From the NCBI GenBank assembly GCA_020852275.1, contig JADZBE010000026.1, forward strand, positions 116,316 to 180,315: a stretch of 64,000 bases of DNA. The letters are read 5' to 3'. The translations under genes and the position numbers were made by a program. The notes beneath the pieces are model-generated. The model searched no databases, was not told the DNA's origin, and saw nothing but the letters and a program-made list of their open reading frames with translations. This DNA comes from Phycisphaerales bacterium. Lineage in GTDB: Bacteria > Planctomycetota > Phycisphaerae > UBA1845. Positions 1 through 64,000 of the stretch are shown piece after piece. The stretch's first letter is position 1; every line of letters starts with the position of its first letter.

Positions 1-2
1 GC

Positions 3-914
3 GTGCTTGTGTACTTCATGTACGAGCAGCACTGGTTCGGCATCGGCACCGAGGAGTTTCAGCGCGCCGGCTCGGCGCTAATGACCCTCCAGCGCGGCGG
101 CGCCGCGATCCACGAGCACGGCGACCCGCTCCTGCCGCACAACGGGCACGAGGCGGCCGTCATGTTCTTCACCGGCTGGGTCATCGAGCAGTCGCTGAGC
201 CTGGACAACATCTTCGTCATCGCCGTGATCCTGGCCTACTTTGGCGTGCCCGCAAAGTACCAGCACCGCGTGCTCTTCTGGGGCATCATGGGGGCGCTGG
301 TCATGCGTGGCATCATGATCGGGCTTGGCGCGGCGCTGATCCACCGCTTCAACTGGGTCATCTACGTGTTTGGCGGGCTGCTGCTGCTGACCGCGGTGAA
401 GATGCTGCTCACCCGGGAAAGCAGCGTCGAGCCGGACCGCAACCCGCTGGTGCGCCTGGCGAGGCGGATCTTTCCGGTGACGACCTACTTCGAGGGCGAG
501 CATTTCTTCACGCGCATCGACGGCCGGCGGGCGATCACGCCGCTCTTTCTCGTGCTGCTGGTCATCGAAAGCACCGACGTGCTCTTCGCGGTGGACTCCA
601 TTCCCGCGGTGTTCGCCATCACCAAGGACCCGTTTCTCGTCTTTACTTCGAACGTCTTCGCCATTCTCAATCTGCGCTCGCTGTATTTCGCGCTGGCGGG
701 CATCATGGACAAGTTCCGCTACCTGAAGATGAGCCTGGTCTTTGTGCTGGGCTTCGTGGGCATCAAGATGATCCTCTCGCATCACTTCGACATCCCGACG
801 CTCTTCTCGCTGGGCATGATCGGCGGCATGTTGCTGGTGGGCGTGCTCGCTTCGCTGGCCGCGGACCGGCGCGACCAGAGAGCATCGCCGGCGGAAGCGG
901 GATCCGAACCGTGA
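3..914 (+). CDS. TerC family integral membrane protein, 5' end probably truncated by window edge
   Basis: ORF 3..914. The EQSLSLDNIFVIAVILAYFGVP motif and repeated hydrophobic helices are typical of TerC/Alx. The usual N-terminal ~50 aa of the family are missing, so the true start is probably upstream of the window. Confidence 0.8.
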   Translation: MLVYFMYEQHWFGIGTEEFQRAGSALMTLQRGGAAIHEHGDPLLPHNGHEAAVMFFTGWVIEQSLSLDNIFVIAVILAYFGVPAKYQHRVLFWGIMGALVMRGIMIGLGAALIHRFNWVIYVFGGLLLLTAVKMLLTRESSVEPDRNPLVRLARRIFPVTTYFEGEHFFTRIDGRRAITPLFLVLLVIESTDVLFAVDSIPAVFAITKDPFLVFTSNVFAILNLRSLYFALAGIMDKFRYLKMSLVFVLGFVGIKMILSHHFDIPTLFSLGMIGGMLLVGVLASLAADRRDQRASPAEAGSEP

Positions 915-1225
915 GCGACTCGCCCGGGAATCGCCCTGATGATTCGCCGCCGCCGGGCCTGCTCAACGGACTTGCCAGGCACGGCTGGCGACATGCCAAG
1001 CGCGTCGTCATCTTCGTCGTCGGCGGCACGCTGGTGCTGCTGGGCATCGCCATGATTGTCCTGCCCGGACCGGCCATCGTCGTGATCCCGGCGGGCCTGG
1101 CCGTGCTGGCGACGGAGTTCGTGTGGGCGCGGTGGCTGCTGAAGCGAGTCAAACAGCAGATGCGCAACATGGGCAACGCGATCATGGGCGCCTCGCGCCC
1201 GCCCCCGCCCGGAGAGAAGCCGTAG
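911..1225 (+). CDS. PGPGW-motif small membrane protein
   Basis: The GTG start overlaps the terC stop (GTGA). Two hydrophobic helices are present, and the VLPGPAIVVIPAGLAVLATEFVWARWLLKR sequence matches the PGPGW transmembrane family pattern. Confidence 0.6.
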   Translation: MSDSPGNRPDDSPPPGLLNGLARHGWRHAKRVVIFVVGGTLVLLGIAMIVLPGPAIVVIPAGLAVLATEFVWARWLLKRVKQQMRNMGNAIMGASRPPPPGEKP

Positions 1226-1244
1226 CGGGCACACGCAGCCCCCG

Positions 1245-1280
1245 GGTGGCACGGTCCGGCGTACTCGCCTGACCGTGGTG
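1245..1280. repeat. Hairpin REP-like element, variant of GGTGGCAC-headed family
   Basis: GGTGGCACGGTCCGGCGTACTCGCCTGACCGTGGTG. Inverted arms are CACGGTC/GACCGTG. It is intergenic, between the PGPGW gene and pfp. Confidence 0.6.
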
Positions 1281-1494
1281 TGCGGGGCACGAGCAGGGTC
1301 AACGGAGTACCGCAGACCATGCCACCCGCCCACCCGGCTGTTGGGTTCAGTGCGGCGCCCGACTTTGCAGCAAGCTGAACCCTCTCTCGCGGCAGGCGCT
1401 TCGCCGATAAGATACTGAGGCGGGCCGTGCAGATGCGCGGCGGGTATGAAATCCCTGGCGCGCCGAGCGGGCGAGCAGGCTAGAGGGCATTGGC

Positions 1495-2844
1495 ATGAAA
1501 CTGGGCATTCTCGTCGGCGGCGGTCCGGCGCCGGGCATCAACGGCGTCATCGGCGCCGCCACCATTGAAGCCATCAACAACGGGCTGGAAGTCATCGGCT
1601 TTTACGACGGCTTCAAGAACCTCGCCGCCGAGCACTTCGACCCCAAGCCGTCGGTGTGGCGAATGCAGATCGCCGACGTCGGCCGCGTGCACATGCACGG
1701 CGGGTCGATCCTGCGCACGTCGCGCACGTCGCTGATCGCGCCCAACAAGACCGACGAATCCGCCGTCGTCGAGCCGGACCTCGCCAAGGTCGATCGCGTG
1801 CTCAAGCGTCTGGATGATCTCGGCGTCGGGCTGCTGCTGACCGTCGGCGGCGACGACACCGCGCTCTCCGCGCGCTTCGTCTGCGAACGATCCGCGGGGC
1901 GCATCCGCGTCGCGCACGTGCCCAAGACGATCGACAACGACCTCCCGCTCGACGGCGACGTCCCCACCTTCGGTTACACCAGCGCCCGCACGCTGGGCAC
2001 CGAGCTGGTCGCCAACCTCATGGAGGACTCGCGCACCACCGGGCGCTGGTACATCGTCCAGACCATGGGGCGCAACGCCGGGTTCCTGGCGCTGGGCATC
2101 GGCAAGGCCGCCGGCGCGACAGTCACGCTGATTCCCGAAGAGGTCGCGGGCACGACGACCATCGCGGACCTTGCCACGCTGGTGGAGGGCGCGATCCTCA
2201 AGCGCCGCGTGATGGGGCGAACGGACGGCGTCGCCGTGGTAGCCGAGGGGCTGGCATACAAGCTGGGCGATGCCAAGGAGCTGTCACGCCTGCTGGGCAA
2301 GGAAGTTCCCGTGGACGCGGCGGGGCACCCGCGGCTGGCGGAAGTTCCGCTGGCCAACCTGCTCAAGGACGAAATCACCCGGCGATTCAAGGAGCGCGGG
2401 GACAAGATCACGCTCGTGTCGCACACGCTGGGCTACGAGCTGCGCTGCGCCCGGCCGCAATCCTACGACATGGCCTACTGCCGGGACCTGGGGCACGGCG
2501 GCGTTCAGCTTCTGCTCGATTCCAAGCGCGACCTTCCGACGGGCTTGATGGTGACCATTCACCATGGCGAACTGCGCCCGGTGGCGTTCGAGGACCTCGT
2601 CGATCCGAAGACGCGGCGCACGCGCATCCGCCAAGTCGATCTGAACAGCTACTCCTACGAGGTCGCCCGTGCGTACATGATTCGCCTGGAGCCGGAGGAT
2701 TTCGAGCTGCCCAACATGCTCGAATCGCTGGCGCGCGAGGCCAGGATGTCGCCCTTCCAGTTCCGCAAGACGTTTGAGCCGGCGGTGCTGGGCTGCTGCC
2801 GCCGCAGCGAGCCGACCACGATGCACGCGGCCAACGGCGGTTGA
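1495..2844 (+). CDS. pfp: 6-phosphofructokinase, probably pyrophosphate-dependent
   Basis: PFK-family motifs are GGGPAPGINGVIG, TVGGDDT, PKTIDNDL and MGRNAGFLAL. The Asp-containing GGDD variant (instead of GGDG) is the one associated with PPi-dependent enzymes. An AGAGGG Shine-Dalgarno lies upstream of the ATG. Confidence 0.85.
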   Translation: MKLGILVGGGPAPGINGVIGAATIEAINNGLEVIGFYDGFKNLAAEHFDPKPSVWRMQIADVGRVHMHGGSILRTSRTSLIAPNKTDESAVVEPDLAKVDRVLKRLDDLGVGLLLTVGGDDTALSARFVCERSAGRIRVAHVPKTIDNDLPLDGDVPTFGYTSARTLGTELVANLMEDSRTTGRWYIVQTMGRNAGFLALGIGKAAGATVTLIPEEVAGTTTIADLATLVEGAILKRRVMGRTDGVAVVAEGLAYKLGDAKELSRLLGKEVPVDAAGHPRLAEVPLANLLKDEITRRFKERGDKITLVSHTLGYELRCARPQSYDMAYCRDLGHGGVQLLLDSKRDLPTGLMVTIHHGELRPVAFEDLVDPKTRRTRIRQVDLNSYSYEVARAYMIRLEPEDFELPNMLESLAREARMSPFQFRKTFEPAVLGCCRRSEPTTMHAANGG

Positions 2845-3032
2845 GGTGACTCTTCGAGGCGGATGCGCGGCGGGAGCTGACCGCCGGCGGCGCGCCCCAG
2901 TCCGCGCGGAGTGTGACCTGCGTGGGGAGACTCGCCGCGATCCCTGATAGTGTCCTGGCGGACAAATGGCCGGGCTGCTCTGCAATGTCGGCTGGCCGTT
3001 GGGTCGCAAGCCAAGCGAGTGCTTCACGGCGC

Positions 3033-3170
3033 GCACAGGTTGGAAACCTGTGCTACAGCCACCGGTTGGAAACCGGTGCCACAGGCACAGGTTGGAAACC
3101 TGTGCTACAGCCACCGGTTGGAAACCGGTGCCACACACCTTGGTGTCGTCACCGGGTGGAGACCGGGGCC
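3033..3170. repeat. Tandem twin-hairpin repeat (two 52-bp units plus a degenerate third hairpin)
   Basis: The unit GCACAGGTTGGAAACCTGTGCTACAGCCACCGGTTGGAAACCGGTGCCACAG occurs twice in tandem. Each unit holds two perfect hairpins (CACAGGTT..AACCTGTG and CACCGGTT..AACCGGTG). It lies between the convergent pfp and tolC-like genes. Confidence 0.85.
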
Positions 3171-3206
3171 ACAACGCGTTCTGCAACCGACCCGGCCGCC
3201 GGACGA

Positions 3207-4946
3207 TCAATTCTCCTTCAGCGGCGCGATGATCACGTTGTTGTATTGGAGCAATGTTCCCTTTGCCGCCTCAAGGTCGATCACCGCGATGTGGTAGTCG
3301 ATCAGCGCTTGAAGAAGCTGGCGCCGCCCGGCGGCCAGACCGTTGAGCGCCCCAAGCTCCGCGTTGAGCTGGGCGAAGTCCTTGCGCTCCGCGCGGGCGT
3401 CGATGGCCTGCACCTGCCGCACGCCCGCCTCGACGGACTCCAGCCGCGGCAGGAGCACGCTCCAGTTGGTGTCGAGATTGCGGACGCCGACGCTGACCTG
3501 CGTGATGACCTCCTCGGTCCGCCGCCGCAGCTCCGCCTCGGCCTGCGCCAGCGTGAGCCGGGCGCGGATCAGCCGCGACTTGGCGGCGCGGTTCCCGATG
3601 GGCACCTCGAACTCGATGCCCACGGTGTACTCGTTGAAGTCGTTCTTGGTCACCTCGTCGAAGGAGCGGTCGGCGCTCTTGCCCAACCCGTCCACGGCGT
3701 AGTTGAAGGTGAGGTCGAGCCGGGGCAGAGTCTGATTGCGCGCCTGCCCGATGCTCGAGAGCGCATTGGAAACCAGCAGTTCCGCCTCGCGGATTTCCGA
3801 GCGGTTTTCCAGCGCGGTCTGAAGCTCGCCGACGCGGTCCACGAGGATGCGCGGAAACACCGGCAACCCTTCCGGGAGGATTTCCAGATCATCCGCCAGG
3901 CTCAGCTCCGGGTCGTTCAGCAGCGAGAGCAGTTGGTCCTCCGCATTGCGCACGTTGGACAGCACGCGAAGAAAATCCGCGCGGCTGGTCTCCAGGTTTG
4001 CCTTCGTGTCTTCAAGCTGGATCTTGTTGACGTCGAAATCTTTCCGCGCGTAGAGGTTCTGGTAAATGCTCTCGAATCGTTCCAGCAGCCGGGCGGAGAT
4101 GACCACCTCCCGCCGCGCCTGCACCAACTGCCAGAATGCCACCTCCGCCTGACGCAGCGACTCCCGGATGCGCTGCTGGAACTGGTAATCCGCGATCCGC
4201 TTGTTGTTCACGGCGACGACGATGGCCGACCGGTTGAAGTCGATGCCGAACCCGCGCAGCAGCGGCTGCTGTAGCCCGAGGTTGAGCTGGCTGAAGTACT
4301 GCGGGTTGATCTGCTGGAACGCCAGGCTGGTGAACTGCCGCTCGAGGCTGTAGCTCGTGCTCACCTGCATGCCGGTGGGGAGGACTTTGCGAACGCCCGT
4401 GTTCCAGTAGAAGCGGTCGAAGTCCGTGGCCGCAAGCTGCGAACCCGACGGGCGGTCCTGAATCACCTTGCTCATGCTGGAGAAGAGTGAAGCGTCGAAC
4501 ACCGCCTCGGCCTCGACGACGCGCGTGGCCTCGATCGCCGGGTTGTACCGCGCGACCTCCAGCGCGAAGTTGTACTTGAGCATCCGCTCGATGGCGTCTT
4601 CGAGGGTGAGCGAAACCTGCCGCGGACGCCTGACCTGCCCGACTCGCTCGAGGAGGCGTGCGTAGTGTTTCTGATCTTCCTTGTCGCCGTCGCGCAGCTC
4701 CGCCTCCGTAAGCTGGGGAACGACCTGTGGATCGATGAGGTGGTTCCGCAGGCGCTCCGGGTCGATGCCTTCGGGGAGCCCTCCGCGCTCCGCGGTCTGC
4801 GCCGGGTCGCCGGTGGCCTGCTCCCCGGCTGGCTGCTGGTCGGTTGCCCGCACGGTGACCTTCGTCTCGACGCCCGGCTCGGTCTGTGCCGCGGCGACCA
4901 CCGGCAGCAGCGCCATCCACCCCCACGCCCATGTCGTGTGCGTCAT
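3207..4946 (-). CDS. TolC-family outer membrane efflux protein
   Basis: The 817-aa ORF is trimmed to the internal ATG at 4946. This gives the signal peptide MTHTTWAWGWMALLPVVAAAQ. The body is long, helix-rich and internally duplicated, with the LTLEDAIERMLKYNFALEVARYN-type start typical of outer membrane factor proteins. Confidence 0.75.
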   Translation of the reverse strand: MTHTTWAWGWMALLPVVAAAQTEPGVETKVTVRATDQQPAGEQATGDPAQTAERGGLPEGIDPERLRNHLIDPQVVPQLTEAELRDGDKEDQKHYARLLERVGQVRRPRQVSLTLEDAIERMLKYNFALEVARYNPAIEATRVVEAEAVFDASLFSSMSKVIQDRPSGSQLAATDFDRFYWNTGVRKVLPTGMQVSTSYSLERQFTSLAFQQINPQYFSQLNLGLQQPLLRGFGIDFNRSAIVVAVNNKRIADYQFQQRIRESLRQAEVAFWQLVQARREVVISARLLERFESIYQNLYARKDFDVNKIQLEDTKANLETSRADFLRVLSNVRNAEDQLLSLLNDPELSLADDLEILPEGLPVFPRILVDRVGELQTALENRSEIREAELLVSNALSSIGQARNQTLPRLDLTFNYAVDGLGKSADRSFDEVTKNDFNEYTVGIEFEVPIGNRAAKSRLIRARLTLAQAEAELRRRTEEVITQVSVGVRNLDTNWSVLLPRLESVEAGVRQVQAIDARAERKDFAQLNAELGALNGLAAGRRQLLQALIDYHIAVIDLEAAKGTLLQYNNVIIAPLKEN

Positions 4947-5149
4947 GTTCGTCTCACTCGATGTTGAAGCGGGCTTCCGCGGCGGCCCCCCGCGCCGGGA
5001 GCGACCGGTCCTGCCCGCCGGTGCGCGCCACGCCCGGCAGGTCCGTTTCGAGGCGGCATCGTAGCTGCCGGCGGCGCGCTGCGTCAACGTGAAAGCGGTG
5101 ACCCGCCCACGCGCCACAAGAATCGACGCCCGGGCGATGCAACGTTGTC

Positions 5150-5580
5150 CCCCCGCATTTCTGCATGCGCGGCGTGAGCGGATGGCGCAATACCATGGGA
5201 GGGCGCAATCCGGCGTGATGTGGTGGGTCCGTTGGATGGTGGGACGGCACGGGTCCGCAGCGGCGGACCCGTGGTGAGCGCGAACGTGCGCCCCGGATGA
5301 ATACGCCACGCGGGGTGGAGTACGCCGGACCGTGCCGCTCGCCGCCGGGAACCGTGCCCAACCCGATGCGCTTGCATCCCCACTTGGCGAGGAAAACAAC
5401 CATCGCCTGTTGCCAAGCCGGGGGTGCGAACGGATATTGCCGCTCGGCGCGGTTGAAGTTGGCGCGGGACACGGGGCGAAGCCTTGGCAACCGCTTGGCG
5501 CGGCTGGATGCCCTTGGCGTTGCGACGTCCGGCGTATGGGGTATGGCACGAGTGCGGGCGAACTGCACCTTCGCCGTGGT
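5150..5580 (-). pseudogene. Possible decayed higB/higA-like toxin-antitoxin relic
   Basis: Ordered minus-strand fragments occur in three different frames:
- YAGRRNAKGIQPRQAVAK (5518..5483 core)
- HPRLGNRRW (5426..5400)
- SGWARF (5366..5349)
- GERHGPAY (5343..5320)
- RIHPGRTFA (5305..5279)
- ITPDCAL (5219..5199)
These resemble the HigB killer motifs KKGIQPKHA / HPLKGD / NWRVIF / GDAY, followed by the HigA motifs IHPGE / ITADTAL. A REP hairpin sits inside at 5246..5276. Confidence 0.3.
5246..5276. repeat. Hairpin REP-like element (GGCACGGGTCCGC..GCGGACCCGTGGTG)
   Basis: Near-perfect inverted repeat CACGGGTCCGC/GCGGACCCGTG. It belongs to the same family as the copies at 17988, 20048, 56529, 60936 and 63271. 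Confidence 0.8.
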
Positions 5581-5677
5581 TTGCCGCTCGTACAGGCTCT
5601 GGAACGTATCTTGCCGGGCTTCTTGGCGTGGGGCGTGCGGTCAAAGACGTCCGGGCCCAACCGTCGATGAGGTGATT

Positions 5678-6829
5678 ATGAAAGTCGCGGTGCCGAAAGA
5701 GATCGCGGCGGGGGAACTCCGCGTCGCGCTGGTTCCGGAATCCGTCAAGAAGATGGTCAAGGCGGGGATTGCCGTCGCCGTGGAGAGCGGCGCGGGCGCG
5801 GCCTCGTTTCTGCCGGATGCGGAGTACAAGGACGCCGGCGCGGAAATCATCAGCGACGCGGCGGGACTTTTCGCACAAGGGGACTTTGTGCTGAAGGTGC
5901 AGCCGCCGACGGCGGGCGCGGGCGGGCGGCACGAAGCCGACCTGATGCGCGAAGGCGCGATGCTGCTGGGCAGCCTCTACCCGACGCGCCACGTCGAGAT
6001 CATGCGCAAGCTCGCCGCGCGCCGCGTCACCGCCTTCTCCACCGACTGCATCCCGCGCACGACCCGCGCGCAGGCGATGGACACGCTGTCGAGCATGGCC
6101 AACATCGCCGGATACAAGGGCGTGCTGCTCGCCGCGGAAGCGCTGCCGCGTTACCTCCCCATGTTCATGACCGCCGCCGGCACGACCTTCGCCGCGAAAG
6201 TGTTCGTCATCGGCGCGGGCGTGGCCGGCTTGCAGGCGATCGCCACGGCGAAACGCCTCGGCGCGCAGGTGACCGCGACCGACGTGCGCCCCGAGGTGAA
6301 AGAGCAGATTCAGAGCGTCGGCGCGAAGTACATCGGGATCGAGCTGGCGCAGAGCGCTTCCGCGGGCGGCGGCTATGCGGCCGAGCTTTCCGAGGAGGAC
6401 AAGAAACGTCAGCGCGAGCTGCTGGTCGAGCACTGCGGCACGGTGGACGTGATTGTCACCACGGCGCTCATCGGCGGCGTGTTTGCACCGAAAATCATCA
6501 CCGCCGACATGGTGCGGAAGATGCGCCCCAGCACCGTCATCGTGGACCTCGCGGCGGAGGGCGGCGGCAACTGCGAACTGACGAAACCGGGACAGACGGT
6601 GGTGGAAAACGGCGTGACGATTCTCGCCCCCCTGAACCTGCCGTCCACCGTTCCGCAACACGCCAGCGTGCTGTTCTCGCGCAACCTGACCCACTTCGTG
6701 CTGGCGTTCTGGAAGGACGGCAAGTTCAACCTCGACCTGTCGGATGAAATTCTCAAAGGCGCGGTCATTACGCACAACGGAGAAATCGTTCACGCGAAGA
6801 CGAAGGAAGCAGCCGGGCGCGCGCCTTAG
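5678..6829 (+). CDS. pntAA: NAD(P) transhydrogenase subunit alpha part 1 (dI domain)
   Basis: The ORF is trimmed to ATG 5678, which follows a GAGGTG SD. The N-terminus is MKVAVPKEIAAGELRVALVPESV. The Rossmann motif VIGAGVAGLQAIATAKRLGA is present. The protein is alanine dehydrogenase/PNT-like throughout. Confidence 0.9.
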   Translation: MKVAVPKEIAAGELRVALVPESVKKMVKAGIAVAVESGAGAASFLPDAEYKDAGAEIISDAAGLFAQGDFVLKVQPPTAGAGGRHEADLMREGAMLLGSLYPTRHVEIMRKLAARRVTAFSTDCIPRTTRAQAMDTLSSMANIAGYKGVLLAAEALPRYLPMFMTAAGTTFAAKVFVIGAGVAGLQAIATAKRLGAQVTATDVRPEVKEQIQSVGAKYIGIELAQSASAGGGYAAELSEEDKKRQRELLVEHCGTVDVIVTTALIGGVFAPKIITADMVRKMRPSTVIVDLAAEGGGNCELTKPGQTVVENGVTILAPLNLPSTVPQHASVLFSRNLTHFVLAFWKDGKFNLDLSDEILKGAVITHNGEIVHAKTKEAAGRAP

Positions 6830-6872
6830 CGTTATTCAGAACCCGTGGCGCCGGCGAGGGCGGGGAGCAATT

Positions 6873-6907
6873 GCGAATGGCGAATGGCGAATGGCGAATG
6901 GCGAAAT
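6873..6907. repeat. Heptanucleotide tandem repeat (GCGAATG x4 plus GCGAAAT)
   Basis: The sequence reads directly as gcgaatg gcgaatg gcgaatg gcgaatg gcgaaat. It lies in the 228-bp spacer between pntAA and pntAB. Confidence 0.9.
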
Positions 6908-7057
6908 CAGAAACCGTAGCGCCAGCGAGCGTGTGAGTCCGGCAGCCCTGTGGGATCTGTGTACGCCTTTGCGCTAGAAGGATCGACGAGGCTCGCACGC
7001 GTGACGACGGTCACCCCTCCATTTTTTGAGGGGTCGGAAGGACTGAGGAATCAAGCG

Positions 7058-7660
7058 ATGTTGGATCGACGAAGACTACGATGGATCGCGCCGCTGCTGC
7101 TCGTCGGGCTTTGGCCGGCGGGGTGCGGCAACGACACGACCTCGACGCCGGAGTCTGACAAGGGCAGCCCCCCTGCCGCCGCCAAGGGCGGTGGGGAGGA
7201 TGCTTCCAAGCCCCAGCAGCCGGGCGATACGGAGCACAAGCCGGGTGACGCGGAGCACAAGCCGGGTGACGCGGAGCACAAAGTGGGAGACGCGACCCAG
7301 TCCGCGCCGGCGGCCGGGTCCACGCAGGCCCCGCCCCCCGCCGGTCACGGCGCCTCCGGCGACGCCGGGCTGGACTTCATGTCCATGCTCTTCGTCTTCA
7401 TGCTGGCGACCTTCATCGGCATCGGCGTGATCCGCCGCGTTTCGCGCCTGCTGCACACGCCGCTGATGTCGCTGACCAACGCCATCTCCGCCATCGCCGT
7501 GGTCGGCTCGATCATGGTCACCGGCAGCACGCACTACCCCGGCTGGATTCGCTTCATGGGCGGCGTCGCCCTCTTCGCTTCCATGACCAACATCGTCAGC
7601 GGCTTCCTCATCACCGACCGGATGCTCAAGATGTTCAAGACGAGGGAGGCGGGCAAATGA
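7058..7660 (+). CDS. pntAB: NAD(P) transhydrogenase subunit alpha part 2 with N-terminal signal/lipoprotein-like extension
   Basis: The C-terminal ~95 aa (MSMLFVFMLATFIGIGVIRRVSRLLHTPLMSLTNAISAIAVVGS...ITDRMLKMFK) is a canonical 3-helix PntAB. The upstream in-frame 107 aa start at an ATG preceded by GAGGAA. They encode MLDRRRLRWIAPLLLVGLWPAGC plus a P/G/A/K-rich region with KPGD(A/T)EH x3. An alternative short start at ATG 7379 cannot be excluded. Confidence 0.75.
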   Translation: MLDRRRLRWIAPLLLVGLWPAGCGNDTTSTPESDKGSPPAAAKGGGEDASKPQQPGDTEHKPGDAEHKPGDAEHKVGDATQSAPAAGSTQAPPPAGHGASGDAGLDFMSMLFVFMLATFIGIGVIRRVSRLLHTPLMSLTNAISAIAVVGSIMVTGSTHYPGWIRFMGGVALFASMTNIVSGFLITDRMLKMFKTREAGK

Positions 7661-9060
7661 ACACCTCCACGCAACTGGCCTACCTGCTGTCCACGGCGCT
7701 GTTCATCTTCTCGCTGCACTGGCTCAGCGATCCGAAGACGGCGCGCAAGGGCGTCTTCGCCGGCGTGGGCGCGATGCTCGTCGCCGTGCTGGCGACATGG
7801 TTTGGACTCGAGTCGGGGCACCACTGGGGCTGGATCATCATCGCCATCGCCGTGGGCTTTATCGTCGGCGTGCCGCTCTCGCGCGTCTCGCTGACCGCCG
7901 TCCCGCAGCGAACGGCGCTGTCGCACGCCTTTGGCGGTCTGGCGGCCGGACTCGTCGGCGCGGCCGAGTTCTACTATTGGCGCAGCCACGCGCCGGAGAA
8001 CCTCACCGCGTTCCGCATGACCGCCGTCATCGCAGAGATTATCCTCGGCTTCCTCACGCTGACCGGCAGCCTCATGGCCGCCGGCAAGCTGATGGAGATC
8101 AAGCTCATTCCGCAGCGCCCTTACACCTACAAGAATCAGAACACCATCAACCTCGGCCTGCTGGCGCTGGCGGTGCTGCTGGGCATCCTGCTGATCGTGA
8201 ATCCGACGATGGGTGCGGGCGGGATCCTGTTCTTCTTCGTCATCCTGATTGCGCTGGCCTTCGGCGTACTGCTCATCCTCCCGATCGGCGGCGCGGACAT
8301 GCCCACGGTCATCGCGCTGCTCAACTCTTACGCCGGGCTGTCCGCCGTGGCGATGGGCTTCGTGCTCGACAACAAGCTGCTCATCACCGCCGGCGCGCTC
8401 GACGGCTCCAGCGGCTTGATCCTCTCCATCATCATGTGCAAGGCCATGAACCGCTCGTTCGCCAACGTGCTCTTCGGCGCGTTCGGACAGGTGCAGCAGA
8501 CGGCCGCCGCGGGGGAGCAGAAAGCCTACAAGGCCGAGACGATCGAAGGCGCGGCGCAGATGATGGAGCAGTCGGGCCTGGTGGTCGTCGTGCCGGGCTA
8601 CGGCATGGCCGTCGCGCAGGCGCAGCACAAGGTGCGCGAGCTGTATGACCAGCTCAAGAAGCGCGGCATCACATGCAAGTTCGCCATCCACCCCGTCGCG
8701 GGGCGCATGCCCGGACACATGAACGTGCTCCTCGCCGAGGCGGAGATCCCCTACGACGACCTCATCGAGATGGAAGCCATCAACCCGGACATGCCGCAGG
8801 CCGACGTGTGCCTTGTCATCGGCGCCAACGACGTGGTCAACCCGGCCGCGCGGCACGCGGGCAGCCCGATCTCGGGCATGCCGATCATCGACGCGGACCG
8901 TGCGAAGACGGTGTTCGCCATCAAGCGCAGCAAGAACCCGGGCTTTGCCGGCATCGACAACGAGCTGTACTTCGGCGAGCACACGTTCATGCTCTTCGGC
9001 GACGCCAAGGCGGTGGTGGGCGACCTGGTCAAGCAACTCTCCGGCGGCGGGATGCACTGA
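7657..9060 (+). CDS. pntB: NAD(P) transhydrogenase subunit beta
   Basis: The ATG overlaps the pntAB stop (ATGA). The protein has a polytopic N-terminal domain and a C-terminal dIII domain with the motifs VVVPGYGMAVAQAQH, HPVAGRMPGHMNVLLAEA and GANDVVNP. Confidence 0.92.
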   Translation: MNTSTQLAYLLSTALFIFSLHWLSDPKTARKGVFAGVGAMLVAVLATWFGLESGHHWGWIIIAIAVGFIVGVPLSRVSLTAVPQRTALSHAFGGLAAGLVGAAEFYYWRSHAPENLTAFRMTAVIAEIILGFLTLTGSLMAAGKLMEIKLIPQRPYTYKNQNTINLGLLALAVLLGILLIVNPTMGAGGILFFFVILIALAFGVLLILPIGGADMPTVIALLNSYAGLSAVAMGFVLDNKLLITAGALDGSSGLILSIIMCKAMNRSFANVLFGAFGQVQQTAAAGEQKAYKAETIEGAAQMMEQSGLVVVVPGYGMAVAQAQHKVRELYDQLKKRGITCKFAIHPVAGRMPGHMNVLLAEAEIPYDDLIEMEAINPDMPQADVCLVIGANDVVNPAARHAGSPISGMPIIDADRAKTVFAIKRSKNPGFAGIDNELYFGEHTFMLFGDAKAVVGDLVKQLSGGGMH

Positions 9061-9140
9061 TCGAGCGCGCTGGTCGAGGTTGCGGTTGGCGTCAAGGCTG
9101 AGAGCCGGGCGCGTCGGCAGTCGGATCTGGGCACTCATGC

Positions 9141-9245
9141 CGTCACCCCCGCGCAGGCGGGGGTCCAGGGCGCATCGCCAAGCCGCTGGATTCCCGCCTG
9201 CGCGGGAATGACGAAATGGATTCCCGCCTGCGCGGCAATGACGAG
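9141..9245. repeat. Composite ~100-bp hairpin element (MITE/REP-like)
   Basis: CGTCACCCCCGCGCAGGCGGGGGTCCAG, then a spacer, then CTGGATTCCCGCCTGCGCGGGAATGAC, then a second TTCCCGCCTGCGCGGCAATGAC. The first 28 nt are identical to the copy at 59421. Related copies lie at 21959, 32428 and 33633. Confidence 0.85.
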
Positions 9246-9379
9246 TTTCACCTCGCTCGGCGTGTTGAGCGACTTGGCGCGGTGATCGTCCGATCATCCG
9301 GCCCTTGCCCGCGGCTGCGCGTCCGTCTGAATCGTACCCTTTAGCGCTAGGCACTCCGCCCAAGCCGCGAGGGACACGC

Positions 9380-10672
9380 ATGAATGATCGCCAGGGGCCG
9401 CTTAGTCTGGCCGCGACGTTGGGGCGTCGCGGAGCGCTCGCCATCACCCTGCTGTGGGGCGTCGGCGTCGTCGCCTATGCGCTCTTCTCCGCCGTGAATC
9501 ATCGACGCGACGACGCGCGCAGCGCCGCGGACATCGTTCATGCCGCCCTCAGCTCGACCGAGTCCCTCGACGCCGATGCCTGCCGGCAGCAGCTTCAGCG
9601 GCTTGTAACCTCCCACGAACGGCTGCTCGCCGCCGCGTGGGTCACGGACACCGGCGAGGTCGCCTGCGCCTGGCCCGCGGACGCCGCCGCTGAAGCGTCC
9701 GCAGCCGCCGGTCAGGGCACGGGCAGTTGCGTGGTCACTTTCCAGCGTGGCGGATCGAACGTCCGCGCTTGGCGCGTCGCATCGCCCCACGTCGGTCGAG
9801 CGGGCGTTTGCGTCGCCTACGTGCGCGCTGCGAGCTGGGCATCCGCCTGCCTCGGGGCCGTGCTGGCGTTCGCGGGCATCACTCTCGCGGCATCGCTCGT
9901 GATCTGCGCGACTCACGCGCGGCGCGTCCGTGTTTTGTTGCAGCCCGTATTCCGCGACCTCTCACAAGTCGCGCGCACGGATCGACAGGAAGAGCCTGCC
10001 CACGCGCCCGCGTGCGACGCTTTCGAGGAAACTTGCGCGCTTCGGCGGGACATGCTGCTCCGCGGGGAGGAACTCGCCGAATCGCGCAAGCAAGTCGAGC
10101 AGCTCGAAAAGCAGATGCGCCACGCGATCCACCACCGCGAAAAGACCTTCGCGCGCAGCCTGGAAAAGACCCGCCGCGAGACGCTGACCGACCCGCTCAC
10201 CGGGCTGTACAACCGGCGATTCCTCGACGAGGACCTGCCGCGAATCCTCGGCGAAATCGAGGCGCGCGGCGGCGACGTGACCATGGTCATGATCGACCTC
10301 GACCACTTCAAGCAGCACAACGACTGCAACGGGCACGAGGCCGGCGACGAGCTGCTCAAGTTCGTTGGCGAGCTTTTGCGCGGCGCCACGCGCGACTCCG
10401 ACTTCTGCATCCGCTACGGCGGCGACGAATTCGCCCTCGTCATGCCGGATACTCCGCAGGACCAGGCCGTCCGCGTCATCGACCGCATCGTCAAGCTCTT
10501 CGCGCAGTACGCCACCGTATTCAAGACCCAGCCGCGCGTCAGCATGAGCGCGGGCGTCGCGTCCTCCGGCTCCCGCACGATCGAGGAGCGCCGCCAGCTC
10601 ATCAAGCTGGCCGACCGCGCGCTCTACCAGGCCAAGCACCTCGGCAAGAACCGCGTCACCGTCGCGGCGTAG
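9380..10672 (+). CDS. Diguanylate cyclase (GGDEF) with N-terminal membrane/sensor region
   Basis: The ORF is trimmed to ATG 9380, which follows a GAGGGA SD. The GGDEF domain reads LTDPLTGLYNRRFLDE...IDLDHFKQHNDCNGHEAGDELL...RYGGDEFALVM. An RDSD I-site motif lies five residues upstream of GGDEF. Two predicted TM helices flank an N-terminal domain. Confidence 0.85.
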   Translation: MNDRQGPLSLAATLGRRGALAITLLWGVGVVAYALFSAVNHRRDDARSAADIVHAALSSTESLDADACRQQLQRLVTSHERLLAAAWVTDTGEVACAWPADAAAEASAAAGQGTGSCVVTFQRGGSNVRAWRVASPHVGRAGVCVAYVRAASWASACLGAVLAFAGITLAASLVICATHARRVRVLLQPVFRDLSQVARTDRQEEPAHAPACDAFEETCALRRDMLLRGEELAESRKQVEQLEKQMRHAIHHREKTFARSLEKTRRETLTDPLTGLYNRRFLDEDLPRILGEIEARGGDVTMVMIDLDHFKQHNDCNGHEAGDELLKFVGELLRGATRDSDFCIRYGGDEFALVMPDTPQDQAVRVIDRIVKLFAQYATVFKTQPRVSMSAGVASSGSRTIEERRQLIKLADRALYQAKHLGKNRVTVAA

Positions 10673-10733
10673 CGCATCCGTTCCTGGGTTTCGGCCATCC
10701 GCCGCATCATCGTCTTGACAGGCCGTTGCAGAA

Positions 10734-10760
10734 GGGGTGGCACGGACCTCCGGGACGTGC
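10734..10760. repeat. REP-like element, second subfamily (GGGGTGGCACGGACCTCCGGGACGTGC)
   Basis: It matches the inverted copy at 15892..15919 and shares the GGTGGCACGG head with the main family. Confidence 0.75.
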
Positions 10761-10836
10761 TTTCCCGCGGCAAACTCCTGTTCCAAAGCATGCGATTCGG
10801 AGTCTTGCAGCGGGCTGTTAAGCCTTCCCGCAGCCC

Positions 10837-11682
10837 TCAACCCACGAAGTCGATTTGCGCCGTGTGTGGAATCAGTCCGGCCTCGTGTGCGCGGCGCAGC
10901 AACTCGCGGACAGCATGGCGGCCCGCGTCGCCGTAGTCGATCGTCCAGTCGTTGACGTACATGCCGACGAAGCGATCGGCGAGGTCGCGGCCCATATCCC
11001 GCGCGTATTTCATCGCGTGCCGCACGGCTTCGTCACGATGCGCGAGGCTGTATTGGATGCTGCTTTTGAGAATCGCGGCGATTTCGTTCAAGGTGGATTC
11101 GCCGCCGAGGTCTCTGCGGATCGCGTTGCCGCCCAGCGGCAAGGGCAGGCCTGTCTCCTGCTTCCACCAGGCGCCGAGGTCCACGATCTTGTGCAGGCGG
11201 TGGTTGCGATACGTGAGCTGCCCTTCGTGGATGATCAGCCCCGCGTCCGCTTCGCCGCGTTCGACCGCCTGCAGGATGCGATCGAACATCATCACCTTGT
11301 GGCGGAACCGCCCCTTCCCCAGCAGCAGGTTCAGCGTCAGGAAGGCCGTCGTCATCTCACCGGGCACGGCGATCAGCCGCCCGGCCAAGTCCGCCGGATC
11401 CATCGGGTCGCGGGCGACGACGAGCGGCCCGTATCCGTCGCCCATGCTCGATCCGCAGTGGGTCAGCGCGTAGCGCTGGGCGACGTAAGGATAGGCGTGA
11501 ATGCTGACGGCCGTGATGTGCAGCTCGCCGCGCAGCGCCCGCTCGTTGAGCGTCTGAATGTCCTGCAGCACGTGCTCAAACGTCCAGCCCTTCGTGTCCA
11601 CCAGGCCGGCGGCGAGGCCGTAGAACATGAAGGCATCATCCGGATCGGGGCTGTGACCAAGAGTGAGAAGTTTCGAGTTCAT
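10837..11682 (-). CDS. MqnA/MqnD/SBP-family menaquinone (futalosine pathway) biosynthesis protein, MqnD-like
   Basis: The N-terminus LTLGHSPDPDDAFMFYGLAAG...FEHVLQDIQTLNERALRGELHITAVSIHAY resembles the MqnD pattern (G-SPCPND-F-F...DI..LN...ELD). The length of 281 aa fits. The exact enzyme assignment (MqnA versus MqnD) is uncertain. Confidence 0.6.
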   Translation of the reverse strand: MNSKLLTLGHSPDPDDAFMFYGLAAGLVDTKGWTFEHVLQDIQTLNERALRGELHITAVSIHAYPYVAQRYALTHCGSSMGDGYGPLVVARDPMDPADLAGRLIAVPGEMTTAFLTLNLLLGKGRFRHKVMMFDRILQAVERGEADAGLIIHEGQLTYRNHRLHKIVDLGAWWKQETGLPLPLGGNAIRRDLGGESTLNEIAAILKSSIQYSLAHRDEAVRHAMKYARDMGRDLADRFVGMYVNDWTIDYGDAGRHAVRELLRRAHEAGLIPHTAQIDFVG

Positions 11683-11706
11683 GACGGCAGCATATCGGCG
11701 GGTGGA

Positions 11707-11746
11707 GGCGGAATCACGCGGTCGGGGGCGGAATCACGCGGGAGGC
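11707..11746. repeat. 20-bp direct repeat x2 (GGCGGAATCACGCGG core)
   Basis: ggcggaatcacgcgg occurs at 11707..11721 and again at 11727..11741. It lies in the divergent intergenic region between the mqnD-like gene and the S8 peptidase gene. Confidence 0.8.
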
Positions 11747-11758
11747 AGCGGGGCGGTC

Positions 11759-11835
11759 GATTTCAGATTTCAGATTTCAGATTTCGGATTTCGGATTTCA
11801 AATTTCAGATCTGAAATTCCAGATTGCGGATTTCA
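11759..11835. repeat. Heptanucleotide tandem repeat, 11 units (GATTTCA/GATTTCG consensus)
   Basis: The units read gatttca x3, gatttcg x2, gatttca, aatttca, gatctga, aattcca, gattgcg, gatttca. The array contains the palindrome AATTTCAGATCTGAAATT. Confidence 0.9.
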
Positions 11836-11901
11836 GAACTGGGGCAGTCTGATGGACAACGTCGCTCCGTACAAGGTCCCGCCGGACGGCGACGCTGCTC
11901 A

Positions 11902-11994
11902 CGCGGGCGGCGACCCGGCTCGCGCGGGCGACGCTGTTCGCGCGGGCGACCCTGCCTGCGCGGACGACCCTGCCTGCGCGGGCGACCTTGCTCC
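11902..11994. repeat. 18-bp tandem repeat, about 5 units (CGCGGGCGACCCTGCCTG consensus)
   Basis: The units are at 11902 (21-nt variant), 11923, 11941, 11959 and 11977. The array lies upstream of the signal-peptide start of the S8 gene. Confidence 0.85.
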
Positions 11995-12223
11995 TCGGAA
12001 GCGCCTGTTGCTGCCGGCGATGTCCAGACTCCTGATTCTGGGACCGGGACCGTGCCTCGCAGCGAACAGAAAGAGTTTCCGTTCCCTGCAGGATTCTGCT
12101 AGAATGGAGGTTCCTCGGCGGCACGCTCGAGTCGTTTCGTTCACCCCCCGGATCGATTTCGGCGGGGCGGCGCCGCGCGGGCGGAGTTTTCATTCCTTTT
12201 TCATGTTTGGGGGGATGGCGGTT

Positions 12224-14575
12224 ATGAAGACGAAGGCTTGGATGGGAATCGGCTCATGGACCCCGATGCTGAGGTGGATGTGCTGCGCGGGCCTGGCCGT
12301 GGGTTTGGCCGTTTCGGCACGCGCGGAAGGCGTGGATCCGGTGCCCGGCGCGCCGGTGTTCGAGGAAATCCCGGGCAGCCGCGAATTCTCGGGCAGCATG
12401 ATCGCCCGCCCCGTGCAGCGCGAGGCCGCCATTCAGGACGGCCACTCGCGCAAGGAGGCCAAGCGCCTCGATCAGACGGCGCGCAACGCGATGACCGCTT
12501 ACGTCGTCACCCGCTACGTGCCCCAGACGGATGAGTACGTCTTCGACGTTCCGGCCGGCTCGTCCGAGAGCGCCGTCGCGGCGGCGCTGATGGCCACCGG
12601 CGCGTTCCAGTATGTCGAACCGGACTGGATTTTGTATCCCATCGCCTGCCCGAACGACCCCGGCCTCGGCAGCCAGTGGCACCACAACGCCAACCGCATG
12701 AACTCCTGCGCAGGCTGGGACGTGCACACGGGCAACCCGACGGTGAGCGTCGGCATCTGCGACACCGGCGTCCTCACCACGCATGAGGACCTTCAGCTTC
12801 ACCGGCTCGAAGGCTACAACGCCGTCGATCAACTGTGGGAATCGCAAGGCGGGCAGATCGGTCCGGTACACTCCCACGGCACCCAGACCACCGGCTGCGC
12901 CGCCGCCAACGGCAACAACGCCAAGGGTGTCAGCGGTGTGGGCTGGGACCTGTCGCACCGGATGCTCCGCGTCAGCAACTCCAGCGGCGGAAGCTCCAGC
13001 CAGTCGATTCTCCAGCACGCGGCGCGCACGGCCGTCGAGAACGGCGACCGCGTCGCCAGCGTCTCCTACAGCGGCGTGGACAGCTCCTCGAACCTGACGA
13101 CGGCGACCTACATCAAGTCCATCGGCGGTCTGCTCGTCTGGGCGGCGGGCAATGACAACCGCAACCTCACCTTCTCCAGCCGCGACAGCGACGACATCAT
13201 CGTGGCCGGCGCCACCGACTCCAACGATGCCAAGGCCAGCTTCTCGGCCTACGGTCCCATGGTGGACCTCGTCGCGCCGGGCGTGAGCGTGTACACGACG
13301 ACCTCCAGCGCCAACAACGCCTACGCGGCCGTCAGCGGCACGAGTTTCGCCTGCCCGCTCACCGCCGGCGAGGTCGCGCTGATCTGGTCCAAGAACCCGG
13401 CGCTGACGCCGGACCAGGTCGAAGACGTGCTCAAGGCCTCGTGCGACGACCTCGGCACGGGCGGCATCGACAACACCTTCGGCTACGGGCGCATCAACAC
13501 GCTCAAGTCGATGAACAACGCCGGCGGCGGCATCACCGACTGCAACGGCAACGGCATCGACGACGCCACCGACATCGCCAACGGAACCAGCCAGGACTGC
13601 AACGGCAATGCCCGACCGGACGAGTGCGACCTCGCCGACGGGACCAGCAGCGACTGCAACGGCAACGGCACGCCCGACGAGTGTGACATCTCCGGCGGCA
13701 GCAGTGCGGACTGCAACAACAACAACGTGCCCGACGAATGCGACATCTCCGGCGGAACCAGCCAGGACGCCAACGGCAACGGCATCCCCGACGAGTGCGA
13801 GAACCCGTCGCTGGCCGGCACGTGGATGGCCTTCGAGTCCGACACGGTGATCCCGGTCGTCGGCACGGCCGCCAACGAAGACGTCGTCTCCTACAACGCC
13901 GGCACCGGACAGTGGAAGCTCGTCTTTGACGGCAGCGATGTCGGCCTCTCCGGCTTCGCGATCGACGGGTTGGCCGTTCTGCCCGGCGGCGACCTGCTGT
14001 TGTCCTTCACCGCTTCCGGCACCGTGCCGGGCGTGGGGACCGCCGACGACAGCGACATCGTGCGCTTCACGCCCACCTCGCTGGGCGCCAACACCTCCGG
14101 CACGTTCTCGATGTACTTCGACGGCAGCGACGTGGGGCTGAGTACCAGCGACGAGGACGTGGACGCCATCAGCCTCGACGCATCCGGTCGCCTGATCATC
14201 TCCACCGTCGGCGCAGCTTCGATGAACGGGTCGAGCGGGCAGGACGAGGACCTGTTCACCTTCAACGCAACCAGCTACGGGTCGAACACGGCCGGCACGT
14301 TCTCGATGCTCTTCGACGGCAGCGACGTGGGCCTGGGCAGCAACAGCAACGAAGACGTGGACGCGGTGTGCTGGACCTCGGCGGGGAAGATCCTGCTGTC
14401 CACCATCGGCGACTTCTCCGTGACCGGACTTTCGGGCGCGGACGAGGACGTCTTCCAGTTCACGCCGACCTCGCTCGGCTCGAACACCGCCGGGTCGTAC
14501 ACCATGACCCACGACCTCAGCGCGCTGGGCATCAACACGGCCGCCGACGTCAAGGCGGCGGAGGTGGTGAACTAG
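12224..14575 (+). CDS. Secreted S8 subtilisin-like serine peptidase with TSP3-like Ca-binding repeats and a C-terminal triple ~63-aa repeat
   Basis: The 970-aa ORF is trimmed to ATG 12224. This gives the signal peptide MKTKAWMGIGSWTPMLRWMCCAGLAVGLAVSARA. The catalytic triad motifs are ICDTGV (Asp), HGTQTTG (His) and SGTSFACP (Ser). Five DCNGNG-PDECD repeats follow. After them come three repeats of the form FDGSDVGL...DEDV...TS-G-NT-GTFSM. Confidence 0.85.
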   Translation: MKTKAWMGIGSWTPMLRWMCCAGLAVGLAVSARAEGVDPVPGAPVFEEIPGSREFSGSMIARPVQREAAIQDGHSRKEAKRLDQTARNAMTAYVVTRYVPQTDEYVFDVPAGSSESAVAAALMATGAFQYVEPDWILYPIACPNDPGLGSQWHHNANRMNSCAGWDVHTGNPTVSVGICDTGVLTTHEDLQLHRLEGYNAVDQLWESQGGQIGPVHSHGTQTTGCAAANGNNAKGVSGVGWDLSHRMLRVSNSSGGSSSQSILQHAARTAVENGDRVASVSYSGVDSSSNLTTATYIKSIGGLLVWAAGNDNRNLTFSSRDSDDIIVAGATDSNDAKASFSAYGPMVDLVAPGVSVYTTTSSANNAYAAVSGTSFACPLTAGEVALIWSKNPALTPDQVEDVLKASCDDLGTGGIDNTFGYGRINTLKSMNNAGGGITDCNGNGIDDATDIANGTSQDCNGNARPDECDLADGTSSDCNGNGTPDECDISGGSSADCNNNNVPDECDISGGTSQDANGNGIPDECENPSLAGTWMAFESDTVIPVVGTAANEDVVSYNAGTGQWKLVFDGSDVGLSGFAIDGLAVLPGGDLLLSFTASGTVPGVGTADDSDIVRFTPTSLGANTSGTFSMYFDGSDVGLSTSDEDVDAISLDASGRLIISTVGAASMNGSSGQDEDLFTFNATSYGSNTAGTFSMLFDGSDVGLGSNSNEDVDAVCWTSAGKILLSTIGDFSVTGLSGADEDVFQFTPTSLGSNTAGSYTMTHDLSALGINTAADVKAAEVVN

Positions 14576-14606
14576 CGGCTGGCCGCGCATGAATTCCTGG
14601 ACAGAG

Positions 14607-14656
14607 CACGCCATGCCTGCCGCGCGTTGACGGAGCGCGTCGGTGGGCATGGCGTG
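14607..14656. terminator. Candidate bidirectional terminator hairpin between convergent genes
   Basis: An 11-bp stem CACGCCATGCC/GGCATGGCGTG encloses a smaller hairpin and is followed by TACGTTTGGG. The T-tract is weak, so the call is tentative. Confidence 0.3.
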
Positions 14657-14795
14657 TACGTTTGGGCCTTATGGCTTGTGCGGATTCGGGGAGCTGAGCC
14701 GCGCTGAAGCGCGCCTCAAGCCGCGACACAACCTCATGCCCGCGTCGTGCCTGGCAGATTCGTTCGATCAACTCCGGCAGCAGCCCGAGCTTGCC

Positions 14796-15683
14796 CTACT
14801 GCTCGTACATCCCCGCCAGTTTGCGGAGTGCCTCGCGCTCGATCTGGCGGACGCGCTCGCGAGTCAGCCCGATCTTGGCGCCGATCTGCTTGAGCGTGTA
14901 CGGACCGTCGCCCTCCAGCCCGTAGCGGTACTTGAGGATTTCCACTTCGCGCACTTCGAGGTTCTTCAGCAGTCCCACCAGGCGATCCGTGTCACCGGCG
15001 AACGTGAGATCGTCATCCGGCAACGAGCCGTTGGGGTCCGGCAGCGAGTCGGTGATCGGCGCGTGGTTGGGGTCGTCGGACTCGCCGGCGGTGATGCTCA
15101 CGGCCTTCAGCGCGTTCTGGATGTGGCGGATCTTCTTTTCCGGCATGGCCAGGGCGAGGGCGAGTTCACCCGTGCTGGGCTGCCGCTTCTCGTGCTCGCG
15201 GAAATGGTCGATCGCGCGGCGGTAGCGCGAAATCAGCTCCACCATGTACGCCGGGATGTGTACCGGCTTGTCGCCGTTGATGAGGCTGCGCTTGATGGAT
15301 TGCTTGATCCACCACGAGGCGTACGTGCTGAAGCGCGTGTTCTGCCCGGGGTCATATCCTTCGACCGCGCGGATCAGCCCGAGGTTCCCCTCGTTGATCA
15401 GGTCGGACAGGGGCATGCCGCGCTTGGCGTACTTCTTGGCAATGTTGACCACGAGGCGCAGGTTGGCGCTGACCATGCGCTCCCGCGCCATCTGCGCCGC
15501 GCGCTCCGCCCGGTCGCGGTCCTCAAAGCTGATCCCCCCCTCGCGGAACTGCTCCGCCGCCGTCTGGGCATAGCGGACTTCGCCGGCCAGCCGGCGCTCG
15601 TCTTCCGGAGAAAGGAGGTCGGCCTTGTTGATCTGCTTGAGGTAGGTTTGCAGTCCTGCATCGACGATCATGCGTGACCTCAT
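14796..15683 (-). CDS. RNA polymerase sigma-70 family factor (RpoD/RpoS/RpoH-like, regions 1.2-4.2)
   Basis: Region 2 reads LSDLINEGNLGLIRAVEGYDP...RFSTYASWWIKQSIKRS. Region 4.2 reads TLKQIGAKIGLTRERVRQIEREALRKLA. An alternative start at ATG 15671 has a better SD (GAGG). Confidence 0.85.
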   Translation of the reverse strand: MRSRMIVDAGLQTYLKQINKADLLSPEDERRLAGEVRYAQTAAEQFREGGISFEDRDRAERAAQMARERMVSANLRLVVNIAKKYAKRGMPLSDLINEGNLGLIRAVEGYDPGQNTRFSTYASWWIKQSIKRSLINGDKPVHIPAYMVELISRYRRAIDHFREHEKRQPSTGELALALAMPEKKIRHIQNALKAVSITAGESDDPNHAPITDSLPDPNGSLPDDDLTFAGDTDRLVGLLKNLEVREVEILKYRYGLEGDGPYTLKQIGAKIGLTRERVRQIEREALRKLAGMYEQ

Positions 15684-15891
15684 CCGGCGCGCCGGCTGGG
15701 GCGCGAGCGGTAGAACAAAGGTCCCACGATTCAGTTTCGACGACCTGCCTCCTGATAAGAAACGAGCGAGCGCAGCGGCGGCGGGGCAGCCCCCATGTCT
15801 TCCAGCAGAGGAAGCCCTCCCCCGACCCCTCCCGAGGGGAGGGGGAAGAGGAGGCGGGCACAGCCCGCCCTACGGCACTCCCGAGAGGAGA

Positions 15892-15919
15892 GCACGTCCC
15901 GGAGGTCCGTGCCACCCCT
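15892..15919. repeat. REP-like element, second subfamily, inverted orientation
   Basis: GCACGTCCCGGAGGTCCGTGCCACCCC is the reverse complement of the 10734 copy. It lies just downstream of the rpsA stop. Confidence 0.75.
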
Positions 15920-15933
15920 CTGGCCACGGGCTG

Positions 15934-17676
15934 CTAGATCAGGCCCATTTCCTGATCGCCGTCCGTGTGCAGTCCTCCGCGACGGGCTTTCGGTCGGCGC
16001 TCGGCGGCGCTTTCCGTATCCTGGTCGGCGCTCCACTCCGCTCGTTTCTTGGACAGACCGATCTTCCGGTCCACCGGATCGACCCGCAGGATCTTGACCT
16101 GGATGCGGTCCCCGATCTTGACCTCCTGGTGCGGGTCTTCAACCTTATGATCGGCGAGTTCGCTGACGTGCAACAGCCCTTCGAGGTCCTCTTCCAGCTC
16201 GACGAACACGCCGAAGTTGGTGATCTTCGTGACTTTGCCCTCCACGATCTGCCCGGGGATGTAATTCTCGGGCACGGCCCGGACCCAGGGGTCTTCGTGG
16301 AGTTGCTTGAGACCCAGCGCGATGCGCTGATTTTCCTCGTCCACTTTCAGCACGACGCACTCCGTCTCGTCGCCCTTCTTGAGCAGCTCCGACGGATGCG
16401 TGATTTTCTTGGTCCAGCTCAGGTCGGAGACGTGCAAAAGCCCGTCCACGCCCTCCTCGATCTCCACAAAGGCCCCATAATTGGTCAGGTTGCGGATGCG
16501 GCCCTTGATGCGCGTGTTCGGCGGGTACTTCTGCGCGACCTGCGTCCACGGGTTCACCTGCGTCTGCTTGATGCCCAGCGAGATTTCCTGCTTGTCCTTG
16601 TTGACGTCGAGCACCACCACTTCGATCGAGTCGCCCGCGTTGAGGATCTCGGACGGGTGATTGATGCGCCGGGTCCAGCTCATCTCGCTGATGTGCACCA
16701 GACCTTCCACGCCCGGCTCGATCTTCACGAACGCGCCGTAGTTCATGATGTTGACCACTTCGCCCTTGACCTTGCGCCCCACCGGGTAATTCTGCTCGAT
16801 CTGCTCCCACGGATTGGCCGAGAGCTGCTTGAGCCCCAGCGCGATCTTCTCCCGGTCGCGGTCGATCGTGAGCACCTTCACTTCGATTTCGTCGTCGATG
16901 CGCAGCAGCTCCTGCGGATGCCCCACGCGGTCCCAGCTCATGTCCGTGATGTGCAGCAGACCGTCGATGCCGCCGAGGTCCACGAACGCGCCGAAATCCG
17001 CGAGGTTCTTGACGATGCCCTTGCGCACCTGGCCCTCTTCGAGGCTCGACATCAACGCTTCCTTCGCGGCGTTGCGGCTCTCTTCGATCAGCTTCCGCCG
17101 CGAAATCACGATGTTGCGCCGCTCGACGTCGATCTTGATGATCTTCGCCTCCACCGTCGTCCCGATCATCTCGCCGATGTCGCCCGGGCGGCGGATGTCC
17201 ACCTGGGAGGCCGGAAGGAACACGGGATACCCCACGTCCACCAGAAGCCCGCCCTTGATCTTCCGCATGACCGTGCCCGCGACGAGATCGCCTTCCTTCT
17301 TGGTCTCAACGATGCGCTGCCAGTTCAGCAGGCGGTCGGCCTTGCGCTTGGAGAGGACGATGTGCCCGTCGGATTCGGACTCGACGGCTTCGAGCCAGAC
17401 CTGAACGGTGGCGCCGACCTCCACCTCCTTGGCGTTGTCCCACTCACCGGCGGGGACGATGCCCTCGCTCTTGAGTCCCACGTCCACCACGAGGTCGTCG
17501 CCGGCGCGCCCGACGATGCGACCGGTGAGGATCGTGCCCGGGCGATACTCGGTCTCGGTCGGGCAGGTCAGCGTGCCGACCGTCTGATCGGAGGCATCGC
17601 CAAAAATCTCGCTCATCAGCGAATCCAGCTCGCCGCCGCCCTTGTCCAGTTCATTAATGAGATTGAAATCAACCAT
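15934..17676 (-). CDS. rpsA: 30S ribosomal protein S1
   Basis: 580 aa with six S1 (OB-fold) repeats. Recurring patterns are G-IV-G-V----FGAFV-L--G-EGL-HISE. Confidence 0.92.
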   Translation of the reverse strand: MVDFNLINELDKGGGELDSLMSEIFGDASDQTVGTLTCPTETEYRPGTILTGRIVGRAGDDLVVDVGLKSEGIVPAGEWDNAKEVEVGATVQVWLEAVESESDGHIVLSKRKADRLLNWQRIVETKKEGDLVAGTVMRKIKGGLLVDVGYPVFLPASQVDIRRPGDIGEMIGTTVEAKIIKIDVERRNIVISRRKLIEESRNAAKEALMSSLEEGQVRKGIVKNLADFGAFVDLGGIDGLLHITDMSWDRVGHPQELLRIDDEIEVKVLTIDRDREKIALGLKQLSANPWEQIEQNYPVGRKVKGEVVNIMNYGAFVKIEPGVEGLVHISEMSWTRRINHPSEILNAGDSIEVVVLDVNKDKQEISLGIKQTQVNPWTQVAQKYPPNTRIKGRIRNLTNYGAFVEIEEGVDGLLHVSDLSWTKKITHPSELLKKGDETECVVLKVDEENQRIALGLKQLHEDPWVRAVPENYIPGQIVEGKVTKITNFGVFVELEEDLEGLLHVSELADHKVEDPHQEVKIGDRIQVKILRVDPVDRKIGLSKKRAEWSADQDTESAAERRPKARRGGLHTDGDQEMGLI

Positions 17677-17987
17677 GACACTTCACGTGAATTCGGAACG
17701 CTCGAAGCCGCAAGAGGAGGGGGAGAGGCTCGGACCGACTCGACGTACGCGAACAAGGAAGCCCTCGGAAAACCAGCCTCCCCGGCGGGAGCTTCCTCCC
17801 CGCCCGGTCGGCGAACGCAAACGGGCAGCATCGGTCCAGTCGCCGGCGGAGTCAAGCCCCCGGGTGAATGCCCGCCTCACGCCTCACGGGGGCAGGGCAA
17901 CCACATTCTGACCCCGAGTCGGCGTGGCATCGTCCGGCGTGTCTTCCATGCCCTGGAGCGCCCGCGACTCCAGCGCACTCGGGCCGG

Positions 17988-18020
17988 CCACGGGCCCGCG
18001 GCTGCGGACCCGTGCCACCC
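17988..18020. repeat. Hairpin REP-like element
   Basis: CCACGGGCCCGCGGCTGCGGACCCGTGCCACCC, a member of the main GGTGGCAC family. Confidence 0.8.
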
Positions 18021-18127
18021 GCTGGTCCTGCATTCCTCAGAATGCGGTTGCCCTGCTCACGGGGGTCTGCCCACGGTTCTTGGCATTTCCGTTCGAGCCA
18101 CCCCCGATTTCGATTTCGTCCTGGGAG

Positions 18128-18220
18128 GCTCGACCCATGGCCCGAGGTCGAGTGGACTCGATGCCCGAAGCCGAGTCAGCTCGATCTCCGAAGCGAAGTC
18201 GGCTCGATTTCCGGAGCAGC
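18128..18220. repeat. 23-bp tandem repeat, about 3.5 units
   Basis: The units are cccgaggtcgagtggactcgatg (18141), cccgaagccgagtcagctcgatc (18164) and tccgaagcgaagtcggctcgatt (18187), with partial flanking units. Each unit has an internal short palindrome such as TCGAGTGGACTCGA. Confidence 0.75.
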
Positions 18221-18566
18221 GTCAGCCTGATCCCCGCAGGGGATCCAGGTGACTAGCCGTGGGCGCGGCCCACTGAAGCCGGCGCGTGAGGGACCCAACC
18301 CCGAGAGGAGTTGTACGTCTGCTGCGGTTCCGGCGCACGCTGGAGAACGGATGGTGCGACCCCTTCGAGTTTGGGATTGTTTCGATCACGCGCAACGGCA
18401 AAGCCCTGGCACGGGCGTGGCACACTGCCTGCGACGGGCAAGCACGCCCTTTCGTAAAGGGTGAGGCCGGAAAAATCCCAAGCTCTTCGGGGTCGAATGC
18501 TGGGCGGCGAAAATCCCGCGGGCTGCGCCTGCGGCTATTCACGTATTTCCCCTTCGGGGAAAGGAA

Positions 18567-18666
18567 CGATCGACGCCTTCACCCATCGATCGGCGCCTTC
18601 ACGAATCGGTCGACGCCTTCACCCATCGATCGGCGCCTTCACGCATCGATCGGCGCCTCCGCCGAT
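18567..18666. repeat. 20-bp tandem repeat, 5 units (CGATCGGCGCCTTCACNCAT consensus)
   Basis: The units start at 18567, 18587, 18607, 18627 and 18647. The array is 213 bp upstream of the GNAT gene start. Confidence 0.9.
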
Positions 18667-18878
18667 GTTCACGGGCGTGTCGTTGTTCATGGGTGCGCTT
18701 TCTTGAGGACAGGCCCGCCAATCACTTTTCGCCGAAGTCCGATGCCGATCGCTCCCCCGAAATCCCGGCTTCCTTGCCTTCCAGGGGCGGCCTGCCGCAA
18801 AGAAGGGCCAGTCCTTGCTGGATCGTTGCAGGCTCGTGCTTGCGTTCTTGCGAGACACCGGCGAAGGTGCTCCCCTCG

Positions 18879-19478
18879 ATGTCGCTGTCAACGCACAACC
18901 TGCGGATGCGCGCGGAATCGCGCCCTTCGGACGGCGCTGCCGTGCGCGAAATCGTCGCGTCGTCCGGCTTTTTTCATGCGTTCGAAATCGACGTGGCCTT
19001 GGAGCTGGTGGAGGACCGGCTGGCTCGCGGTGCGGCGAGCGACTACCGGTTCATCTTCGCTGACTTGGGCGGCAGGCGCGCTGACGTGGACCGCGAGGGT
19101 GCCAACGCCCACGGCGGAGGTGCTGACGCGGATGACGGGCGTGCGGACGAGGACTGCAAGCCCGTGGGGTATGCGTGCTACGGGCCGATCGCATGCACGC
19201 TCGGCAGCTTCGACCTGTACTGGATTGCGGTCCACGAGTTGTACCGCGGCGGCGGGCTGGGGCGGCGCCTGATGAGCGAGGTGGAAACCCGCATTGCCGG
19301 CGAAGGCGGGCGGAAGGTGTACATCGAGACTTCTTCCCGGCCGCAGTATGAGCCGACGCGCCGGTTTTATGAGCGTTGTGGATACGTCGTCGAAGCCGTG
19401 CTGCCCGACTTCTACGCCGCCGGCGATGGAAAGGTGATCCTTGCGAAATCGCTGACCACGCCTGACAGGTCTGGGTGA
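18879..19478 (+). CDS. GNAT family N-acetyltransferase
   Basis: The ORF is trimmed to ATG 18879. The acetyl-CoA binding motif region is WIAVHELYRGGGLGRRLMSEVETRIAGEGGRKVYIETSS...RRFYERCGY. A G/D/A-rich insertion lies in the N-terminal half. Confidence 0.75.
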   Translation: MSLSTHNLRMRAESRPSDGAAVREIVASSGFFHAFEIDVALELVEDRLARGAASDYRFIFADLGGRRADVDREGANAHGGGADADDGRADEDCKPVGYACYGPIACTLGSFDLYWIAVHELYRGGGLGRRLMSEVETRIAGEGGRKVYIETSSRPQYEPTRRFYERCGYVVEAVLPDFYAAGDGKVILAKSLTTPDRSG

Positions 19479-19587
19479 AGGTCCTTCCCGGTTGGGGCAC
19501 GGGCCTCCGCGGTGCGCCTTCAGCCCGAGCGTGCACGCCGGCTGAAGCCCGTCCCCGCGGAACATTACTTGAACCTCCCGCGGAGCT

Positions 19588-19938
19588 TCACTGGAAACGC
19601 CCGCGGAATTCCTCCGCCGGATACTTCTTCGCATTCTTCTTCATTTTGTCCGCCAGCGCCGCGGAGAGGTCGATGTCCAGCGCGTTGGCGAAGGACAGCA
19701 GGAAGGCCAGGACATCGGCCGCTTCCTCGCGGATCTCGGCGCACTTGGCGGCGTCACGCCGCACGGCGTCGAGCTGATCGGAGCGCAGCCACTGGAAGTG
19801 CTCCATCAGCTCCGCGGCCTCGATGAGAATGGAGGCCGCCAGGTTCTTGGGATCGTGAAACTGCTGCCAGTCGCGCTCGGCCACGAACTCCGCAACGTGC
19901 TTGCGCAGGTCCATGACGGTCGTCACCTGATCGTTCAT
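19588..19938 (-). CDS. MazG-like nucleotide pyrophosphohydrolase (DCTPP1-like, single domain)
   Basis: 116 aa. The sequence FVAERDWQQFHDPKNLAASILIEAAELMEHFQW...EEAADVLAFLL...KMKKNAKKYP matches the all-alpha MazG-type NTP-PPase pattern, including its EEXXE/D motifs. Confidence 0.75.
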   Translation of the reverse strand: MNDQVTTVMDLRKHVAEFVAERDWQQFHDPKNLAASILIEAAELMEHFQWLRSDQLDAVRRDAAKCAEIREEAADVLAFLLSFANALDIDLSAALADKMKKNAKKYPAEEFRGRFQ

Positions 19939-20047
19939 GCCGCCATGTTCCCGCCGGGCGGGGCGTTCGACAAGGAACTCAATGGGATCGCAGAGTGGGT
20001 TGCTGCTGAAACGCGCAGCATGTATTGCTCAAACCACTTCCAGGGCC

Positions 20048-20079
20048 CCACGGGTCCGCTGCTGCGGACCCGTGCCACC
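20048..20079. repeat. Hairpin REP-like element
   Basis: CCACGGGTCCGCTGCTGCGGACCCGTGCCACC. Its 29-nt core ACGGGTCCGCTGCTGCGGACCCGTGCCAC is identical to the copy at 56529. Confidence 0.85.
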
Positions 20080-20297
20080 TGCACACGGTCATTCCGGCTG
20101 CGGTTCCGCATGGGCTTCCTCCTGCGAAGGAGCTCCTGTCTATCCGTACAATCCGGGTGGTGGTTGCGCCAACGGAAGAAGCCGGGGACGAGGGGTCCCC
20201 GGCTTCTCCGCCCGGCCTGTGCACCCGGCGAATCGGTTCAACTTGCTCCTCCTCGAAAGCTGCTTTCCAGGAGACACGGTGCCGCATGGGTGTCAAT

Positions 20298-21230
20298 CTA
20301 GTGACACTCCGCTTTCTCGATCGCACCGCACTCGACGGCGCCGACTTCGTGAACCCCCTGCACGTTGCCGCAGAACTTGCCCACGGCCTTGCCGCGATCG
20401 TTGACCGTCTTGCGGGCGAAGACGCGGCCGTCGAGGGTGAACGTGGCCGGCGCGCCCGGCAGGGCGTTCGTCAGCTTGGCCTTGAACTGGTTGCCGCAGG
20501 TCCGCGGGCGGCAGGCGGTGACCGTCAGCTCCTCCAGCCCGGTGCAGGGCGGCGCGGGATCCACGGCGAAGGTGCCGTCCGGATACCATGTGATCATCTG
20601 CCCCGGCGGCACCTGGATGAGCCGATCGCGGAAGGGAGCGAAGTACGGCGTGGACACGATCGGGATAGGGTTCGTCGGGTAGTTGATGAACTGTGCGTAT
20701 TCCTGCCCGTCATCGCTGATGCCGTAGTTGCCGCTGTACACCGTGGACTCGCCCGGCGGCGTGGGGTCGATGGCGACGGCGGCGGCCATCGCGCTGTTCA
20801 TGCCGCAATGTCCGCTGCCCTCGCAGGATTCGCCTTCAATGATGGTCGCGCTCGACTCCTGCGAGCCTTCCTCGAGCACCAGGTCGAAGTAGCCTCCCGG
20901 CGGCAGGTTGCCCGGTCCGGCGCCGATGTCCGTGCCGACGTGGAGGTACTTGATCTTCGACAGGCCCGTGCCGACGACCTTCCCCGAATTGGGGCAATCG
21001 CCGACGCGCCGCCAAGTGATCTCCGAAAAATTGCCCGGCAGGCCGATCGTGTCGCACGTGGACAGCACGGTCCCCGCCGCGAGATCAACGTAAGTGTCCG
21101 TCCCGCGTTTCTTGACCAGCGCGCCGCGCGAGTCGTCAACCACAATGTCCACCGCGCTGGCCGCCTGCACGGCGATCGCCACGACGATCAGCCCCATCCC
21201 GTTCCTCAATTGGCTGCTTCCAAGCAACAT
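20298..21230 (-). CDS. Secreted hypothetical protein with Cys-bounded C-terminal module
   Basis: The N-terminal hydrophobic signal is MGLIVVAIAVQAASA. Composition is diverse, unlike the Arg/Ala-rich antisense ORF. The C-terminal ~65 aa resemble the C-terminus of the PPAD-like protein at 44659..46425. Confidence 0.6.
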   Translation of the reverse strand: MLLGSSQLRNGMGLIVVAIAVQAASAVDIVVDDSRGALVKKRGTDTYVDLAAGTVLSTCDTIGLPGNFSEITWRRVGDCPNSGKVVGTGLSKIKYLHVGTDIGAGPGNLPPGGYFDLVLEEGSQESSATIIEGESCEGSGHCGMNSAMAAAVAIDPTPPGESTVYSGNYGISDDGQEYAQFINYPTNPIPIVSTPYFAPFRDRLIQVPPGQMITWYPDGTFAVDPAPPCTGLEELTVTACRPRTCGNQFKAKLTNALPGAPATFTLDGRVFARKTVNDRGKAVGKFCGNVQGVHEVGAVECGAIEKAECH

Positions 21231-21461
21231 GGTCCTACTCCTCTTCTAAATCATGTGCTCGATCGAATCATCCCGAGGCCGTCGCGTGGGTGACGCCCGC
21301 ACCCAGCCTCCCGGATTCCTTCGAGTCAGGCGACGCATTCCTTACACCCGGCGAAACGCGCAGCCGGCGTGGACGCGACGGAGCCATTACCAAGGCGCCG
21401 GCAGGCTCGTTTCCGAGGATGCTCGGGACTATCATGTCAAGGTCTGGAGGGATCAGGCCCG

Positions 21462-21935
21462 ATGGCGCAGGAGTCTCAGAACAGACTGGTGGAGTGGTAT
21501 CTGGCGATTCGCGCCTGGGTGCCGGCGGCTCGGCGCGGAGTGGAGGCGTGGCTGGCGCAGGTGCGCGCGGAGCCGGCGCTGCTGTGGGAATCGTCGGCGG
21601 TGCGGTGCACGCTGCTGGGTCTGGGCGGGCTGGTGGTGGTGTGGATCGTTTCGACCGGCGTGAACCTGGTGGCGATCCCGCCGCCCGCGGACGCGCAGCC
21701 GCCGTCGGAGCGCGCGTACTTCCACGTGATTTGCGCCGACTCCTCGTGCCGGCATCATTTCACGCTCTTTGAGAAGAAGAGCTTCGACGATTTTCCGGTG
21801 AAGTGCCCGCGCTGTGGCAAGCTCGACGGAGCACAGGCGCGGCAGTGCTTCTCGAAGTCGTGCGGCGGGCGCTGGACCATTCCGCAGCTGCGCGACAAAC
21901 AACCCGTGTGCGGTTCCTGCGCGCAGCCGCTGTAG
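21462..21935 (+). CDS. Membrane-anchored zinc-ribbon protein (hypothetical)
   Basis: The ORF is trimmed to ATG 21462, which follows a GGAGGGA SD. One TM helix is present (CTLLGLGGLVVVWIVSTGVNLVAI). The Cys clusters are CADSSC...CPRCG and CFSKSC...CGSC. Confidence 0.55.
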   Translation: MAQESQNRLVEWYLAIRAWVPAARRGVEAWLAQVRAEPALLWESSAVRCTLLGLGGLVVVWIVSTGVNLVAIPPPADAQPPSERAYFHVICADSSCRHHFTLFEKKSFDDFPVKCPRCGKLDGAQARQCFSKSCGGRWTIPQLRDKQPVCGSCAQPL

Positions 21936-21958
21936 CGGTCAGTCGTGTAAGACAACGC

Positions 21959-22064
21959 TCGTCATTCCCGCGAAGGCGGGAATCCAGAAGGCGACTCGCG
22001 AGGCGGTGCGAATCCAGCGGTGCTGCCGGTGCGCACCGGACTCCCGCCTGCGCGGGGGCGACGG
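21959..22064. repeat. Composite ~100-bp hairpin element, inverted orientation
   Basis: TCGTCATTCCCGCGAAGGCGGGAATCCAG ... CTCCCGCCTGCGCGGGGGCGACGG. It belongs to the same family as 9141, 32428 and 59421. Confidence 0.8.
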
Positions 22065-22120
22065 ATGCCCCGCGTCCGGTTTCGAGTTCCACCACGGGCT
22101 GTTGGGATCTGGTTGGCCGC

Positions 22121-22870
22121 ATGAATGAAACGAAGACTTCGCCGGTCTGGAACGAGGAATCGCTGCGTGATCCGCACGAAGCGAGCGACAAGTCGCGGCG
22201 CGTGCGCGTCATGTTCGACGCGATCGCGCCGACGTACGAGCGCGTCAACCGCTGGTTCAGCTTTGGGCGCGACGCGTCGTGGCGGAGGCAGGCCGTGCGG
22301 CTGGCGGGTGTCGGCGCGGCGGACGCGGTTCTGGACGTGGCCTGCGGGACGGGGGATCTGTCGCGCGCATTTGCCGTCGGCGGCGCGGGTCAGGTGGTCG
22401 GGTGCGACTTCGCGCTGGGGATGCTGAAGCTGGCGGCGCGGCGACCTGTTTCGCGCGCGACGTGGTGCGCGGGCGACGCGCTGGCGCTGCCGTTCGCCGA
22501 TGCGACATTCGACGTGGCGAGTTGTGCGTTCGGCGTGCGCAATTTTCAGGATCTGGACGCTGGGCTGCGGGAGTTTCATCGCGTGCTGCGCGGAGGCGGG
22601 CGGGCGGTGATTCTGGAGTTCACCCGGCCCGCGCGGCGCGCGATCCGCGGGGCGTACGAGTGGTACAGCGGCAAGGTCATGCCGCTCCTGGCGACGTGGA
22701 TGTCGCGCGACCGCAGCGGCGCGTATCGCTACCTGCCGCGGTCGGTGGTATCGTTTCCGGGCGCGTCGGAGATGTCGGATCGGCTCCGCGCGGCGGGTTT
22801 TTCACGCGTGCTGGCGTCGCCGCGCACGTTCGGCGTGGTGACGATTTACGTGGCGTGGAAAGAGGCGTGA
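22121..22870 (+). CDS. ubiE: Demethylmenaquinone/ubiquinone C-methyltransferase (UbiE/MenG)
   Basis: The ORF is trimmed to ATG 22121. Family motifs include VRVMFDAIAPTYERVNRWFSFG and LDVACGTGDL (SAM motif I). Further motifs are FGVRNFQDLDAGLREFHRVLRGGGRAVILEF and YRYLPRSVVSFP. Confidence 0.85.
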   Translation: MNETKTSPVWNEESLRDPHEASDKSRRVRVMFDAIAPTYERVNRWFSFGRDASWRRQAVRLAGVGAADAVLDVACGTGDLSRAFAVGGAGQVVGCDFALGMLKLAARRPVSRATWCAGDALALPFADATFDVASCAFGVRNFQDLDAGLREFHRVLRGGGRAVILEFTRPARRAIRGAYEWYSGKVMPLLATWMSRDRSGAYRYLPRSVVSFPGASEMSDRLRAAGFSRVLASPRTFGVVTIYVAWKEA

Positions 22871-24801
22871 TGTCTGAAGCGGTGATGACCTTGGAGCCGC
22901 AGTCGGCGGCACGACCCTCCACCGATGTCTGGTCGCGCCACGGCGGGCGGTATCGCGCGCGGGCCATCCTCCTGCTGTGTCTGAACGTCCTCCTGTTCTC
23001 CGGCGTGTGCTGCTTCGCCTACTGGCTGCGCACCGGCGTGTTCCTCGCGCCGTGGCAGGAAGGGTACTGGAGCGTCCTGTTCCTCACGTTTCGCTTCACC
23101 GGAGAGGCGCACGTCACCTTGGCGTCGTTTCTGCTGGGACCGATGCGGGTGTCGGACGTGCCGGGGCTGATACCGATCCTGGGGTTGCTGGTGGCAGGCA
23201 TGGTCACGATCCCCGTGGTGGTGGCGATACTTTACCGGCTGACGTCCTCGCTGCCGTTCGTGGCGGTGGTGGCGTTCCTGGCGGTGATGCCGTGGCTGGC
23301 CATCACGCTGCTGGGTTGTTGCGTGCTGGCGACGTACCGGAGATTTCGTCAGCGGTCGCCGTTCATGTCGGCCATGATCGCGCTGCTTCCGGTGGTGCTG
23401 TACTTCGTGCTGGCGTCGCGCGGCACGGAGGCGCAGGTGGGCGATCTGCTCGACCCGCTGGACAAGATCCGATTTCTCGCGCCGTGGGCGATCGCCATCG
23501 TCTCGGGCGCGCTGCTGGTGGCGCTGGTCCTGGGCATCGCCCGCGTCGTGAACTACCGACCGGGCGCCATCGCGCCCGTGCTGACGCTGATGTTCTGTCT
23601 CCCCGCCGTGCTGTTTGAGTTCCAGGTCGGGCGCGACGAGCTGCATTACCGCCTGATCGAGCAGGGCAACCGCGGGTTCTTCGCCGACCGGCTGGAAGAC
23701 TGGGCCGCGCTCGACGCCTCGGCGGACTTGTACCGGCTGGCCGAGCAGGAGTGGTTCAGCACGCCCGAGCCGCGCCCGCGGTTCGACGAGGTGCTGGAGC
23801 GCGTGAAACTTCAGTGGAGCCTGCTCGGCCCCGAGCGCGAGCGCCAGGATGTCGAAGGGTTCCTGGCGATCGAAGGTTCCGTCCTGCTCGAGCATCAGGT
23901 CGCCTTCGCCCGCCAGTGCGATGAGTTTCTTCGCTACTACCCCGACAGCCGTTACGCGCCGAACGTGCTGTTCCTCAAGGCGTCCGCCTGGTGCAAGCGC
24001 GTGGACCTGCGCGAGTTCCGCCGCGGGAACTGGATTCGCTTCTACGATGATTTTCCGCATCCCGCTTCGGCGTTCGAGTGGCGGCGGCTGCTCGTGAACT
24101 TTCCGGACTCGGGGCTGTCCGACGTGGCTCGGCTGCGGCTGGCTCAACTGGAGATCCGCCGGTGCCACATCGGCGCGGCGCGGGAGCTTCTTGACGACCT
24201 GCTCAGCGCCGCCCCGCGAACGCTCCATGAGGAGGATGGCGGCGGCGCCGCGACGACCCCTTGGCGGGCCTTTCTACAGCGACGCCCCGCGTCACAGGGT
24301 CTGATCGTGAATCTCAAGCACATTCGCCTGGAGGCGCGGCGGCTTGGCGACCTGATCGAGCACAACAACGACCCGACCGTCGGTTACGCCCCGCTGTGCG
24401 GCGACGATCGCCCCGAAGCCGGGCTGCGGTTCGGCCTGCTTCAACTGGATCCCCACGGCGCCGGCTACATGAGCCAGGTGCAGGCGATCAAGGACGCGTA
24501 CCCGGACTCGCTGTGGACCGACAACCTTGATCTTGAGCTGGCGCGCGTCGAATCCGACCCGGACACGCGCATCGAACGATTCACGGCTTTCCTCGGCAAA
24601 CATGCCGGAAAGAGCGGCGACGCCGAGCCGGAGGCGAGATTCCTCCTGGGGGCGGCGCTGCAGCAGGCCAACCGGCTGCCCGAGGCGGCTGCGGAGTTCG
24701 ACACGCTCCTCCGCCTGTTTCCCGACAGCCCCTGGGCCGCCGAAGCCAAGCCCCTCATGTCATCCCCCGTCCCGTTTTCCCAGGAGCCAGCCGTCCCATG
24801 A
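22870..24801 (+). CDS. Polytopic membrane protein with C-terminal TPR-like domain (unknown function)
   Basis: ATG 22870 overlaps the ubiE stop, and its own stop overlaps the ubiX ATG (ATGA at 24798). About 7-8 hydrophobic helices occupy the first ~270 aa. A soluble helical region follows, with YbgF/TPR-like segments (YPDSRYAPNVLFLKASAW, FPDSGLSDVARLRLAQLEI, FPDSPWAAEAKPL). Confidence 0.7.
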   Translation: MSEAVMTLEPQSAARPSTDVWSRHGGRYRARAILLLCLNVLLFSGVCCFAYWLRTGVFLAPWQEGYWSVLFLTFRFTGEAHVTLASFLLGPMRVSDVPGLIPILGLLVAGMVTIPVVVAILYRLTSSLPFVAVVAFLAVMPWLAITLLGCCVLATYRRFRQRSPFMSAMIALLPVVLYFVLASRGTEAQVGDLLDPLDKIRFLAPWAIAIVSGALLVALVLGIARVVNYRPGAIAPVLTLMFCLPAVLFEFQVGRDELHYRLIEQGNRGFFADRLEDWAALDASADLYRLAEQEWFSTPEPRPRFDEVLERVKLQWSLLGPERERQDVEGFLAIEGSVLLEHQVAFARQCDEFLRYYPDSRYAPNVLFLKASAWCKRVDLREFRRGNWIRFYDDFPHPASAFEWRRLLVNFPDSGLSDVARLRLAQLEIRRCHIGAARELLDDLLSAAPRTLHEEDGGGAATTPWRAFLQRRPASQGLIVNLKHIRLEARRLGDLIEHNNDPTVGYAPLCGDDRPEAGLRFGLLQLDPHGAGYMSQVQAIKDAYPDSLWTDNLDLELARVESDPDTRIERFTAFLGKHAGKSGDAEPEARFLLGAALQQANRLPEAAAEFDTLLRLFPDSPWAAEAKPLMSSPVPFSQEPAVP

Positions 24802-25409
24802 ACCCGGAATGCTCACGGCGCATCGTGGTCGCCATCACCGGCGCCAGCGGCGCGGCCTACGCTCGGCGCGTGGTGGACCAGTTGCTCCGCGCCGGGGTCG
24901 AGGTCCACCTGGTCGTCTCCACGTTCGGCCGCCGACTCCTGCGCGATGAGCTGGGCATCAGCAATGTCAGCGCGGTGGATTTGCTCGGACGCGAAGACGA
25001 GCGGCTCGTGCTTCACGCGTACAAAGACGTCGGAAGTCTGCTGGGCAGCGGATCGTTCCGAACGGACGGCATGATCGTGTGCCCGTGCAGCACGCACACG
25101 TTCGCCGCCATCGCGGCCGGGCTGGGCGACAACCTTATCAACCGCGCGGCCGCGGTCACGCTCAAGGAACGGCGGCGGCTCATTCTGGTCGTGCGGGAGA
25201 TGCCGCTGACGCACATTGATCTGCTCAACGCGGTGCGTCTCAGCGACGCGGGCGCGATCGTCTGTCCGGCTTCACCCGGGTTTTACATGGTGCCGCGGAC
25301 GCTGGAAGACATCGTGGATTTCGTGGCGGGGAAGGTGCTGGATCTTGTGGGGGTCGCGCACGAGCTGAACGTGCGCTGGGAGAAGAGCGAGGCCCGCGGA
25401 ACATGGTGA
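24798..25409 (+). CDS. ubiX: Flavin prenyltransferase UbiX family (MqnL-like)
   Basis: Family motifs are RIVVAITGASGAAY, MIVCPCSTHTFAAIAAGLGDNLINRAAAVTLKERRRLILVVREMPL and CPASPGFY. Confidence 0.9.
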   Translation: MNPECSRRIVVAITGASGAAYARRVVDQLLRAGVEVHLVVSTFGRRLLRDELGISNVSAVDLLGREDERLVLHAYKDVGSLLGSGSFRTDGMIVCPCSTHTFAAIAAGLGDNLINRAAAVTLKERRRLILVVREMPLTHIDLLNAVRLSDAGAIVCPASPGFYMVPRTLEDIVDFVAGKVLDLVGVAHELNVRWEKSEARGTW

Positions 25410-25996
25410 ACGGGACTCCCAGTGACCAACCCGTTGCTGCGAGTTCGGCGGCGCCGGGGGCGGCTGCGCAGCGGCAACCAATTGCGCACCTGCAGCAGGT
25501 CGCGCAGCAGCGCCCGCTCGCCCATCGCGTGCTGCTCCTCGTCGGATCCCTGGGACCGCTGGGGTGGATGCCGGCGTCGGGTACGGTGACGGTCGGGTTG
25601 GTCGGCGTGCCGTTGTTCTGGTGGATGTCGGGAATGGGTCCGCTGGGCTGGTGCGCGATTCTGCTGCCGCTGGGTTTGGCGTCGGTGTGGATACATCAGG
25701 TTGGGGATCGGCTGCTGGGCGAAGAAGACAGCGGCACGCTCGTGTGGGATGAGGTCTTCGGGTATCTCGTCGCGGTGGCGGCGCTTCCTTGGACGTGGCA
25801 GATCGCCCTGACGGCTTTTCTGGTGGAGCGGACTTTGGACATCGCCAAGGTGCCTCCCGCCAATGTGATTGAGCGACGCTGTCCGGGGGGATGGGGCGTG
25901 GTCGGCGATGACCTGGTGGCGGGTCTTTACGCGCGGCTCCTGCTGATGGCGGGGATCGCTCTGGTTCCGGAATGGCTGGGGCTTGGCGGGGGATAA
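25403..25996 (+). CDS. pgpA: Phosphatidylglycerophosphatase A
   Basis: It overlaps the ubiX stop by 7 nt. PgpA family motifs are GSLGPLGWMPASGTVTVGL, DEVFGYLVAV, DIAKVPP and GWGVVGDDLVAGLYA. Confidence 0.8.
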   Translation: MVNGTPSDQPVAASSAAPGAAAQRQPIAHLQQVAQQRPLAHRVLLLVGSLGPLGWMPASGTVTVGLVGVPLFWWMSGMGPLGWCAILLPLGLASVWIHQVGDRLLGEEDSGTLVWDEVFGYLVAVAALPWTWQIALTAFLVERTLDIAKVPPANVIERRCPGGWGVVGDDLVAGLYARLLLMAGIALVPEWLGLGGG

Positions 25997-26397
25997 TGCC
26001 ATCCGAACCCCCACGGTTGTGGGGGGGCTTGCGGTGTTGCGCTTTCCAGCAGGCGCTGCTCACCCATGCTTGCCGCCCCGCTTCCCGTCGGGAGCAGAGC
26101 AGGCATGCCCGAATCCGGGTCCTTCCGATTGACGGGACATCTGATTACGGCCTACGATGTGCTCAGCCGACTGCCGGGTGGCGCTGCGCTCGCGGAGCGC
26201 GGACGGACGCGGTTTCGGCGGAAGGAAGTCGACCGCACGCGGATCGGATCCGCGCCAAGCTGGCTCGGGCACGATCGGCGTGGGCCATGCCGATGCCATT
26301 ATTGAATCCCGATACCGTATCGCGTAGGGATGGTAAGTTGTAAGTTGCTTCCTTGGCTTAAGTTACGCTCAAGCCAGGCGTTGAGGAGTTGGAACAC

Positions 26398-29300
26398 ATG
26401 AGGCTGCCGAAGTCTTCGACGATTTGCGTGACCTTGCTGTCCGCGTTCGGGGCGGTGTTCGCGGCGTACTTTGCCGGGTGCGGCGTCGCGCCGCAGCCGA
26501 ACGTCATTATCGGCCCGAACGTGGAGGGGAACAACCGCCCGACGCTGGAGATCACCAGCCCCACGCGCGACCTGTCCATCGGGCAGGGGCAGCCGCTGTT
26601 GATCCGCTGGGTGGACAGCGACACCGACAGCAACGCCACCATCAGCTTCCGGCTGGTTAATACCGCGAACAACTCCTCGGTGACCCTGGTCTCCAGCCTG
26701 GTCGAAAACGACGATCAGGGGCCTGACGAATTCGCGGCCTCGACGGCGCTGGTGCCTCAAGCTGAATACAACCTCCAAGGCGTGATCGACGACCGCCAGA
26801 ATCCGCCCGTGCTCGTGTACGCGCAGACCCCTCCGCCGAATCCGCAGCGCGTGAAGATCACGGTCGCCGGAGAAGGCGAAGCTCCGACCACGCGTCCGCC
26901 CCAGGTCAACGTCATCACCCCGACCTTCGATCTCAGCGTGGCCGAGCAGGATACGCTGGACATCATCGTGAACCCGACGGCGTTTCTGACGGGCGAGGCT
27001 TACGATGAGGACAGCGAGTGTACGCTGTACATCCTGCTGGACACGGATGAAAACCCGGACAACGACGATCCCGCCAATCCGGGCAGCAGCATCATCGTGC
27101 TGGACACGCGTCAGATTGCCACGGGCGTGACGGACGCGATCGGGCTGCCGGTGTCGGTTTCGCTGTCGGAGATTCCCCCTCGCGCCAATGGGGAGCCTTA
27201 CTTCATCCGCGCGACGATCACGGACCAGGACAATCCTCCGGTGCACGACTATGCCGACGGCACGATCAGCGTGGTCAAGCTCGCCTTCGGCGAGGTGGAC
27301 CTGTACAATGCCGGGCGAACGGTTTCCGGCTCCCGATTCTACGGCTTCACGCCCAGCGCCAAGCTGGGTTCGCGCGTGGCGAGCGTCTCGGATTTCGACG
27401 CGGACGGCGCGGACGACTTCATGATGATCGCCCAGTTCGGCAATCCACGCGGCGTCGGCCCCGTGGGCGAATCTTACCTCATCTACGGCGCGCCCAATCG
27501 TCGCTACGGCGGCACGTTCCCGGCCAACGGCACGGCCGAGGCGATCCAAGGGTGCATTTTCGAGGCCCCGCCCATCCGCGACTTCTGGCTGACCACGGAC
27601 GGCGCGACGAACGGCATCACGGATGCCGGCTTCATCCCTGACGTTTCCGGCGACGGGCGCCCGGAACTTCTGGTCGGCATGTCGCTGGCGCACGGCATCT
27701 GGCAGGGCATGGACTGGGATCCGGCGGATCAGCACGTCGCCGGCGTGCTTGAGGAGCAGGTGACCCTGCGCATTCGTCAGGGGCAAGTGGTCGAGGTCGT
27801 CGGCGGCGCGGAAACCGTCGTGGACACGACTTACAGCGGCGTTGACGATCTCATCATCAGCAACTGCCGCGGTTCCAACTGCACGCTGGGCGACGACGCC
27901 ACCAGCAATGGGCAGGGCGTGGAGCTGAACTGGAATCAAAGCACGACGACGGGAACCCAGTGGACGCTGCTGAAGTTCAAGGAGATCCTCCAGGTCCTCG
28001 CCGATCGTGGCGACCAGCCGGGCGAGCTGGATATTCCCGAAGTCCAGGCTTCGCTGACGGTGAACGTCTTCCGGTCCGGCGACAACGGCAGCCTCTACCA
28101 GGCGTACGCGTACTTCGACGAATCCACGACGCATTCCACGTTTGCCAAGGGCGGTGGAGATCCGGTTCTGGGCGTGGATTACGCCTCCTCAGACGACGGC
28201 GGCACGGACACCCCGATCGGCAGCATCGACGCCGGCGATATCGGGGAAGTCGCCATCGACGTGTCGGAGATGATTCAGGAATTGCTGCAAGGCACGCTGC
28301 AAGGCTCAGATGCCGGAGACACAACCAGCGATCCGCTCGTGGACATCGACGAGCTTCGCTTCCTGGTGGACGCCGTGGGCGAGCTTGACGCTTCTCCGTC
28401 GCCGGGCGCCATCCGATCCAGCGAATTCAGCACCAACCAGTCGCTGCGGCCGACCCTCGCCATCACATACACGCGGCGCATTGCGGCCGCCAGCGCCTGC
28501 TATCCCGACGACCTGGTCAACAACCGCACCAACGCCCCGCCGGGCGGGCCGGTCAACGACGACTCCTATGATGCGGGCGGCGTGGCCGTGATGATCAACA
28601 GCGAAAACCGCGACAACGACGGCAACATCGACCCCAACCGGTTGTGGAACACCGCCGTGACCTTGGAGCTGGCCGGGCAGGAGCCGGGCATCGTGCTCGA
28701 TCCCGGATTCACGCAGCGCGCCCAGGGACGAATCCCCGGTCGCATCGACGGCTGCCGCTTCCAGAACGGGTATTACGACTACATCGACCCGTTCATCCTG
28801 AATCAGCCGATTCGCCGCGACCTGTTCGGCAGCCATGTCGCGTCCATTCCCGACATGAATCTCGACCTTCAGCCGGAGATTATCATCTCATCGCCGCTGA
28901 ATGAGCGGTATTTGCAGGATCTCGAGGACGAGTTCGGCATTTTCAGTTCGACCCAGTGGTGGTCCACGCCCATCAAGGGCAGCATCGTCATCTTCCCCGG
29001 CGCCGACTACAGTCTCGTGACCGGCAACACCGGCGACTGGGCTGATGAAGCAAGCAACTCGCAGATTCCCATCCGTGAGTTCGGCGCCTGTCCGCCGCCG
29101 GGCGTGCGCCGAGGGCTTTTCATTCCTGTGGACACGTACGAGATCTTCGCCGAAGACCTCGATGACTTCCTCCAGGACGGTCAGTACGCCGGCGACATCA
29201 ACCTCGACAACGTGCCTGACATCCTCTGCGGGGCGCCGCTGAACAACCGCGGCGCGCTCATTGACAGTGGAGCCGTGTACATCATCGAGGGCAAGAACTT

Positions 29301-30285
29301 CATGGGCGAGGTCGATCTGGGCGACGCCGACGATCCGACGATTCGCCACCCGATGGTGCGCATCCGCGGCGCCAAGGCCAACGACCGCATCGGCACGTCG
29401 CAGGCGGCGGGTCTGGACGTCAACGGCGACCGGCTCGACGACGTGTTCTTCGCGTCGCCGTTTGCGGACTACGGTCTGGCGCGCACGCAGGACTGCGGGC
29501 AGGACTTCAACGGCGACGACCTCGTGGACGCCAATGACTTCGTCCTGACCGACTTCAACGATTGCGTGGACAGCGTCGGCGACGACGTGTTCACCGACGA
29601 CGCATGCAAGGCGTTCGATTACAACAACGACTCGGTCATCGACGACCTGGACCGCGAGGTCTTCGACTGCCTCGCCGACGGGGGCACGACCTGCTGCGAC
29701 ACCACGGTGGACAACGGCTACATCGGCGTCATCTTCGGCGGCGTCACGATCGACGGCGATTTCGAGTTGAGCCAGGTGGCGACCACGGACATGCCGGGCG
29801 TCATTTTCTACGGCGCGCACTCGCTGGATCGCGCCGGCACGGACGTCAGCTCCGCGGGTGACTTCAACCGCGACGGTTACGGCGACCTGCTCATCGTCAC
29901 GCCGGGTGAAACCAAGATGGACGCGAACAGCAGGCTGCGCAAGGGTCTGGTGTACCTCGTCTTCGGCGGTCCGCACCTGCAGAACCGCATCTTCTCGCTG
30001 GAAGACGTCGGCACGGACCGCCTGCCCGGCATCTACTTCCTCAGCCCGTACGTCGCCAAGCGCCCGAACGAAGCCGCACCCGAGACGGCCACTCTGCTGG
30101 GCGACATCAACGACGACGGGTACGACGACATCGCCATCGGCAATCCGCGGGCGGACTTCATTAACCTGAACTTCCCGCAGGGTCCGAACGCGTCGAACGA
30201 GGACGCTTCCGTGGGCCGCCGTCGCAACACCGGCGACGTGTATGTGATCTACGGCAACAACTTCGGCTCGAACCGGCTCCCGTAG
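26398..30285 (+). CDS. Large secreted/lipoprotein FG-GAP (integrin alpha-like) repeat protein with dockerin-like segment
   Basis: ATG 26398 lies 9 nt after GAGGAG. The signal with lipobox-like end is ...AAYFAGC. FG-GAP Ca-binding repeats include SDFDADGADDFMMIA, DVSGDGRPELLVG, GDINLDNVPDILCGAP and GLDVNGDRLDDVFFASP. Further copies are AGDFNRDGYGDLLIVTP and GDINDDGYDDIAIGNP. Confidence 0.85.
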   Translation: MRLPKSSTICVTLLSAFGAVFAAYFAGCGVAPQPNVIIGPNVEGNNRPTLEITSPTRDLSIGQGQPLLIRWVDSDTDSNATISFRLVNTANNSSVTLVSSLVENDDQGPDEFAASTALVPQAEYNLQGVIDDRQNPPVLVYAQTPPPNPQRVKITVAGEGEAPTTRPPQVNVITPTFDLSVAEQDTLDIIVNPTAFLTGEAYDEDSECTLYILLDTDENPDNDDPANPGSSIIVLDTRQIATGVTDAIGLPVSVSLSEIPPRANGEPYFIRATITDQDNPPVHDYADGTISVVKLAFGEVDLYNAGRTVSGSRFYGFTPSAKLGSRVASVSDFDADGADDFMMIAQFGNPRGVGPVGESYLIYGAPNRRYGGTFPANGTAEAIQGCIFEAPPIRDFWLTTDGATNGITDAGFIPDVSGDGRPELLVGMSLAHGIWQGMDWDPADQHVAGVLEEQVTLRIRQGQVVEVVGGAETVVDTTYSGVDDLIISNCRGSNCTLGDDATSNGQGVELNWNQSTTTGTQWTLLKFKEILQVLADRGDQPGELDIPEVQASLTVNVFRSGDNGSLYQAYAYFDESTTHSTFAKGGGDPVLGVDYASSDDGGTDTPIGSIDAGDIGEVAIDVSEMIQELLQGTLQGSDAGDTTSDPLVDIDELRFLVDAVGELDASPSPGAIRSSEFSTNQSLRPTLAITYTRRIAAASACYPDDLVNNRTNAPPGGPVNDDSYDAGGVAVMINSENRDNDGNIDPNRLWNTAVTLELAGQEPGIVLDPGFTQRAQGRIPGRIDGCRFQNGYYDYIDPFILNQPIRRDLFGSHVASIPDMNLDLQPEIIISSPLNERYLQDLEDEFGIFSSTQWWSTPIKGSIVIFPGADYSLVTGNTGDWADEASNSQIPIREFGACPPPGVRRGLFIPVDTYEIFAEDLDDFLQDGQYAGDINLDNVPDILCGAPLNNRGALIDSGAVYIIEGKNFMGEVDLGDADDPTIRHPMVRIRGAKANDRIGTSQAAGLDVNGDRLDDVFFASPFADYGLARTQDCGQDFNGDDLVDANDFVLTDFNDCVDSVGDDVFTDDACKAFDYNNDSVIDDLDREVFDCLADGGTTCCDTTVDNGYIGVIFGGVTIDGDFELSQVATTDMPGVIFYGAHSLDRAGTDVSSAGDFNRDGYGDLLIVTPGETKMDANSRLRKGLVYLVFGGPHLQNRIFSLEDVGTDRLPGIYFLSPYVAKRPNEAAPETATLLGDINDDGYDDIAIGNPRADFINLNFPQGPNASNEDASVGRRRNTGDVYVIYGNNFGSNRLP

Positions 30286-30312
30286 GCCGGCGATATCCAA
30301 GGCGTGACTGTG

Positions 30313-30353
30313 ACCGCCCGCGTGGACGCGATTCCACGCGGGCGGTGTTGTTG
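30313..30353 (+). terminator. Rho-independent terminator downstream of FG-GAP gene
   Basis: A 14-bp perfect stem ACCGCCCGCGTGGA/TCCACGCGGGCGGT with a 6-nt loop is followed by GTTGTTG. Confidence 0.65.
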
Positions 30354-30516
30354 ACGCTCTGTCGCACACATGCTGGCCGCTCCCTCGGTGGCGCTCCGGG
30401 TTCCGATGATGCGCCCTTGCTGGCGCTACGGGTTCAGAATTCGAAGCGCCCGCCAGGGGGAACGGGTGTGTACGGTCTTCTGGGCACCATCAGCCGCGGC
30501 CCAGTCGGCGCAAAGC

Positions 30517-30546
30517 TTGACGGGTCCGCGCGCACTCGGATAGGAT
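30517..30546 (+). promoter_or_regulatory. Candidate sigma-70 promoter upstream of tRNA-Arg
   Basis: TTGACG, an 18-nt spacer, then TAGGAT, about 93 nt upstream of the tRNA 5' end. The call rests on consensus resemblance only. Confidence 0.25.
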
Positions 30547-30638
30547 GGATGCACAAAGTCGTGACCCGGTTCGCGAAACAGGGTGGCTTGGCGAATCGGA
30601 TCGCGCCACTGAGCTTGGGCGCACATCGTGCGCCGTAA

Positions 30639-30712
30639 GCGCCGCTAGCTCAATTGGATAGAGCATTGGTCTACGGAACCAAAGGTTCCTGGTTCGAGTC
30701 CAGGGCGGCGTG
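30639..30712 (+). tRNA. tRNA-Arg (anticodon ACG)
   Basis: The cloverleaf was folded by hand:
- Acceptor GCGCCGC/GCGGCGT
- D-arm GCTC-AATTGGATA-GAGC
- Anticodon arm TTGGT-CTACGGA-ACCAA
- Variable loop AGGTT
- T-arm CCTGG-TTCGAGT-CCAGG
- Discriminator G
No CCA is encoded. Confidence 0.9.
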
Positions 30713-31036
30713 GTGGCGAAGGGATTCGGGCAGCCGGTCCAGCCATCGATTCCCCTCTCCAGTCCACACGCAACTCCTTTCCGCACAAGATGTTAATGGC
30801 GGCGCAGGGGTCGCGCCCACCTTCATCCGCGGCTCGCCTCACGACGCCGGTTCGGTGCATTCGGCCAGCCGCTTCGGCGCATTCAACCGGCGAGCCCGAA
30901 AGGCCGGCCGCCGCGTGCACTCCGGCTGGCGGAGAGATTCCTCCAGGTGCCGCTCACCCGCCGCTTAACCGCGTGTCTATGCTGTCGAAGCGACTCCAGT
31001 CGAAGACACCGGATCGGGTTCCACGGGAGAAAGATC

Positions 31037-31282
31037 ATGCGAAAAGGAACGTCCAGAATCGGCTCGGCCCTGCTCGCCGCCGCATCGGGGATCATGATGT
31101 TCAGCACCGGCTCCTGCGACGTGGGCCTCGACGGGCTGAACGTCTACGTTGCGGGCGATCCTTACTGCTGCGACGACGGCTACTTCGACTTCGGCGGCTC
31201 GTACTATTACGAGGAAGGGCCGTACTACGAAGAAGGGTTCTACTACGAAGAGGGTTACTACGACGAAGGCTTCTACCCGTAA
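31037..31282 (+). CDS. Small lipoprotein with Tyr/Glu/Gly-rich hexapeptide repeats
   Basis: The ORF is trimmed to ATG 31037. The signal plus lipobox reads MRKGTSRIGSALLAAASGIMMFSTGSC. The C-terminal half reads GSYYYEEGPYYEEGFYYEEGYYDEGFYP. Confidence 0.55.
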   Translation: MRKGTSRIGSALLAAASGIMMFSTGSCDVGLDGLNVYVAGDPYCCDDGYFDFGGSYYYEEGPYYEEGFYYEEGYYDEGFYP

Positions 31283-31377
31283 TGCCAAGTCGCCCAGGCC
31301 GGCGTGGGATCAGGGGCACAAGCGTGCTGATCCATGAGCCGCCCCGCTCGCGGGCCTGCGAGGGGTGCGCTGCCTCT

Positions 31378-32199
31378 TCAAGCGGACGCGGCCGACGGCC
31401 TGAAGTCCGCGAGCAGGCGGGCATGTGCCTTCGGCGCGCCGGCCAGGCATGGCAGATTCCGCTCCGCCTCGTCCTCCGGATGCCAGGGAAACAGCCGCTC
31501 ACCGCCCAGACCGCTGATCGTGCCTCCCGCCTCCTCAACCAGAACAGCCCCGGCCGCGATGTCCCACACCTTGCACTGATAGCCGTAGGCGGCGTTCAGC
31601 GCTCCGCACGCCACCAGCGCCAGATGGAATGCGGCCGAGCCGGTGTTGCGCAGAATCAGGTCGTCGCGCCGGAACCACTCGCCCACCGCGCGTTGCGTCA
31701 TCGCGTCCATGCTTGTGGGAATGCCGACCATGGCCTTGGGGAACGCCTTGGCGTCGTCGGTGTGCATGCGATTTCCGTTCAGGGTAGCGCCGCCTCCGCG
31801 CGACGCACTGAAGAGATATCCGGAAACGTGCTCAAAGACGACGCCAACGACGGGCAGGCCCTCTTCGAGCACGGCGATCGACGTGGCGAAGCACGGATAA
31901 CCGGCCGCGTAGTTGCGCGTCCCGTCGATCGGATCGATCACCCAGGCGACCCGCGGGAGCCTCCGCCCCAGTTTCGCCGCCGCGCCCTCCTCCTCGCCGA
32001 CCAGCGCATGATCCGGATACGCGGCGCGGATGCGGTCGAACAGGAGCCGCTGAACGGACAGGTCCACTTCGGTCACGACCGTGCGGTCCGCCTTGATGGA
32101 AACCGACGCGCCGGCGAGACCGGAGAGGATCGGCCCCCGACACTCCCGTGCGAGTTCCTCGGCAAACCTGCGCCACGACCGCTGCTCTTGCGATTCCAT
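31378..32199 (-). CDS. Inositol monophosphatase family protein (SuhB/CysQ/HisN-like)
   Basis: Family motifs are HALVGEEEG and WVIDPIDGTRNYAAGYPCFATSIAV, plus the C-terminal WDIAAGAVLVEEAGG. The ORF is trimmed to ATG 32199. Confidence 0.8.
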   Translation of the reverse strand: MESQEQRSWRRFAEELARECRGPILSGLAGASVSIKADRTVVTEVDLSVQRLLFDRIRAAYPDHALVGEEEGAAAKLGRRLPRVAWVIDPIDGTRNYAAGYPCFATSIAVLEEGLPVVGVVFEHVSGYLFSASRGGGATLNGNRMHTDDAKAFPKAMVGIPTSMDAMTQRAVGEWFRRDDLILRNTGSAAFHLALVACGALNAAYGYQCKVWDIAAGAVLVEEAGGTISGLGGERLFPWHPEDEAERNLPCLAGAPKAHARLLADFRPSAASA

Positions 32200-32427
32200 G
32201 CGCTCATCATCGAGCCTCGCGCTCGCATTGCAACATCCCACGAGGATGCGTTTCGCCGCACTCGCGGCGCCTTTCGTGATGTGCGAGGCGGAGATGATCC
32301 GCAGATTTCGCCGATGGCGCAGATGAATGCGGTCGGTGGCGTGCTTGCACCTCGCCGCGACATCTGGGCGATGCCCATGGCTCCCTTACTTGCCCATGGT
32401 GGAGCTCGCAACCGGAGGCGGTGCCCG

Positions 32428-32530
32428 CCACCCCAGGGCAGGCGGGGGTCCGGAGCGCCCCGGAAACCCGCTGGATTCGTGCCTCCGCGCAAGCAACCGG
32501 CTGGGTTCCCGCCTGCGCGGGAATGATGAC
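32428..32530. repeat. Composite ~100-bp hairpin element
   Basis: CCACCCCAGGGCAGGCGGGGGTCCGG ... CTGGGTTCCCGCCTGCGCGGGAATGATGAC, the same architecture as 9141 and 59421. Confidence 0.8.
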
Positions 32531-32614
32531 TCTCGCCTATCACCACGTGCTGCCAAGGCAAGGCATGGAGGTCGACCGGGATGGGCGCCCGAGGAGAGTG
32601 AGGTTCGAGGGTCG

Positions 32615-33433
32615 CTATCGTCCGCCGCGGCACATGGGCGCCAGCACTTCGAGGAGCTGGCGCGTGGCGTCGTCCGGCGGGCTGTAGAGGTCGCAGGCGA
32701 AGCGGCGAACGTGGCGCTCCGTCAGGCGGCTGACGCGATCCAGCAGGCAATCCAGCTTCTTGAGGCACAGCCCGGTGGCAGATGTTTCCTTGCCGACTCC
32801 CGTGTTGATGATGATGACGTCGCTTTCCGCCAGCCCGTGGAAAGGAGGTTGCAGGAGGATGCGCGTGATGATTTCCTCGCCCAGCGGCGTGTAGAGGAAA
32901 TTGCGCCACTGCGATGGCGTGAACTCCTCCCTCTCCACGCATTCGCCGTCGCCGGCGAACATGCCGCGGTCGATCAGACCGAAGACCTCGGAGGCGAACG
33001 CGGTGGTGTCCTTCAGCACGGCCTGCATCGCGCTGGCGGCGTCCTTGGCGGGGCGAAAGAGCTGGAACACGTCCGAGGGGAGGGGCATGACGAAAACGCG
33101 GTCGTCATACTGGTACGCACAGCGGACGATGGGGTCGGCGTCGGCCTCGATGACCACGGAGCCGTAGCGGTCCTGCTTGTGGATGGTCTCAAGGGTGGTC
33201 TGAATGAGCGGGAAGATGCGATCATCGTCGTAGTACACCCAGCGGGCGCTGGCCAGCCCGTGCTCCTCTGGGGACTGGGAGCATTTTTCCGCGGGCGGCT
33301 TCTTGTCGCCGTTACAGCGCGCGAGACGGACGTAGTGCGGCTTGTGCTGCCAGAGCAGGTCGATCATCGCGCGGATCACCGAGCCTTTGCCCGACTTCCG
33401 CGGTCCCGAGACCAGCATCACGCGCAGACCCAT
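32615..33433 (-). CDS. Hypothetical protein with deviant P-loop (distant MobB/CobW-like NTPase?)
   Basis: The N-terminus VMLVSGPRKSGKGSVIRAMI is Walker A-like, but Gly replaces Ser/Thr after the Lys. GSVVIEADADP resembles the hhhIE-x-G-ADP segment of G3E GTPases. High third-position G+C and diverse composition support coding on this strand. Confidence 0.6.
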   Translation of the reverse strand: MGLRVMLVSGPRKSGKGSVIRAMIDLLWQHKPHYVRLARCNGDKKPPAEKCSQSPEEHGLASARWVYYDDDRIFPLIQTTLETIHKQDRYGSVVIEADADPIVRCAYQYDDRVFVMPLPSDVFQLFRPAKDAASAMQAVLKDTTAFASEVFGLIDRGMFAGDGECVEREEFTPSQWRNFLYTPLGEEIITRILLQPPFHGLAESDVIIINTGVGKETSATGLCLKKLDCLLDRVSRLTERHVRRFACDLYSPPDDATRQLLEVLAPMCRGGR

Positions 33434-33632
33434 GGCGCCATCACCCCTTCACGTCCGATCGGAAAGACCGGACCCCCGCTGCTGATAATAAGCACCGAAA
33501 ACGCGCCGGACCAGCGGGGGGCGAATCTCCGCGCCGTTGGGCGGCTGGGGATGGCGATCGAGTGTATTCGCAACGGGGCTCTCGCGCGTTGCCTTCGCGC
33601 TGGCGAGGATCGATCGCGCCCCGCAAAGCCGT

Positions 33633-33657
33633 TGGATTCCCGCGTGCGCGGGAAGGA
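33633..33657. repeat. Solo half-element of the composite hairpin family
   Basis: TGGATTCCCGCGTGCGCGGGAAGGA matches the GGATTCCCGCCTGCGCGGGAATGAC module. Confidence 0.65.
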
Positions 33658-33789
33658 GATAGCGTCGCCCTTCACCGCGGCGGGTGGCGTGCTCTACGGG
33701 ACTCCGTTGACCATGCTCTTGCACCGCTCGCCTCTGCCAGGCGAGCGCGTCAGGCCGTGCCCCCCGGGTTCCCTTCAGCGAGCTTTCAT

Positions 33790-34323
33790 TCAGGGAAGAA
33801 AGGCTGCGAGGGCGGCCATCATCCAGATCAGGCCGCCGACGCCGAGCTTGACCATCATGCCCGCGAACCGGCCCGCCCCCGCGCCGGCGGCGGACTTCAG
33901 CGCCGGCGTCAGCGTGCGCCCCGAGGCGTACTCGAGCACGCAAGCTCCCGCGGCCGCGCCGCCGCACGCACCGAGGATCGACCCGACCACGGGAATGGGA
34001 ATGATCAGGGTGCCCGCCAATGCGCCGATGATGGTGCCGATCAGCGCGCCAAACGCTCCCCAGCGCGAGCCGCCCGCGCGCTTCGACCCGATCAGCCCGC
34101 CCGCCAGCTCCAGCCCCTCCGCCAGCAGCGCCAGCCCGCCCATCACACACAGCGTCATGACGGCGATCTCCTGCTGACCCGCCGCCCGCGAGCCGTCCCA
34201 GCGCCACCACGCATACGCCGCCGTCGTGGCCACGATCAGCCAGTTGCCCGGAAGCCCGAGCAGCACCGTCCCCAGCCAGAGGAGATTTACCGTGCACAGC
34301 AGTGCAGCGTAGAGGTACGTCAC
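33790..34323 (-). CDS. DUF456 family membrane protein
   Basis: Four hydrophobic helices are present. LLGLPGNWLIVATTAAYAWW and Gly-rich helices (IGALAGTLIIPIPVVGSILGACGGAAAGA) are typical of DUF456. Confidence 0.7.
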   Translation of the reverse strand: MTYLYAALLCTVNLLWLGTVLLGLPGNWLIVATTAAYAWWRWDGSRAAGQQEIAVMTLCVMGGLALLAEGLELAGGLIGSKRAGGSRWGAFGALIGTIIGALAGTLIIPIPVVGSILGACGGAAAGACVLEYASGRTLTPALKSAAGAGAGRFAGMMVKLGVGGLIWMMAALAAFLP

Positions 34324-34434
34324 AGACCAGGCCTCCAGTTCAAATTCATCAACCGCTTGAGCGCGGCGCGGTCCGTTTGAGTGGGGCGCACCGCGTCACG
34401 TCGGCCCCGGCTAATGCAGGCATTGCCGGCTGGG

Positions 34435-34836
34435 CTATCTTTCCTGCTCGCGGAGCCAGGCGATGACGTCACGGTGCATCGGCGCCATCGAGGCTGAAGC
34501 CAGGTCCGCAGGCGCCGCCCAGCGATGAACCAGCGGCGATTGAAAGCCCGCTTGTTCTCCTAGAATGCCGCAAAAAAAGTACCTCAGCACGACCGGCTCG
34601 GCCCCAACGATCGCTGGAATCGGCGGCATGCCCACGTCGATCTCCAGCTCCATGCCGAGCAGCGCCCGGCCCACGCGGCGCATCGCGGCCTCGGCGGACT
34701 CTCCGGGTTCCCACCGTCCGCGAGGAAATTCCCAAGAGTCCGTCTGGGGCGCGTCTGCGGGCCGACAGAGGAGGAAGGCATTGTCGAACCGTTGGATCAG
34801 CCCGATGACGAGTGTGTCCTGCCCGCGTTCAGCCAT
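34435..34836 (-). CDS. Nudix-fold protein with degenerate Nudix box
   Basis: GRWEPGESAEAAMRRVGRALLGMEL aligns to the Nudix box GX5EX7REUXEEXGU. The REUXEE glutamates are replaced, reading R-V-G-R-A-L. The start overlaps the upstream gene by 8 nt. Confidence 0.65.
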   Translation of the reverse strand: MAERGQDTLVIGLIQRFDNAFLLCRPADAPQTDSWEFPRGRWEPGESAEAAMRRVGRALLGMELEIDVGMPPIPAIVGAEPVVLRYFFCGILGEQAGFQSPLVHRWAAPADLASASMAPMHRDVIAWLREQER

Positions 34837-35602
34837 ACAGGGTCGAACCTGCCGGGAGGGTTTCGGATGCGGCCGAACGCCGCGGGACGAGCGTCCACGT
34901 CAGCGATGCGATGCCGAAGGAGAACAGCACGACGGAGAGCACCACGCGGATGACCCACGACCAGCGTCGCTGCCCGCGCGTCAACTCCTTCGTCACGTGC
35001 TCGATCGAGCCTTTCTCGAAGCGCCCGCTTTGCGTGACCCAGCGGACGTAACCCAGTGCGCCGCCCGGCGGGTAGCGATCCTCAACAGACCGCTCCACCG
35101 ACGTCTCGACGTGCCGCATGTAGGCGTCCTTGGTCATGCCCTCAGGCAGGCGCTGCCGGGCGTCCACGGCCTGCTTGGCCATGTCGTGCGGAAGCCCGTC
35201 GATCTCCCATTTCATCGACGTGCCCAACCCGACAAGGACGATCAGGGTCGTACCGGCCACGACTTGCCACCGTGGCAGGCGGGCGCCTTTCCCCGCCGCG
35301 CGACAGACCGTGGCGCCAATGAGCAGCCCGAAAAGCGCGTAGAAAAACAGGCCCAGGAACGCCATCAGAAAGGCGACGTACGAAAGCAGGATGCCGAGGG
35401 GGATCGCCAGCGCGCAGCCGGCGAGGATGGCCCGCAGCCATCGCGGATCGAAGCCCCGCGCCGGGGCGGCTTCTGCGGCGAGGTGCTCCGGCGCGCAGGC
35501 TGCAGCGCTCGCCCCCATGCCGGTCGCGGTGTTTGTCGCCGCCGCCGCTCTGCTCGTGTCCGCCACGTCCCCCACTGCTGCCCTTTCAGTCGCTTTCCGC
35601 AT
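34829..35602 (-). CDS. Hypothetical membrane protein (about 4 TM helices with a soluble loop domain)
   Basis: The hydrophobic helices are WLRAILAGCALAIPLGILLSYVAFLMAFLGLFFYALFGLLIGA, VVAGTTLIVLVGLG and WSWVIRVVLSVVLFSFGIASL. It overlaps the DUF190 stop and the Nudix start. The start codon is uncertain (ATG 35602 or 35518). Confidence 0.6.
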   Translation of the reverse strand: MRKATERAAVGDVADTSRAAAATNTATGMGASAAACAPEHLAAEAAPARGFDPRWLRAILAGCALAIPLGILLSYVAFLMAFLGLFFYALFGLLIGATVCRAAGKGARLPRWQVVAGTTLIVLVGLGTSMKWEIDGLPHDMAKQAVDARQRLPEGMTKDAYMRHVETSVERSVEDRYPPGGALGYVRWVTQSGRFEKGSIEHVTKELTRGQRRWSWVIRVVLSVVLFSFGIASLTWTLVPRRSAASETLPAGSTLYG

Positions 35603-35930
35603 CCGAGCGGTAGATCAACACCTGCACGTCTTCCAGCGTGACCAGCCCCTCACGCACCATCTGCTGCAGCACGGGAAGAAAGGCGTCGATCTTGACGCGC
35701 TCGTCCACGATCTCGATCACCATCGGCATGTCCTCGCTGAGCCGCAGCACCTTGGCCGTGTGCAGCCGGGAGTGAGCGCCGAAACCCATCACGCCTTTCA
35801 GAACCGTCGCGCCGGCGAGGTGCATCTGCCGCGCCTTCTGCACGATGGCCTCGTAGAGCGGGGCATGTTGCCACCGATCCGACTCGCCGACGAATACCCG
35901 CAGCAAGATCCCCTGCATGGGCGTGGTCAT
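35586..35930 (-). CDS. DUF190 (PII-like, CrcB-associated) protein
   Basis: The ORF is trimmed to ATG 35930. LLRVFVGESDRWQHAPLYEAIVQKARQMHLAGATVLKGVMGFG matches the DUF190/UPF0166 pattern. The gene lies immediately downstream of crcB. Confidence 0.75.
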   Translation of the reverse strand: MTTPMQGILLRVFVGESDRWQHAPLYEAIVQKARQMHLAGATVLKGVMGFGAHSRLHTAKVLRLSEDMPMVIEIVDERVKIDAFLPVLQQMVREGLVTLEDVQVLIYRSDAESD

Positions 35931-36048
35931 GTTCAGCTCCGAGCGTCGCCGATACGCCCGCACGTCGTCGGCAAGCCCACGCGGCGCCATCTCCGCCCGA
36001 TCCACAGGACGAGGGCCGTCCATGTCCGCGCCCTCGCGCGCGGGACCT

Positions 36049-36444
36049 TCAGGGAATGGACATCCGCCGCGCCAGCGCCTGCCCCAGCCACACGGCCGCC
36101 ATGCAGGAGACCAGGCTCCCGCCCGCGTTCAGCGTGGCGCGCAGCACATCGTGATCCTGAATCAGCTTCAGCGTCTCCCACGAGAAGGTGCTGAACGTCG
36201 TGAAGCCGCCCAGCACGCCGACCAGCACGCCCAGCCGGATCCGGGGGTCGGCGCTGCTCATCTCAAACCGTGTCGCCAGAAAGCCCATCATGAGGCAGCC
36301 GACGATGTTGACCGTCAGCGTCCCGAGCGGAAACCCGGCTCGGTCCTGCTGCACCCAACCCGCCAGCGCATATCGAAGCGCGCTCCCGGCCCCGCCCCCC
36401 AGCGCGATCCAGAACAGCTTGGAAAACCACGGCTCTACGACCAT
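36049..36444 (-). CDS. crcB: Fluoride ion channel CrcB/FluC
   Basis: Four TM helices are present. Family motifs are GGGAGSALRY, GTLTVNIVGCLMMGF and LGGFTTFSTFSWE. The start is taken at ATG 36444, with GTG 36456 as an alternative. Confidence 0.85.
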   Translation of the reverse strand: MVVEPWFSKLFWIALGGGAGSALRYALAGWVQQDRAGFPLGTLTVNIVGCLMMGFLATRFEMSSADPRIRLGVLVGVLGGFTTFSTFSWETLKLIQDHDVLRATLNAGGSLVSCMAAVWLGQALARRMSIP

Positions 36445-36853
36445 CGACGCGCACACGCCTTACCCTACCTCGCAAGCCCTTCGCGTGGAAGCGCGGCAAC
36501 ACCTTCGGAGCGGGTAGAGGTTCGGGGCGCTTCAGGCGGACGGATGTTCGTGGCGGCAGCAACGGACGGAACCTGCCGAAGCGCCTTCAATGGACGCCGC
36601 TTGCCGCCGCCCCTGCCGGGGCGGAATGGTCCTTTCCCAACCGATCCACGGGTTCCGGTTGCTACGCGACCGTCACCCGCGGCTGCATCCCATTGGTCCG
36701 CCGGGGCAACATGCGGATGCACCGCTGTCATTCCGGAACCTACACCGGAAGGTGGCGAACAATCGGAGGTATGCCGAAACAGATCCGCGGTTCAGCGCGC
36801 ATCGAGGGTCCGCGCGAACTGAAGTCGCGGCGCGCACAGATTCTGGACAGGTT

Positions 36854-39040
36854 CTACTCCACGGCCGGGGGGACGACGCGGAGGCGGACGACCACGGTCG
36901 GCCTTCCGCGTAGATCCGGCGCGAGCCCAAACATCACCGGCGCCCGAGCGCGCGGCGCTACCCCCCGCCCCGCAATCACCCGTTCTCCGGCCACGATGTC
37001 CGTCGCGGGGGCATCGTAGTTGAACGGCGCCCGGCGAGAAAGCGGATCCATTTCCTTAAGTACTTCATCACTCGCCGATGGCTCAGACTCCGCCGCGGCG
37101 GATGCCGGCCTGCCCCCAAGCTCGTCCTTTCCGCCGCGAATGGCGAGCGCGCGGCGGCGGCGTTCGACGAGCGACGAGTCGCGCGATTCGGCCGGCGCTT
37201 CCGTCGCGTCGTCATCGACGTAACCCAATCCGCGAAGCGCGGCCCGCTCGCGCGCCGAAGGCGGCGCCTGCGGCTCGGCAGCGGCAACCCTCTTGCCCAG
37301 GGGGGTAGAGCTTGGCTCCGGCGCAGCTTGGTCCGCGACCTCAGCATCCGCCGACCGGGTTGCCGGCGCCCCCGCGGCAGCGTCAACGGGAGGCGCGTTT
37401 TCGGCCGAGGTGTTTTCGGCCGGCGCGACTGGCTTGGCGGCTTTGGCCTTCTTCTCGCTAGAAGCGGGCCGCCGTGCGGCGGGTTTTGCAGGTTCGATCG
37501 CCGCGCCACCCGACGGCGGCGGCTTGTCGGTTTGTTTGGCTTCGAGCGCGCCCTCGCCGCGATCCACGGGGGCATCAACCCCGGCTTGCGGCGGTGTCCC
37601 GCGCTCCGCGAGCGCGACCCGCACCTGAGTTGCGGATTCTTCAGCCTTGGCGCTGGGATCCTTTTTGCGCGAGTCCTTGTCGTCGTGAGCCGTGGCGTCC
37701 GGTTCATTCCGCATGGTCTCAGCGACCCCGGCGAAGCGTCCCTCGTCCTCGGAGGGCGCTCCGGGAGCAAGACCCGTGCTCCCGTCGGCGCCGCGCTGCT
37801 TCTCTGCCAGCGGTTCGGCGGCCTGCGGCGCGGACGAGTCGCCACCCGGCACCAGGAGGACGCCGACCAGATCTCGCACAGCGGCCTCAGCGCTGACCTG
37901 CCGCGCATCGAGCAGGGGCGGAGGCGACTCCTGCTCGGCTTCATCCTCGGTGGGAACCCGCTCCTTATCCGTATTGAGGCGCAACGCGAAGTACCCCAAT
38001 GACGTTGTCTCCGCATCCCCCGCCAAGAGGGTTTGCGCCGACTTCCACCCCGTACCCACCACCAAACCGCTGCGCATCTCGGGTCGCGCGTCCGCGGCGC
38101 TGTGCTCAACCGCCTCGATCACGCCGGTCCACTGCTCGGCGGGAAGGCACACGATGAACTGCTTCTCCTCCGCGAGGGAGTAGTTGACGCCCAGTTTGCC
38201 CTCGGCGAAGGCGGCGCCCGCCGGAACTTCATCGGTCAGCGCGAGGTTCACGGCGCCGGCGTCCTTCAACGCTTTCAGCAGCGTCCGCATCACTTCGTTC
38301 CGCTGCTCGTCGCTGGTGCATTCGATGGTCAGTTCGGAGGATTCCGTATCGAAATGGTGCTTCCGCAGGGTCTCGAGGCCCACGCCGGCCTCGATTTTCT
38401 GCGCCAGACTTGCGGACGCGAGCAGCCGCTCAGTCAGCGGCGAGGGCACCGACCCGCTGTTCAAGTCGGAGCCTTCGCCGGCGACTGGAGCGCCGCGAGA
38501 CCAACTCCGGTCGGCGGGCTTTCGAGCCAAAGCAGCACCTTCGTCGAGGGCCTTCTCCTCCGTCAGCGTCGCGCTCTCGCCCCGTTCTGAAAGCGGCTTG
38601 CCCAAGTAGTGTGACTCCGGCGCGGCACGCTCGCCAGATGCCGAAACGAGTCGATCGGGCGGCGTCGTCGGCGTGCGCCAGTGATCCAGTTGCCACCACA
38701 GCAGCGACGCGAACGTCAGCACCGCGGCCGCGGCGAAGACGGACCACCCAGCCCTGCGCGACAAGCGGGCGCCGGGCGCCGTCGGGCGCTGCTCGCCCAG
38801 CAGGGCATCTCGTTCCAGTTGTGCGGAAATGCTCGATGCGAGATCTTGCGGGGCAAAGCGACGCGGCAGCGCGAGCAGGCCTTCCCGCACGGCTTTGAGG
38901 TTGTCCAGCAGCGCGCGGGCCTCCGCACTCTCGCGCAGCAGCCGCTCCACCTCCTGCTGTTCCCGCGGCGCAAGTTCGCCGTCGAGATAGGCCGAAAGGA
39001 GTTCGCCCTGCGAGCCTGAAGTTGGAACCGGCATGGTCAC
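36854..39040 (-). CDS. Anti-sigma factor with single TM helix and very long low-complexity extracytoplasmic region
   Basis: The N-terminus LLSAYLDGELAPREQQEVERLLRESAEARALLDNLKAVREGL is a typical ECF anti-sigma domain. The TM helix is WSVFAAAAVLTFASLLWWQL. The gene lies 36 nt downstream of the ECF sigma gene. The remaining ~600 aa are largely A/P/E/S-rich. Confidence 0.7.
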   Translation of the reverse strand: MTMPVPTSGSQGELLSAYLDGELAPREQQEVERLLRESAEARALLDNLKAVREGLLALPRRFAPQDLASSISAQLERDALLGEQRPTAPGARLSRRAGWSVFAAAAVLTFASLLWWQLDHWRTPTTPPDRLVSASGERAAPESHYLGKPLSERGESATLTEEKALDEGAALARKPADRSWSRGAPVAGEGSDLNSGSVPSPLTERLLASASLAQKIEAGVGLETLRKHHFDTESSELTIECTSDEQRNEVMRTLLKALKDAGAVNLALTDEVPAGAAFAEGKLGVNYSLAEEKQFIVCLPAEQWTGVIEAVEHSAADARPEMRSGLVVGTGWKSAQTLLAGDAETTSLGYFALRLNTDKERVPTEDEAEQESPPPLLDARQVSAEAAVRDLVGVLLVPGGDSSAPQAAEPLAEKQRGADGSTGLAPGAPSEDEGRFAGVAETMRNEPDATAHDDKDSRKKDPSAKAEESATQVRVALAERGTPPQAGVDAPVDRGEGALEAKQTDKPPPSGGAAIEPAKPAARRPASSEKKAKAAKPVAPAENTSAENAPPVDAAAGAPATRSADAEVADQAAPEPSSTPLGKRVAAAEPQAPPSARERAALRGLGYVDDDATEAPAESRDSSLVERRRRALAIRGGKDELGGRPASAAAESEPSASDEVLKEMDPLSRRAPFNYDAPATDIVAGERVIAGRGVAPRARAPVMFGLAPDLRGRPTVVVRLRVVPPAVE

Positions 39041-39076
39041 GAGTCATTCCATCCGCGAGCGAATCCGCTGATCCTC

Positions 39077-39892
39077 TCAGGTTCTTCCTGTGGTCCCCGC
39101 TCTTGTTCGCTCCGCAGGCTGCACCAGAGCGGCAAGCTCCTGCCGTCCCCGGTGCAGCCTTGATCGCACCGTGCCCACGGGCACGTCGAGAATCTCCGCG
39201 ATCCGTGCGTAATCCAGTCCTTCAATGTCGCGCAACACGACGACGGCGCGATGGTCTTCGTCCAGCATGCGCAAGCCCGCCGCCAGCCGCTGCCGTAGCT
39301 CGCCCTGCGCGACGGCTTCGTCGGGCGCGGCTTCCTGCCGGTCCTCGATCGACGCGCCCAAGGCGGCGTGATCCTCGCCGTCGCCGCCCGACCGGCCGTC
39401 CAGCGGGATCGCGGCGCGATGCTTCATCTTGCGCCGGTGGGAGATCGCCAGGTTCACCGCGATCCGAAACAGCCATGTGTAGAATCGGCTGTCCAGGCGG
39501 AAGTCGCCCAGCCGCCGGAACGCGTTCAGGAAGGCCTCCTGCGTCAGGTCGCGCGCGTCCTCGGTGTTGCCGCAGATCCGCCAGCACGTGTTGTGCACGC
39601 GGTCCTGGTAGCGCGTCACCAGTAGACCAAAGCTCGACGCCTCGCCCCCCTGCACCTTGCGGATCAGGTCGATATCGGACGGTCCGCAGTCCTCAATGCC
39701 CGATGGGCCGGGATTCGTGTCTCCGACCCGCCTGAGGTCCTTGCCTTCGGACAGCCCGGTTCGTTTTCCCTCGGCATGACCGGCGACCTTGCCGTCGTTG
39801 CCGCGTGGATCGCCGTCCCTGGATGTTCGACGCATGGGCACGCTGGTGGTTCCCCGCCGGGCGGAAGCGGCCGTTGCCTCCCCCTGCATCAT
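39077..39892 (-). CDS. ECF (sigma-24 type) RNA polymerase sigma factor
   Basis: Region 2 reads [38 protein letters not shown]...[18 protein letters not shown]. Region 4 reads [37 protein letters not shown]. The start is uncertain (ATG 39892 chosen, 39835 also possible). The full ORF would collide with the ahcY start. Confidence 0.85.
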
Positions 39893-40082
39893 GTGTAAAC
39901 GCCACTTGCCCGTCAAAGGTTGCTGGAATAATCTCGCTAGAAGGCCGATGGAGCGAGGGGTTCTCGGGCCGGGAACCCGGCGACTTCGACGCTGCGCGGC
40001 CCTGCGGTGCATCGCCGCGCCGCTCGGGGCGATCGGCCGGGCGACATTCGACTTCCCTTGTTCAAGGAAAGAGATACACACC

Positions 40083-41540
<1,458 letters not shown>

Positions 41541-41626
41541 AAGCCCCGCCGAGGAACGAGGTTCACGAATCAGGCCCCTTGCTGGGATGGGCGTCTGCAG
41601 CGATGCTCACCTTTGGGTAGGGCGTC

Positions 41627-43027
41627 ATGTCGAAGATCCTTCACCGCGGATGGGGACCACGACGGTTCATCGCCTGCACGCCGTTGTGCGTGGCGCTGGG
41701 ACTTTGCGTCGAGGCGCCCGGCCAAACCCAGACCCCATCTCCCGGCAGGACGCTCGAAAACGCGCTCTGGACCGTCGAGTTGAAGGCGCCGTCGTTCGGA
41801 TCGGCCGCCGCCGCAGACCTCAACGGCGATGGCAAGCCCGACGTCGTGTTCGGGACATATTTCAACGACGCGCACGTTTACGCGATCAGCGGCGGCGACG
41901 GATCGATCCTCTGGAAGTTCAAATCGGAAGGCGGTCCCTTCGACGCGTCCATCCTTCTGTATGACGTCAACCGCGACGGCCAGGTCGAAGTCGTGTTCGC
42001 CGATTCTTCTACCGGGACGTTGTTCTGCTTAAACGGCAAGGGCGAAGTGCTCTGGAAATTCAAGGGTCAGAGCAGCACGGACTCTCCGCCGGCCGCGGCG
42101 GACATCAACGGCGGCGGCGACATCGAAATCGTGTACGGCACAATGAAATCGGACGCTAAGAGCGGTCACGTCAACTGCCTGAAAGGCGCCACCGGCGAGC
42201 GCGTATGGTCGGTTCCCGTCCCGGGACACATTCAATCCGAACCGGCGCTGGTGGATCTGGACGGCGACGGCGACCTCGACGTTCTGGTCACCAACTGGAT
42301 GGGGGACAACAAGCTGCGCGCGCTGTCGGGCAAGGACGGCAAGGAGCTCTGGGCCTTTGACACCGCCGACTGGGTCTACCACGGGACGAGCGTAGGTGAT
42401 TTCGACGCTGACCAGAAGCCGGAAGTCGTCGTCGCGGACCGCAAGGGACACGTCTGGATGCTCAAGGGTTCAAGCGGCGAAGCAATCTGGCAGGCCGCCC
42501 TGGAGGGCGAGCGCGACGGTTCGGTGTTCGCGCCAATGACGCTGGTGGACGTTGATGGCGACGCGGTCTTTGAAATTGCGGTGTGCGGTCAGGCGCTGCA
42601 CTTGCTTGATGCCAAGGGCAAGGTGCGCTGGCGCAACGCGTACGGTTTCCAGTCGATCGCCCGGGGCGCCTCGGTGGCGGACGTCGACAGCGACGGCAAG
42701 CCCGAACTGGTATTTGGAGAAGGCACGCGTATTCGCGCGGTCCACGCGGACACGGGAACGGAGGTCTTCGCGTTCGACTTGAGAATCGGCGACGATCCCT
42801 TTGAGGGCATAGACCACGCTCCGCTCCTGCTTGATCTAAACGGTGATGGCAAGTTGGACGTGTTCGCCGTTTGCGGCCGGGGGATCAGCGACCCGGACGA
42901 AGCCAAGGGGATGAAGCGCAATTACGGTCGCGCCGTGGCGTTTCCAACGCCCAAGGGCAAGGCGGGCAAGGACAACGCTTGGCTGACGTTCCGAGGCGGC
43001 GCGCGGCGCACGGGTGCGCGCGAGTAG
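41627..43027 (+). CDS. Secreted beta-propeller protein with FG-GAP/PQQ-like repeats
   Basis: A signal-like N-terminus is present. Motifs of the type ADLNGDGKPDVVFG, YDVNRDGQVEVVFA, ADINGGGDIEIVYG and VDLDGDGDLDVLV repeat. They alternate with G-G-ILWKF/LWAF beta-strand motifs. Confidence 0.65.
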   Translation: MSKILHRGWGPRRFIACTPLCVALGLCVEAPGQTQTPSPGRTLENALWTVELKAPSFGSAAAADLNGDGKPDVVFGTYFNDAHVYAISGGDGSILWKFKSEGGPFDASILLYDVNRDGQVEVVFADSSTGTLFCLNGKGEVLWKFKGQSSTDSPPAAADINGGGDIEIVYGTMKSDAKSGHVNCLKGATGERVWSVPVPGHIQSEPALVDLDGDGDLDVLVTNWMGDNKLRALSGKDGKELWAFDTADWVYHGTSVGDFDADQKPEVVVADRKGHVWMLKGSSGEAIWQAALEGERDGSVFAPMTLVDVDGDAVFEIAVCGQALHLLDAKGKVRWRNAYGFQSIARGASVADVDSDGKPELVFGEGTRIRAVHADTGTEVFAFDLRIGDDPFEGIDHAPLLLDLNGDGKLDVFAVCGRGISDPDEAKGMKRNYGRAVAFPTPKGKAGKDNAWLTFRGGARRTGARE

Positions 43028-43166
43028 TTCGCGCCAAGGATCGGAGCAGGTTTCGGCGCGACCATCAAGCGTCGAACGCATAGGAAAAAGGGGGCAGGGG
43101 ATCAGAAAGGCAATCCCACGCGGCACGGAAGGGCCGCTGAAGCCGCATACGTACAGGTATTAGGCG

Positions 43167-43592
43167 ATGTCACGCAAGGATTCAGATGAGGCGTGGATCA
43201 TTGACGTGTGCGACAAGGTTCTGGGTTTGACCGCCTCAAGGCAACACACGTTTCCGTTTCTGGTCGGTGACACGGGTCGCAAGCTCCCGGTAGATGCATA
43301 CTATGAAAAACTGAACCTTGTGATTGAATACCGGGAGAAACAGCATACAGAGTCGGTTCCACACTTTGATAAACGAATGACCGTGAGCGGAGTTCACAGA
43401 GGCGAACAACGGAAGCTCTACGACCAGCGCCGACGCGATGTACTGTCAAAGCACGGAATTCAACTGGTTGAACTGGCTGTGGCGGATTTCAGGCATTCCG
43501 CGCGGATGCGCCTGGACCGTGATTCCGATGACGCTGAACGTGTGATTCAAATGAAGCTGGCGAATTGGATCGCCCTTTCGCCGACGAAGTGA
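43167..43592 (+). CDS. DUF559/Vsr-like (PD-(D/E)xK-type) endonuclease-domain protein, orphan in low-G+C islet
   Basis: LPVDAYYEKLNLVIEYREKQH...LYDQRRRDVLSKHGIQLVEL parallels the DUF559 pattern (VDF...lvvE-DG-qH...D--R---L---G--V-R). Visibly lower G+C than the surrounding genes. Confidence 0.5.
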   Translation: MSRKDSDEAWIIDVCDKVLGLTASRQHTFPFLVGDTGRKLPVDAYYEKLNLVIEYREKQHTESVPHFDKRMTVSGVHRGEQRKLYDQRRRDVLSKHGIQLVELAVADFRHSARMRLDRDSDDAERVIQMKLANWIALSPTK

Positions 43593-43754
43593 TGAGAATC
43601 ACTTGCTTCGAGTCCAACGATGGCCGTGTCATCGGTTGCGCCCATTCGACCCCGACGGGGTCGGACGCCACAACCCCGTTGGGCTACCGCCCGGGGTGCA
43701 AATCGGTCGAGCGATTTTCCAGCGCGAGAACCCTTCCATCGCTGCGGCGAATCA

Positions 43755-43863
43755 CCAACTTGCGAGCCCGTGCCCCAACTTGCGAGCCCGTGTCCCAACT
43801 TGCGAGCCTGTGCCCCACCTGGAAATTCGGTGCCCCAACTGAGCAGCCGGCGCCCCAACCGGG
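43755..43863. repeat. 20-bp tandem array, 5.5 units with conserved frame CCAACT-N10-YGYC
   Basis: The units are:
- ccaacttgcgagcccgtgcc (43755)
- ccaacttgcgagcccgtgtc (43775)
- ccaacttgcgagcctgtgcc (43795)
- ccacctggaaattcggtgcc (43815)
- ccaactgagcagccggcgcc (43835)
- ccaaccggg (partial). Confidence 0.9.
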
Positions 43864-44081
43864 AATGATCTTCACTCCGTCCTTTCAGGGTTGGCTTGCC
43901 CCACCCCCGCCGACGCATCCCGGGTCGATAACTCCCGCAGCAGGATGGCAGGGGGGCCGCGTACCCGCTGCGCGACTTCCCATTCGCGGAGTTTGCGTTG
44001 GGCCGGCTTGCAGCACACTCACGGGCGTCAAGCTGCTGCGATCGGCATCCGATACTCCCGCGTGTAGCGGTTTTGACGACC

Positions 44082-44672
44082 ATGCGCGGGAAAACGAAGA
44101 AAGACGTTTTGACGACCGGCGAGATTGCACGGCTGTGCAACGTCGCGCCGCGCACCGTGGCCAAGTGGTTCGACACCGGAGAGCTGCGCGGCTACCGCAT
44201 CCCCGGCAGCCGCGATCGCCGCGTTCCGCTTCAGCAGCTCATCCGGTTCATGCGCCAACACCAGATGCCGCTCGAAGGACTGGACACCGGCGCCATCCGC
44301 GTGCTGCTCGTGGATGTCGGCCAATCTTACGCTCGCGCGCTCGAGCAGCAACTCGCCGCGGACCCGCGCTTCGAGGTCCACTTGGCCGGGTCCCTGTTTG
44401 AGGCGGGACTTCAGGCTGCGCTCGTCCGCCCACAGGTCCTTGTCATGAACCTGGCATTGCCCGGTGCGGACCCCGACGCGTTGATCGCCGCGCTGCGCGC
44501 ATGGGAACATGGCGGCGAGGTCCGCGCCATCGCCCTCGCCGCCGGGGTGAGCGACGAACAGGTCGAATCCCTTCTCCGCGCAGGGTTCCACTCCGTCTTG
44601 CGCGCGCCGATCGAAGCCGCGAAGCTGCGCCAACTGTGTGACCTCGGCGCGACCGGCGCTACGGACAGGTGA
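44082..44672 (+). CDS. Excisionase-type HTH DNA-binding domain fused to a receiver-like (pseudo-receiver) domain
   Basis: The ORF is trimmed to ATG 44082. The N-terminus LTTGEIARLCNVAPRTVAKWFDTGELRGYRIPGSRDRRVPLQQLIRF matches the excisionase/MerR-type HTH_17 pattern. The C-terminus has REC topology (IRVLLVDVG...VLVMNLALPG...). Asn sits where the phospho-acceptor Asp is expected. Confidence 0.7.
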   Translation: MRGKTKKDVLTTGEIARLCNVAPRTVAKWFDTGELRGYRIPGSRDRRVPLQQLIRFMRQHQMPLEGLDTGAIRVLLVDVGQSYARALEQQLAADPRFEVHLAGSLFEAGLQAALVRPQVLVMNLALPGADPDALIAALRAWEHGGEVRAIALAAGVSDEQVESLLRAGFHSVLRAPIEAAKLRQLCDLGATGATDR

Positions 44673-46425
44673 AGCCCGCCGTGTCGCTCGCGCCGCAACC
44701 CCATTCCCCCGTCACCGACCCACCCTCAAGCGGAACGCCGGTGAACTTGGCCTTGCCCTTGCCGCGCTCGTCCACGATGCCCGCGGAATGCTGACCGTCG
44801 GAGACCGTCACGCTGAACGAGTCACCGGGCCTGCCGCCCGCGAGCACGACCGTCAGTTTCGAGGGCCCGGCCGTCAGGCGGCAGCGCGCCTTCTTGATCT
44901 GCTCCGCTCCGCCGCAGGGACAATCGCCGCCGCCGCAGATGAGCAGGTCGGAGTCGCTCTCATCCTCGCCCGTGCGCCCGTCCGCATCGTGCACGACCAG
45001 CCGAAGGCGCGCCGCCGCGGTGGAAATGTCCGGAACGGTCCACGTGAACAACCCGTCCGGCGCCGTCGCTTCCACGATCGTCGTGTCGAACGTCTGCCCG
45101 CCGTCAGTGGACAGCAGAATGTCCACGTTGCTGACGGCCTCGTCGTCGTCGCTGATCCACAGGATGTCCACCTGCTGCCCCCGGAAGACCGTCTCGCCGC
45201 CTCGAAGGTTCTTCAGATACACGCTGGGATTGCGCCCGCCGGTCGGCTCGGGCATGTGCATCACGATGCAGTGCAGCACGCCCGCGGCGCTGACGATCGA
45301 CTCGGAGTTGATCTGCACGATCGTCTTGTCCGGCAGCGCCTGCTGAAAGACTGCCAGGGCTTCGGCGTTGTGTTGCTGCACGGAACCGTTGGTGTACAGC
45401 GGGATCAGCACCAGATCGTTGCACATGACGACGTTCGTGTAGGTGTAGTGGATGCCGTTGACGCTGCGCGCGGGCGTGCGGAATATGCGATACCCGCGCC
45501 CCGCCAGCGTCGTCGCCGCGCCGTCGCAGATGCGGTCCTGCTGCGAGCCGGAGTTGTTCGGCCAGTCGCTGACGATGATCGCGTCGTCGGCGATGACCTG
45601 CACCCACATGTCGATGTGCTGCGTCGAGTCGATGGTGCGGTCGAACGGATCGAAAAACGTCGTGTCCACGTTCTGGAACTGCTGCCAGAGGTCGTGAATC
45701 TGCTGCTCGGTCTTGTCGAGGTTCTCGTTGTTGATGAGTCGCGTGACGAAGGAGTGCCCCAGCGCGTCGAGGTGGAAGTTGCCGCCGCCGTGGGTCAGCG
45801 GGATATCGTACCGCGCCTGGTTGCGGACGCCGCTCCAGAATACCGGCTGCACGTCGTCGCGCGGGCGCGGGCGGTTGTACTTGTGGTCGATGATCGCCCG
45901 GCAGTCGCCCTCGTAGATGTAGCGCGGGCCGTAATCGCGAATCCAGATCGAGTCCAGCGTCACCTGGTAAAACCGGACACGCGACATGTCCGCGCCCGCC
46001 GACGTGATGCGCGTTCGCGCGTCGCCCTCGTCGCCCGCGTCATCGACCATGACGTACACGTCCGCGTCGCCCTCGTGCGTGATGCGCGCCGCCATCTGCG
46101 CCAAAATCCCGTTCCACGACGTCGAGCCGTTCCACGACATGAGAATCGCCTGCATCGGCTCGTATTCCGCGAGACATCGCACGGGACCGGTGGGCGCGAC
46201 CACGGCGCGATCCGACGGCGTGAAGGGATGTTCGAGCAGGTACCGCTCCTCCTCCGGCGTCAGGTAGCGCGGCAGTGCGTCGCCGGGGCCTTCTCCTTCG
46301 CTGTCGGGCCGGTTCTGCGCCGTCGCGGCAGGAGCGTAACCCATCGCCGACGGCAGCAGCGCAGCCGCCGCGGCGAGAAGACCCCTGATTCCCAGCCGGC
46401 GCAACGAGAACAAGCGGCTCCACAT
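44659..46425 (-). CDS. Secreted agmatine deiminase / Porphyromonas-type peptidyl-arginine deiminase family protein with C-terminal extra domains
   Basis: ATG 46425 follows AGGAGG. The signal peptide is MWSRLFSLRRLGIRGLLAAAAALLPSAMG. Family motifs are WIRDYGPRY, HGGGNFHLD and IDMWVQVI, and the catalytic-Cys region is AAGVLHCIVMH. About 170 extra C-terminal residues are present. Confidence 0.8.
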   Translation of the reverse strand: MWSRLFSLRRLGIRGLLAAAAALLPSAMGYAPAATAQNRPDSEGEGPGDALPRYLTPEEERYLLEHPFTPSDRAVVAPTGPVRCLAEYEPMQAILMSWNGSTSWNGILAQMAARITHEGDADVYVMVDDAGDEGDARTRITSAGADMSRVRFYQVTLDSIWIRDYGPRYIYEGDCRAIIDHKYNRPRPRDDVQPVFWSGVRNQARYDIPLTHGGGNFHLDALGHSFVTRLINNENLDKTEQQIHDLWQQFQNVDTTFFDPFDRTIDSTQHIDMWVQVIADDAIIVSDWPNNSGSQQDRICDGAATTLAGRGYRIFRTPARSVNGIHYTYTNVVMCNDLVLIPLYTNGSVQQHNAEALAVFQQALPDKTIVQINSESIVSAAGVLHCIVMHMPEPTGGRNPSVYLKNLRGGETVFRGQQVDILWISDDDEAVSNVDILLSTDGGQTFDTTIVEATAPDGLFTWTVPDISTAAARLRLVVHDADGRTGEDESDSDLLICGGGDCPCGGAEQIKKARCRLTAGPSKLTVVLAGGRPGDSFSVTVSDGQHSAGIVDERGKGKAKFTGVPLEGGSVTGEWGCGASDTAGFTCP

Positions 46426-46843
46426 GTCGAATCCCTCCTGATGACCAGTGCGTTCCCCCTGAGACTGGATTATACGAACCGTCGCCGATGACTCCAACGC
46501 CGGCGGCCGGGCCAGGGCCCTTCAATTCTCGGCAGGGTGGCATGCTCTCGCTGTACTCAGCGTGAGCCTGTTGCCAGATGCGCACGCATGTGACCCAGGG
46601 AAGCTGCCATTCTGAGCTTGTCTGCACGGCCCTGCCCTACTCGGTCGCTGCGTGGACGTCGCTTGCTTGCCCGGTCGAAAATGAGGGACGAGTGGATCGC
46701 CGTAGCAGGGAAACGGGATGATTGAAAGGCCCTGGCGGAGACCCCCGCGCGCTTTTGGGAATCGGGTTCAGCCGCTACAATGTCCCCGCCTTCTGGGCCG
46801 GGGCTTCGTAGGAATCGCACTGCCGGGGATAGGAGCACAAGCG

Positions 46844-48031
46844 ATGCAGAAGAGTCATGCTTTGCGCAGCGGGAGTGTTCTCCTGCTGGCTGTCTGGACC
46901 ACCGCGTCGCTGTGCCACGCGCAGACCACGGTGCGCGTGGCCACGTGGAACATCGAGAGCCTCGGCGCCCGCGGCTCCAGCCAGTACGCCGCCGAACTTG
47001 CGGTGCTCAACCGCCTCTGCCCCGACGTGGTCGGCATCAACGAGATCGACGGCAACGGCGAGATCGACGACTTCCACAACCTCGCGGCCGACGCGGGCTT
47101 CTCCTTCACCCTCGTGCCCGACACCAACCCCTTCGGCACGCTGCGCAACGGGGTCATGAGCAAGCTGCCGTTCCTCAGCCAGACGATTCACACGTCCGCG
47201 GCGCTGTCCGGGGATTCGAGTGCCAATGACTTGACACGTCTGATGATCGAAGTCGTCGTGGACGTGCCTGACAGCGCGGTGGACCTGACCCTGCTTTCCG
47301 AGCACTGGAAGTCCGGCGTCACCGACAACGACGAGTTCCGCCGCGTGGTCGAGTCCATCCGCATGACGCAGGCCATTCCCGATCTCGACCGCGGACTCGA
47401 CGCATACGTCTTCATGGGGGACGTGAACGAGGAAATCGCGGAGGTTCCTCGCAGCCCGAATCCCTTCACTTCCGTCCCCAACGGCATGCCCAACGGCTGG
47501 CGGCTGGGCAGCGATCTGCAGGCGATCCTCAACGGTCCGGGCCTGCAGAACGACCCGTTCACCTATCTGACGGACGTGCAGGGACCTGCTCTGAATCCGC
47601 TGGACGCCCGGCAGAAAGACGGAAGCCGCACGACGCGCGACTCGTCCGGCCGGCGCATCGACTACATCCTCGTCAGCGACCTGCTCGCGTCGTTCAATCC
47701 GCCATCGGAGGTGTACGACTCCCGCGATGAGGGCCTCAGCGGCGGGCTTGCGAAGTGCGGCTCGCAGCTTTCTTCAGGCACCAGCGCCTCGGCCTCGGAT
47801 CACTTTCCGCTGTTCGCCGATCTCACGATCCCAGCAGGCGGCGGCGGCACGTACGGCGACGGCGACCTCGACGGCGACGTGGACCTGCGCGACGCGGCGG
47901 AGTTCATGAACTGCTTCACCGGAGCCGGCGGCAGCGCCGACGCGGGATGCCGCAAGTTCGACAACAACGGCGACAACGACGTGGACCGCGCCGACTACCG
48001 CGCATTCTGGCTGGCGATCACGGGACCGTAA
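46844..48031 (+). CDS. Secreted endonuclease/exonuclease/phosphatase (EEP) family protein with C-terminal dockerin-like module
   Basis: ATG 46844 follows AGGAGC. A signal peptide is present. EEP motifs are VATWNIESLG, VVGINEIDG and SDHFPLFADL. The C-terminus GDLDGDVDLRDAAEFMNCF...DNNGDNDVDRADYRAFWLAI is a pair of EF-hand/dockerin-type segments. Confidence 0.8.
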   Translation: MQKSHALRSGSVLLLAVWTTASLCHAQTTVRVATWNIESLGARGSSQYAAELAVLNRLCPDVVGINEIDGNGEIDDFHNLAADAGFSFTLVPDTNPFGTLRNGVMSKLPFLSQTIHTSAALSGDSSANDLTRLMIEVVVDVPDSAVDLTLLSEHWKSGVTDNDEFRRVVESIRMTQAIPDLDRGLDAYVFMGDVNEEIAEVPRSPNPFTSVPNGMPNGWRLGSDLQAILNGPGLQNDPFTYLTDVQGPALNPLDARQKDGSRTTRDSSGRRIDYILVSDLLASFNPPSEVYDSRDEGLSGGLAKCGSQLSSGTSASASDHFPLFADLTIPAGGGGTYGDGDLDGDVDLRDAAEFMNCFTGAGGSADAGCRKFDNNGDNDVDRADYRAFWLAITGP

Positions 48032-48081
48032 GCCCCAGTGACCCGGTCCTCTCCCGACGCCATTCACCCGGACTTCCGCAC

Positions 48082-48750
48082 ATGGACGGGCTGATCCTCG
48101 TGCCGTCTTCCAACCGTTACGATCCGGGCGCTCCGCCCGAGGAAGCCCTGCGCCGATTTCACGACGTCATGCGGCGACGACGATCCGTGCGGAATTTCTC
48201 ACCACGCCCCGTTTCACGCGAGACGATTGAGGGGATTGTCCGTGTTGCCGCCTCCGCGCCGAGCGGCGCCAACAAGCAGCCGTGGCGTTTCGTGTGCGTG
48301 CAGGACCCAGCGCTGAAGCGTCAGATCCGCCTTGGCGCCGAGGAGCAGGAGCGCGAGCTGTTCCAGCGAAGAGCGAACGCCGAATGGCGTGCCGACCTGC
48401 GTCGGCTCGGCACGGACGAGCATAAGGAGTTCCTGGAAATCGCGCCTTGGCTGATCGTGGTCTTTCGCTTGACGCGGGGGGACGACGGCTCGCAGGTCTA
48501 CTACGCCAGTGAATCCGTCGGCATCGCGGTAGGCTTCTTGATCGCCGCCGCCCACCACGCCGGCTTGGCCGTGTTGACCCACACACCCAGCCCTATGAAG
48601 TTTCTCTGTAGTATTCTTGGTCGTCCTGAAAATGAACGCCCGTACTTCCTGACCCCCGTCGGTTATCCAACCACGAACGGCCTGGTGCCTGCCGCGGCGA
48701 TCGAAAGAAAACCACTCGAGCAGGTGATGGTGGTTGACAAAAGCCGATAA
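48082..48750 (+). CDS. Nitroreductase family protein (iodotyrosine-deiodinase-like subgroup)
   Basis: The ORF is trimmed to ATG 48082. RRRSVRNFSPRPVSRETIEGIVRVAASAPSGANKQPWRFVCV matches the N-terminal FMN-binding pattern of nitroreductases. Confidence 0.8.
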   Translation: MDGLILVPSSNRYDPGAPPEEALRRFHDVMRRRRSVRNFSPRPVSRETIEGIVRVAASAPSGANKQPWRFVCVQDPALKRQIRLGAEEQERELFQRRANAEWRADLRRLGTDEHKEFLEIAPWLIVVFRLTRGDDGSQVYYASESVGIAVGFLIAAAHHAGLAVLTHTPSPMKFLCSILGRPENERPYFLTPVGYPTTNGLVPAAAIERKPLEQVMVVDKSR

Positions 48751-48986
48751 CTGGCATAGATTGTATGCGATTGCACTATTCGGGACCGGGTGCGAGGATC
48801 CCGAAGCTTCGGCTCGCTTGGGCCGTTGCAATGTGACGCGACCCCGGAATGGGCCAAGCTGTTCCCTGAGTTTACATCTCTAGTTCGCGTGTTTCCCGGA
48901 CGTTGACCGAACTCCGTCAGCAGCGGAGAGGGTCTGCGTTGCGGGTGGGTTGATGCATTGTCGTTTTGAGTGAAGGAGTTCCAAAG

Positions 48987-49595
48987 ATGAAGAAAACTGC
49001 GATTTGCCTGCTGGCGTTGGGTTTGGTGTTCGGCATGGGCGCGACGGTCAACGCCGAGTGCACCTGCAAGGCCAACGAGAAGACCGGCAGCGGCTGGTGC
49101 ACGGACTGCAAGCACGGGCTTTGCTACGGCGTGGAGGTCAAGAACGAAGACCTGTACAAGGCGCTGGCGGGCACGAAGGTGGACGCCAAGGCGCTGAAGT
49201 GCGAAGGCTGCAAGGCCGTGGCGGAGAAGGGCGGCACGTGTGACCACTGCAAGATCACCTATGCCAACGGCATGTCCTACGGCTCGTTCGTCTCCGCGGC
49301 GCTGTGCTGCGGCAAGATGACCGACCCGGCCACGATTAAGTGCGAAGCCTGCAAGGGCGCCGCCGAGGGCAAGAGCGAAGGCGCTTATTGCGACGCCTGC
49401 AAGGCCGGCTTCGTCGGTCACTTCGCCTTTGCGACCAAGACCGCCTACGACGCCGCCAAGGGCGCGATGAAGGTCCTCGCCAACGCGGCCAAGACCTGCG
49501 CGACGTGCCCGACCTGCGCCAAGGCCATGGTCACCAACGGCACCTGCGACAAGTGCAAGGCGACGTACCTGAATGGCGAGAAGAAGAAGGCCTAA
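48987..49595 (+). CDS. Secreted Cys-rich protein with four tandem Cys4 knuckle modules (unknown function)
   Basis: ATG 48987 lies 9 nt after GAAGGAG. The signal peptide is MKKTAICLLALGLVFGMGATVNA. The modules are CTCK-x10-CTDCK, CEGCK-x8-CDHCK, CEACK-x11-CDACK and CATCPTCAK-x7-CDKCK. Each is followed by an aromatic-containing strand. Confidence 0.65.
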   Translation: MKKTAICLLALGLVFGMGATVNAECTCKANEKTGSGWCTDCKHGLCYGVEVKNEDLYKALAGTKVDAKALKCEGCKAVAEKGGTCDHCKITYANGMSYGSFVSAALCCGKMTDPATIKCEACKGAAEGKSEGAYCDACKAGFVGHFAFATKTAYDAAKGAMKVLANAAKTCATCPTCAKAMVTNGTCDKCKATYLNGEKKKA

Positions 49596-49663
49596 GCATG
49601 AAGCCTGGGCGTAAGGCCTAGGCCCAGGGCCGCGGCATTCCAGCCGCATCGCATGCTGCACCG

Positions 49664-49718
49664 TGTGGCACCGGTTTCCAACCGGTGATCTGTGGCACAG
49701 GTTTCCAACCTGTGCAGC
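49664..49718. repeat. Twin-hairpin repeat, inverted copy of the 3033 family
   Basis: TGTGGCACCGGTTTCCAACCGGTGATCTGTGGCACAGGTTTCCAACCTGTGCAGC is the reverse orientation of the 52-bp unit at 3033..3136. Confidence 0.85.
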
Positions 49719-49746
49719 AAGGCTGAGGACAATTCGACGGACCGGC

Positions 49747-49782
49747 GACCACGCGTCGCCGGTCCGTTTTTCATGCCCACAC
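49747..49782 (+). terminator. Rho-independent terminator
   Basis: A 13-bp perfect stem ACGGACCGGCGAC/GTCGCCGGTCCGT with loop CACGC is followed by TTTTTC. Confidence 0.75.
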
Positions 49783-49856
49783 CTGTGGCGAGTTCAAGAC
49801 GCCGCCTCTACATTTGATCCCTGTCCTCGACAATCAACAGAGGAAGGGGACGACTC

Positions 49857-52490
49857 ATGACCCGCATCGCAACTCGAATCGCATCGCACATGAAGCGGGT
49901 GGCCGTGATCCTGCTTGGCTTCACTGCCGCCACGACACGGAGTCAGGAGACTCCTCCCGCCCTTCAATTCGAGGAGGCGCTCGTCCTGCCCGCCCTGGGG
50001 AAGTTCCAGCGCACGCCGGTGTACACCGACGAAGTGGAATACCTGCGTGCCCACGGCCAGCTCGAGAGCCCGAAGGAAGGCGCTGCGATAGCCTCTGCCA
50101 ACGGCGTGGAGGGAACTTGGAAGCGAATCCGCGCCGCCGAGGACGGCTTTTTCCGGGACGACGCGCTCGGCGGCGGTTACGCGTTTCTGTCATGGGACTC
50201 GCCCGGCGACCGTGTCCTGCTGCTCAGCGCCACGGGTCAAAGCGCCGCCTTCGTCAACGGCGAACCGCGCGCCGGCGATCCGTACAACTACGGGAAGCTG
50301 GCCCTCCCCGTCCGCATCCGCGCGGGCCGCAACGAGATCCTCCTGCCCTGCGGGCGCGGGCAGGTCAAGGTCAGCCTCACGCCTGCGCCCAAGCCGCTCT
50401 TTCTTGATACGAAGGACCTCACACTGCCGAACCTGCTCGTCGGTGAGGAGACGAAGACCTGCGGCGCGATCACCGTGGTCAACGCGACGCGCCTGCCGGC
50501 TTCCCTGCTTCGGATCGGCGCCTCCGTCGGCGGCGGCAAGGAGCGGATCAGCCGCGAGGTTTCTCTGGTGGAGCTTTCCGCGAGAAAGTGCGCCTTTCCG
50601 CTTGAAACCGACGAACGATGGGCAGCCGAAGCCGATGCGCCGCTGCGCGTGCGGCTCTACGCGGGCGACCCCGGCGGTCGCCGCGTGCTGGACGAGACCA
50701 CCGTAAGCCTCAAGGTCGTGCGCGCGAACGCGCCGCACGCGCGGACGTTTCTCAGCTCGATCGACGACAGCGTGCAGTATTTCGCCGTCATGCCCCGCGC
50801 GAACCGAATCGAGAAGTCCGCGCCCGCCAAGGACAGCGCCGAGCCATCCGCGGCAACCGCGTATCCGCCCGCGACTTCCGTGGATCCCCCGGCGCCCGCG
50901 CTGTTCATCTCCTTGCACGGTGCGGGAGTTGAAGCCTCGGGACAGGCCGCGTGCTATGCGCCGAAGGATTGGGGCGTCGTCGTCGCACCGACGAACCGCC
51001 GTTCCTTCGGCTTCGACTGGGAGGACTGGGGCCGGCTGGATGCGCTGGAAGTGCTGGACATCGCCTCGCGGGCGTTCGGCGTTGATCCGTCGCGCGTGTA
51101 CTTGACGGGCCATTCGATGGGCGGGCACGGCACGTGGCAGATTGGCGCCACGCTGCCGGAGCGCTTCGCCGCGATCGGCCCCAGCGCGGGCTGGGAGACC
51201 TTCTGGTCGTACACGGGGGCGGCGAGGCTCGCGGCGGACGATCCGGTTGAAGCCATGCTCGCGCGGGCGACGAACCCGAGCGACACCGTCGCGCTAATGC
51301 GCAACTACGCTCAACTCGGCGTGTATGTTCTGCACGGCGACGCTGACGACAACGTGCCCGTGGCGCGGGCGCGGGCGATGCGCTCGCGGCTCGCGGAGTT
51401 TCACGGAGACTTCGCCTATTACGAGCGTCCCAGCGCGGGGCACTGGTGGGGCAATGCCTGCGTCGACTGGCCTGCCATGTTCGAATTCTTTCAGCGCCAC
51501 GCGCGGCCGGCGCTGGAAGACGTTCGGCACGTCGAGTTCATCACGGCCAACCCTGGCGTCTCGTCGCGCTGCGACTGGCTGACCCTCGAGGCGCAGGTTC
51601 ATCCGTTGATGTTCAGCAGCGCGGACATCCGGCTGGAAGCGGAGCGCAACGCTTTCACCGGCACGACGGAAAACGTCGAGCGGTTGTCTGTTGATCTCGT
51701 CGCCCTGCGAAAAGCGTGGGCCTCACGCACGCCCGCGAAGGATGATCCGTCGTCATCGCCGGCGTCCCCGCCCTCGTCGCTCTCCGTGACACTCGATGGT
51801 CAAACGATTGCCGACATTACGGTCCCAGTCGACGAGGGGGCGCTCCACTTCACGCGCGTTGCGGATCACTGGACGCTCGACCTCAACGGCCCCGCCCCGC
51901 CGTGGATGAAAAGCCCCCGCCGCTACGGACCGTTCAAGGACGCTTTCCGCAACCGCATGATCTTTGTGTACGGCACGCAAGGGTCCGCGGAAGAGAACGC
52001 CTGGGCGCTCGCCAAAGCGCGCTTCGATGCCGAGACCTTCTGGTATCGCGGCAACGGCTCGCCGGACGTCGTGGCCGACATGAACTTCGACTCAACAAAG
52101 GAGCCGGACCGCAGCGTCATTCTCTACGGCCACTCAGCGATGAACGCTGCTTGGAGTCGCTTGCTGCCGCAGGATTGCCCCGTCGTGGCCAAGCCCGGGT
52201 CGGTCCGGATCGGCGAGAGCGATTTTCGTGGCGACGATCTGGCGTGCCTGTTCGTTCGTCCACGCCCCGGCAGCGAGACGGCCTGCGTCGCGGTTATCGC
52301 GGGGACGGGGCTTCCTGGCATGCGTGTGACAGACCGTTTCCCCGTATTCATGTCCGGCGTGGCGTATCCGGATTGCATCGTGATCTCCAGCGAGATGTTG
52401 CGCACGGGCGCGAAAGCCGTGCGCGCGGCGGGATTCTTCGGCAACGACTGGAGCGTTGAACGGGGCGAGTTTGCGTTTAGAAGCGAGTGA
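49857..52490 (+). CDS. Secreted alpha/beta hydrolase (prolyl oligopeptidase/esterase-type catalytic domain) with large flanking domains
   Basis: ATG 49857 lies 7 nt after GAGGAAGGGG. The nucleophile elbow is YLTGHSMGGHGTW. HGDADDNVPV and SAGHWWG are consistent with a Ser-Asp-His hydrolase. A signal-like segment (KRVAVILLGFTAATT) is present. Confidence 0.75.
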   Translation: MTRIATRIASHMKRVAVILLGFTAATTRSQETPPALQFEEALVLPALGKFQRTPVYTDEVEYLRAHGQLESPKEGAAIASANGVEGTWKRIRAAEDGFFRDDALGGGYAFLSWDSPGDRVLLLSATGQSAAFVNGEPRAGDPYNYGKLALPVRIRAGRNEILLPCGRGQVKVSLTPAPKPLFLDTKDLTLPNLLVGEETKTCGAITVVNATRLPASLLRIGASVGGGKERISREVSLVELSARKCAFPLETDERWAAEADAPLRVRLYAGDPGGRRVLDETTVSLKVVRANAPHARTFLSSIDDSVQYFAVMPRANRIEKSAPAKDSAEPSAATAYPPATSVDPPAPALFISLHGAGVEASGQAACYAPKDWGVVVAPTNRRSFGFDWEDWGRLDALEVLDIASRAFGVDPSRVYLTGHSMGGHGTWQIGATLPERFAAIGPSAGWETFWSYTGAARLAADDPVEAMLARATNPSDTVALMRNYAQLGVYVLHGDADDNVPVARARAMRSRLAEFHGDFAYYERPSAGHWWGNACVDWPAMFEFFQRHARPALEDVRHVEFITANPGVSSRCDWLTLEAQVHPLMFSSADIRLEAERNAFTGTTENVERLSVDLVALRKAWASRTPAKDDPSSSPASPPSSLSVTLDGQTIADITVPVDEGALHFTRVADHWTLDLNGPAPPWMKSPRRYGPFKDAFRNRMIFVYGTQGSAEENAWALAKARFDAETFWYRGNGSPDVVADMNFDSTKEPDRSVILYGHSAMNAAWSRLLPQDCPVVAKPGSVRIGESDFRGDDLACLFVRPRPGSETACVAVIAGTGLPGMRVTDRFPVFMSGVAYPDCIVISSEMLRTGAKAVRAAGFFGNDWSVERGEFAFRSE

Positions 52491-52577
52491 CAAGCCTGCG
52501 TGTCGGCGCCCTGCTCATCGGCGGGGCTCGGTTCAGCGCGCGGCATGCAGCTCTCGTGCCCGACGTGCTGCGACGCA

Positions 52578-53642
52578 TCAATCCCATCCAACCAGCAGGA
52601 CTTCGCGCGTCGCGCGATCCGTCGAAAGCGCGTAGGGTTGCTCCGCTCGCGCGTGGCATACGACGTGGCGTTTCCGCTCGCGGAGCAGCGCCTCCAGCGC
52701 CTCCACCGATGGAATCCCGTTGCTGCGGTATGAGACGGCGAGGATGCTTCCGCGAAACCGGTCGAAGAGGCGGGTGAAGCAGTCGGCGATCGTCTCCGCA
52801 CGGGCCCACGGATCGGCCTTGCGCGCGAGCGGTCGATGCTTCAACGTCGCGTCGATGAGCATCGGCCACTCCTCGTAGCGCACGAGGCCTTCGAGAAAGT
52901 GGTAGAACTCGCGGTAGTCCACGCCGACGCCGGACGCGCTGACGTACGGCGGGTCGATGTAAACCAGGTCAAAGCCCGGTTCGATCTCCAGCGCGTCCGC
53001 GCACACGGCGCGGCAGGGCAGCCCGTTGTCGAAGACGGCGTCGTTTGCCTCCCGCGCGAAGGCGCGAAGGTGCGCCTCGAACGGTGTGTCCCACGTCGCT
53101 TTGTTGCCGAAGGTCCGCTCCACGTCGGCCAGGCGCATGTAGAGGTTGGCGCGATGAAAGAGGTTGTACGGGCGCTTGGCAATCGCCGCCTGGAACACGG
53201 CGAACGACGACAGCGCCTGCTTGAACGGGCAGCGCACCGCGGCGAGGTTGACCGCAAGCCGATCCAGCAGGGCGTTCTCATCATCCGTGAAATACACGCC
53301 CTGAAACGTGCGCTGGATGAAGTCGTCGTAGCGCACGCCCTCGTGGGCGGCCAGCAGGAAATCGATGTCCGACTCCTCAAGGCGAACGTCGCGGTTCTCG
53401 ATCAGCGCCAGGCCGATGCGATGGTTGAAGCGAAGCAGATCGTTGCAGGTGACCTGCTTGCCGGCGCACTTGAAGGCAAATGCGACGCTGCCGGTGCCGC
53501 CGAAAGCATCGAGCACTGTTCGATACTCGAGATCGGCGAGGCGCTCGACGATCCACTCGGCGCTGCGGCGCTTGCTCCCCTGATACCTCGTCGCGGGGAA
53601 CCGCTCGAAGTCGTGATGGGTTGGCGTGAACAGCGTCGGCAT
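52578..53642 (-). CDS. DNA adenine methyltransferase, D12 class (Dam-like), apparently orphan
   Basis: Motifs are RYQGSKRR, LDAFGGTGSV (SAM binding) and VYIDPPY (catalytic DPPY). The start is uncertain (ATG 53642 or GTG 53702). Confidence 0.8.
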   Translation of the reverse strand: MPTLFTPTHHDFERFPATRYQGSKRRSAEWIVERLADLEYRTVLDAFGGTGSVAFAFKCAGKQVTCNDLLRFNHRIGLALIENRDVRLEESDIDFLLAAHEGVRYDDFIQRTFQGVYFTDDENALLDRLAVNLAAVRCPFKQALSSFAVFQAAIAKRPYNLFHRANLYMRLADVERTFGNKATWDTPFEAHLRAFAREANDAVFDNGLPCRAVCADALEIEPGFDLVYIDPPYVSASGVGVDYREFYHFLEGLVRYEEWPMLIDATLKHRPLARKADPWARAETIADCFTRLFDRFRGSILAVSYRSNGIPSVEALEALLRERKRHVVCHARAEQPYALSTDRATREVLLVGWD

Positions 53643-53755
53643 CCCGCGCAGTGTATGGGACGTGTGCGCTTTCGCCACCGACGAAGTTCGCGCCTTGGCC
53701 ACAGACAGGGAGCGCGGTCACGGACCGGTCCCCGGGGCGTTCGCGCGTGCCGGTC

Positions 53756-53835
53756 AGGTGGGGCAGCTCTCCGAGCTGCCATAGGTGGGGCAGCTCTCCG
53801 AGCTGCCAAGGGTCCAGCAGTTCTCTGAGCTGCTG
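53756..53835. promoter_or_regulatory. Three tandem 27-bp units each containing an 8-bp-arm palindrome (candidate operator array)
   Basis: AGGTGGGGCAGCTCTCCGAGCTGCCAT occurs twice (53756, 53783), then a degenerate third unit (CAGCAGTTCTCTGAGCTGCTG). GGCAGCTC-TCC-GAGCTGCC is a perfect inverted repeat. The array lies between the divergent Dam-like and S8 genes. Confidence 0.6.
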
Positions 53836-54040
53836 CGTCGTCCGTGCAGTAGAGTCCTGCGCTCAAGGCAGAAAATACCTCTATTCTGCACCGCAACCTC
53901 TCCCGCTGCGCAGCCCGATAGAAATCCTGCAAGGGTGTCAGCTGGCGCATCCCGCGCAGCGCGCCGATAGTCCACGTGAGGATCAGGTCGCGGCCCACTC
54001 GTCGAAGCCGCCGGCCGAAATTGCCCGCCCGAGGACCGTC

Positions 54041-55948
54041 ATGATCGCAATGCGACGCACGATCCGATGCCCTATCGCTCCGCATCCGAAAGCCGCACGG
54101 CTTCCGGAGGCCTGCCACAACTTCCGTCGCGCCATCCCACACGTCGTAACGATGCTCCTCTTGTCAGGCTGCGGCGCCTCGACGCCTTCGCAGGATGGGG
54201 CCAACGACAACACAAGTCCCGCAGGCAGCGGCGGCGCCTTCGTGTTCGAGGAGGAAACCGCCGACGCCTCGCTGGCGGAGCTGGGATTCGTAGAGGACGA
54301 GTTGATCGTGCACACGCTCCCCGGCGCGGACAGCGCGGCTCTCGACGACGCCTATGAGGCTGCCGGCGCTTCCGCGATCGCCGCCATTCCCGAAGTCAAC
54401 GCGGTCGTGCTGTCCGTCGCGCCTGAGGATCTGAACGCATCCGCCGCGGCGCTGAGCGCAAACGAGTTGATTGAAAGCGTCCGCAAGAACTACCTGTATG
54501 AGCAGAACGTCGTCCCCAACGACACCTGGACCGCCGATCAGTCGCACCTCGAACAGCTCGGGCTTCCGCAGGCGTGGGACGTCACGACCGGCTTCAGCGA
54601 GATCATCATCGCCATTCTCGACACCGGCGTGCTCCCCTCGCATGAGGATCTGAAAGCCAAGCTCCTGTCCGGCTTCAACACCGTGGACAACAACGTCAAC
54701 TCCGCCGACGTCCACGGACACGGCACGGCCGTGGCAGGCAGCGCGGCGGCGATCTCCAACAACGGCAAGGGCGTGGCGGGCGTGTGCTGGGATTGTCCGC
54801 TGCTGCCGGTGCGGGTTTCGCTGCCGGACGGTCGAGCGTCGAGCCGGGCGATCGCCGCGGCGATCCTCTGGGCGGTGAATCACGACGCCAAGGTCATCAA
54901 CATCAGCTTCGGTCCGCTGGAATCGGACAAGACGGTGCTGGCGGCGGCGCAGAGCGCGCGCAACCACGGATGCCTGGTGTTCATCGCGGCGGGCAACGAG
55001 GCGCAGATCAAGACGACGGCGGACAGCGAGTCCGCGTTATTCGTCGGCGCGGTGGATGAAGACAACGCGCCGGCGGAGTTCACCAACATCGGCCCCTTCG
55101 TCGATTTCACCGCGCCGGGCGTGGGCATCGTGACGACCAACTCCTCCGGCGGATACGCGGCGTACAACGGCACGTCCTTCTCCAGCCCGATCGCGGCCGG
55201 CGTGGGCGCGCTTGTCTGGTCCATCAATCCCGCCTGGCGTCCTGCGACCATCGAGTCCATCCTGCAAGGCAGTGTCGTTGATCTCGGCACGAACGGACGC
55301 GACACGACTTTCGGCTACGGCCTGGTTCACGCGTCCGCGGCGGTGAATCGCGCGCTGGACACAAACGAACCGGCGGACACGACCGCGCCGACGCTGACCG
55401 TCAGCGAACCGGTGGACGGCGCCGCCGTCGCGGGCAAGATCAAGATCGTCGCCGCCGCCACGGATGCCAGCGGCGTGGCCGACGTGGTGCTGAGCTTGGA
55501 CGGCGTGCCGTATGCGACGGATTCGACCGCGCCCTACAAGCTGTCGCTGGACACCGCGCCCCTGGCGTCCGGCAGTCACACGCTCTCCGTCGTGGCGACC
55601 GACGTGGCGGGCAACGCCTCCGCGGCGAAGACCCTCCGCATCAGCACCGCGGCGGTGAGCGCCGACAAGACCGCGCCGGCCGCGACGATCATCACGCCGT
55701 CGAACGGCGCGACGGTGATCGGCACGGTGGAAGCCCGCGCGCTGCTCACCGACAACGCCGCGCTCGCCAAGGTCGAATGGCTCGTGGACAACAAGAGCGT
55801 CCGCACGCAGAAGATCAGCGGCGTGCGCGTGGAGGACACGTTCTTCTGGCAGACGTCGAGCCTGGCGAAGGGATCGCACACCGTCGTCGTCAAAGTGACC
55901 GACGCCGCGGGTCTAAGCAGCACCGCGACCGCGTCGGTCAAGAAATGA
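54041..55948 (+). CDS. Lipoprotein-type S8 subtilisin-like peptidase with three C-terminal Ig-like domains
   Basis: ATG 54041 follows GAGGA. The lipobox reads VVTMLLLSGC. Triad motifs are ILDTGV, HGHGTAVAG and NGTSFSSPIAAG. The C-terminus has three ~95-aa repeats of the form TAPT-T---P--GA-V-G---I-A-A-D--GV--V. Confidence 0.85.
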   Translation: MIAMRRTIRCPIAPHPKAARLPEACHNFRRAIPHVVTMLLLSGCGASTPSQDGANDNTSPAGSGGAFVFEEETADASLAELGFVEDELIVHTLPGADSAALDDAYEAAGASAIAAIPEVNAVVLSVAPEDLNASAAALSANELIESVRKNYLYEQNVVPNDTWTADQSHLEQLGLPQAWDVTTGFSEIIIAILDTGVLPSHEDLKAKLLSGFNTVDNNVNSADVHGHGTAVAGSAAAISNNGKGVAGVCWDCPLLPVRVSLPDGRASSRAIAAAILWAVNHDAKVINISFGPLESDKTVLAAAQSARNHGCLVFIAAGNEAQIKTTADSESALFVGAVDEDNAPAEFTNIGPFVDFTAPGVGIVTTNSSGGYAAYNGTSFSSPIAAGVGALVWSINPAWRPATIESILQGSVVDLGTNGRDTTFGYGLVHASAAVNRALDTNEPADTTAPTLTVSEPVDGAAVAGKIKIVAAATDASGVADVVLSLDGVPYATDSTAPYKLSLDTAPLASGSHTLSVVATDVAGNASAAKTLRISTAAVSADKTAPAATIITPSNGATVIGTVEARALLTDNAALAKVEWLVDNKSVRTQKISGVRVEDTFFWQTSSLAKGSHTVVVKVTDAAGLSSTATASVKK

Positions 55949-56023
55949 CCCGTCTCCACTCATGCAAGCCGATCCACGCTGGGGGGGGGTCGCGCGTCCA
56001 ACGCGTGCTGAACCGCGTCGGCA

Positions 56024-56335
56024 TTACCGATCCGGACCGACATAGAACTCGTTGCGGCGCGCGTAACCGGCCGCGTCCTGGCGGATCTGCTCGGCCTCGC
56101 GCTCGTCGATCTTCCTCTGCATCCGAATGCCGATGATCAGCAGCGCCGCTCCCAGCGGCAGGGCCAGCGCCGCGTAGGGTGCGGCCACGAAGAGCAGGAC
56201 AATTCCTCCGAGCAGGACCGCTCCGCCGATCACCATCAGCAGGGTCTGCAACGGCGTGAACACCAGCCCCAGCACGATGGCGGTCAGGATGAGGGCGAGC
56301 ACGCCGTAGCGCGAAAAAAAGAAATAGTAGATCAT
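56024..56335 (-). CDS. Small hypothetical membrane protein (3 predicted helices)
   Basis: The ORF is trimmed to ATG 56335. The sequence is MIYYFFFSRYGVLALILTAIVLGLVF...GGAVLLGGIVLLFVAAPYAALALPLGAALLIIGI, followed by a charged tail. Confidence 0.5.
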   Translation of the reverse strand: MIYYFFFSRYGVLALILTAIVLGLVFTPLQTLLMVIGGAVLLGGIVLLFVAAPYAALALPLGAALLIIGIRMQRKIDEREAEQIRQDAAGYARRNEFYVGPDR

Positions 56336-56528
56336 TGGCAACTCCAGGACTGGGTTTTCCCGTGACTTCCGCGTCAACCGGCTCGACGACGATCTGGAGC
56401 GTACGGGCTTTTGATCAGCATAACCCCACACTCTGTTTGATCCAACCCGCTCGACCGCAGGCGGGTGGCCCGGTCTGGCGTACTCGCCAGGCCGTGGGCG
56501 ATGAGGAGAGAACGCTTATCCCGGCCAA

Positions 56529-56559
56529 ACGGGTCCGCTGCTGCGGACCCGTGCCACCC
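56529..56559. repeat. Hairpin REP-like element
   Basis: ACGGGTCCGCTGCTGCGGACCCGTGCCACCC. Confidence 0.85.
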
Positions 56560-56586
56560 ATCAAGGAGCTGGCATTCTGCAAGAGT

Positions 56587-56662
56587 GCTCACATTCTGCG
56601 ATCCTGCTCGCGTTCTGCGATCCTACTCACAATCTGCGCCTTGGTCACAAATTGCGTTCCCA
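56587..56662. repeat. 19-bp tandem repeat, 4 units
   Basis: The units are gctcacattctgcgatcct, gctcgcgttctgcgatcct, actcacaatctgcgccttg and gtcacaaattgcgttccca. The array ends 83 bp upstream of the next gene start. Confidence 0.8.
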
Positions 56663-56744
56663 CCTGGAAATGGAAACCGCGCTTCCCTTGACGGGATCGA
56701 CCGCCACGCGACGATGATCGCTCGGATTTTCCGGAGGAACCTCC

Positions 56745-57641
56745 TTGAAACGCACGCTCGTCATCGTAGTTCTCGGCGCGGTCGCGATCGTCGGCGCCGT
56801 GGTGTTTAAGCGCGGTCAGCACGACCAGACCGTTAAGGGACAGATGCTCGACCTTGTGCGGCAGGTGCAAGGCAGCGACATCGAGCGGCGCTACCTCGAA
56901 GCGCAGGTGGAGCGGTTTCACGCCGAGGTCTTCGAAGCCACGGCCAAGGGCGTGGATCGCTCGCAGTTCGACCGCGACGCCTACACCAAGGCGATGTTTG
57001 AGCGCCTCATCGCCGACGCGCGCGACGCCTCGAAGATATCGCTGGCGATGAAACTTGAGCGATTTCAGCAATCCATCGGCAAGGGTGCCCCGCCGCGCCA
57101 CGAGGATGAAGACGAGGAGATCGAGAGCGCCTGGGCTTGCACGAAGTGCGGTGTCGGGCGGATGCTGACGGCCGAGCAGCTCGACGCGCTCGGCGCGAGG
57201 ACGAAGGAGTTTCTTGCAAGCACGCAGGACGCAGCGGGCGCCAAGCCGTCTGACACCCGGGCGCTCCTGTGTGAGGCGTGCCGGACGGTGACGGTGACGC
57301 CGGCGATGCAATGCACGCGCTGCTCACAGGTGTACCGGCCCACCTCCAAGGATCTCAAGGGCATCTGTCCGAAATGCTCCGTGATGTACTGGATCTGCCG
57401 CAACGCCGCCTGCGGACACGAGTTCGAGGTCACGCTCGCGGAGCACTTCAAGACCGGCAGGAACGAAGGACCGGCCAAGTGTCCGAAGTGCTCCGGCACG
57501 GACACGGTGCTGGGCTTCCGCTGCGCCAAGTGCGGTCGTCATTACGCGCCGGTCGGTCACGATCAGCCGGCCGCCTGCCCTCACTGTGGCGCGTCCACGA
57601 GCGACGCCGGGCGCCCCGCCCCGCGCGGCAGCAAGCCGTAG
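56745..57641 (+). CDS. Membrane-anchored multi-zinc-ribbon protein (hypothetical)
   Basis: A TTG start follows GGAGGA. The N-terminal TM helix is TLVIVVLGAVAIVGAVVF. A helical domain follows. The CxxC pairs are CTKCG, CEAC, CTRC, CPKC, CRNAAC, CPKC, CAKCG and CPHCG. Confidence 0.6.
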   Translation: MKRTLVIVVLGAVAIVGAVVFKRGQHDQTVKGQMLDLVRQVQGSDIERRYLEAQVERFHAEVFEATAKGVDRSQFDRDAYTKAMFERLIADARDASKISLAMKLERFQQSIGKGAPPRHEDEDEEIESAWACTKCGVGRMLTAEQLDALGARTKEFLASTQDAAGAKPSDTRALLCEACRTVTVTPAMQCTRCSQVYRPTSKDLKGICPKCSVMYWICRNAACGHEFEVTLAEHFKTGRNEGPAKCPKCSGTDTVLGFRCAKCGRHYAPVGHDQPAACPHCGASTSDAGRPAPRGSKP

Positions 57642-57833
57642 TCGCCGATGCGCGGAAGCCCGCGGGCCGATGCCATTCAGCCCGCAGGACCGGCAACCCG
57701 GCTGCCGCCCTTATGGGTCTGCCCCGTCGCCTCAAGTGAAGCGCTGTCGGCGCCCATCCGACATCCCTTCGGAGCCGGGCTGTGGGTCCCGCTGCGCATT
57801 GCGTCGCGCCAGGTTTGGACCGCGGGTTGCGTC

Positions 57834-59348
57834 ATGCTCACCGAGACCTGCACATTCTTCATGCCCCGGGGCGGACGGCTGGAATGCGTTCGGGCGGCGT
57901 CGCGCGACGACCTTGTCGTTTTGCGGACGGAGCTGGAAGTCCTGCGCCAGGTGAGGGACTTGCTGCGGCGTCCGCTAAGTGAATCGCGCCGCGCGGAGCT
58001 TGATGCGGCAAGGTGCCGTGCAATCCCGCAGCCGGGCGCTTCGGACCTCGACGACCTCAATCACCTGCTCCACGATGCACGCAGCCCGCTCATCGAGCCG
58101 ATGACTCACCTGATCGATCAGGAGCATCCCGACATCGGCGCCGAACTGCCCATGTCGGTGATCGCGGAAGAAGCTGAACACATCGCAAGGGATGTCCGAC
58201 GCATGACCGAAAACCCCAACTCCTCGATGGCGAGCGTGAACCTGGATGCAGCGGCAGCGCCGGTCGGCGCAGCCGCCCTCAGCACCCCGGACGCGAACGC
58301 GCCTGTGCAAGAGGCCCCGTCGCCGCCCGAGCGGGAGCCCGTTGCAACGGATCACGCCCACGCCGGCTCAGCGGCGCTTGAAGCGGATCTGGACAAGGCG
58401 CTCGCCGACGCCGAGTCGTGTCTGCAGGAGTTGTCCTCGATCGTGGACGAAACCGCTGGCGCGCCGGCGACCTCCGCGGCTCCGGCCGCAACCGCCGCAT
58501 TGCCGCTCCCGACGCAAGAGGAAATCGTCGCCGACGGCGCTCCGGCGGCGACGGCGGCGTCGTCGTCCACGATGCCGTCGCCCGCGACCGTCGATTCGGC
58601 GTCACCCGCTTCCTGCGCACCGCTCAGCGACCCGCAGGCCTTCGAGACGCCTGCCACGCCGCCGCCGCAGGCCGGGTCACCCTCAACCGCCGTCGTCGAA
58701 AACACGGGGATGACAGCGGCGGCGGCGGCGCACGACAGCGACGCCTCGACGCCGATGCTCCCCGCGGTTTGCGGGGCTGAAACATGCGTGACCGCAGCCC
58801 CGACGGGAAATCCGGAACCCGGCGCGCAGAGTTCGGCGGGCGAGGAAGCTGCGGACGCGACCGCTTCCGCCGCCGCGACGAGCGACACGGCGACCCAACC
58901 TGCGCCCCTCACGTCCTCGGTGGATCCTCCCGCAGCGGACGCCCCGCCATCCGCGTTCCCCGGCGATGATGCGGCGCTTCACGCCTTGCAGGCGGTCGAA
59001 TCCGGTCTGTTGCAACTCGCCCAGACGTTGCACGGGACGGTGAGCCAGCGCTGGCGATCAGCGCAGCGAGCGTTCGATGACGTGGAGCAGCGCCGCGCGG
59101 GCGCCGAACGCATGTTGCGCGAGGCGCAGATGCTGGTTGAAGAGTTGCAGCGAACGAAGGAGCGGATCGAGATCGCGCGGGACGACATCGACATCTGCCG
59201 GCGCGAGGCCGCCCATTTCCGCGAGGACGCCCGGCGCGCCAAGGATCGGGCCGAAGCCTCTGCCGAAGCGGCCTGCATCGCCGCGGACCGCTCCGCGCGC
59301 GAGCTGGAGGGCCTGATCCAGGCGAAATCAGCGGAGCACCGCGCATAG
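57834..59348 (+). CDS. Hypothetical protein, Ala/Pro/Ser-rich disordered centre and C-terminal coiled coil
   Basis: Third-position G+C bias supports coding. The C-terminus (RAFDDVEQRRAGAERMLREAQMLVEELQRTKERIEIARDDIDICRREAAHFREDARRAKDRAE) is heptad-like. The start is uncertain. Confidence 0.5.
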   Translation: MLTETCTFFMPRGGRLECVRAASRDDLVVLRTELEVLRQVRDLLRRPLSESRRAELDAARCRAIPQPGASDLDDLNHLLHDARSPLIEPMTHLIDQEHPDIGAELPMSVIAEEAEHIARDVRRMTENPNSSMASVNLDAAAAPVGAAALSTPDANAPVQEAPSPPEREPVATDHAHAGSAALEADLDKALADAESCLQELSSIVDETAGAPATSAAPAATAALPLPTQEEIVADGAPAATAASSSTMPSPATVDSASPASCAPLSDPQAFETPATPPPQAGSPSTAVVENTGMTAAAAAHDSDASTPMLPAVCGAETCVTAAPTGNPEPGAQSSAGEEAADATASAAATSDTATQPAPLTSSVDPPAADAPPSAFPGDDAALHALQAVESGLLQLAQTLHGTVSQRWRSAQRAFDDVEQRRAGAERMLREAQMLVEELQRTKERIEIARDDIDICRREAAHFREDARRAKDRAEASAEAACIAADRSARELEGLIQAKSAEHRA

Positions 59349-59420
59349 GGCAAAGACACGGAGACCGCGAAGCTGCGCGACCTGGCCGCCCGTAGCAGAG
59401 CGCGAAACTGGACACAGCCC

Positions 59421-59520
59421 TCGTCACCCCCGCGCAGGCGGGGGTCCAGCGCGCTTAGGAATGGCGCTGGATTCGCGCCTCTCAAGCCACCGGCCGGATT
59501 CCCGCCTTCGCGGGAATGAC
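59421..59520. repeat. Composite ~100-bp hairpin element
   Basis: CGTCACCCCCGCGCAGGCGGGGGTCCAG ... CCGGATTCCCGCCTTCGCGGGAATGACG. The first 28 nt are identical to the copy at 9141. Confidence 0.85.
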
Positions 59521-59545
59521 GGGGGTCGCCTTTCACCAAGGACTG

Positions 59546-59995
59546 CTAGAGGTCGTCGTCGTCGTCGAGGTCCTCGTCATCATCATCATCGTCGACGTCG
59601 TCATCGAGGTCGTCGAACTCATCGTCCGCGTCGTCCTCGTCATCGTCGTCGAAGTCATCGTCCTCATCCTCGTCGAAGACGAACTCATCCTCGTCGTCCG
59701 CGCCGTCGTCGCAGACCGGCGTCTGCTCGCTGAGCCGCCCGGCGACGTGCTCCGCCGCCTGCATCTCAAACTCCGACGGGACGAGCAACTCGACGCCCGA
59801 CGGGATCGCCAGCGCCACGTGCGCGGGCTGGCGCGTCTCACACACGATCCGCGCGGGGATGCCGCACTCGGCCAGGATGCGCGTGCAGGCTTCGGCCTCC
59901 GCGCGGCTGGCAGCGAACGCCAGCGAGACCCAAGCGTCGCCTGTGCCCGCGGCATGGGGGCGATCCATGACGGCAGTGTCGTGATTGGCTGACAT
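59546..59995 (-). CDS. DUF2007-like small domain protein with extreme poly-acidic C-terminal tail
   Basis: The ORF is trimmed to ATG 59995. The N-terminal ~85 aa (VSLAFAASRAEAEACTRILAECGIPARIVCE...VELLVPSEFEMQAAEHV) fit the DUF2007 pattern. The final ~60 aa are almost entirely Asp/Glu. Confidence 0.6.
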   Translation of the reverse strand: MSANHDTAVMDRPHAAGTGDAWVSLAFAASRAEAEACTRILAECGIPARIVCETRQPAHVALAIPSGVELLVPSEFEMQAAEHVAGRLSEQTPVCDDGADDEDEFVFDEDEDDDFDDDDEDDADDEFDDLDDDVDDDDDDEDLDDDDDL

Positions 59996-60273
59996 GATGA
60001 CTCTCACCTCCGATCCAACCGGCCCCTGCGGTCGATCGCCTGATCGCTTTCCGCAGACCGGGGAGCTCCGCTTGAACCGCTTGCGCCCAAACGGCGTATC
60101 CCCGGAACGGGCAGCAGTGTATGGCCCGTCCCCCCCCGGTCAAGCAACCCGCAACGACGATTTTTCAACCCGCAGGCCCCCTCGGAACGCCCTTGAAAAC
60201 CGTCCCCGGACGGGTGATGATGCCGTCCGTCGGCACGATGCACCAGCACGGTTGCCGCCAGGGAGAAACAATC

Positions 60274-60897
60274 ATGCCCGAGTCGCAATCCACACCGTCC
60301 GCCTCGCCGTCCGCTGCGATGGGCGCTGCACCGGCAGCCATGCCCAACGCGACCGCCGCCGACTACCCGGGACGAGCTTCCGCTGCGGAGGCGCCGCCGG
60401 GCGAAGTGGCCAAGGAGTCGGAAATCTGGACCGGCCGGACGCACTGGAAGCATTTCCTGCCGGGTCTGGTTCTCTGGGTCATCGGCGCCTCGGTGGTGAC
60501 CTGGCTGCTGCTGCTGGCCAAAGGGGACGGCGGCGGCGCCTGGAGCTGGGTGATCGCCTTTCTCTGGCTGGGGAGCGGGCTTTTCGTTTTGGGCAGGATG
60601 GTCGCCCGCATCTTGGGGCATCGCTACCGGCTCACGACGCAGCGGCTGTTCATTGAGCGGGGCATCCTGTCGCAGACCATCGACCAGACCGAGTTGATCC
60701 GCGTGGACGACGTCCGCATGCACAAGTCGGTCCTGGATCGCATCTTCGGACTCGGCACCGTGGAGATCGCCTCCAGCGACGCCACCAACCCGTCCGTGCG
60801 CATCGTGGGCGTCGCCGGACCGGAAACCGTGGCGGAGCACGTCCGCGCGAACATGCGGATCATGCGCAAGCGCGCCGTCTTCGTCGAGAACGTCTGA
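60274..60897 (+). CDS. Bacterial PH domain (bPH_2 / YdbT-YdbS-like) membrane protein
   Basis: ATG 60274 follows GGGAGA. Two TM helices are followed by YRLTTQRLFIERGILSQTIDQTELIRVDDVRMHKSVLDRIFGLGTVEI, which is typical of bPH_2 domains. Confidence 0.75.
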   Translation: MPESQSTPSASPSAAMGAAPAAMPNATAADYPGRASAAEAPPGEVAKESEIWTGRTHWKHFLPGLVLWVIGASVVTWLLLLAKGDGGGAWSWVIAFLWLGSGLFVLGRMVARILGHRYRLTTQRLFIERGILSQTIDQTELIRVDDVRMHKSVLDRIFGLGTVEIASSDATNPSVRIVGVAGPETVAEHVRANMRIMRKRAVFVENV

Positions 60898-60935
60898 CCC
60901 GCGGGCCTGCTGTTTCCAGCTTCCAGTCTGGAGTT

Positions 60936-60968
60936 GGGTGGCACGGGTCCGCAGCAGCGGACCCGTGG
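60936..60968. repeat. Hairpin REP-like element (best-preserved copy)
   Basis: GGGTGGCACGGGTCCGCAGCAGCGGACCCGTGG. Arms are CACGGGTCCGC/GCGGACCCGTG. Confidence 0.85.
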
Positions 60969-61140
60969 CGTACAAGAAAGTGCGTGCATTCGTCCTGACC
61001 ACAGCGACCTTGCAAGCACGCCGGACTGCGACTTCCGCACCCACTTCAGATCCGTGCGCCGTCGGTCCGCGCCCTGTCGGCGCCTGCGCCCTCCCGACCC
61101 ACGCCTTTCCAACCCCCGCCGCTGCTCGTAGCCTTGCGGC

Positions 61141-62043
61141 ATGAATCCCACACTGGTCGTGCTCGCAGCGGGCATGGGCAGCCGCTACGGCGGCATCAAG
61201 CAGCTCGAGGCGGTCGGTCCCTGCGGCGAGACGCTGATGGACTATTCCGTCTTCGACGCGCTGCGCGCCGGTTTCGACCGCGTCGTGTTCACCATCCGCC
61301 GGGACATCGAAAAGGCCTTCCGCGAGCAGATCGGCCACCGATACGAATCCCGCGTCAGCGTGGACTACACGTATCAGGAGCTTGCGGACCTGCCGGACGG
61401 GTTCCCCGTGCCCGAGGGACGCACGAAGCCTTGGGGCACCGGACACGCGGTGCTCGCGGCGGCCTCACGGGTGCACGAACCGTTCGCGGTGATTAATGCC
61501 GATGACTTCTACGGCGCGTCGGCGTTCGCGTCGCTCTCGACGTTTCTGCGCGGCGCAAATTCGGACCTCGCCTGCGCGCTCGTCGGTTACACGCTGCGCG
61601 GCACGCTCTCGGAGCACGGCACGGTCTCGCGCGGGCTGTGCTCGGTCGATGCGCAGGGGCTTCTGGAATCCATCGTCGAACTCAGCAAAGTTGAGCGGCG
61701 CGGCCGCGGCGCATGCTATCCACACCAGGACGGGCGCGTCGTGGACCTGGCCGGCGACGAGATCGTGTCGATGAACCTGTGGGGCTTCATGCCGCGGATG
61801 TTCGACCTGATCCGCGAGCGATTCATCGACTTCCTCACTCGCAGCGCCGGCTCGCTTTCGGCGGAATTCTACATCCCCTCGGCCGTGAACGAACTGATGG
61901 ACGCGGGTCGCGTGCGCGTGCGCGTGCTGTCCGGCGGGAATCAGTGGTGCGGCGTGACGTATCGAGAGGATCTCGCGGCCGCGCAGACCACGCTTGCCGG
62001 ACTCGTGAAAGAAGGCGCGTATCCCGCGCCGCTGTGGTCGTGA
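61141..62043 (+). CDS. Sugar-phosphate nucleotidyltransferase
   Basis: The N-terminal LVVLAAGMGSRYGGIKQLE is a G-x-G-x-R nucleotide-binding loop. KPWGTGHAVL and INADDFYG are typical of NDP-sugar pyrophosphorylases. Confidence 0.8.
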   Translation: MNPTLVVLAAGMGSRYGGIKQLEAVGPCGETLMDYSVFDALRAGFDRVVFTIRRDIEKAFREQIGHRYESRVSVDYTYQELADLPDGFPVPEGRTKPWGTGHAVLAAASRVHEPFAVINADDFYGASAFASLSTFLRGANSDLACALVGYTLRGTLSEHGTVSRGLCSVDAQGLLESIVELSKVERRGRGACYPHQDGRVVDLAGDEIVSMNLWGFMPRMFDLIRERFIDFLTRSAGSLSAEFYIPSAVNELMDAGRVRVRVLSGGNQWCGVTYREDLAAAQTTLAGLVKEGAYPAPLWS

Positions 62044-62045
62044 AC

Positions 62046-63158
62046 ATGGCGCCCGATCCGCTGCACATTACGCGGTTGTTCGAGACCGACGGCGAGCCGA
62101 CCGCTGCCGACCGGCATGCCGGCGGGCATATCCACGACTCGTGGAGAGTCGCCTGCGGGCGGGCAGGACTTCGCCGCCGATATCTGCTCCAGCGACTGAG
62201 CGCTTCTGTCTTTCCGGATCCGGCCGCGCTGATGCGGAACATCGAGCGCGTGCTGGATCACATGGCATCGGCATCTGCACCGGACGCTTCGCCGTCCGGC
62301 GCGCGCGAGGTCCTCACGCTGGTTCGCGCGCGCGACGGCGCGTCCACCGTCACGGACGCCACCGGCGGCGTCTGGCGCCTGTTCAACTTCATCGAGAACA
62401 CGCGATGCCGCGAGACGGTCGCCACCGCGCACGACGCAAGCGAGGCGGGTGCGGCCTTTGCGCGCTTCCAGCGCCGGCTGGCAGACCTGCCGCCGTCACG
62501 GCTGAGTTTCACCCTCCCGGATTTCCACCACACGCCGAAGCGGCTGGCGGCGCTGCGCTGCGCGGTGGAGGAGAATCCCGTCGGGCGAGTCGCGCACGCG
62601 CGAGACGAGCTTGCGCGGATCGCGCGGCACGAGGATCTCAACGGGCTGATTCAGCAGCCGCTGGACGCCGGCGCTCTTCCGCTGCGCATCGCGCACAACG
62701 ACGCCAAGATCGCCAATGTCCTGTTCGATGTGGACAGTGGGAAGGCGATCTGCGTCGTGGACCTCGACACGGTCATGCCCGGCTCACCGCTGCACGATTT
62801 CGGCGACATGATGCGATCCATGACTTCACGCCGGCGCGAGGACCAAGGTGATGGCACGGAAGCGCCGCTGGACCTGGAGCTGTTTGATGCCTTGGTGGAC
62901 GGATACCTCGCCGGGGCTTGCGGCTTTCTGACACCGGCGGAAACCGCGCTCCTGACCACGTCGGGGCTGGTGATCACGTTTGAGCAGGCCGTCCGCTTTC
63001 TGACGGATTACCTGCTTGGCGACGCGTACTACCGCACGCAGCGCCCCGCGCAGAACCTGGACCGCGCGCGTTCGCAGCTTGCCTTGCTCGATTCGATGCG
63101 GCGGCAACGGGGGGCGATGGAGTCCATGGTGAACGCGCGCCTCGACGCCGCGCGTTGA
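62046..63158 (+). CDS. Phosphotransferase (APH/choline-kinase fold), N-acetylhexosamine-1-kinase-like
   Basis: The ATG lies 2 nt after the upstream stop. GGHIHDSWRV is the nucleotide-binding N-lobe. IAHNDAKIANVLFD is the Brenner catalytic motif. VVDLDTVMPGSPLHDFGD is the DxD Mg site. Confidence 0.75.
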   Translation: MAPDPLHITRLFETDGEPTAADRHAGGHIHDSWRVACGRAGLRRRYLLQRLSASVFPDPAALMRNIERVLDHMASASAPDASPSGAREVLTLVRARDGASTVTDATGGVWRLFNFIENTRCRETVATAHDASEAGAAFARFQRRLADLPPSRLSFTLPDFHHTPKRLAALRCAVEENPVGRVAHARDELARIARHEDLNGLIQQPLDAGALPLRIAHNDAKIANVLFDVDSGKAICVVDLDTVMPGSPLHDFGDMMRSMTSRRREDQGDGTEAPLDLELFDALVDGYLAGACGFLTPAETALLTTSGLVITFEQAVRFLTDYLLGDAYYRTQRPAQNLDRARSQLALLDSMRRQRGAMESMVNARLDAAR

Positions 63159-63270
63159 TCCGCGGCGCGCGCAGCCCGAAATCGCGAGCGGCCTTGTGCG
63201 CAGGGCTGAAAAGCCGCGCTGCTGGCAACAGGGCATGGTACCGCGTTCAGCGCCAAGCCGGCCATCCCAA

Positions 63271-63299
63271 GGGTGCGTTGCCGCGGACCCGCGCCACCC
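63271..63299. repeat. Degenerate hairpin REP-like element
   Basis: GGGTGCGTTGCCGCGGACCCGCGCCACCC retains the GCGGACCCG-GCCACCC tail of the family. Confidence 0.5.
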
Positions 63300-63328
63300 G
63301 AGGAGGGGTGTTCCGGCAGCGCTCCAAC

Positions 63329-63697
63329 CTAATGTCCTGCTTCGGCGGGCGAAGGGGTCGCGGGGTCCGCGGGCGCGGAGGAAGCGTAGCGATACGCCTT
63401 CACCTTGCTCAGCCCTTTCAGCTCGAACTCCGCCCACTTGCGCTTCGCTTCAAAACCGTTGGCCGCGTAGAAGTCGTGCAGCGTCAGCAGGTGCCGATGA
63501 TACCCCTCGCGCGCCCGCTCCACCTCGGCGGCCAATTCCCCTTCGCGCGGATCGGGTGCGGATGCCTCGCTGCCGGACAGTGCGGCGGCTTGCGGTTCGG
63601 CTCCCATCGACGCGCCGCCCTTGGGCGCCGTGCCGCAGCCCGAAATCCATCCCCCGATGAGCACCGTCGCCGCCGCCAAGCATTTCCCACGATGCAT
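63329..63697 (-). CDS. Hypothetical lipoprotein
   Basis: The ORF is trimmed to ATG 63697, which follows GGAGAG. The signal plus lipobox reads MHRGKCLAAATVLIGGWISGC. A short helical domain follows (ELAAEVERAREGYHRHLLTLHDFYAANGFEAKRKWAEFELKGL). Confidence 0.55.
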   Translation of the reverse strand: MHRGKCLAAATVLIGGWISGCGTAPKGGASMGAEPQAAALSGSEASAPDPREGELAAEVERAREGYHRHLLTLHDFYAANGFEAKRKWAEFELKGLSKVKAYRYASSAPADPATPSPAEAGH

Positions 63698-64000
63698 GGT
63701 GTCTCTCCAGAAAGATGCGCCTCGAGGCAAGCCGCCGCGCATCGAACTTCTCCCGCCCGCTGATCGCAGCACCAGCCGCCTGTTATGCCCGGCGCCCGGT
63801 GAATGTCAACTCTACCCCGTAAGGGCGATAACTCGACTCTGGTGGATTTCCGGCGCCGTCGCGTCATCCGACGGGAATCGTGCAGCCTGGGTCCGCCTCG
63901 CGGGCGATAAGCGATCCGGCGGGATGAGCTGATTTCGACGGGGCTTGAATCATCCGATGAAAGCCCGTGATGCACCCGAAACCCATTCGCGTCCTGGTGG

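Follow-up and report, generated by a model that had tools for sequence, protein, structure and literature searches.

Tandem repeats with a unit of seven nucleotides have been known in bacteria since about 1990, in the form of the STRRs of cyanobacteria. STRRs are intergenic 7-bp repeats capable of forming hairpins; a role in stabilizing transcripts or in translational coupling has been suggested (PMC2670836). Rehm et al. (2015; PMC4692102), who credit a 2007 survey with the over-representation of heptamers in many bacteria, described 186 arrays of GGGAATC in the high-G+C Xanthomonas and the unit GGGGAYT in Nostoc; the Xanthomonas arrays are found at the same gene pairs with a length and sequence that vary by species, next to genes of all functions, and a role in phase variation was judged unlikely by these authors. 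Repeats of TAACTGA occur in marine Beggiatoaceae, Cyanobacteria and Bacteroidetes, mostly between genes and in some cases within ORFs, and horizontal spread has been suspected, with no known mechanism (MacGregor 2015; PMC4679880). In Haemophilus influenzae, perfect (ATCTTTC)n repeats lie between the promoter and the start codon of hmw1A and hmw2A, in the 5' UTR (PMC12721329, PMC8262952); their unit number shifts within a few passages, and more units lead to less transcript (PMC12721329). The heptamer tract described here belongs to this known but poorly understood heptameric repeat class, present in many bacteria, and extends it to Phycisphaerae. Indeed, 7-nt units are repeated in tandem in two tracts (11.3 and 5.3 copies), both intergenic and close to genes, heptamers are over-represented in related loci, and the site is kept but variable in three species.

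The window, by which we mean the whole 64-kb stretch of DNA that was analyzed, comes from an uncultured environmental Phycisphaerales MAG with a genome of 66% G+C, and 21% of it is non-coding. The tract lies in a non-coding spacer of 541 bp between two divergent genes. On the left, mqnD (10837..11682, minus strand; NCBI protein MCC7292650.1) encodes a member of the 1,4-dihydroxy-6-naphthoate synthase family (VitK2_biosynth/MqnD; Pfam PF02621, E=6.7e-79), and is a menaquinone housekeeping gene. The gene on the right (12224..14575, plus strand) encodes an S8 family serine peptidase (Peptidase_S8; Pfam PF00082) that is 100% identical to MCC7292651.1 (NCBI, 783 aa) and carries a signal peptide at its N-terminus, and is predicted to be secreted. 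A gene for a sigma-70-type factor lies downstream of the S8 gene, and no other regulator gene is linked to the spacer. Small ORFs of 131 aa (minus strand) and 92 aa (plus strand) within the spacer were rejected as coding, since their translations are Arg-rich junk and stop-free repeats hold frames open; an in-frame extension of the S8 gene back to 11663 was likewise rejected, given the signal peptide at the annotated start and a 2-nt indel in the alignment with the sister-species locus L216. Rfam 15 yielded no match at the gathering threshold in the window spacer, where the sole sub-threshold match was a chance-level ftsZ-DE (E=0.23, 20.7 bits versus a cut-off of 72.2 bits), and no match in the spacers of the sister species.

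Arrays were called with Tandem Repeats Finder (TRF), and an independent repeat search returned the same registers. The spacer holds a 20-bp direct repeat, GCGG..GGCGGAATCAC, delimited by TRF at 11708..11751 (2.2 copies, 83% matches) and with its two units placed at 11698..11737, a heptamer tract with the unit GATTTCA at 11759..11837 (11.3 copies, 79% matches, score 95) and, on the plus strand, an array of five to six 18-bp units, GGCGACCCTGCCTGCGCG, at 11888..11991 (5.6 copies, 80% matches, score 104). A second heptamer tract, AATGGCG, is found at 6869..6905 (5.3 copies, 96% matches). These four arrays exceed chance by far: Markov-1 simulation of the 541-bp spacer generated arrays with a TRF score of at least 60 in 0 of 500 cases, and the heptamer dimer pattern was observed 9 times versus 1.85 expected, a number that none of 100 shuffles reached. 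The three arrays of the spacer have no further copy within the 64-kb window. The arrays reported in the initial annotation were thus confirmed, as were the two flanking genes with their strands and a perfect palindrome within the heptamer tract, but the second tract, which had been placed in a promoter spacer, lies between genes at 40 nt past the pntAA stop codon and ahead of an ORF that starts at approximately 7058.

The heptamer tract consists, in order, of three GATTTCA units, two GATTTCG units, and single GATTTCA, AATTTCA, GATCTGA, AATTCCA, GATTGCG and GATTTCA units. The eleven heptamers of the initial annotation are therefore present, but in an imperfect, degenerate tract whose longest perfect run covers 27 nt, or approximately 3.9 units. 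The first six units are near-identical, which suggests that the tract is young and may be actively unstable. It is the only GATTTCR array in the window and the portion of the spacer with the highest A+T content (43% G+C), and as RNA it folds no better than shuffled sequence. One inverted-looking unit gives rise to the perfect 18-bp palindrome AATTTCAGATCTGAAATT (11801..11818), which is present in a single copy in the window, is absent from all 218 fetched loci, and folds weakly as RNA (z = -1.3 and -1.8). The 18-bp array, for its part, could form 8-bp G.U-containing hairpins at its unit junctions on the plus strand, with a folding z of -3.1 versus +1.4 for the minus strand.

Repeats are not restricted to this spacer. 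Tandem repeats of various unit types occupy most intergenic spacers of the window, with 12 of its 16 arrays located in non-coding DNA (P=6e-6). Array density reaches 2.5 per 10 kb in the window, whereas the median for 80 related loci is 0. These planctomycete, verrucomicrobial and acidobacterial loci come from GTDB genomes, carry MqnD relatives of at most 76% identity, are not syntenic with the window and serve as a background sample only. Their most frequent tandem-repeat period is 7 (13 arrays, with a further 8 of period 14), while perfect runs of periods 5, 6 and 8-11 are near-absent. Heptamers had been considered unusual in a high-G+C free-living genome, which does not hold in view of these numbers and of the 186 arrays of Xanthomonas (PMC4692102). 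We also considered a GAATCC-type motif, seen upstream of the S8 gene in L094 and in the repeats of L010, but it was only weakly enriched in the intergenic DNA of the window (18 versus 11 expected) and was dropped.

The spacer was compared with two sister species on the mqnD side (L218 and L081, whose MqnD proteins are approximately 91% identical to that of the window) and with the L216 and L086 loci on the S8 side. Synteny with the window is broken in the sister species, where lepA precedes mqnD and pnt genes precede the S8 gene. A heptamer-periodic zone is found at the homologous position and in the same register in all three species, which share the first units, [G/T]ATTTCG GATGTCG. Its period is 7 bp in the window, 14 bp in L218 and 27/28 bp in L081, where the zone is 42 nt longer, equivalent to six extra units. 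The 7-nt periodicity and the GGA/GAA start of the units are retained while the unit sequence has changed. The zone is thus old and has been rebuilt differently in each species, and the retention of its periodicity and approximate length despite sequence change could reflect constraint. This three-species view provides a picture of tract turnover in which the register is kept, units are replaced, and higher-order repeats of 14 and 28 bp arise. Sister species are repeat-rich as well, but with different units at orthologous spacers, and these units carry GGAUGU/GGAAG motifs on one strand.

The neighboring arrays behave differently. The alignment shows two copies of the 20-bp repeat in the window and one in both sister species, and the repeat is a tandem duplication specific to the window lineage that takes in the -35-like box of mqnD described below. 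The 18-bp array, too, is specific to the window lineage: neither the regions upstream of the L216 and L086 S8 orthologues nor the lepA-mqnD spacers contain it. Upstream regions of more distant S8 orthologues (P0123-P0125) are unrelated to that of the window. The slippage-type nature proposed for these repeats is in agreement with the three-species alignment, in which both unit content and unit number change between relatives. Variation in unit number, which the initial annotation had proposed to look for among strains, was found as the six-unit difference between species, but not within the sister lineages: no polymorphism was seen among four L081-lineage samples, compared over 680 nt and identical, or between two identical L216/L217 samples, but these samples are few and may stem from single strains.

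Two conserved blocks at the edges of the spacer are the candidate sites of the promoters. Adjacent to mqnD, approximately 60 nt are kept in the three species (11683..11721, minus strand, extending to about 11740 in the alignment; BLAST homology with L218 stops at 11721), and this block would hold the core promoter, with a putative -10-like TATGCT (11694->11689) and a putative -35-like GTGATT (11717->11712), both identified by reading the sequence. The -10-like box ends 6 nt ahead of the ATG, which suggests that the mqnD mRNA is leaderless or has a very short leader. A sigma-70 scan gave no site above threshold for this block, and none for a divergent RNA. Adjacent to the S8 gene, the conserved block (12070..12223, plus strand) would comprise a promoter and a 5' UTR of about 112 nt, with a T-rich element ahead of the ATG; homology with L216 (88%) runs from approximately 12070 on, the TAGAAT/TAGGCT box and the end of the UTR are common to the window, L216 and L086, and the 2-nt indel relative to L216 argues that the UTR is non-coding. 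The putative hexamers are TTTCCG (-35, 12076-12081) and TAGAAT (-10, 12100-12105), separated by 18 nt. A sigma-54 promoter was suspected, as TGGCAC is the most enriched intergenic hexamer, but no -24/-12 match above chance was found.

The heptamer tract is located outside both conserved blocks, at a distance of 77-155 bp from the mqnD start and of about 275-350 bp from the putative S8 start site, upstream in each case. The spacer is thus divergent and non-coding, as initially described, but the description of the arrays as part of a promoter region has to be modified, as the core promoters of mqnD and of the S8 gene would both lie outside the arrays. The arrays could still fall within a transcript or overlap an unrecognized promoter.

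Beyond the window, the GATTTCR unit was found on more than 120 metagenome contigs of 19 to 69% G+C. Perfect runs of the GGATTTC/GAAATCC unit in these contigs show a sharp peak at 32-33 nt and a preferred phase, although the search pattern biases both length and phase, and detection is complete only from 33 nt. The arrays frequently form inverted hairpin pairs, including pairs with conserved centers between unrelated flanks. For their genomic context we relied only on adjacency to tRNA or SRP RNA genes and on Pfam-verified genes, since stop-free arrays lengthen open frames and make ORF-based gene orientation unreliable. Some arrays adjoin tRNA and SRP RNA genes, and others lie in frame inside genes, including those for LeuRS, RecG and DNA ligase; two LeuRS arrays replace sequence but leave its length unchanged, and comparable peptides are found at the corresponding sites of homologues. 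This particular unit thus appears to be cosmopolitan, to favor a certain length and to occur in frame within conserved genes. When the metagenome loci were compared all against all by BLAST, only dispersed copies of the pair element emerged, and no orthologous pairs with copy-number alleles; a search of the literature returned nothing relevant on the repeat sequence or on the encoded peptides KSEIRNP and ISDFGFR. In the planctomycete MAG L063, 5 nt separate a (GAAATCC)x5 array from the start codon of mqnD, to which it has the same orientation as the window tract.

Among the described systems, the Xanthomonas and Nostoc arrays are closest to these repeats, with tandem 7-bp units, a high-G+C genome of a free-living or plant-associated organism and a strong non-coding bias. 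Further similarities with Xanthomonas include inverted hairpin-forming pairs, frequent here among the metagenome arrays, neighboring genes of all functional classes, and an array site kept among related species while length and sequence vary. Approximately four units are commonest in Xanthomonas, comparable to the 32-33 nt mode of our metagenome sample; GATTTCR, however, has no G-tract and forms no G-quadruplex, which was those authors' explanation for the four-unit preference, and if that preference holds for GATTTCR the quadruplex explanation cannot be general. The window tract also differs in being long (11 units), degenerate and located between divergent genes, a position that is under-represented in Xanthomonas. 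STRRs have another unit sequence and belong to filamentous cyanobacteria, whereas the window tract runs in a single orientation through a divergent spacer of a planctomycete. The occurrence of one heptamer as direct repeats in distant phyla recalls TAACTGA, and the L063 array is placed like a typical TAACTGA site. TAACTGA, however, has stops in all forward frames, while GATTTCG is free of stops in all six frames, and TAACTGA repeats lie a few nucleotides from start codons, while the window tract is at least 77 nt away.

Taken together, these data point, if only by a modest measure, to a spacer that is a rearrangement mosaic, filled with slippage-type tandem repeats outside both core promoters. 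A genome rearrangement would have joined mqnD, which follows lepA in the sister species, to the S8 gene, which follows the pnt genes there. The heptamer tract would be an old representative of the heptameric simple repeats, with a unit of the GGATTTC/GAAATCC family; in the window lineage its first unit (GATTTCG/A) may have been re-expanded by replication slippage, displacing older, diverged units. The internal palindrome would most simply have arisen as a side effect of point changes or of template switching, although a perfect palindrome of 18 bp needs several specific changes, which counts against such an origin. The 20-bp duplication and the 18-bp array would be recent local tandem duplications, typical of the intergenic DNA of the genus. 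The arrays probably do no more than alter the DNA upstream of both promoters in length, A+T content and local structure, and they are presumably not a tuned phase-variation switch.

We considered whether heptamer slippage could alter how strongly the S8 peptidase gene or mqnD is expressed, as in the hmw genes, with which the tract shares a 7-nt unit present in at least 11 copies, an exported protein encoded downstream of it and a unit number that slippage would change. The 27-nt perfect run, the recent homogenization of the window units, the six-unit difference in one sister species and the adjacent gene for a secreted protease, a class in which phase variation can occur, all speak for such a contingency (phase or rheostat) element, and the hmw repeats also act from outside the -35/-10 spacer, within the 5' UTR (PMC12721329). 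The window tract, however, is imperfect, lies outside the putative transcripts and core-promoter blocks, more than 270 bp from the probable S8 start, and has the housekeeping gene mqnD as its other neighbor; the 4 + 2 sister-lineage samples showed no polymorphism, the locus is not special among the many repeat-filled spacers, and the in-frame arrays of the GATTTCR unit in essential genes argue against very high slippage rates. The contingency-switch reading of the initial annotation is thus unsupported and we consider it improbable; population data are required before a repeat-packed divergent spacer of a planctomycete is interpreted as a contingency switch of the kind found in pathogens. It is also unlikely, if very slightly less so, that the heptamers bind a regulator or nucleoid-associated protein, with AATTTCAGATCTGAAATT as a high-affinity dimer site and the 18-bp units as a second upstream set. 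The location upstream of both promoters would suit the sites of an activator or silencer, the A+T content of the tract is high for a 66% G+C genome, the palindrome is perfect over its whole length, and the periodicity with its GGA/GAA unit start is kept at one place in three species. The unit sequence nevertheless differs between sister species, neither palindrome nor units recur in the 64 kb or in the 218 loci, and the sigma-70-type factor is the only regulator encoded nearby. Moreover, sites 7 bp apart face different sides of the DNA helix.

Action at the RNA level is the least probable of these alternatives, and in our opinion very unlikely. The tract would be transcribed, in a long mqnD leader or a divergent ncRNA, and this unstructured RNA, rich in GGA or A/U, would be bound by ribosomal protein S1, cold-shock or CsrA-like proteins, in line with a similar proposal for the TAACTGA heptamers of Beggiatoaceae (PMC4679880). 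Such a role would fit the L063 array next to the mqnD start codon, the one-stranded GGAUGU/GGAAG motifs of the sister species and the plus-strand folding of the 18-bp array, but the window tract is found at 77-155 nt from the ATG of mqnD, upstream of the conserved -10/-35-like block, it has neither an Rfam match nor better folding than shuffled sequence, and the sigma-70 scan revealed no promoter-like site for a divergent RNA. The metagenome arrays raise the further question of whether GGATTTC/GAAATCC is a discrete cassette of approximately 32-33 nt, often in inverted pairs, that some mechanism writes into bacterial and candidate-phyla genomes. The length peak and phase, the inverted pairs with their conserved centers and the in-frame copies in genes such as RecG would be explained by such a cassette, whose sites would be intergenic, beside tRNA or SRP RNA genes, and in frame in essential genes, over the whole G+C range of 19-69%. 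The bias of the search pattern weakens the first of these points, and the preference for about four units, also seen in Xanthomonas, may be a general heptameric property (PMC4692102). In addition, no empty and filled orthologous sites at high identity were found for GGATTTC-type arrays, the length-neutral LeuRS arrays are not predicted by simple insertion, no enzyme was identified as linked to the arrays, and the unit is rare on viral contigs (8 matches). We thus regard the cassette as doubtful. That the window tract itself derives from such a cassette, inserted or copied, possibly spread horizontally, is less likely still, and about as improbable as the contingency element; if it were the case, the 11-unit tract would be an old copy expanded in place.

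Lastly, the spacer can be compared with REP/BIME sequences and with the palindromic elements of Rickettsia, which sit in frame inside genes. The genus also has dispersed intergenic hairpin units in tandem, and some heptamer arrays elsewhere are in frame in genes; unlike REP/BIME, however, the three arrays of the spacer have no other copy in the window. Dispersed hairpin units of this kind, arranged in tandem and intergenic, are located in the window at 3033-3136, 46532-46572 and 49661-49716.

The spacer at 11683-12223 separates mqnD (10837-11682, minus strand; Pfam PF02621) from a divergent gene for an S8 serine peptidase with a signal peptide (12224-14575, plus strand; PF00082). Tandem Repeats Finder (TRF) identified three arrays within it: a 20-bp unit in 2.2 copies (11708-11751), a GATTTCA heptamer tract of 11.3 copies (11759-11837, 79% matches) and an 18-bp unit in 5.6 copies (11888-11991, 80% matches). 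A TRF score of 60 was reached in none of 500 composition-matched spacer simulations, the real arrays scoring 60, 95 and 104. A further heptamer tract, AATGGCG in 5.3 copies, lies at 6869-6905, and the registers of all four arrays agreed between TRF and a second repeat search. These results bear out the spacer arrays reported in the initial annotation, as well as the perfect palindrome AATTTCAGATCTGAAATT inside the heptamer tract (11801-11818). The tract of 11 units does exist but is degenerate rather than regular, its longest perfect run being 27 nt; the AATGGCG tract, which had also been assigned to a promoter spacer, in fact lies 40 nt past the pntAA stop codon, within an operon-type spacer.

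The S8 protein of the window has an identical entry at NCBI, MCC7292651.1, which belongs to a Phycisphaerales MAG. Among species-representative genomes, the MqnD relatives reach 76% identity at most; they belong to Phycisphaerae and other Planctomycetota and show no synteny with the window. Two sister species were available, one represented by four Logan assemblies (L081-L084) and the other by MAG GCA_964526695.1, in which L216 and L217 cover the S8 gene and L218 covers mqnD. They and the window are roughly equidistant (MqnD protein approximately 91% identical, DNA 87-90%). In both, lepA precedes mqnD, and GGDEF lies downstream of mqnD there and in the window. In GCA_964526695.1, pnt-like genes are followed by S8 and then by a sigma factor gene and rpsA, and the genes downstream of S8 are the same in the window; L216 carries an NTP_transf_2/HEPN pair inserted after S8. 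Window positions 9305-12223 form a synteny break with respect to L081, L216 and L218, with the GGDEF-mqnD block placed between pntB and the S8 gene. Since gene order differs in the sister species, we read the window spacer as a rearrangement junction, in which the lepA-mqnD spacer probably gave rise to the left part and the DNA upstream of S8 to the right part.

When the DNA upstream of mqnD is aligned for the window, L218 and L081, about 60 nt adjoining the mqnD start are kept in all three species. This block carries TATGCT (TAAACT in L081), whose end is 6 nt from the ATG, with GTGATT 17 nt farther upstream, and the sequence suggests that the mqnD mRNA is leaderless or near-leaderless. On the S8 side, BLAST homology with L216 starts at window 12070, and the window, L216 and L086, a 75%-identical orthologue, have in common a -35-like hexamer, an 18-19-nt spacer and a TAGAAT/TAGGCT box (putative promoter boxes in the window: TTTCCG, 12076-12081, and TAGAAT, 12100-12105), as well as a T-rich 5' UTR end. 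A 2-nt indel in the S8-proximal alignment indicates that this stretch is not coding. A simple sigma-70 scan returned no site at its threshold, and a search for a sigma-54-type promoter found none. With conserved blocks, taken as probable promoters, at both ends of the spacer, all three arrays therefore lie between them: the heptamers are upstream of both genes, 77-155 bp from the mqnD start and approximately 275-350 bp from the inferred S8 start, and the 18-bp array is approximately 120-225 bp upstream of the latter. Among S8 orthologues (L086-L091), a poly-A tract is found just upstream of the -35-like box, about 130 nt before the gene start; five samples have A10 there, and a sixth, L088, has A12 together with point changes.

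The three arrays differ in their histories. The 20-bp unit, which contains the -35-like box of the mqnD side, is single-copy in both sister species and duplicated in the window only, and the 18-bp array, found in no relative compared, sits in the junction segment. All three species have the heptamer zone, and the register holds across the alignment, with different units: GATTTCA/G in the window, GATTTCG GATGTCG (GAAGGCG AATGTCG)x2 and onward in L218, and a 27/28-bp higher-order repeat in L081, with an additional 42 nt, equal to six units. Because the first units are common to the relatives, the ancestral array had already diverged; the near-identity of the first six units in the window points to one unit having re-expanded recently.

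Heptamers are reported to be over-represented among simple repeats in many bacteria (PMC4692102). In Xanthomonas, approximately 186 GGGAATC arrays, most of four units and some forming inverted pairs, occupy the same intergenic sites in two species with variable length and sequence, and adjoin genes of all classes; the authors consider a role in phase variation unlikely, and quote polymerase slippage as the explanation for the heptamer excess (PMC4692102). Cyanobacterial STRRs are hairpin-capable 7-bp repeats without known function (PMC2670836), and TAACTGA repeats occur in Beggiatoaceae, Cyanobacteria and Bacteroidetes, mostly directly upstream of start codons (PMC4679880). At hmw, the classic heptamer contingency locus, perfect ATCTTTC repeats are transcribed into the 5' UTR in at least 11 copies, and their number shifts within a few passages (PMC12721329). 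The window tract shows the traits that define heptameric repeats as a general class. Those that define a contingency locus it either lacks or shows doubtfully at best. The arrays belong to a known, still unexplained repeat class.

We hold, with slightly more confidence than doubt, that the arrays are repeat DNA driven by slippage and close to neutral, in a spacer that is rearranged and prone to repeats, outside both inferred core promoters. The slipped-strand contingency elements proposed initially, or a rheostat role, would call for variation in unit number; this was seen between species, as the six-unit difference, and within lineages there was none (there is no difference in 680 nt among the four L081-type contigs, nor any between L216 and L217, and the samples may be single strains), and we consider such a role improbable. 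Equally doubtful is an array that binds protein, with the palindrome as a putative dimer site: the palindrome has no further copy in the window and 218 other loci, and the units of the spacer arrays have no second copy in the window. A role at the RNA level could draw on the 18-bp array, in which G.U-containing hairpins where units join give strong folding on one strand only, the plus strand (z = -3.1); the heptamer tract folds no better than shuffled sequence and no Rfam family matches the spacer, and we give this role little credence.

The spacer can be set beside the rest of the window and related loci. Of the 16 window arrays with a score of at least 60 and a period of at least 7, 12 are intergenic, intergenic DNA making up 21% of the window (P=6e-6), and in TRF every array has its own unit. 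The window has 2.5 arrays per 10 kb, whereas the median among 80 related loci is zero. Repeats are about as abundant in the sister species, and arrays at orthologous spacers differ; upstream of rpsA, L216 has a 21-bp unit in seven copies (L216:11844-11989) and the window a 23-bp unit in three. The mqnD/S8 locus is not special within this genome. Nearly every sizeable spacer has its own tandem array, and several units contain palindromes; intergenic arrays of 19-30-bp units in 2-5 copies lie at 9187-9244, 18140-18217, 18567-18658, 19554-19608, 43755-43859, 53756-53833 and 56586-56638.

A number of the arrays consist of hairpins in tandem, and the genus has two dispersed hairpin units. Between convergent genes, four to five tandem 26-nt hairpins, CACAGGTTGGAAACCTGTG and CACCGGTTGGAAACCGGTG, variants distinguished by compensatory changes, occupy 3033-3135 and also 3150-3172. 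As this unit recurs at 49661-49716 and in a sister species (L218:217-287), it is probably a REP-like dispersed element. The other palindromic element, CATGCTC.CGCTGAGTACAGCG.GAGCATG, is found at 46532-46572 and at L218:2236-2422 and 4587-4624, and makes a 48-bp array of 3.9 copies in the sister species. Coding repeats also occur. A 21-bp repeat in three copies (7218-7281) is not intergenic, since it lies within the PntAB 4TM domain ORF (7058-7660), which carries a lipoprotein-like signal in an N-terminal extension. The S8 gene contains a 57-bp repeat in 4.1 copies (13570-13800) encoding Cys/Asp/Asn-rich modules, kept in all orthologues examined at 3.6-5.6 copies, and a GTC run of about 41 copies (66% matches; 59552-59675) lies inside a minus-strand ORF (59546-60139).

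The cosmopolitan GGATTTC arrays are a more interesting lead than the window spacer itself. Period 7 was the most frequent repeat class in the 80 background loci, and in a planctomycete MAG (GAAATCC)x5 stops 5 nt short of the mqnD start codon (L063:5944-5977), with unit and orientation as in the window. Other distant relatives also have heptamers at mqnD: CCTCAGT in five copies lies 50-90 nt upstream of the gene at L022:5738-5775, and in Tepidisphaerales MAGs CACTCAG-type units fall within the mqnD reading frame (L023:6380-6410, L033:6406-6438). A metagenome scan for four GATTTCR units matched more than 120 contigs, a lower bound, and 80 loci among the matches listed were analyzed (L096-L175). 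These GGATTTC/GAAATCC loci span 19-69% G+C and hold approximately 115 perfect period-7 runs, versus 0-4 for periods 5, 6 and 8-11, with a length peak at 32-33 nt and a preferred phase. The pattern catches all phases from 33 nt up only, so that the rise toward the peak is partly ascertainment; this does not hold for the sharp drop beyond 33 nt, and other units in these loci likewise form arrays with a peak at 31-33 nt. The same 80 loci contain 35 inverted pairs, of about 4.6 units around 13-205 nt, that form long hairpins (for example, arrays at L099:3089-3197, L100:9196-9316, L109:37-141 and 932-1024, and L128:33-103). Among the matches listed, some pairs adjoin tRNA genes, one comes after an SRP RNA gene, and some are copies scattered among unrelated flanks, with their centres conserved.

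Many heptamer arrays of these loci lie in frame within Pfam-verified genes, namely those for LeuRS, RecG, ATP-dependent DNA ligase, PSD1 and a TPR membrane protein, in which a loop is the entire translated hairpin pair (L126:914-945, 1128-1160 and 2384-2415; L135:819-852 and 1144-1176; L119:12280-12311; L161:3723-3755; L100:9196-9316). The encoded peptides are of KSEIRNP or ISDFGFR type. Of the arrays in Patescibacteria LeuRS, one adds 13 residues that most homologues lack, and two others substitute sequence with little change in length, similar peptides being present there in some homologues. GATTTCG has stop codons in none of the six frames, which may aid its persistence. GAATCC(C), the reverse complement of the Xanthomonas-type GGGATTC/GGGAATC unit family, forms clusters of 6-7 in 400 bp upstream of a distant S8 orthologue (L094:2580-3000), is present in repeat units of another Phycisphaerae MAG (L010:5801-5886, 6917-6996) and is weakly enriched in the window.

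Follow-up and report, generated by a model that had tools for sequence, protein, structure and literature searches.

In E. coli, genes for helpers of ubiquinone synthesis follow ubiE, in the order ubiE-ubiJ-ubiB. Ubiquinone synthesis in this organism depends on UbiJ, UbiK and UbiB, helpers that are either non-enzymatic or atypical (bioRxiv 10.64898/2026.03.05.709815; PMC9499169). They are needed to handle hydrophobic prenylated quinone intermediates efficiently, and act in or with a soluble complex; UbiJ is an SCP2-domain protein, UbiK a coiled coil and UbiB a kinase-like ATPase. For menaquinone made by the futalosine route, the late steps (MqnP, MqnL, MqnM and MenG) have been predicted by comparative genomics (PMC4746308), but, unlike for ubiquinone synthesis, no accessory factor is described in the literature we found. 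The gene considered here, referred to as X, encodes an integral membrane protein of 643 aa that ends in a helical-repeat (TPR) domain, and is a concrete, class-wide candidate for such a factor. It is like UbiJ, UbiK and UbiB only in where its gene lies and in the role proposed for it: the X protein shares no sequence or structural similarity with any of the three, is polytopic with a probably periplasmic repeat domain, and occurs in a menaquinone (futalosine) context.

The C-terminal repeats of X recall a second group of described proteins. The TPR domain of CpoB (YbgF), which serves the Tol-Pal system in the periplasm, aligns with the last ~120 residues of X (6g5s_A, E=6.9e-8; 2xev_A, E=9.6e-6; TIGR02795, E=3.5e-8). 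CpoB is, however, small and soluble, starts with a coiled coil and is encoded in the tol-pal operon, whereas X consists of a ~250-residue membrane domain followed by ~380 residues of repeats. X is not CpoB/YbgF, since the TIGR02795 match reaches only 34.1 bits against a cutoff of 90.1, covers only residues 568-626, and is accompanied by a different architecture and gene context. Repeats of the same type are found in BamD (YfiO) and in YfgM-type proteins (TPR_21), and Rhodothermus BamD (3qky) is among the fold matches. BamD and YfgM are periplasm-facing docking modules, to which the X repeat domain can be likened, but BamD is an outer-membrane lipoprotein and YfgM has a single anchor helix; neither has the polytopic domain or the quinone-gene context of X. 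Assignment of X to BamD/YfiO was rejected on scores below cutoff (TIGR03302, 29.6 bits against 81.4; PF13525, 23.6 against 25), the polytopic N-terminus and the lack of a lipobox signal peptide.

X (22870..24801, plus strand) lies in a window of 64,000 nt from a Phycisphaerales bacterium (GCA_020852275.1 JADZBE010000026.1:116316-180315). Its 1932 nt comprise 643 codons and a stop, and the open reading frame (ORF) call ends in the same frame at 24801. At the junction with ubiE, the sequence TGATG (22868-22872) contains both the ubiE TGA (22868-22870) and the X ATG (22870-22872), with base 22870 common to the two. At the junction with ubiX, the sequence is ATGA (24798-24801), where the ubiX ATG (24798-24800) overlaps the X TGA (24799-24801). 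Shine-Dalgarno-like sequences lie 5′ of both starts, AAGAGG (22860-22865) for X and AGGAG (24782-24786) for ubiX. Further downstream, ubiX ends at 25409 and the pgpA ATG is at 25403. An earlier note on this DNA had described these three contacts, namely the base shared by the X start and the menG stop, the X stop within the ubiX ATG and the 7-nt overlap of ubiX with pgpA, and all of them can be read directly from the sequence. The GC3 of X (0.80) is like that of the adjoining genes, an identical NCBI protein (P0001, from a Phycisphaerales bacterium MAG) is annotated as a “hypothetical protein”, and there are 159 homologues with 38-89% identity. X is a real, conserved gene that is embedded in an operon and coupled to its neighbors. 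An alternative GTG start at 22279, which would give an 840-aa protein, was rejected because homologues begin at the ubiE stop; an ORF on the minus strand opposite X (22846-24228) fails the codon-position GC test and was set aside as a high-GC shadow ORF. A scan of the operon for promoters and terminators found none above shuffled expectation.

The gene upstream of X is ubiE/menG (22121..22870, plus strand), encoding demethylmenaquinone methyltransferase (PF01209, 170 bits; NF001244, 221.6 bits against a cutoff of 216). Its ORF is open from 21803, but the family match starts at ORF residue 127, and ATG 22121 is the likely start. Downstream of X are ubiX (24798..25409, plus strand), encoding an MqnM-type flavin prenyltransferase (NF004685, 200 bits against a cutoff of 188), and pgpA (25403..25996, plus strand), encoding phosphatidylglycerophosphatase A (PF04608, 94.7 bits). 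The pgpA gene sits where most relatives have an MqnP-like UbiA, an arrangement seen only in the window and in the closest relative (L001), and neither UbiA nor UbiD was found within the 64-kb window. An MqnA/MqnD-family gene (10837..11682, minus strand; PF02621, 265 bits), a marker of the futalosine route, lies outside the X operon. Its presence had been recorded in the earlier note, and the futalosine route proposed there is supported by this gene together with the MqnL- and MqnE-type genes of related operons.

Evidence that X belongs with the quinone genes came from comparison of related loci. The X family is confined to Phycisphaerae/Planctomycetota MAGs, with linkage to quinone genes in about 90 Phycisphaerae lineages sampled. 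In 80 species-level genomes, with relatives down to 35% identity, ubiE is directly upstream of X in 79, ubiX is directly downstream at every locus with enough contig, and an MqnP-like UbiA follows ubiX in 66 (TIGR01475, 251 bits against a cutoff of 181). X therefore lies inside, rather than beside, the quinone gene set, and its linkage to menG and ubiX is kept outside the genome in which it was noticed, in essentially all 80 relatives. In related loci the genuine UbiA is a separate gene near X. Junction distances across the family, estimated with a nearest-start heuristic, show an overlap or a gap of ≤30 nt for ubiE to X at 79/83 loci, for X to ubiX at 70/76 loci (ATGA in 41) and for ubiX to ubiA at 64/68 loci; gene callers concur on tight junctions at four loci (L081-L084). 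L076 and L078, at 35% identity the farthest members of the core clade, lie in an MqnL-MenG-X-MqnM-MqnP-MqnE-like operon, where MqnL scores 589 bits (TIGR03701, cutoff 496) and the MqnE-like protein 427 bits, against a TIGR03700 cutoff of 434. UbiD or MqnE-like genes also occur near X at L053, L058, L064, L073 and L079. In a reciprocal test, all four contigs picked via MqnP homologues alone (4/4) have an X-family gene immediately before ubiX-ubiA. Unbiased clustering of flanking ORFs was swamped by high-GC shadow ORFs and recovered only ubiE, ubiX, an out-of-frame UbiA and a superoxide dismutase of the Fe/Mn type; called genes were used instead. X is a member of a late-step menaquinone (futalosine-route) gene cluster, the exception within the family being most of the sister subfamily described below.

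The predicted architecture of X has two parts. The membrane domain (residues 26-252; 22945..23625, plus strand) was modeled by AlphaFold with pLDDT 86-87, as helices 26-55, 100-121, 124-137 with 141-155, 164-189, 196-226 and 231-252. Residues 26-252 contain about 6-7 hydrophobic helices, where about 7-8 had first been proposed; the large helical-repeat domain that was part of the same proposal is present. Helices 124-137 and 141-155 form a putative re-entrant hairpin, with M140-P141-W142 invariant at the tip in the core clade. The membrane domain is the best-conserved part of X; its mean column identity is 67%, compared with 46-50% over the full length. The polar residues N39, C151, E250, R54 and Y66, which lie in the bilayer or close to it, are invariant in the core clade. 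Residues kept across both subfamilies are LYR (121-123), C151, R160, YRPG (229-232) and GxDELxY (254-260). Several residues that are invariant in the core clade differ in the sister subfamily, its ubi-linked members among them, with F in place of E250 and HAP in place of MPW.

The C-terminal domain (residues 255-631; 23632..24762, plus strand) is predicted to be an all-helical repeat domain, with TPR and CpoB matches. It opens with a conserved amphipathic VGRDELxYRLLE helix, and its last three repeats are CpoB/YbgF-like. Membership in the TPR superfamily applies to this domain only, with TPR_19 (28.4, cutoff 25) and TPR_14 (26.2, cutoff 23.5) matching residues 586-626; among 27 members of the X family, Pfam finds TPR_6 in 24, YfiO in 18 and TPR_21 in 11. 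Loop charges in both subfamilies, combined with the similarity of the repeats to CpoB, BamD and YfgM, suggest that the repeat domain most likely faces the periplasm, one of the two orientations named in the earlier note.

The membrane domain is an orphan, with no Pfam or NCBIfam match in X or in 27 relatives. PDB sequence-profile searches with full-length, membrane-domain and sister profiles found only CpoB/YbgF-type TPR matches and noise (TrkH, E=0.6; ribose-5-phosphate isomerase, E=0.05; a Sel1 protein, E=0.02). Foldseek searches of the PDB gave only generic TPR superhelices for the full-length model (TM 0.2 or less), and a best E=1.1 with TM <0.3 for the separately predicted membrane domain (GPCRs, MFS transporters and others). 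Neither by sequence nor by fold (Pfam, NCBIfam, PDB) does X resemble quinone-binding or quinone-biosynthetic proteins, nor does it show a nucleotide-binding motif or a catalytic motif of a known kind. The view that no function has been described for such a protein is borne out by the lack of any family or fold match for this domain. A confidently predicted structure without a Pfam, NCBIfam or PDB match merits definition as a family.

Specific families were considered and rejected. There is no family match to rhomboid or pseudo-rhomboid proteins, CAAX proteases, exosortase, VKOR/DsbB, CcsA-like proteins, GT-C or UbiA, and the catalytic residues Ser/His, EExxxR/H, Cys-Arg-His, CxxC, WWD and DxD/Asp-rich are missing from the invariant columns of X. 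For UbiA/MqnP/MenA prenyltransferases, X and 27 relatives lack a PF01040 match at E <0.01, and the membrane domain lacks an invariant Asp, although such enzymes have Asp-rich motifs of the NxxxDxxxD type in cytoplasmic loops. X has no match to UbiD/MqnL (PF01977/TIGR03701) or UbiX/MqnM (PF02441), and related operons encode the true MqnL and MqnM in genes of their own. Similarly, X has no Pfam or NCBIfam match at E <0.01 to UbiJ (SCP2), UbiK (BMFP) or UbiB (ABC1), a result that for Pfam extends to 27 relatives.

A sister subfamily provides a second genomic association. Its full-length profile matches that of the X family with an hhalign probability of 100% (E=5e-74, 543 columns), and metagenomes were scanned for it with an alignment of 23 closer sequences. 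At most of its loci, ubi genes are absent within 10 kb. Directly upstream lies a YhdP/AsmA-like gene in 28/48 cases and ubiE in 2/48, and the downstream gene is MGDG-synthase-like (that is, like MGDG synthase or diglucosyl-DAG synthase) in 32/42 and ubiX in 3/42. Since most sister loci are flanked in this way without ubi genes, the X family is not obligatorily tied to quinone genes; its other genomic association is with YhdP-like lipid bridges and a gene resembling glycolipid synthases. Transport of phospholipid to the outer membrane is the work of YhdP-type proteins (PMC8593681, PMC8912898). A literature search turned up no inner-membrane partner of YhdP/AsmA-like transporters. The ubi-linked sister members are scattered in a neighbor-joining tree, and one is basal, which points to an ancestral linkage between X and quinone genes. 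Mixed loci combine the two contexts, with the order ubiE-X′-ubiX-ubiA-MGDG synthase at L085, L154 and L156 and ubiE-X′-MGDG synthase at L108. In the core clade, YhdP-like and MGDG-synthase-like genes are absent within 8 kb at 78/80 loci; a YhdP-like gene heads the operon at L076 and L078, with a weak Pfam match at L076 (25 bits against a cutoff of 46). A search for both subfamilies in one genome found no NCBI locus-tag prefix common to the two lists, which are a small sample. Identification of the sister clade with strictly fermentative Sedimentisphaerales is not supported, as its loci average 64% GC, against 44-53% for that order (PMC11266412). The paper just cited describes strictly fermentative orders that lack a respiratory chain.

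The reading we favor, with roughly even confidence, is that X is an undescribed, Phycisphaerae-specific inner-membrane protein that serves as a non-catalytic accessory subunit of late futalosine-route menaquinone assembly. In this model, the polytopic domain would adjoin the prenyltransferase MqnP in the membrane, and would hold or present the prenylated naphthoate for decarboxylation by MqnL, whose cofactor MqnM supplies, and for methylation by MenG. Translational coupling would set the proportion of X to the enzymes. The helical-repeat domain would be a protein-docking platform; being most likely periplasmic, it would tie the quinone-making site to an envelope partner and would not recruit soluble enzymes. 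We infer the topology of X, its lack of catalysis and its contact with MqnP, MqnL and MenG, the X family having no conserved constellation of catalytic-looking residues. Support for an accessory subunit comes from the position of X between quinone genes, the tight junctions, the L076/L078 operons, the reciprocal MqnP test, the ancestral linkage to which the sister tree points and the precedent of UbiJ, UbiK and UbiB. Against it count the life of most of the sister subfamily apart from ubi genes, the probable extracytoplasmic location of the large domain when MenG, MqnM and MqnL are cytoplasmic, the lack of likeness to quinone-binding or quinone-biosynthetic proteins, and the pgpA gene in place of UbiA in a window without UbiA or UbiD. 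Operon membership is association, not function. The earlier proposal of a scaffold or missing component for the late steps therefore holds in part: the linkage to menG and ubiX is real and old, but a repeat domain that is most likely periplasmic fits poorly with the recruitment of MenG, MqnM and MqnL, which are cytoplasmic.

Its coupled position among late menaquinone genes makes X a good candidate for a helper of quinone or membrane-lipid assembly. The main alternative, possible if less than probable, is that X is a factor in the biogenesis of the envelope or of membrane lipids, the quinone genes being merely old neighbors in one ancestral “membrane lipid” locus, proposed as YchF-YhdP-(UbiD)-UbiE-X-UbiX-UbiA-(MqnE)-MGDG synthase. 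Such a factor might be the inner-membrane partner that feeds or docks a YhdP/AsmA-like periplasm-spanning conduit, or might handle the glycolipid of the MGDG-synthase-like enzyme. The sister neighborhoods, the YhdP-like genes heading two core operons, the mixed loci, the probably periplasmic CpoB/BamD/YfgM-like repeats, the coupled phospholipid gene pgpA in the window and the known role of YhdP in phospholipid transport, for which no partner was found, are all consistent with this model. However, nearly all core loci lack the lipid genes nearby, yet X always lies between ubiE and ubiX with overlapping codons. X is also present in every menaquinone late-gene cluster sampled in the class, and its mid-operon position in a single pathway is hard to ascribe to hitch-hiking alone; the weak YhdP match at L076 also counts against this model. 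A combination of the two roles, in which X is the first of a new membrane-protein class coupling quinone (and perhaps glycolipid) synthesis to a YhdP-type bridge, and the first dedicated non-enzymatic component of the futalosine late steps, is doubtful. If it were true, X would in effect do in bacteria what the membrane partners supplying bridge-like lipid transfer proteins do in eukaryotes.

Two further interpretations give X a more generic or a more catalytic role. All that can be recognized in X is a generic TPR module, which best matches repeats of the CpoB/YbgF, BamD and YfgM types, and the subfamilies differ in neighborhood, as would be expected of a housekeeping membrane-anchored TPR protein of the envelope-coordination or chaperone type (CpoB- or YfgM-like), kept in the operon for co-expression and without a functional tie to quinones or lipid transport. 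We consider this improbable, given that the membrane domain is better conserved than the protein as a whole, suggesting a specific membrane-embedded role, that the CpoB and BamD models score far under cutoff (34 against 90; 30 against 81), and that the neighbors are always membrane-lipid genes of some sort. If it were correct, the value of the finding would be confined to better annotation of Phycisphaerae genomes. An enzyme or transporter acting on quinone, such as a UbiB-like decarboxylation helper or a quinone/polyprenyl flippase, is very unlikely. While the conserved membrane domain with its invariant polar residues, the hairpin-like element with an invariant tip in the core clade and the precedent of UbiB, an accessory protein with a hidden catalytic role (bioRxiv 10.64898/2026.03.05.709815), would fit such an activity, MqnL, MenG, MqnM and MqnP are all present in the fullest operons, leaving no obvious missing step. 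Moreover, E250 and MPW are replaced in the sister subfamily, even where it is ubi-linked, and X has no nucleotide-binding or known catalytic motif.

The general layout of X, a polytopic N-terminus followed by a periplasmic TPR domain, is shared with fusions of GT-C glycosyltransferases (PMT_2/ArnT-like) to TPR domains, which are common in Planctomycetota. X is not a member of this group, as none of 27 family members has a Pfam match to it and Foldseek gave no significant hit (best E=1.1, TM <0.3); GT-C proteins have 11-13 helices against about 6 in X, and a yeast OST subunit (8agb_A) matches with E=2.8 and TM 0.19. Genes for GT-C-TPR fusions do lie near some related loci (L081, 6906-8252; L083, 17654-19513).

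X, the gene for a 643-aa membrane protein at window positions 22870-24801 (+), occupies an open frame ending at 24801 in an ORF listing, and its 1932 nt correspond to 643 codons plus a stop. The junctions described in the earlier note are present in the sequence: ubiE and X meet at TGATG, with one A common to the ubiE stop (22868-22870) and the X ATG (22870-22872); X and ubiX meet at ATGA, with the ubiX start at 24798-24800 lying over the X stop at 24799-24801; and ubiX (24798-25409) overlaps by 7 nt the next gene, whose ATG is at 25403. Shine-Dalgarno-like purine-rich motifs lie within the preceding genes (AAGAGG, 22860-22865; AGGAG, 24782-24786). Family-model scores bear out the identities proposed for the neighbours, namely UbiE/MenG adjoining X upstream (NF001244, 221.6 bits versus a cutoff of 216), a UbiX-family flavin prenyltransferase (NF004685, 200 bits versus a cutoff of 188) and PgpA (25403-25996; PF04608, 94.7 bits). 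X is a real gene. Its third-position GC of 0.80 is the same as that of the adjoining genes, a test failed by the ORF on the opposite strand (22846-24228 (-)); a Phycisphaerales MAG has an identical protein in the database under the label "hypothetical protein", and 159 homologues of comparable length are 38-89% identical. DNA of 66% GC typically contains shadow ORFs, and the very long antisense or out-of-frame ORFs of the window are of this kind, among them the 460-aa frame opposite X and an 860-aa frame at 15670-18252; they confound naive ORF clustering of related loci.

The inference that the organism uses the futalosine route is reasonable, since the window contains an MqnA/MqnD-family gene (10837-11682, minus strand; PF02621, 265 bits). 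There are no UbiA or UbiD genes anywhere within the 64-kb window, and an MqnP-type prenyltransferase must be encoded elsewhere in the genome. After ubiX, 66 other genomes have an MqnP-like UbiA; pgpA takes its place in just two cases, the window and L001, the closest relative of the window. Just 5' of ubiE, a 188-aa ORF (21369-21935 (+)) with a hydrophobic segment and a weak, sub-threshold zinc-ribbon match (PF10122/PF09723) is conserved in L001 only (83% identity).

Conservation of the gene neighbourhood had been proposed as a check, and the ubiE-X-ubiX linkage is kept across the 80 species-representative genomes, 35-89% identical to X, that were sampled for the core group of X and its ubiE/ubiX-linked relatives. 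ubiE lies immediately 5' of X in 79/80 core loci, the remaining one being truncated; ubiX lies immediately 3' in every core locus whose contig continues; and an MqnP-like UbiA gene (TIGR01475, 251 bits versus a cutoff of 181; MqnP models, 229-240 bits) follows ubiX in 66/80. Independent gene calls place 4-nt overlaps throughout ubiE-X-ubiX-ubiA. By a nearest-start heuristic, genes overlap or are separated by ≤30 nt at 79 of 83 ubiE-X, 70 of 76 X-ubiX and 64 of 68 ubiX-ubiA junctions; this heuristic favours short spacings, a bias that does not explain why the exact −4 class predominates. The fullest operon is found in the two most divergent core members, L076 and L078, and comprises genes for a YhdP-like protein, MqnL (TIGR03701 "menaquinone biosynthesis decarboxylase", 589 bits versus a cutoff of 496), MenG, X, MqnM, MqnP and an MqnE-like radical-SAM protein (TIGR03700, 427 bits versus a cutoff of 434). 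Five more core loci have UbiD or MqnE-like genes near X.

When 1.84 billion representative proteins were searched with a membrane-domain profile, only 283 clusters (E ≤1e-3) were recovered. Scores of 180-414 bits mark the core group and about 105-150 bits a sister group; an hhalign comparison shows end-to-end homology between the two (probability 100%, E=4.8e-74, 543 columns). The source labels seen are all Phycisphaerae or Planctomycetota, save for a few evidently mis-binned MAGs. Sister-group members, termed X', were sampled from 63 metagenomic loci and five contigs from a protein look-up. The gene immediately 5' of X' is YhdP/AsmA-like in 28/48 assessable loci and ubiE in 2/48, with YchF usually 5' of YhdP; the gene immediately 3' is MGDG-synthase-like, resembling diglucosyl-diacylglycerol synthase, in 32/42 and ubiX in 3/42. 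The YhdP/AsmA-like gene encodes 1400-1500 aa (L089, 5618-9988; L090, 3261-7550; L076, 1038-5579; many of L091-L153) and in L076 comes first in the full menaquinone operon, while the MGDG-synthase-like glycosyltransferase gene is the last of the sister-clade cluster. Mixed loci combine the two contexts, as ubiE-X'-ubiX-ubiA-MGDG synthase (L085, L154), the same preceded by UbiD (L156), ubiE-X'-MGDG synthase (L108) and X'-ubiX-ubiA-MGDG synthase (L140). The ubi-linked sister members are dispersed over a simple NJ tree, in which L140 is basal. The most economical history would be one ancestral locus, YchF-YhdP-UbiD-UbiE-X-UbiX-UbiA-(MqnE)-MGDG synthase, whose lipid genes were lost by the core clade and whose quinone genes were lost by many sister lineages.

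A reciprocal test started from the closest homologues of one sister-clade UbiA, chosen without reference to X. In 4/4 contigs examined, an un-annotated gene of 595-1289 aa lies directly 5' of ubiX-ubiA, and all four are X-family members (sister profile, E from 1e-166 down to 0). Thus, as far as sampled, every late-menaquinone cluster in the class contains an X-family gene. The converse fails, as X-family genes also exist outside such clusters.

Hydropathy and two AlphaFold models that agree with each other (full length, pLDDT 86.9 and pTM 0.86; residues 1-280, pLDDT 86.1) support a membrane domain with helices at 26-55, 100-121, 124-137, 141-155, 164-189, 196-226 and 231-252 and a conserved 44-residue loop (56-99) after the first. 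This domain is the best-conserved region (mean column identity 67% versus 46-50% for the whole protein), and the conserved motifs are DVWS, FAYWLRTG, ILYRF, AVMPWLA, VNYRPGA and LFEFxVGRDELYYRLLE; both subfamilies conserve LYR, one Cys, Arg160, YRPG and GxDELxY. The membrane domain has no Pfam or NCBIfam match in X and 27 relatives, PDB sequence-profile searches with it gave nothing above noise, and in a Foldseek comparison with PDB structures no match was better than E=1.1, with TM-scores <0.3. The C-terminal domain (255-631) consists of helical repeats throughout, of which only the last reach Pfam TPR thresholds (TPR_19, TPR_14). The commonest repeat models among 27 members are TPR_6 (24), YfiO/BamD (18) and TPR_21/YfgM-like (11); among PDB entries the family profile matched 6g5s_A, a CpoB/YbgF TPR domain (E=6.9e-8), and the full-length model retrieved generic TPR superhelices only. 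Family tests failed for CpoB, BamD, UbiA, UbiD/UbiX, the Ubi accessory factor families and GT-C enzymes as the identity of X. Some sister-clade members reach 1275-1289 aa (L156, 2531-6400; L088, 1888-5715, protein P0223); in the hmmsearch domain table their single membrane domain is succeeded by the entire repeat domain in three tandem copies, and they keep the position between ubiE and ubiX.

Loop net charge alternates in both subfamilies, each analysed independently and with the same pattern. Core-family values are +2.1 (N-terminus), −2.9 (loop 56-99), +1.0 (turn 122-126), +2.7 with acidic residues absent (loop 156-163) and −0.6 (loop 185-201), followed by a positive loop around 225-232 and −1.8 past the last helix. 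To satisfy the positive-inside rule, helices 124-137 and 141-155 would have to form a hairpin with both ends cytoplasmic, its tip reading VMPW in core members and GHAP in sister members. Such a hairpin would place the repeat domain in the periplasm, as in CpoB, BamD and YfgM, a topology that the loop charges make fairly likely.

The late menaquinone steps are themselves genomic predictions (PMC4746308). A role for X in them is favoured because the gene sits mid-operon in a single-pathway gene set, is translationally coupled on both sides and keeps this placement from 89% to about 30% identity, and because of the outcome of the reciprocal test. X would act as a non-catalytic accessory or organising subunit in late menaquinone assembly, since the fullest operons already hold all four expected enzymes, the residues common to both subfamilies are unlike an active site, and ubiquinone synthesis offers a precedent in UbiJ, UbiK and UbiB (bioRxiv 10.64898/2026.03.05.709815; PMC9499169). 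X may work in a similar way to these Ubi-type factors, although it does not belong to their families. That X is instead a hidden enzyme or transporter is very improbable. It is also unlikely to be a generic TPR housekeeping protein. Existing annotation of the family goes no further than "hypothetical" or "tetratricopeptide repeat protein"; membership of the TPR superfamily applies to the C-terminal part only.

We give a quinone accessory subunit about an even chance. What speaks against a role dedicated to quinones is that most genes of the sister clade are without quinone neighbours and that the big repeat domain is probably on the periplasmic side. The chief alternative, a possible but less probable one, is an envelope-lipid factor acting with the YhdP-like bridge and the glycolipid synthase; YhdP in E. 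coli is a phospholipid conduit (PMC8593681, PMC8912898). An attractive idea combining both is that X may link the places where lipid or quinone is made to a conduit in the periplasm. The literature searched makes no mention of the family's embedding in a late operon of the futalosine route. What is new here is a specific, testable lead: an orphan membrane domain carried by a protein encoded within the operon, which would be a helper in assembling isoprenoid quinones or membrane lipids by a mechanism that is still a proposal.

Other features were noted in the window and the related loci. In about 36/80 related loci (e.g., L040, 3170-3784; L084, 8467-9081), an Fe/Mn superoxide dismutase gene immediately precedes ubiE in the same orientation, ~2.2 kb 5' of X, an arrangement that the window does not share. 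Directly after the operon, the window encodes a 1298-aa secreted-type FG-GAP-repeat protein (26389-30285 (+)), and L084, a related locus, has flanking FG-GAP proteins too (1343-7178). A CrcB and DUF190 gene pair of the fluoride-channel type (35586-36456 (-)) likewise occurs a few kb from the operon in L081 (17293-18128) and L082. The window also carries three genes for a proton-translocating NAD(P) transhydrogenase (PntAA, PntAB with 4 TM, and PntB; 5297-9060 (+)) and a D12-class N6-adenine DNA methyltransferase gene (52578-53702 (-); PF02086, 62.6 bits).
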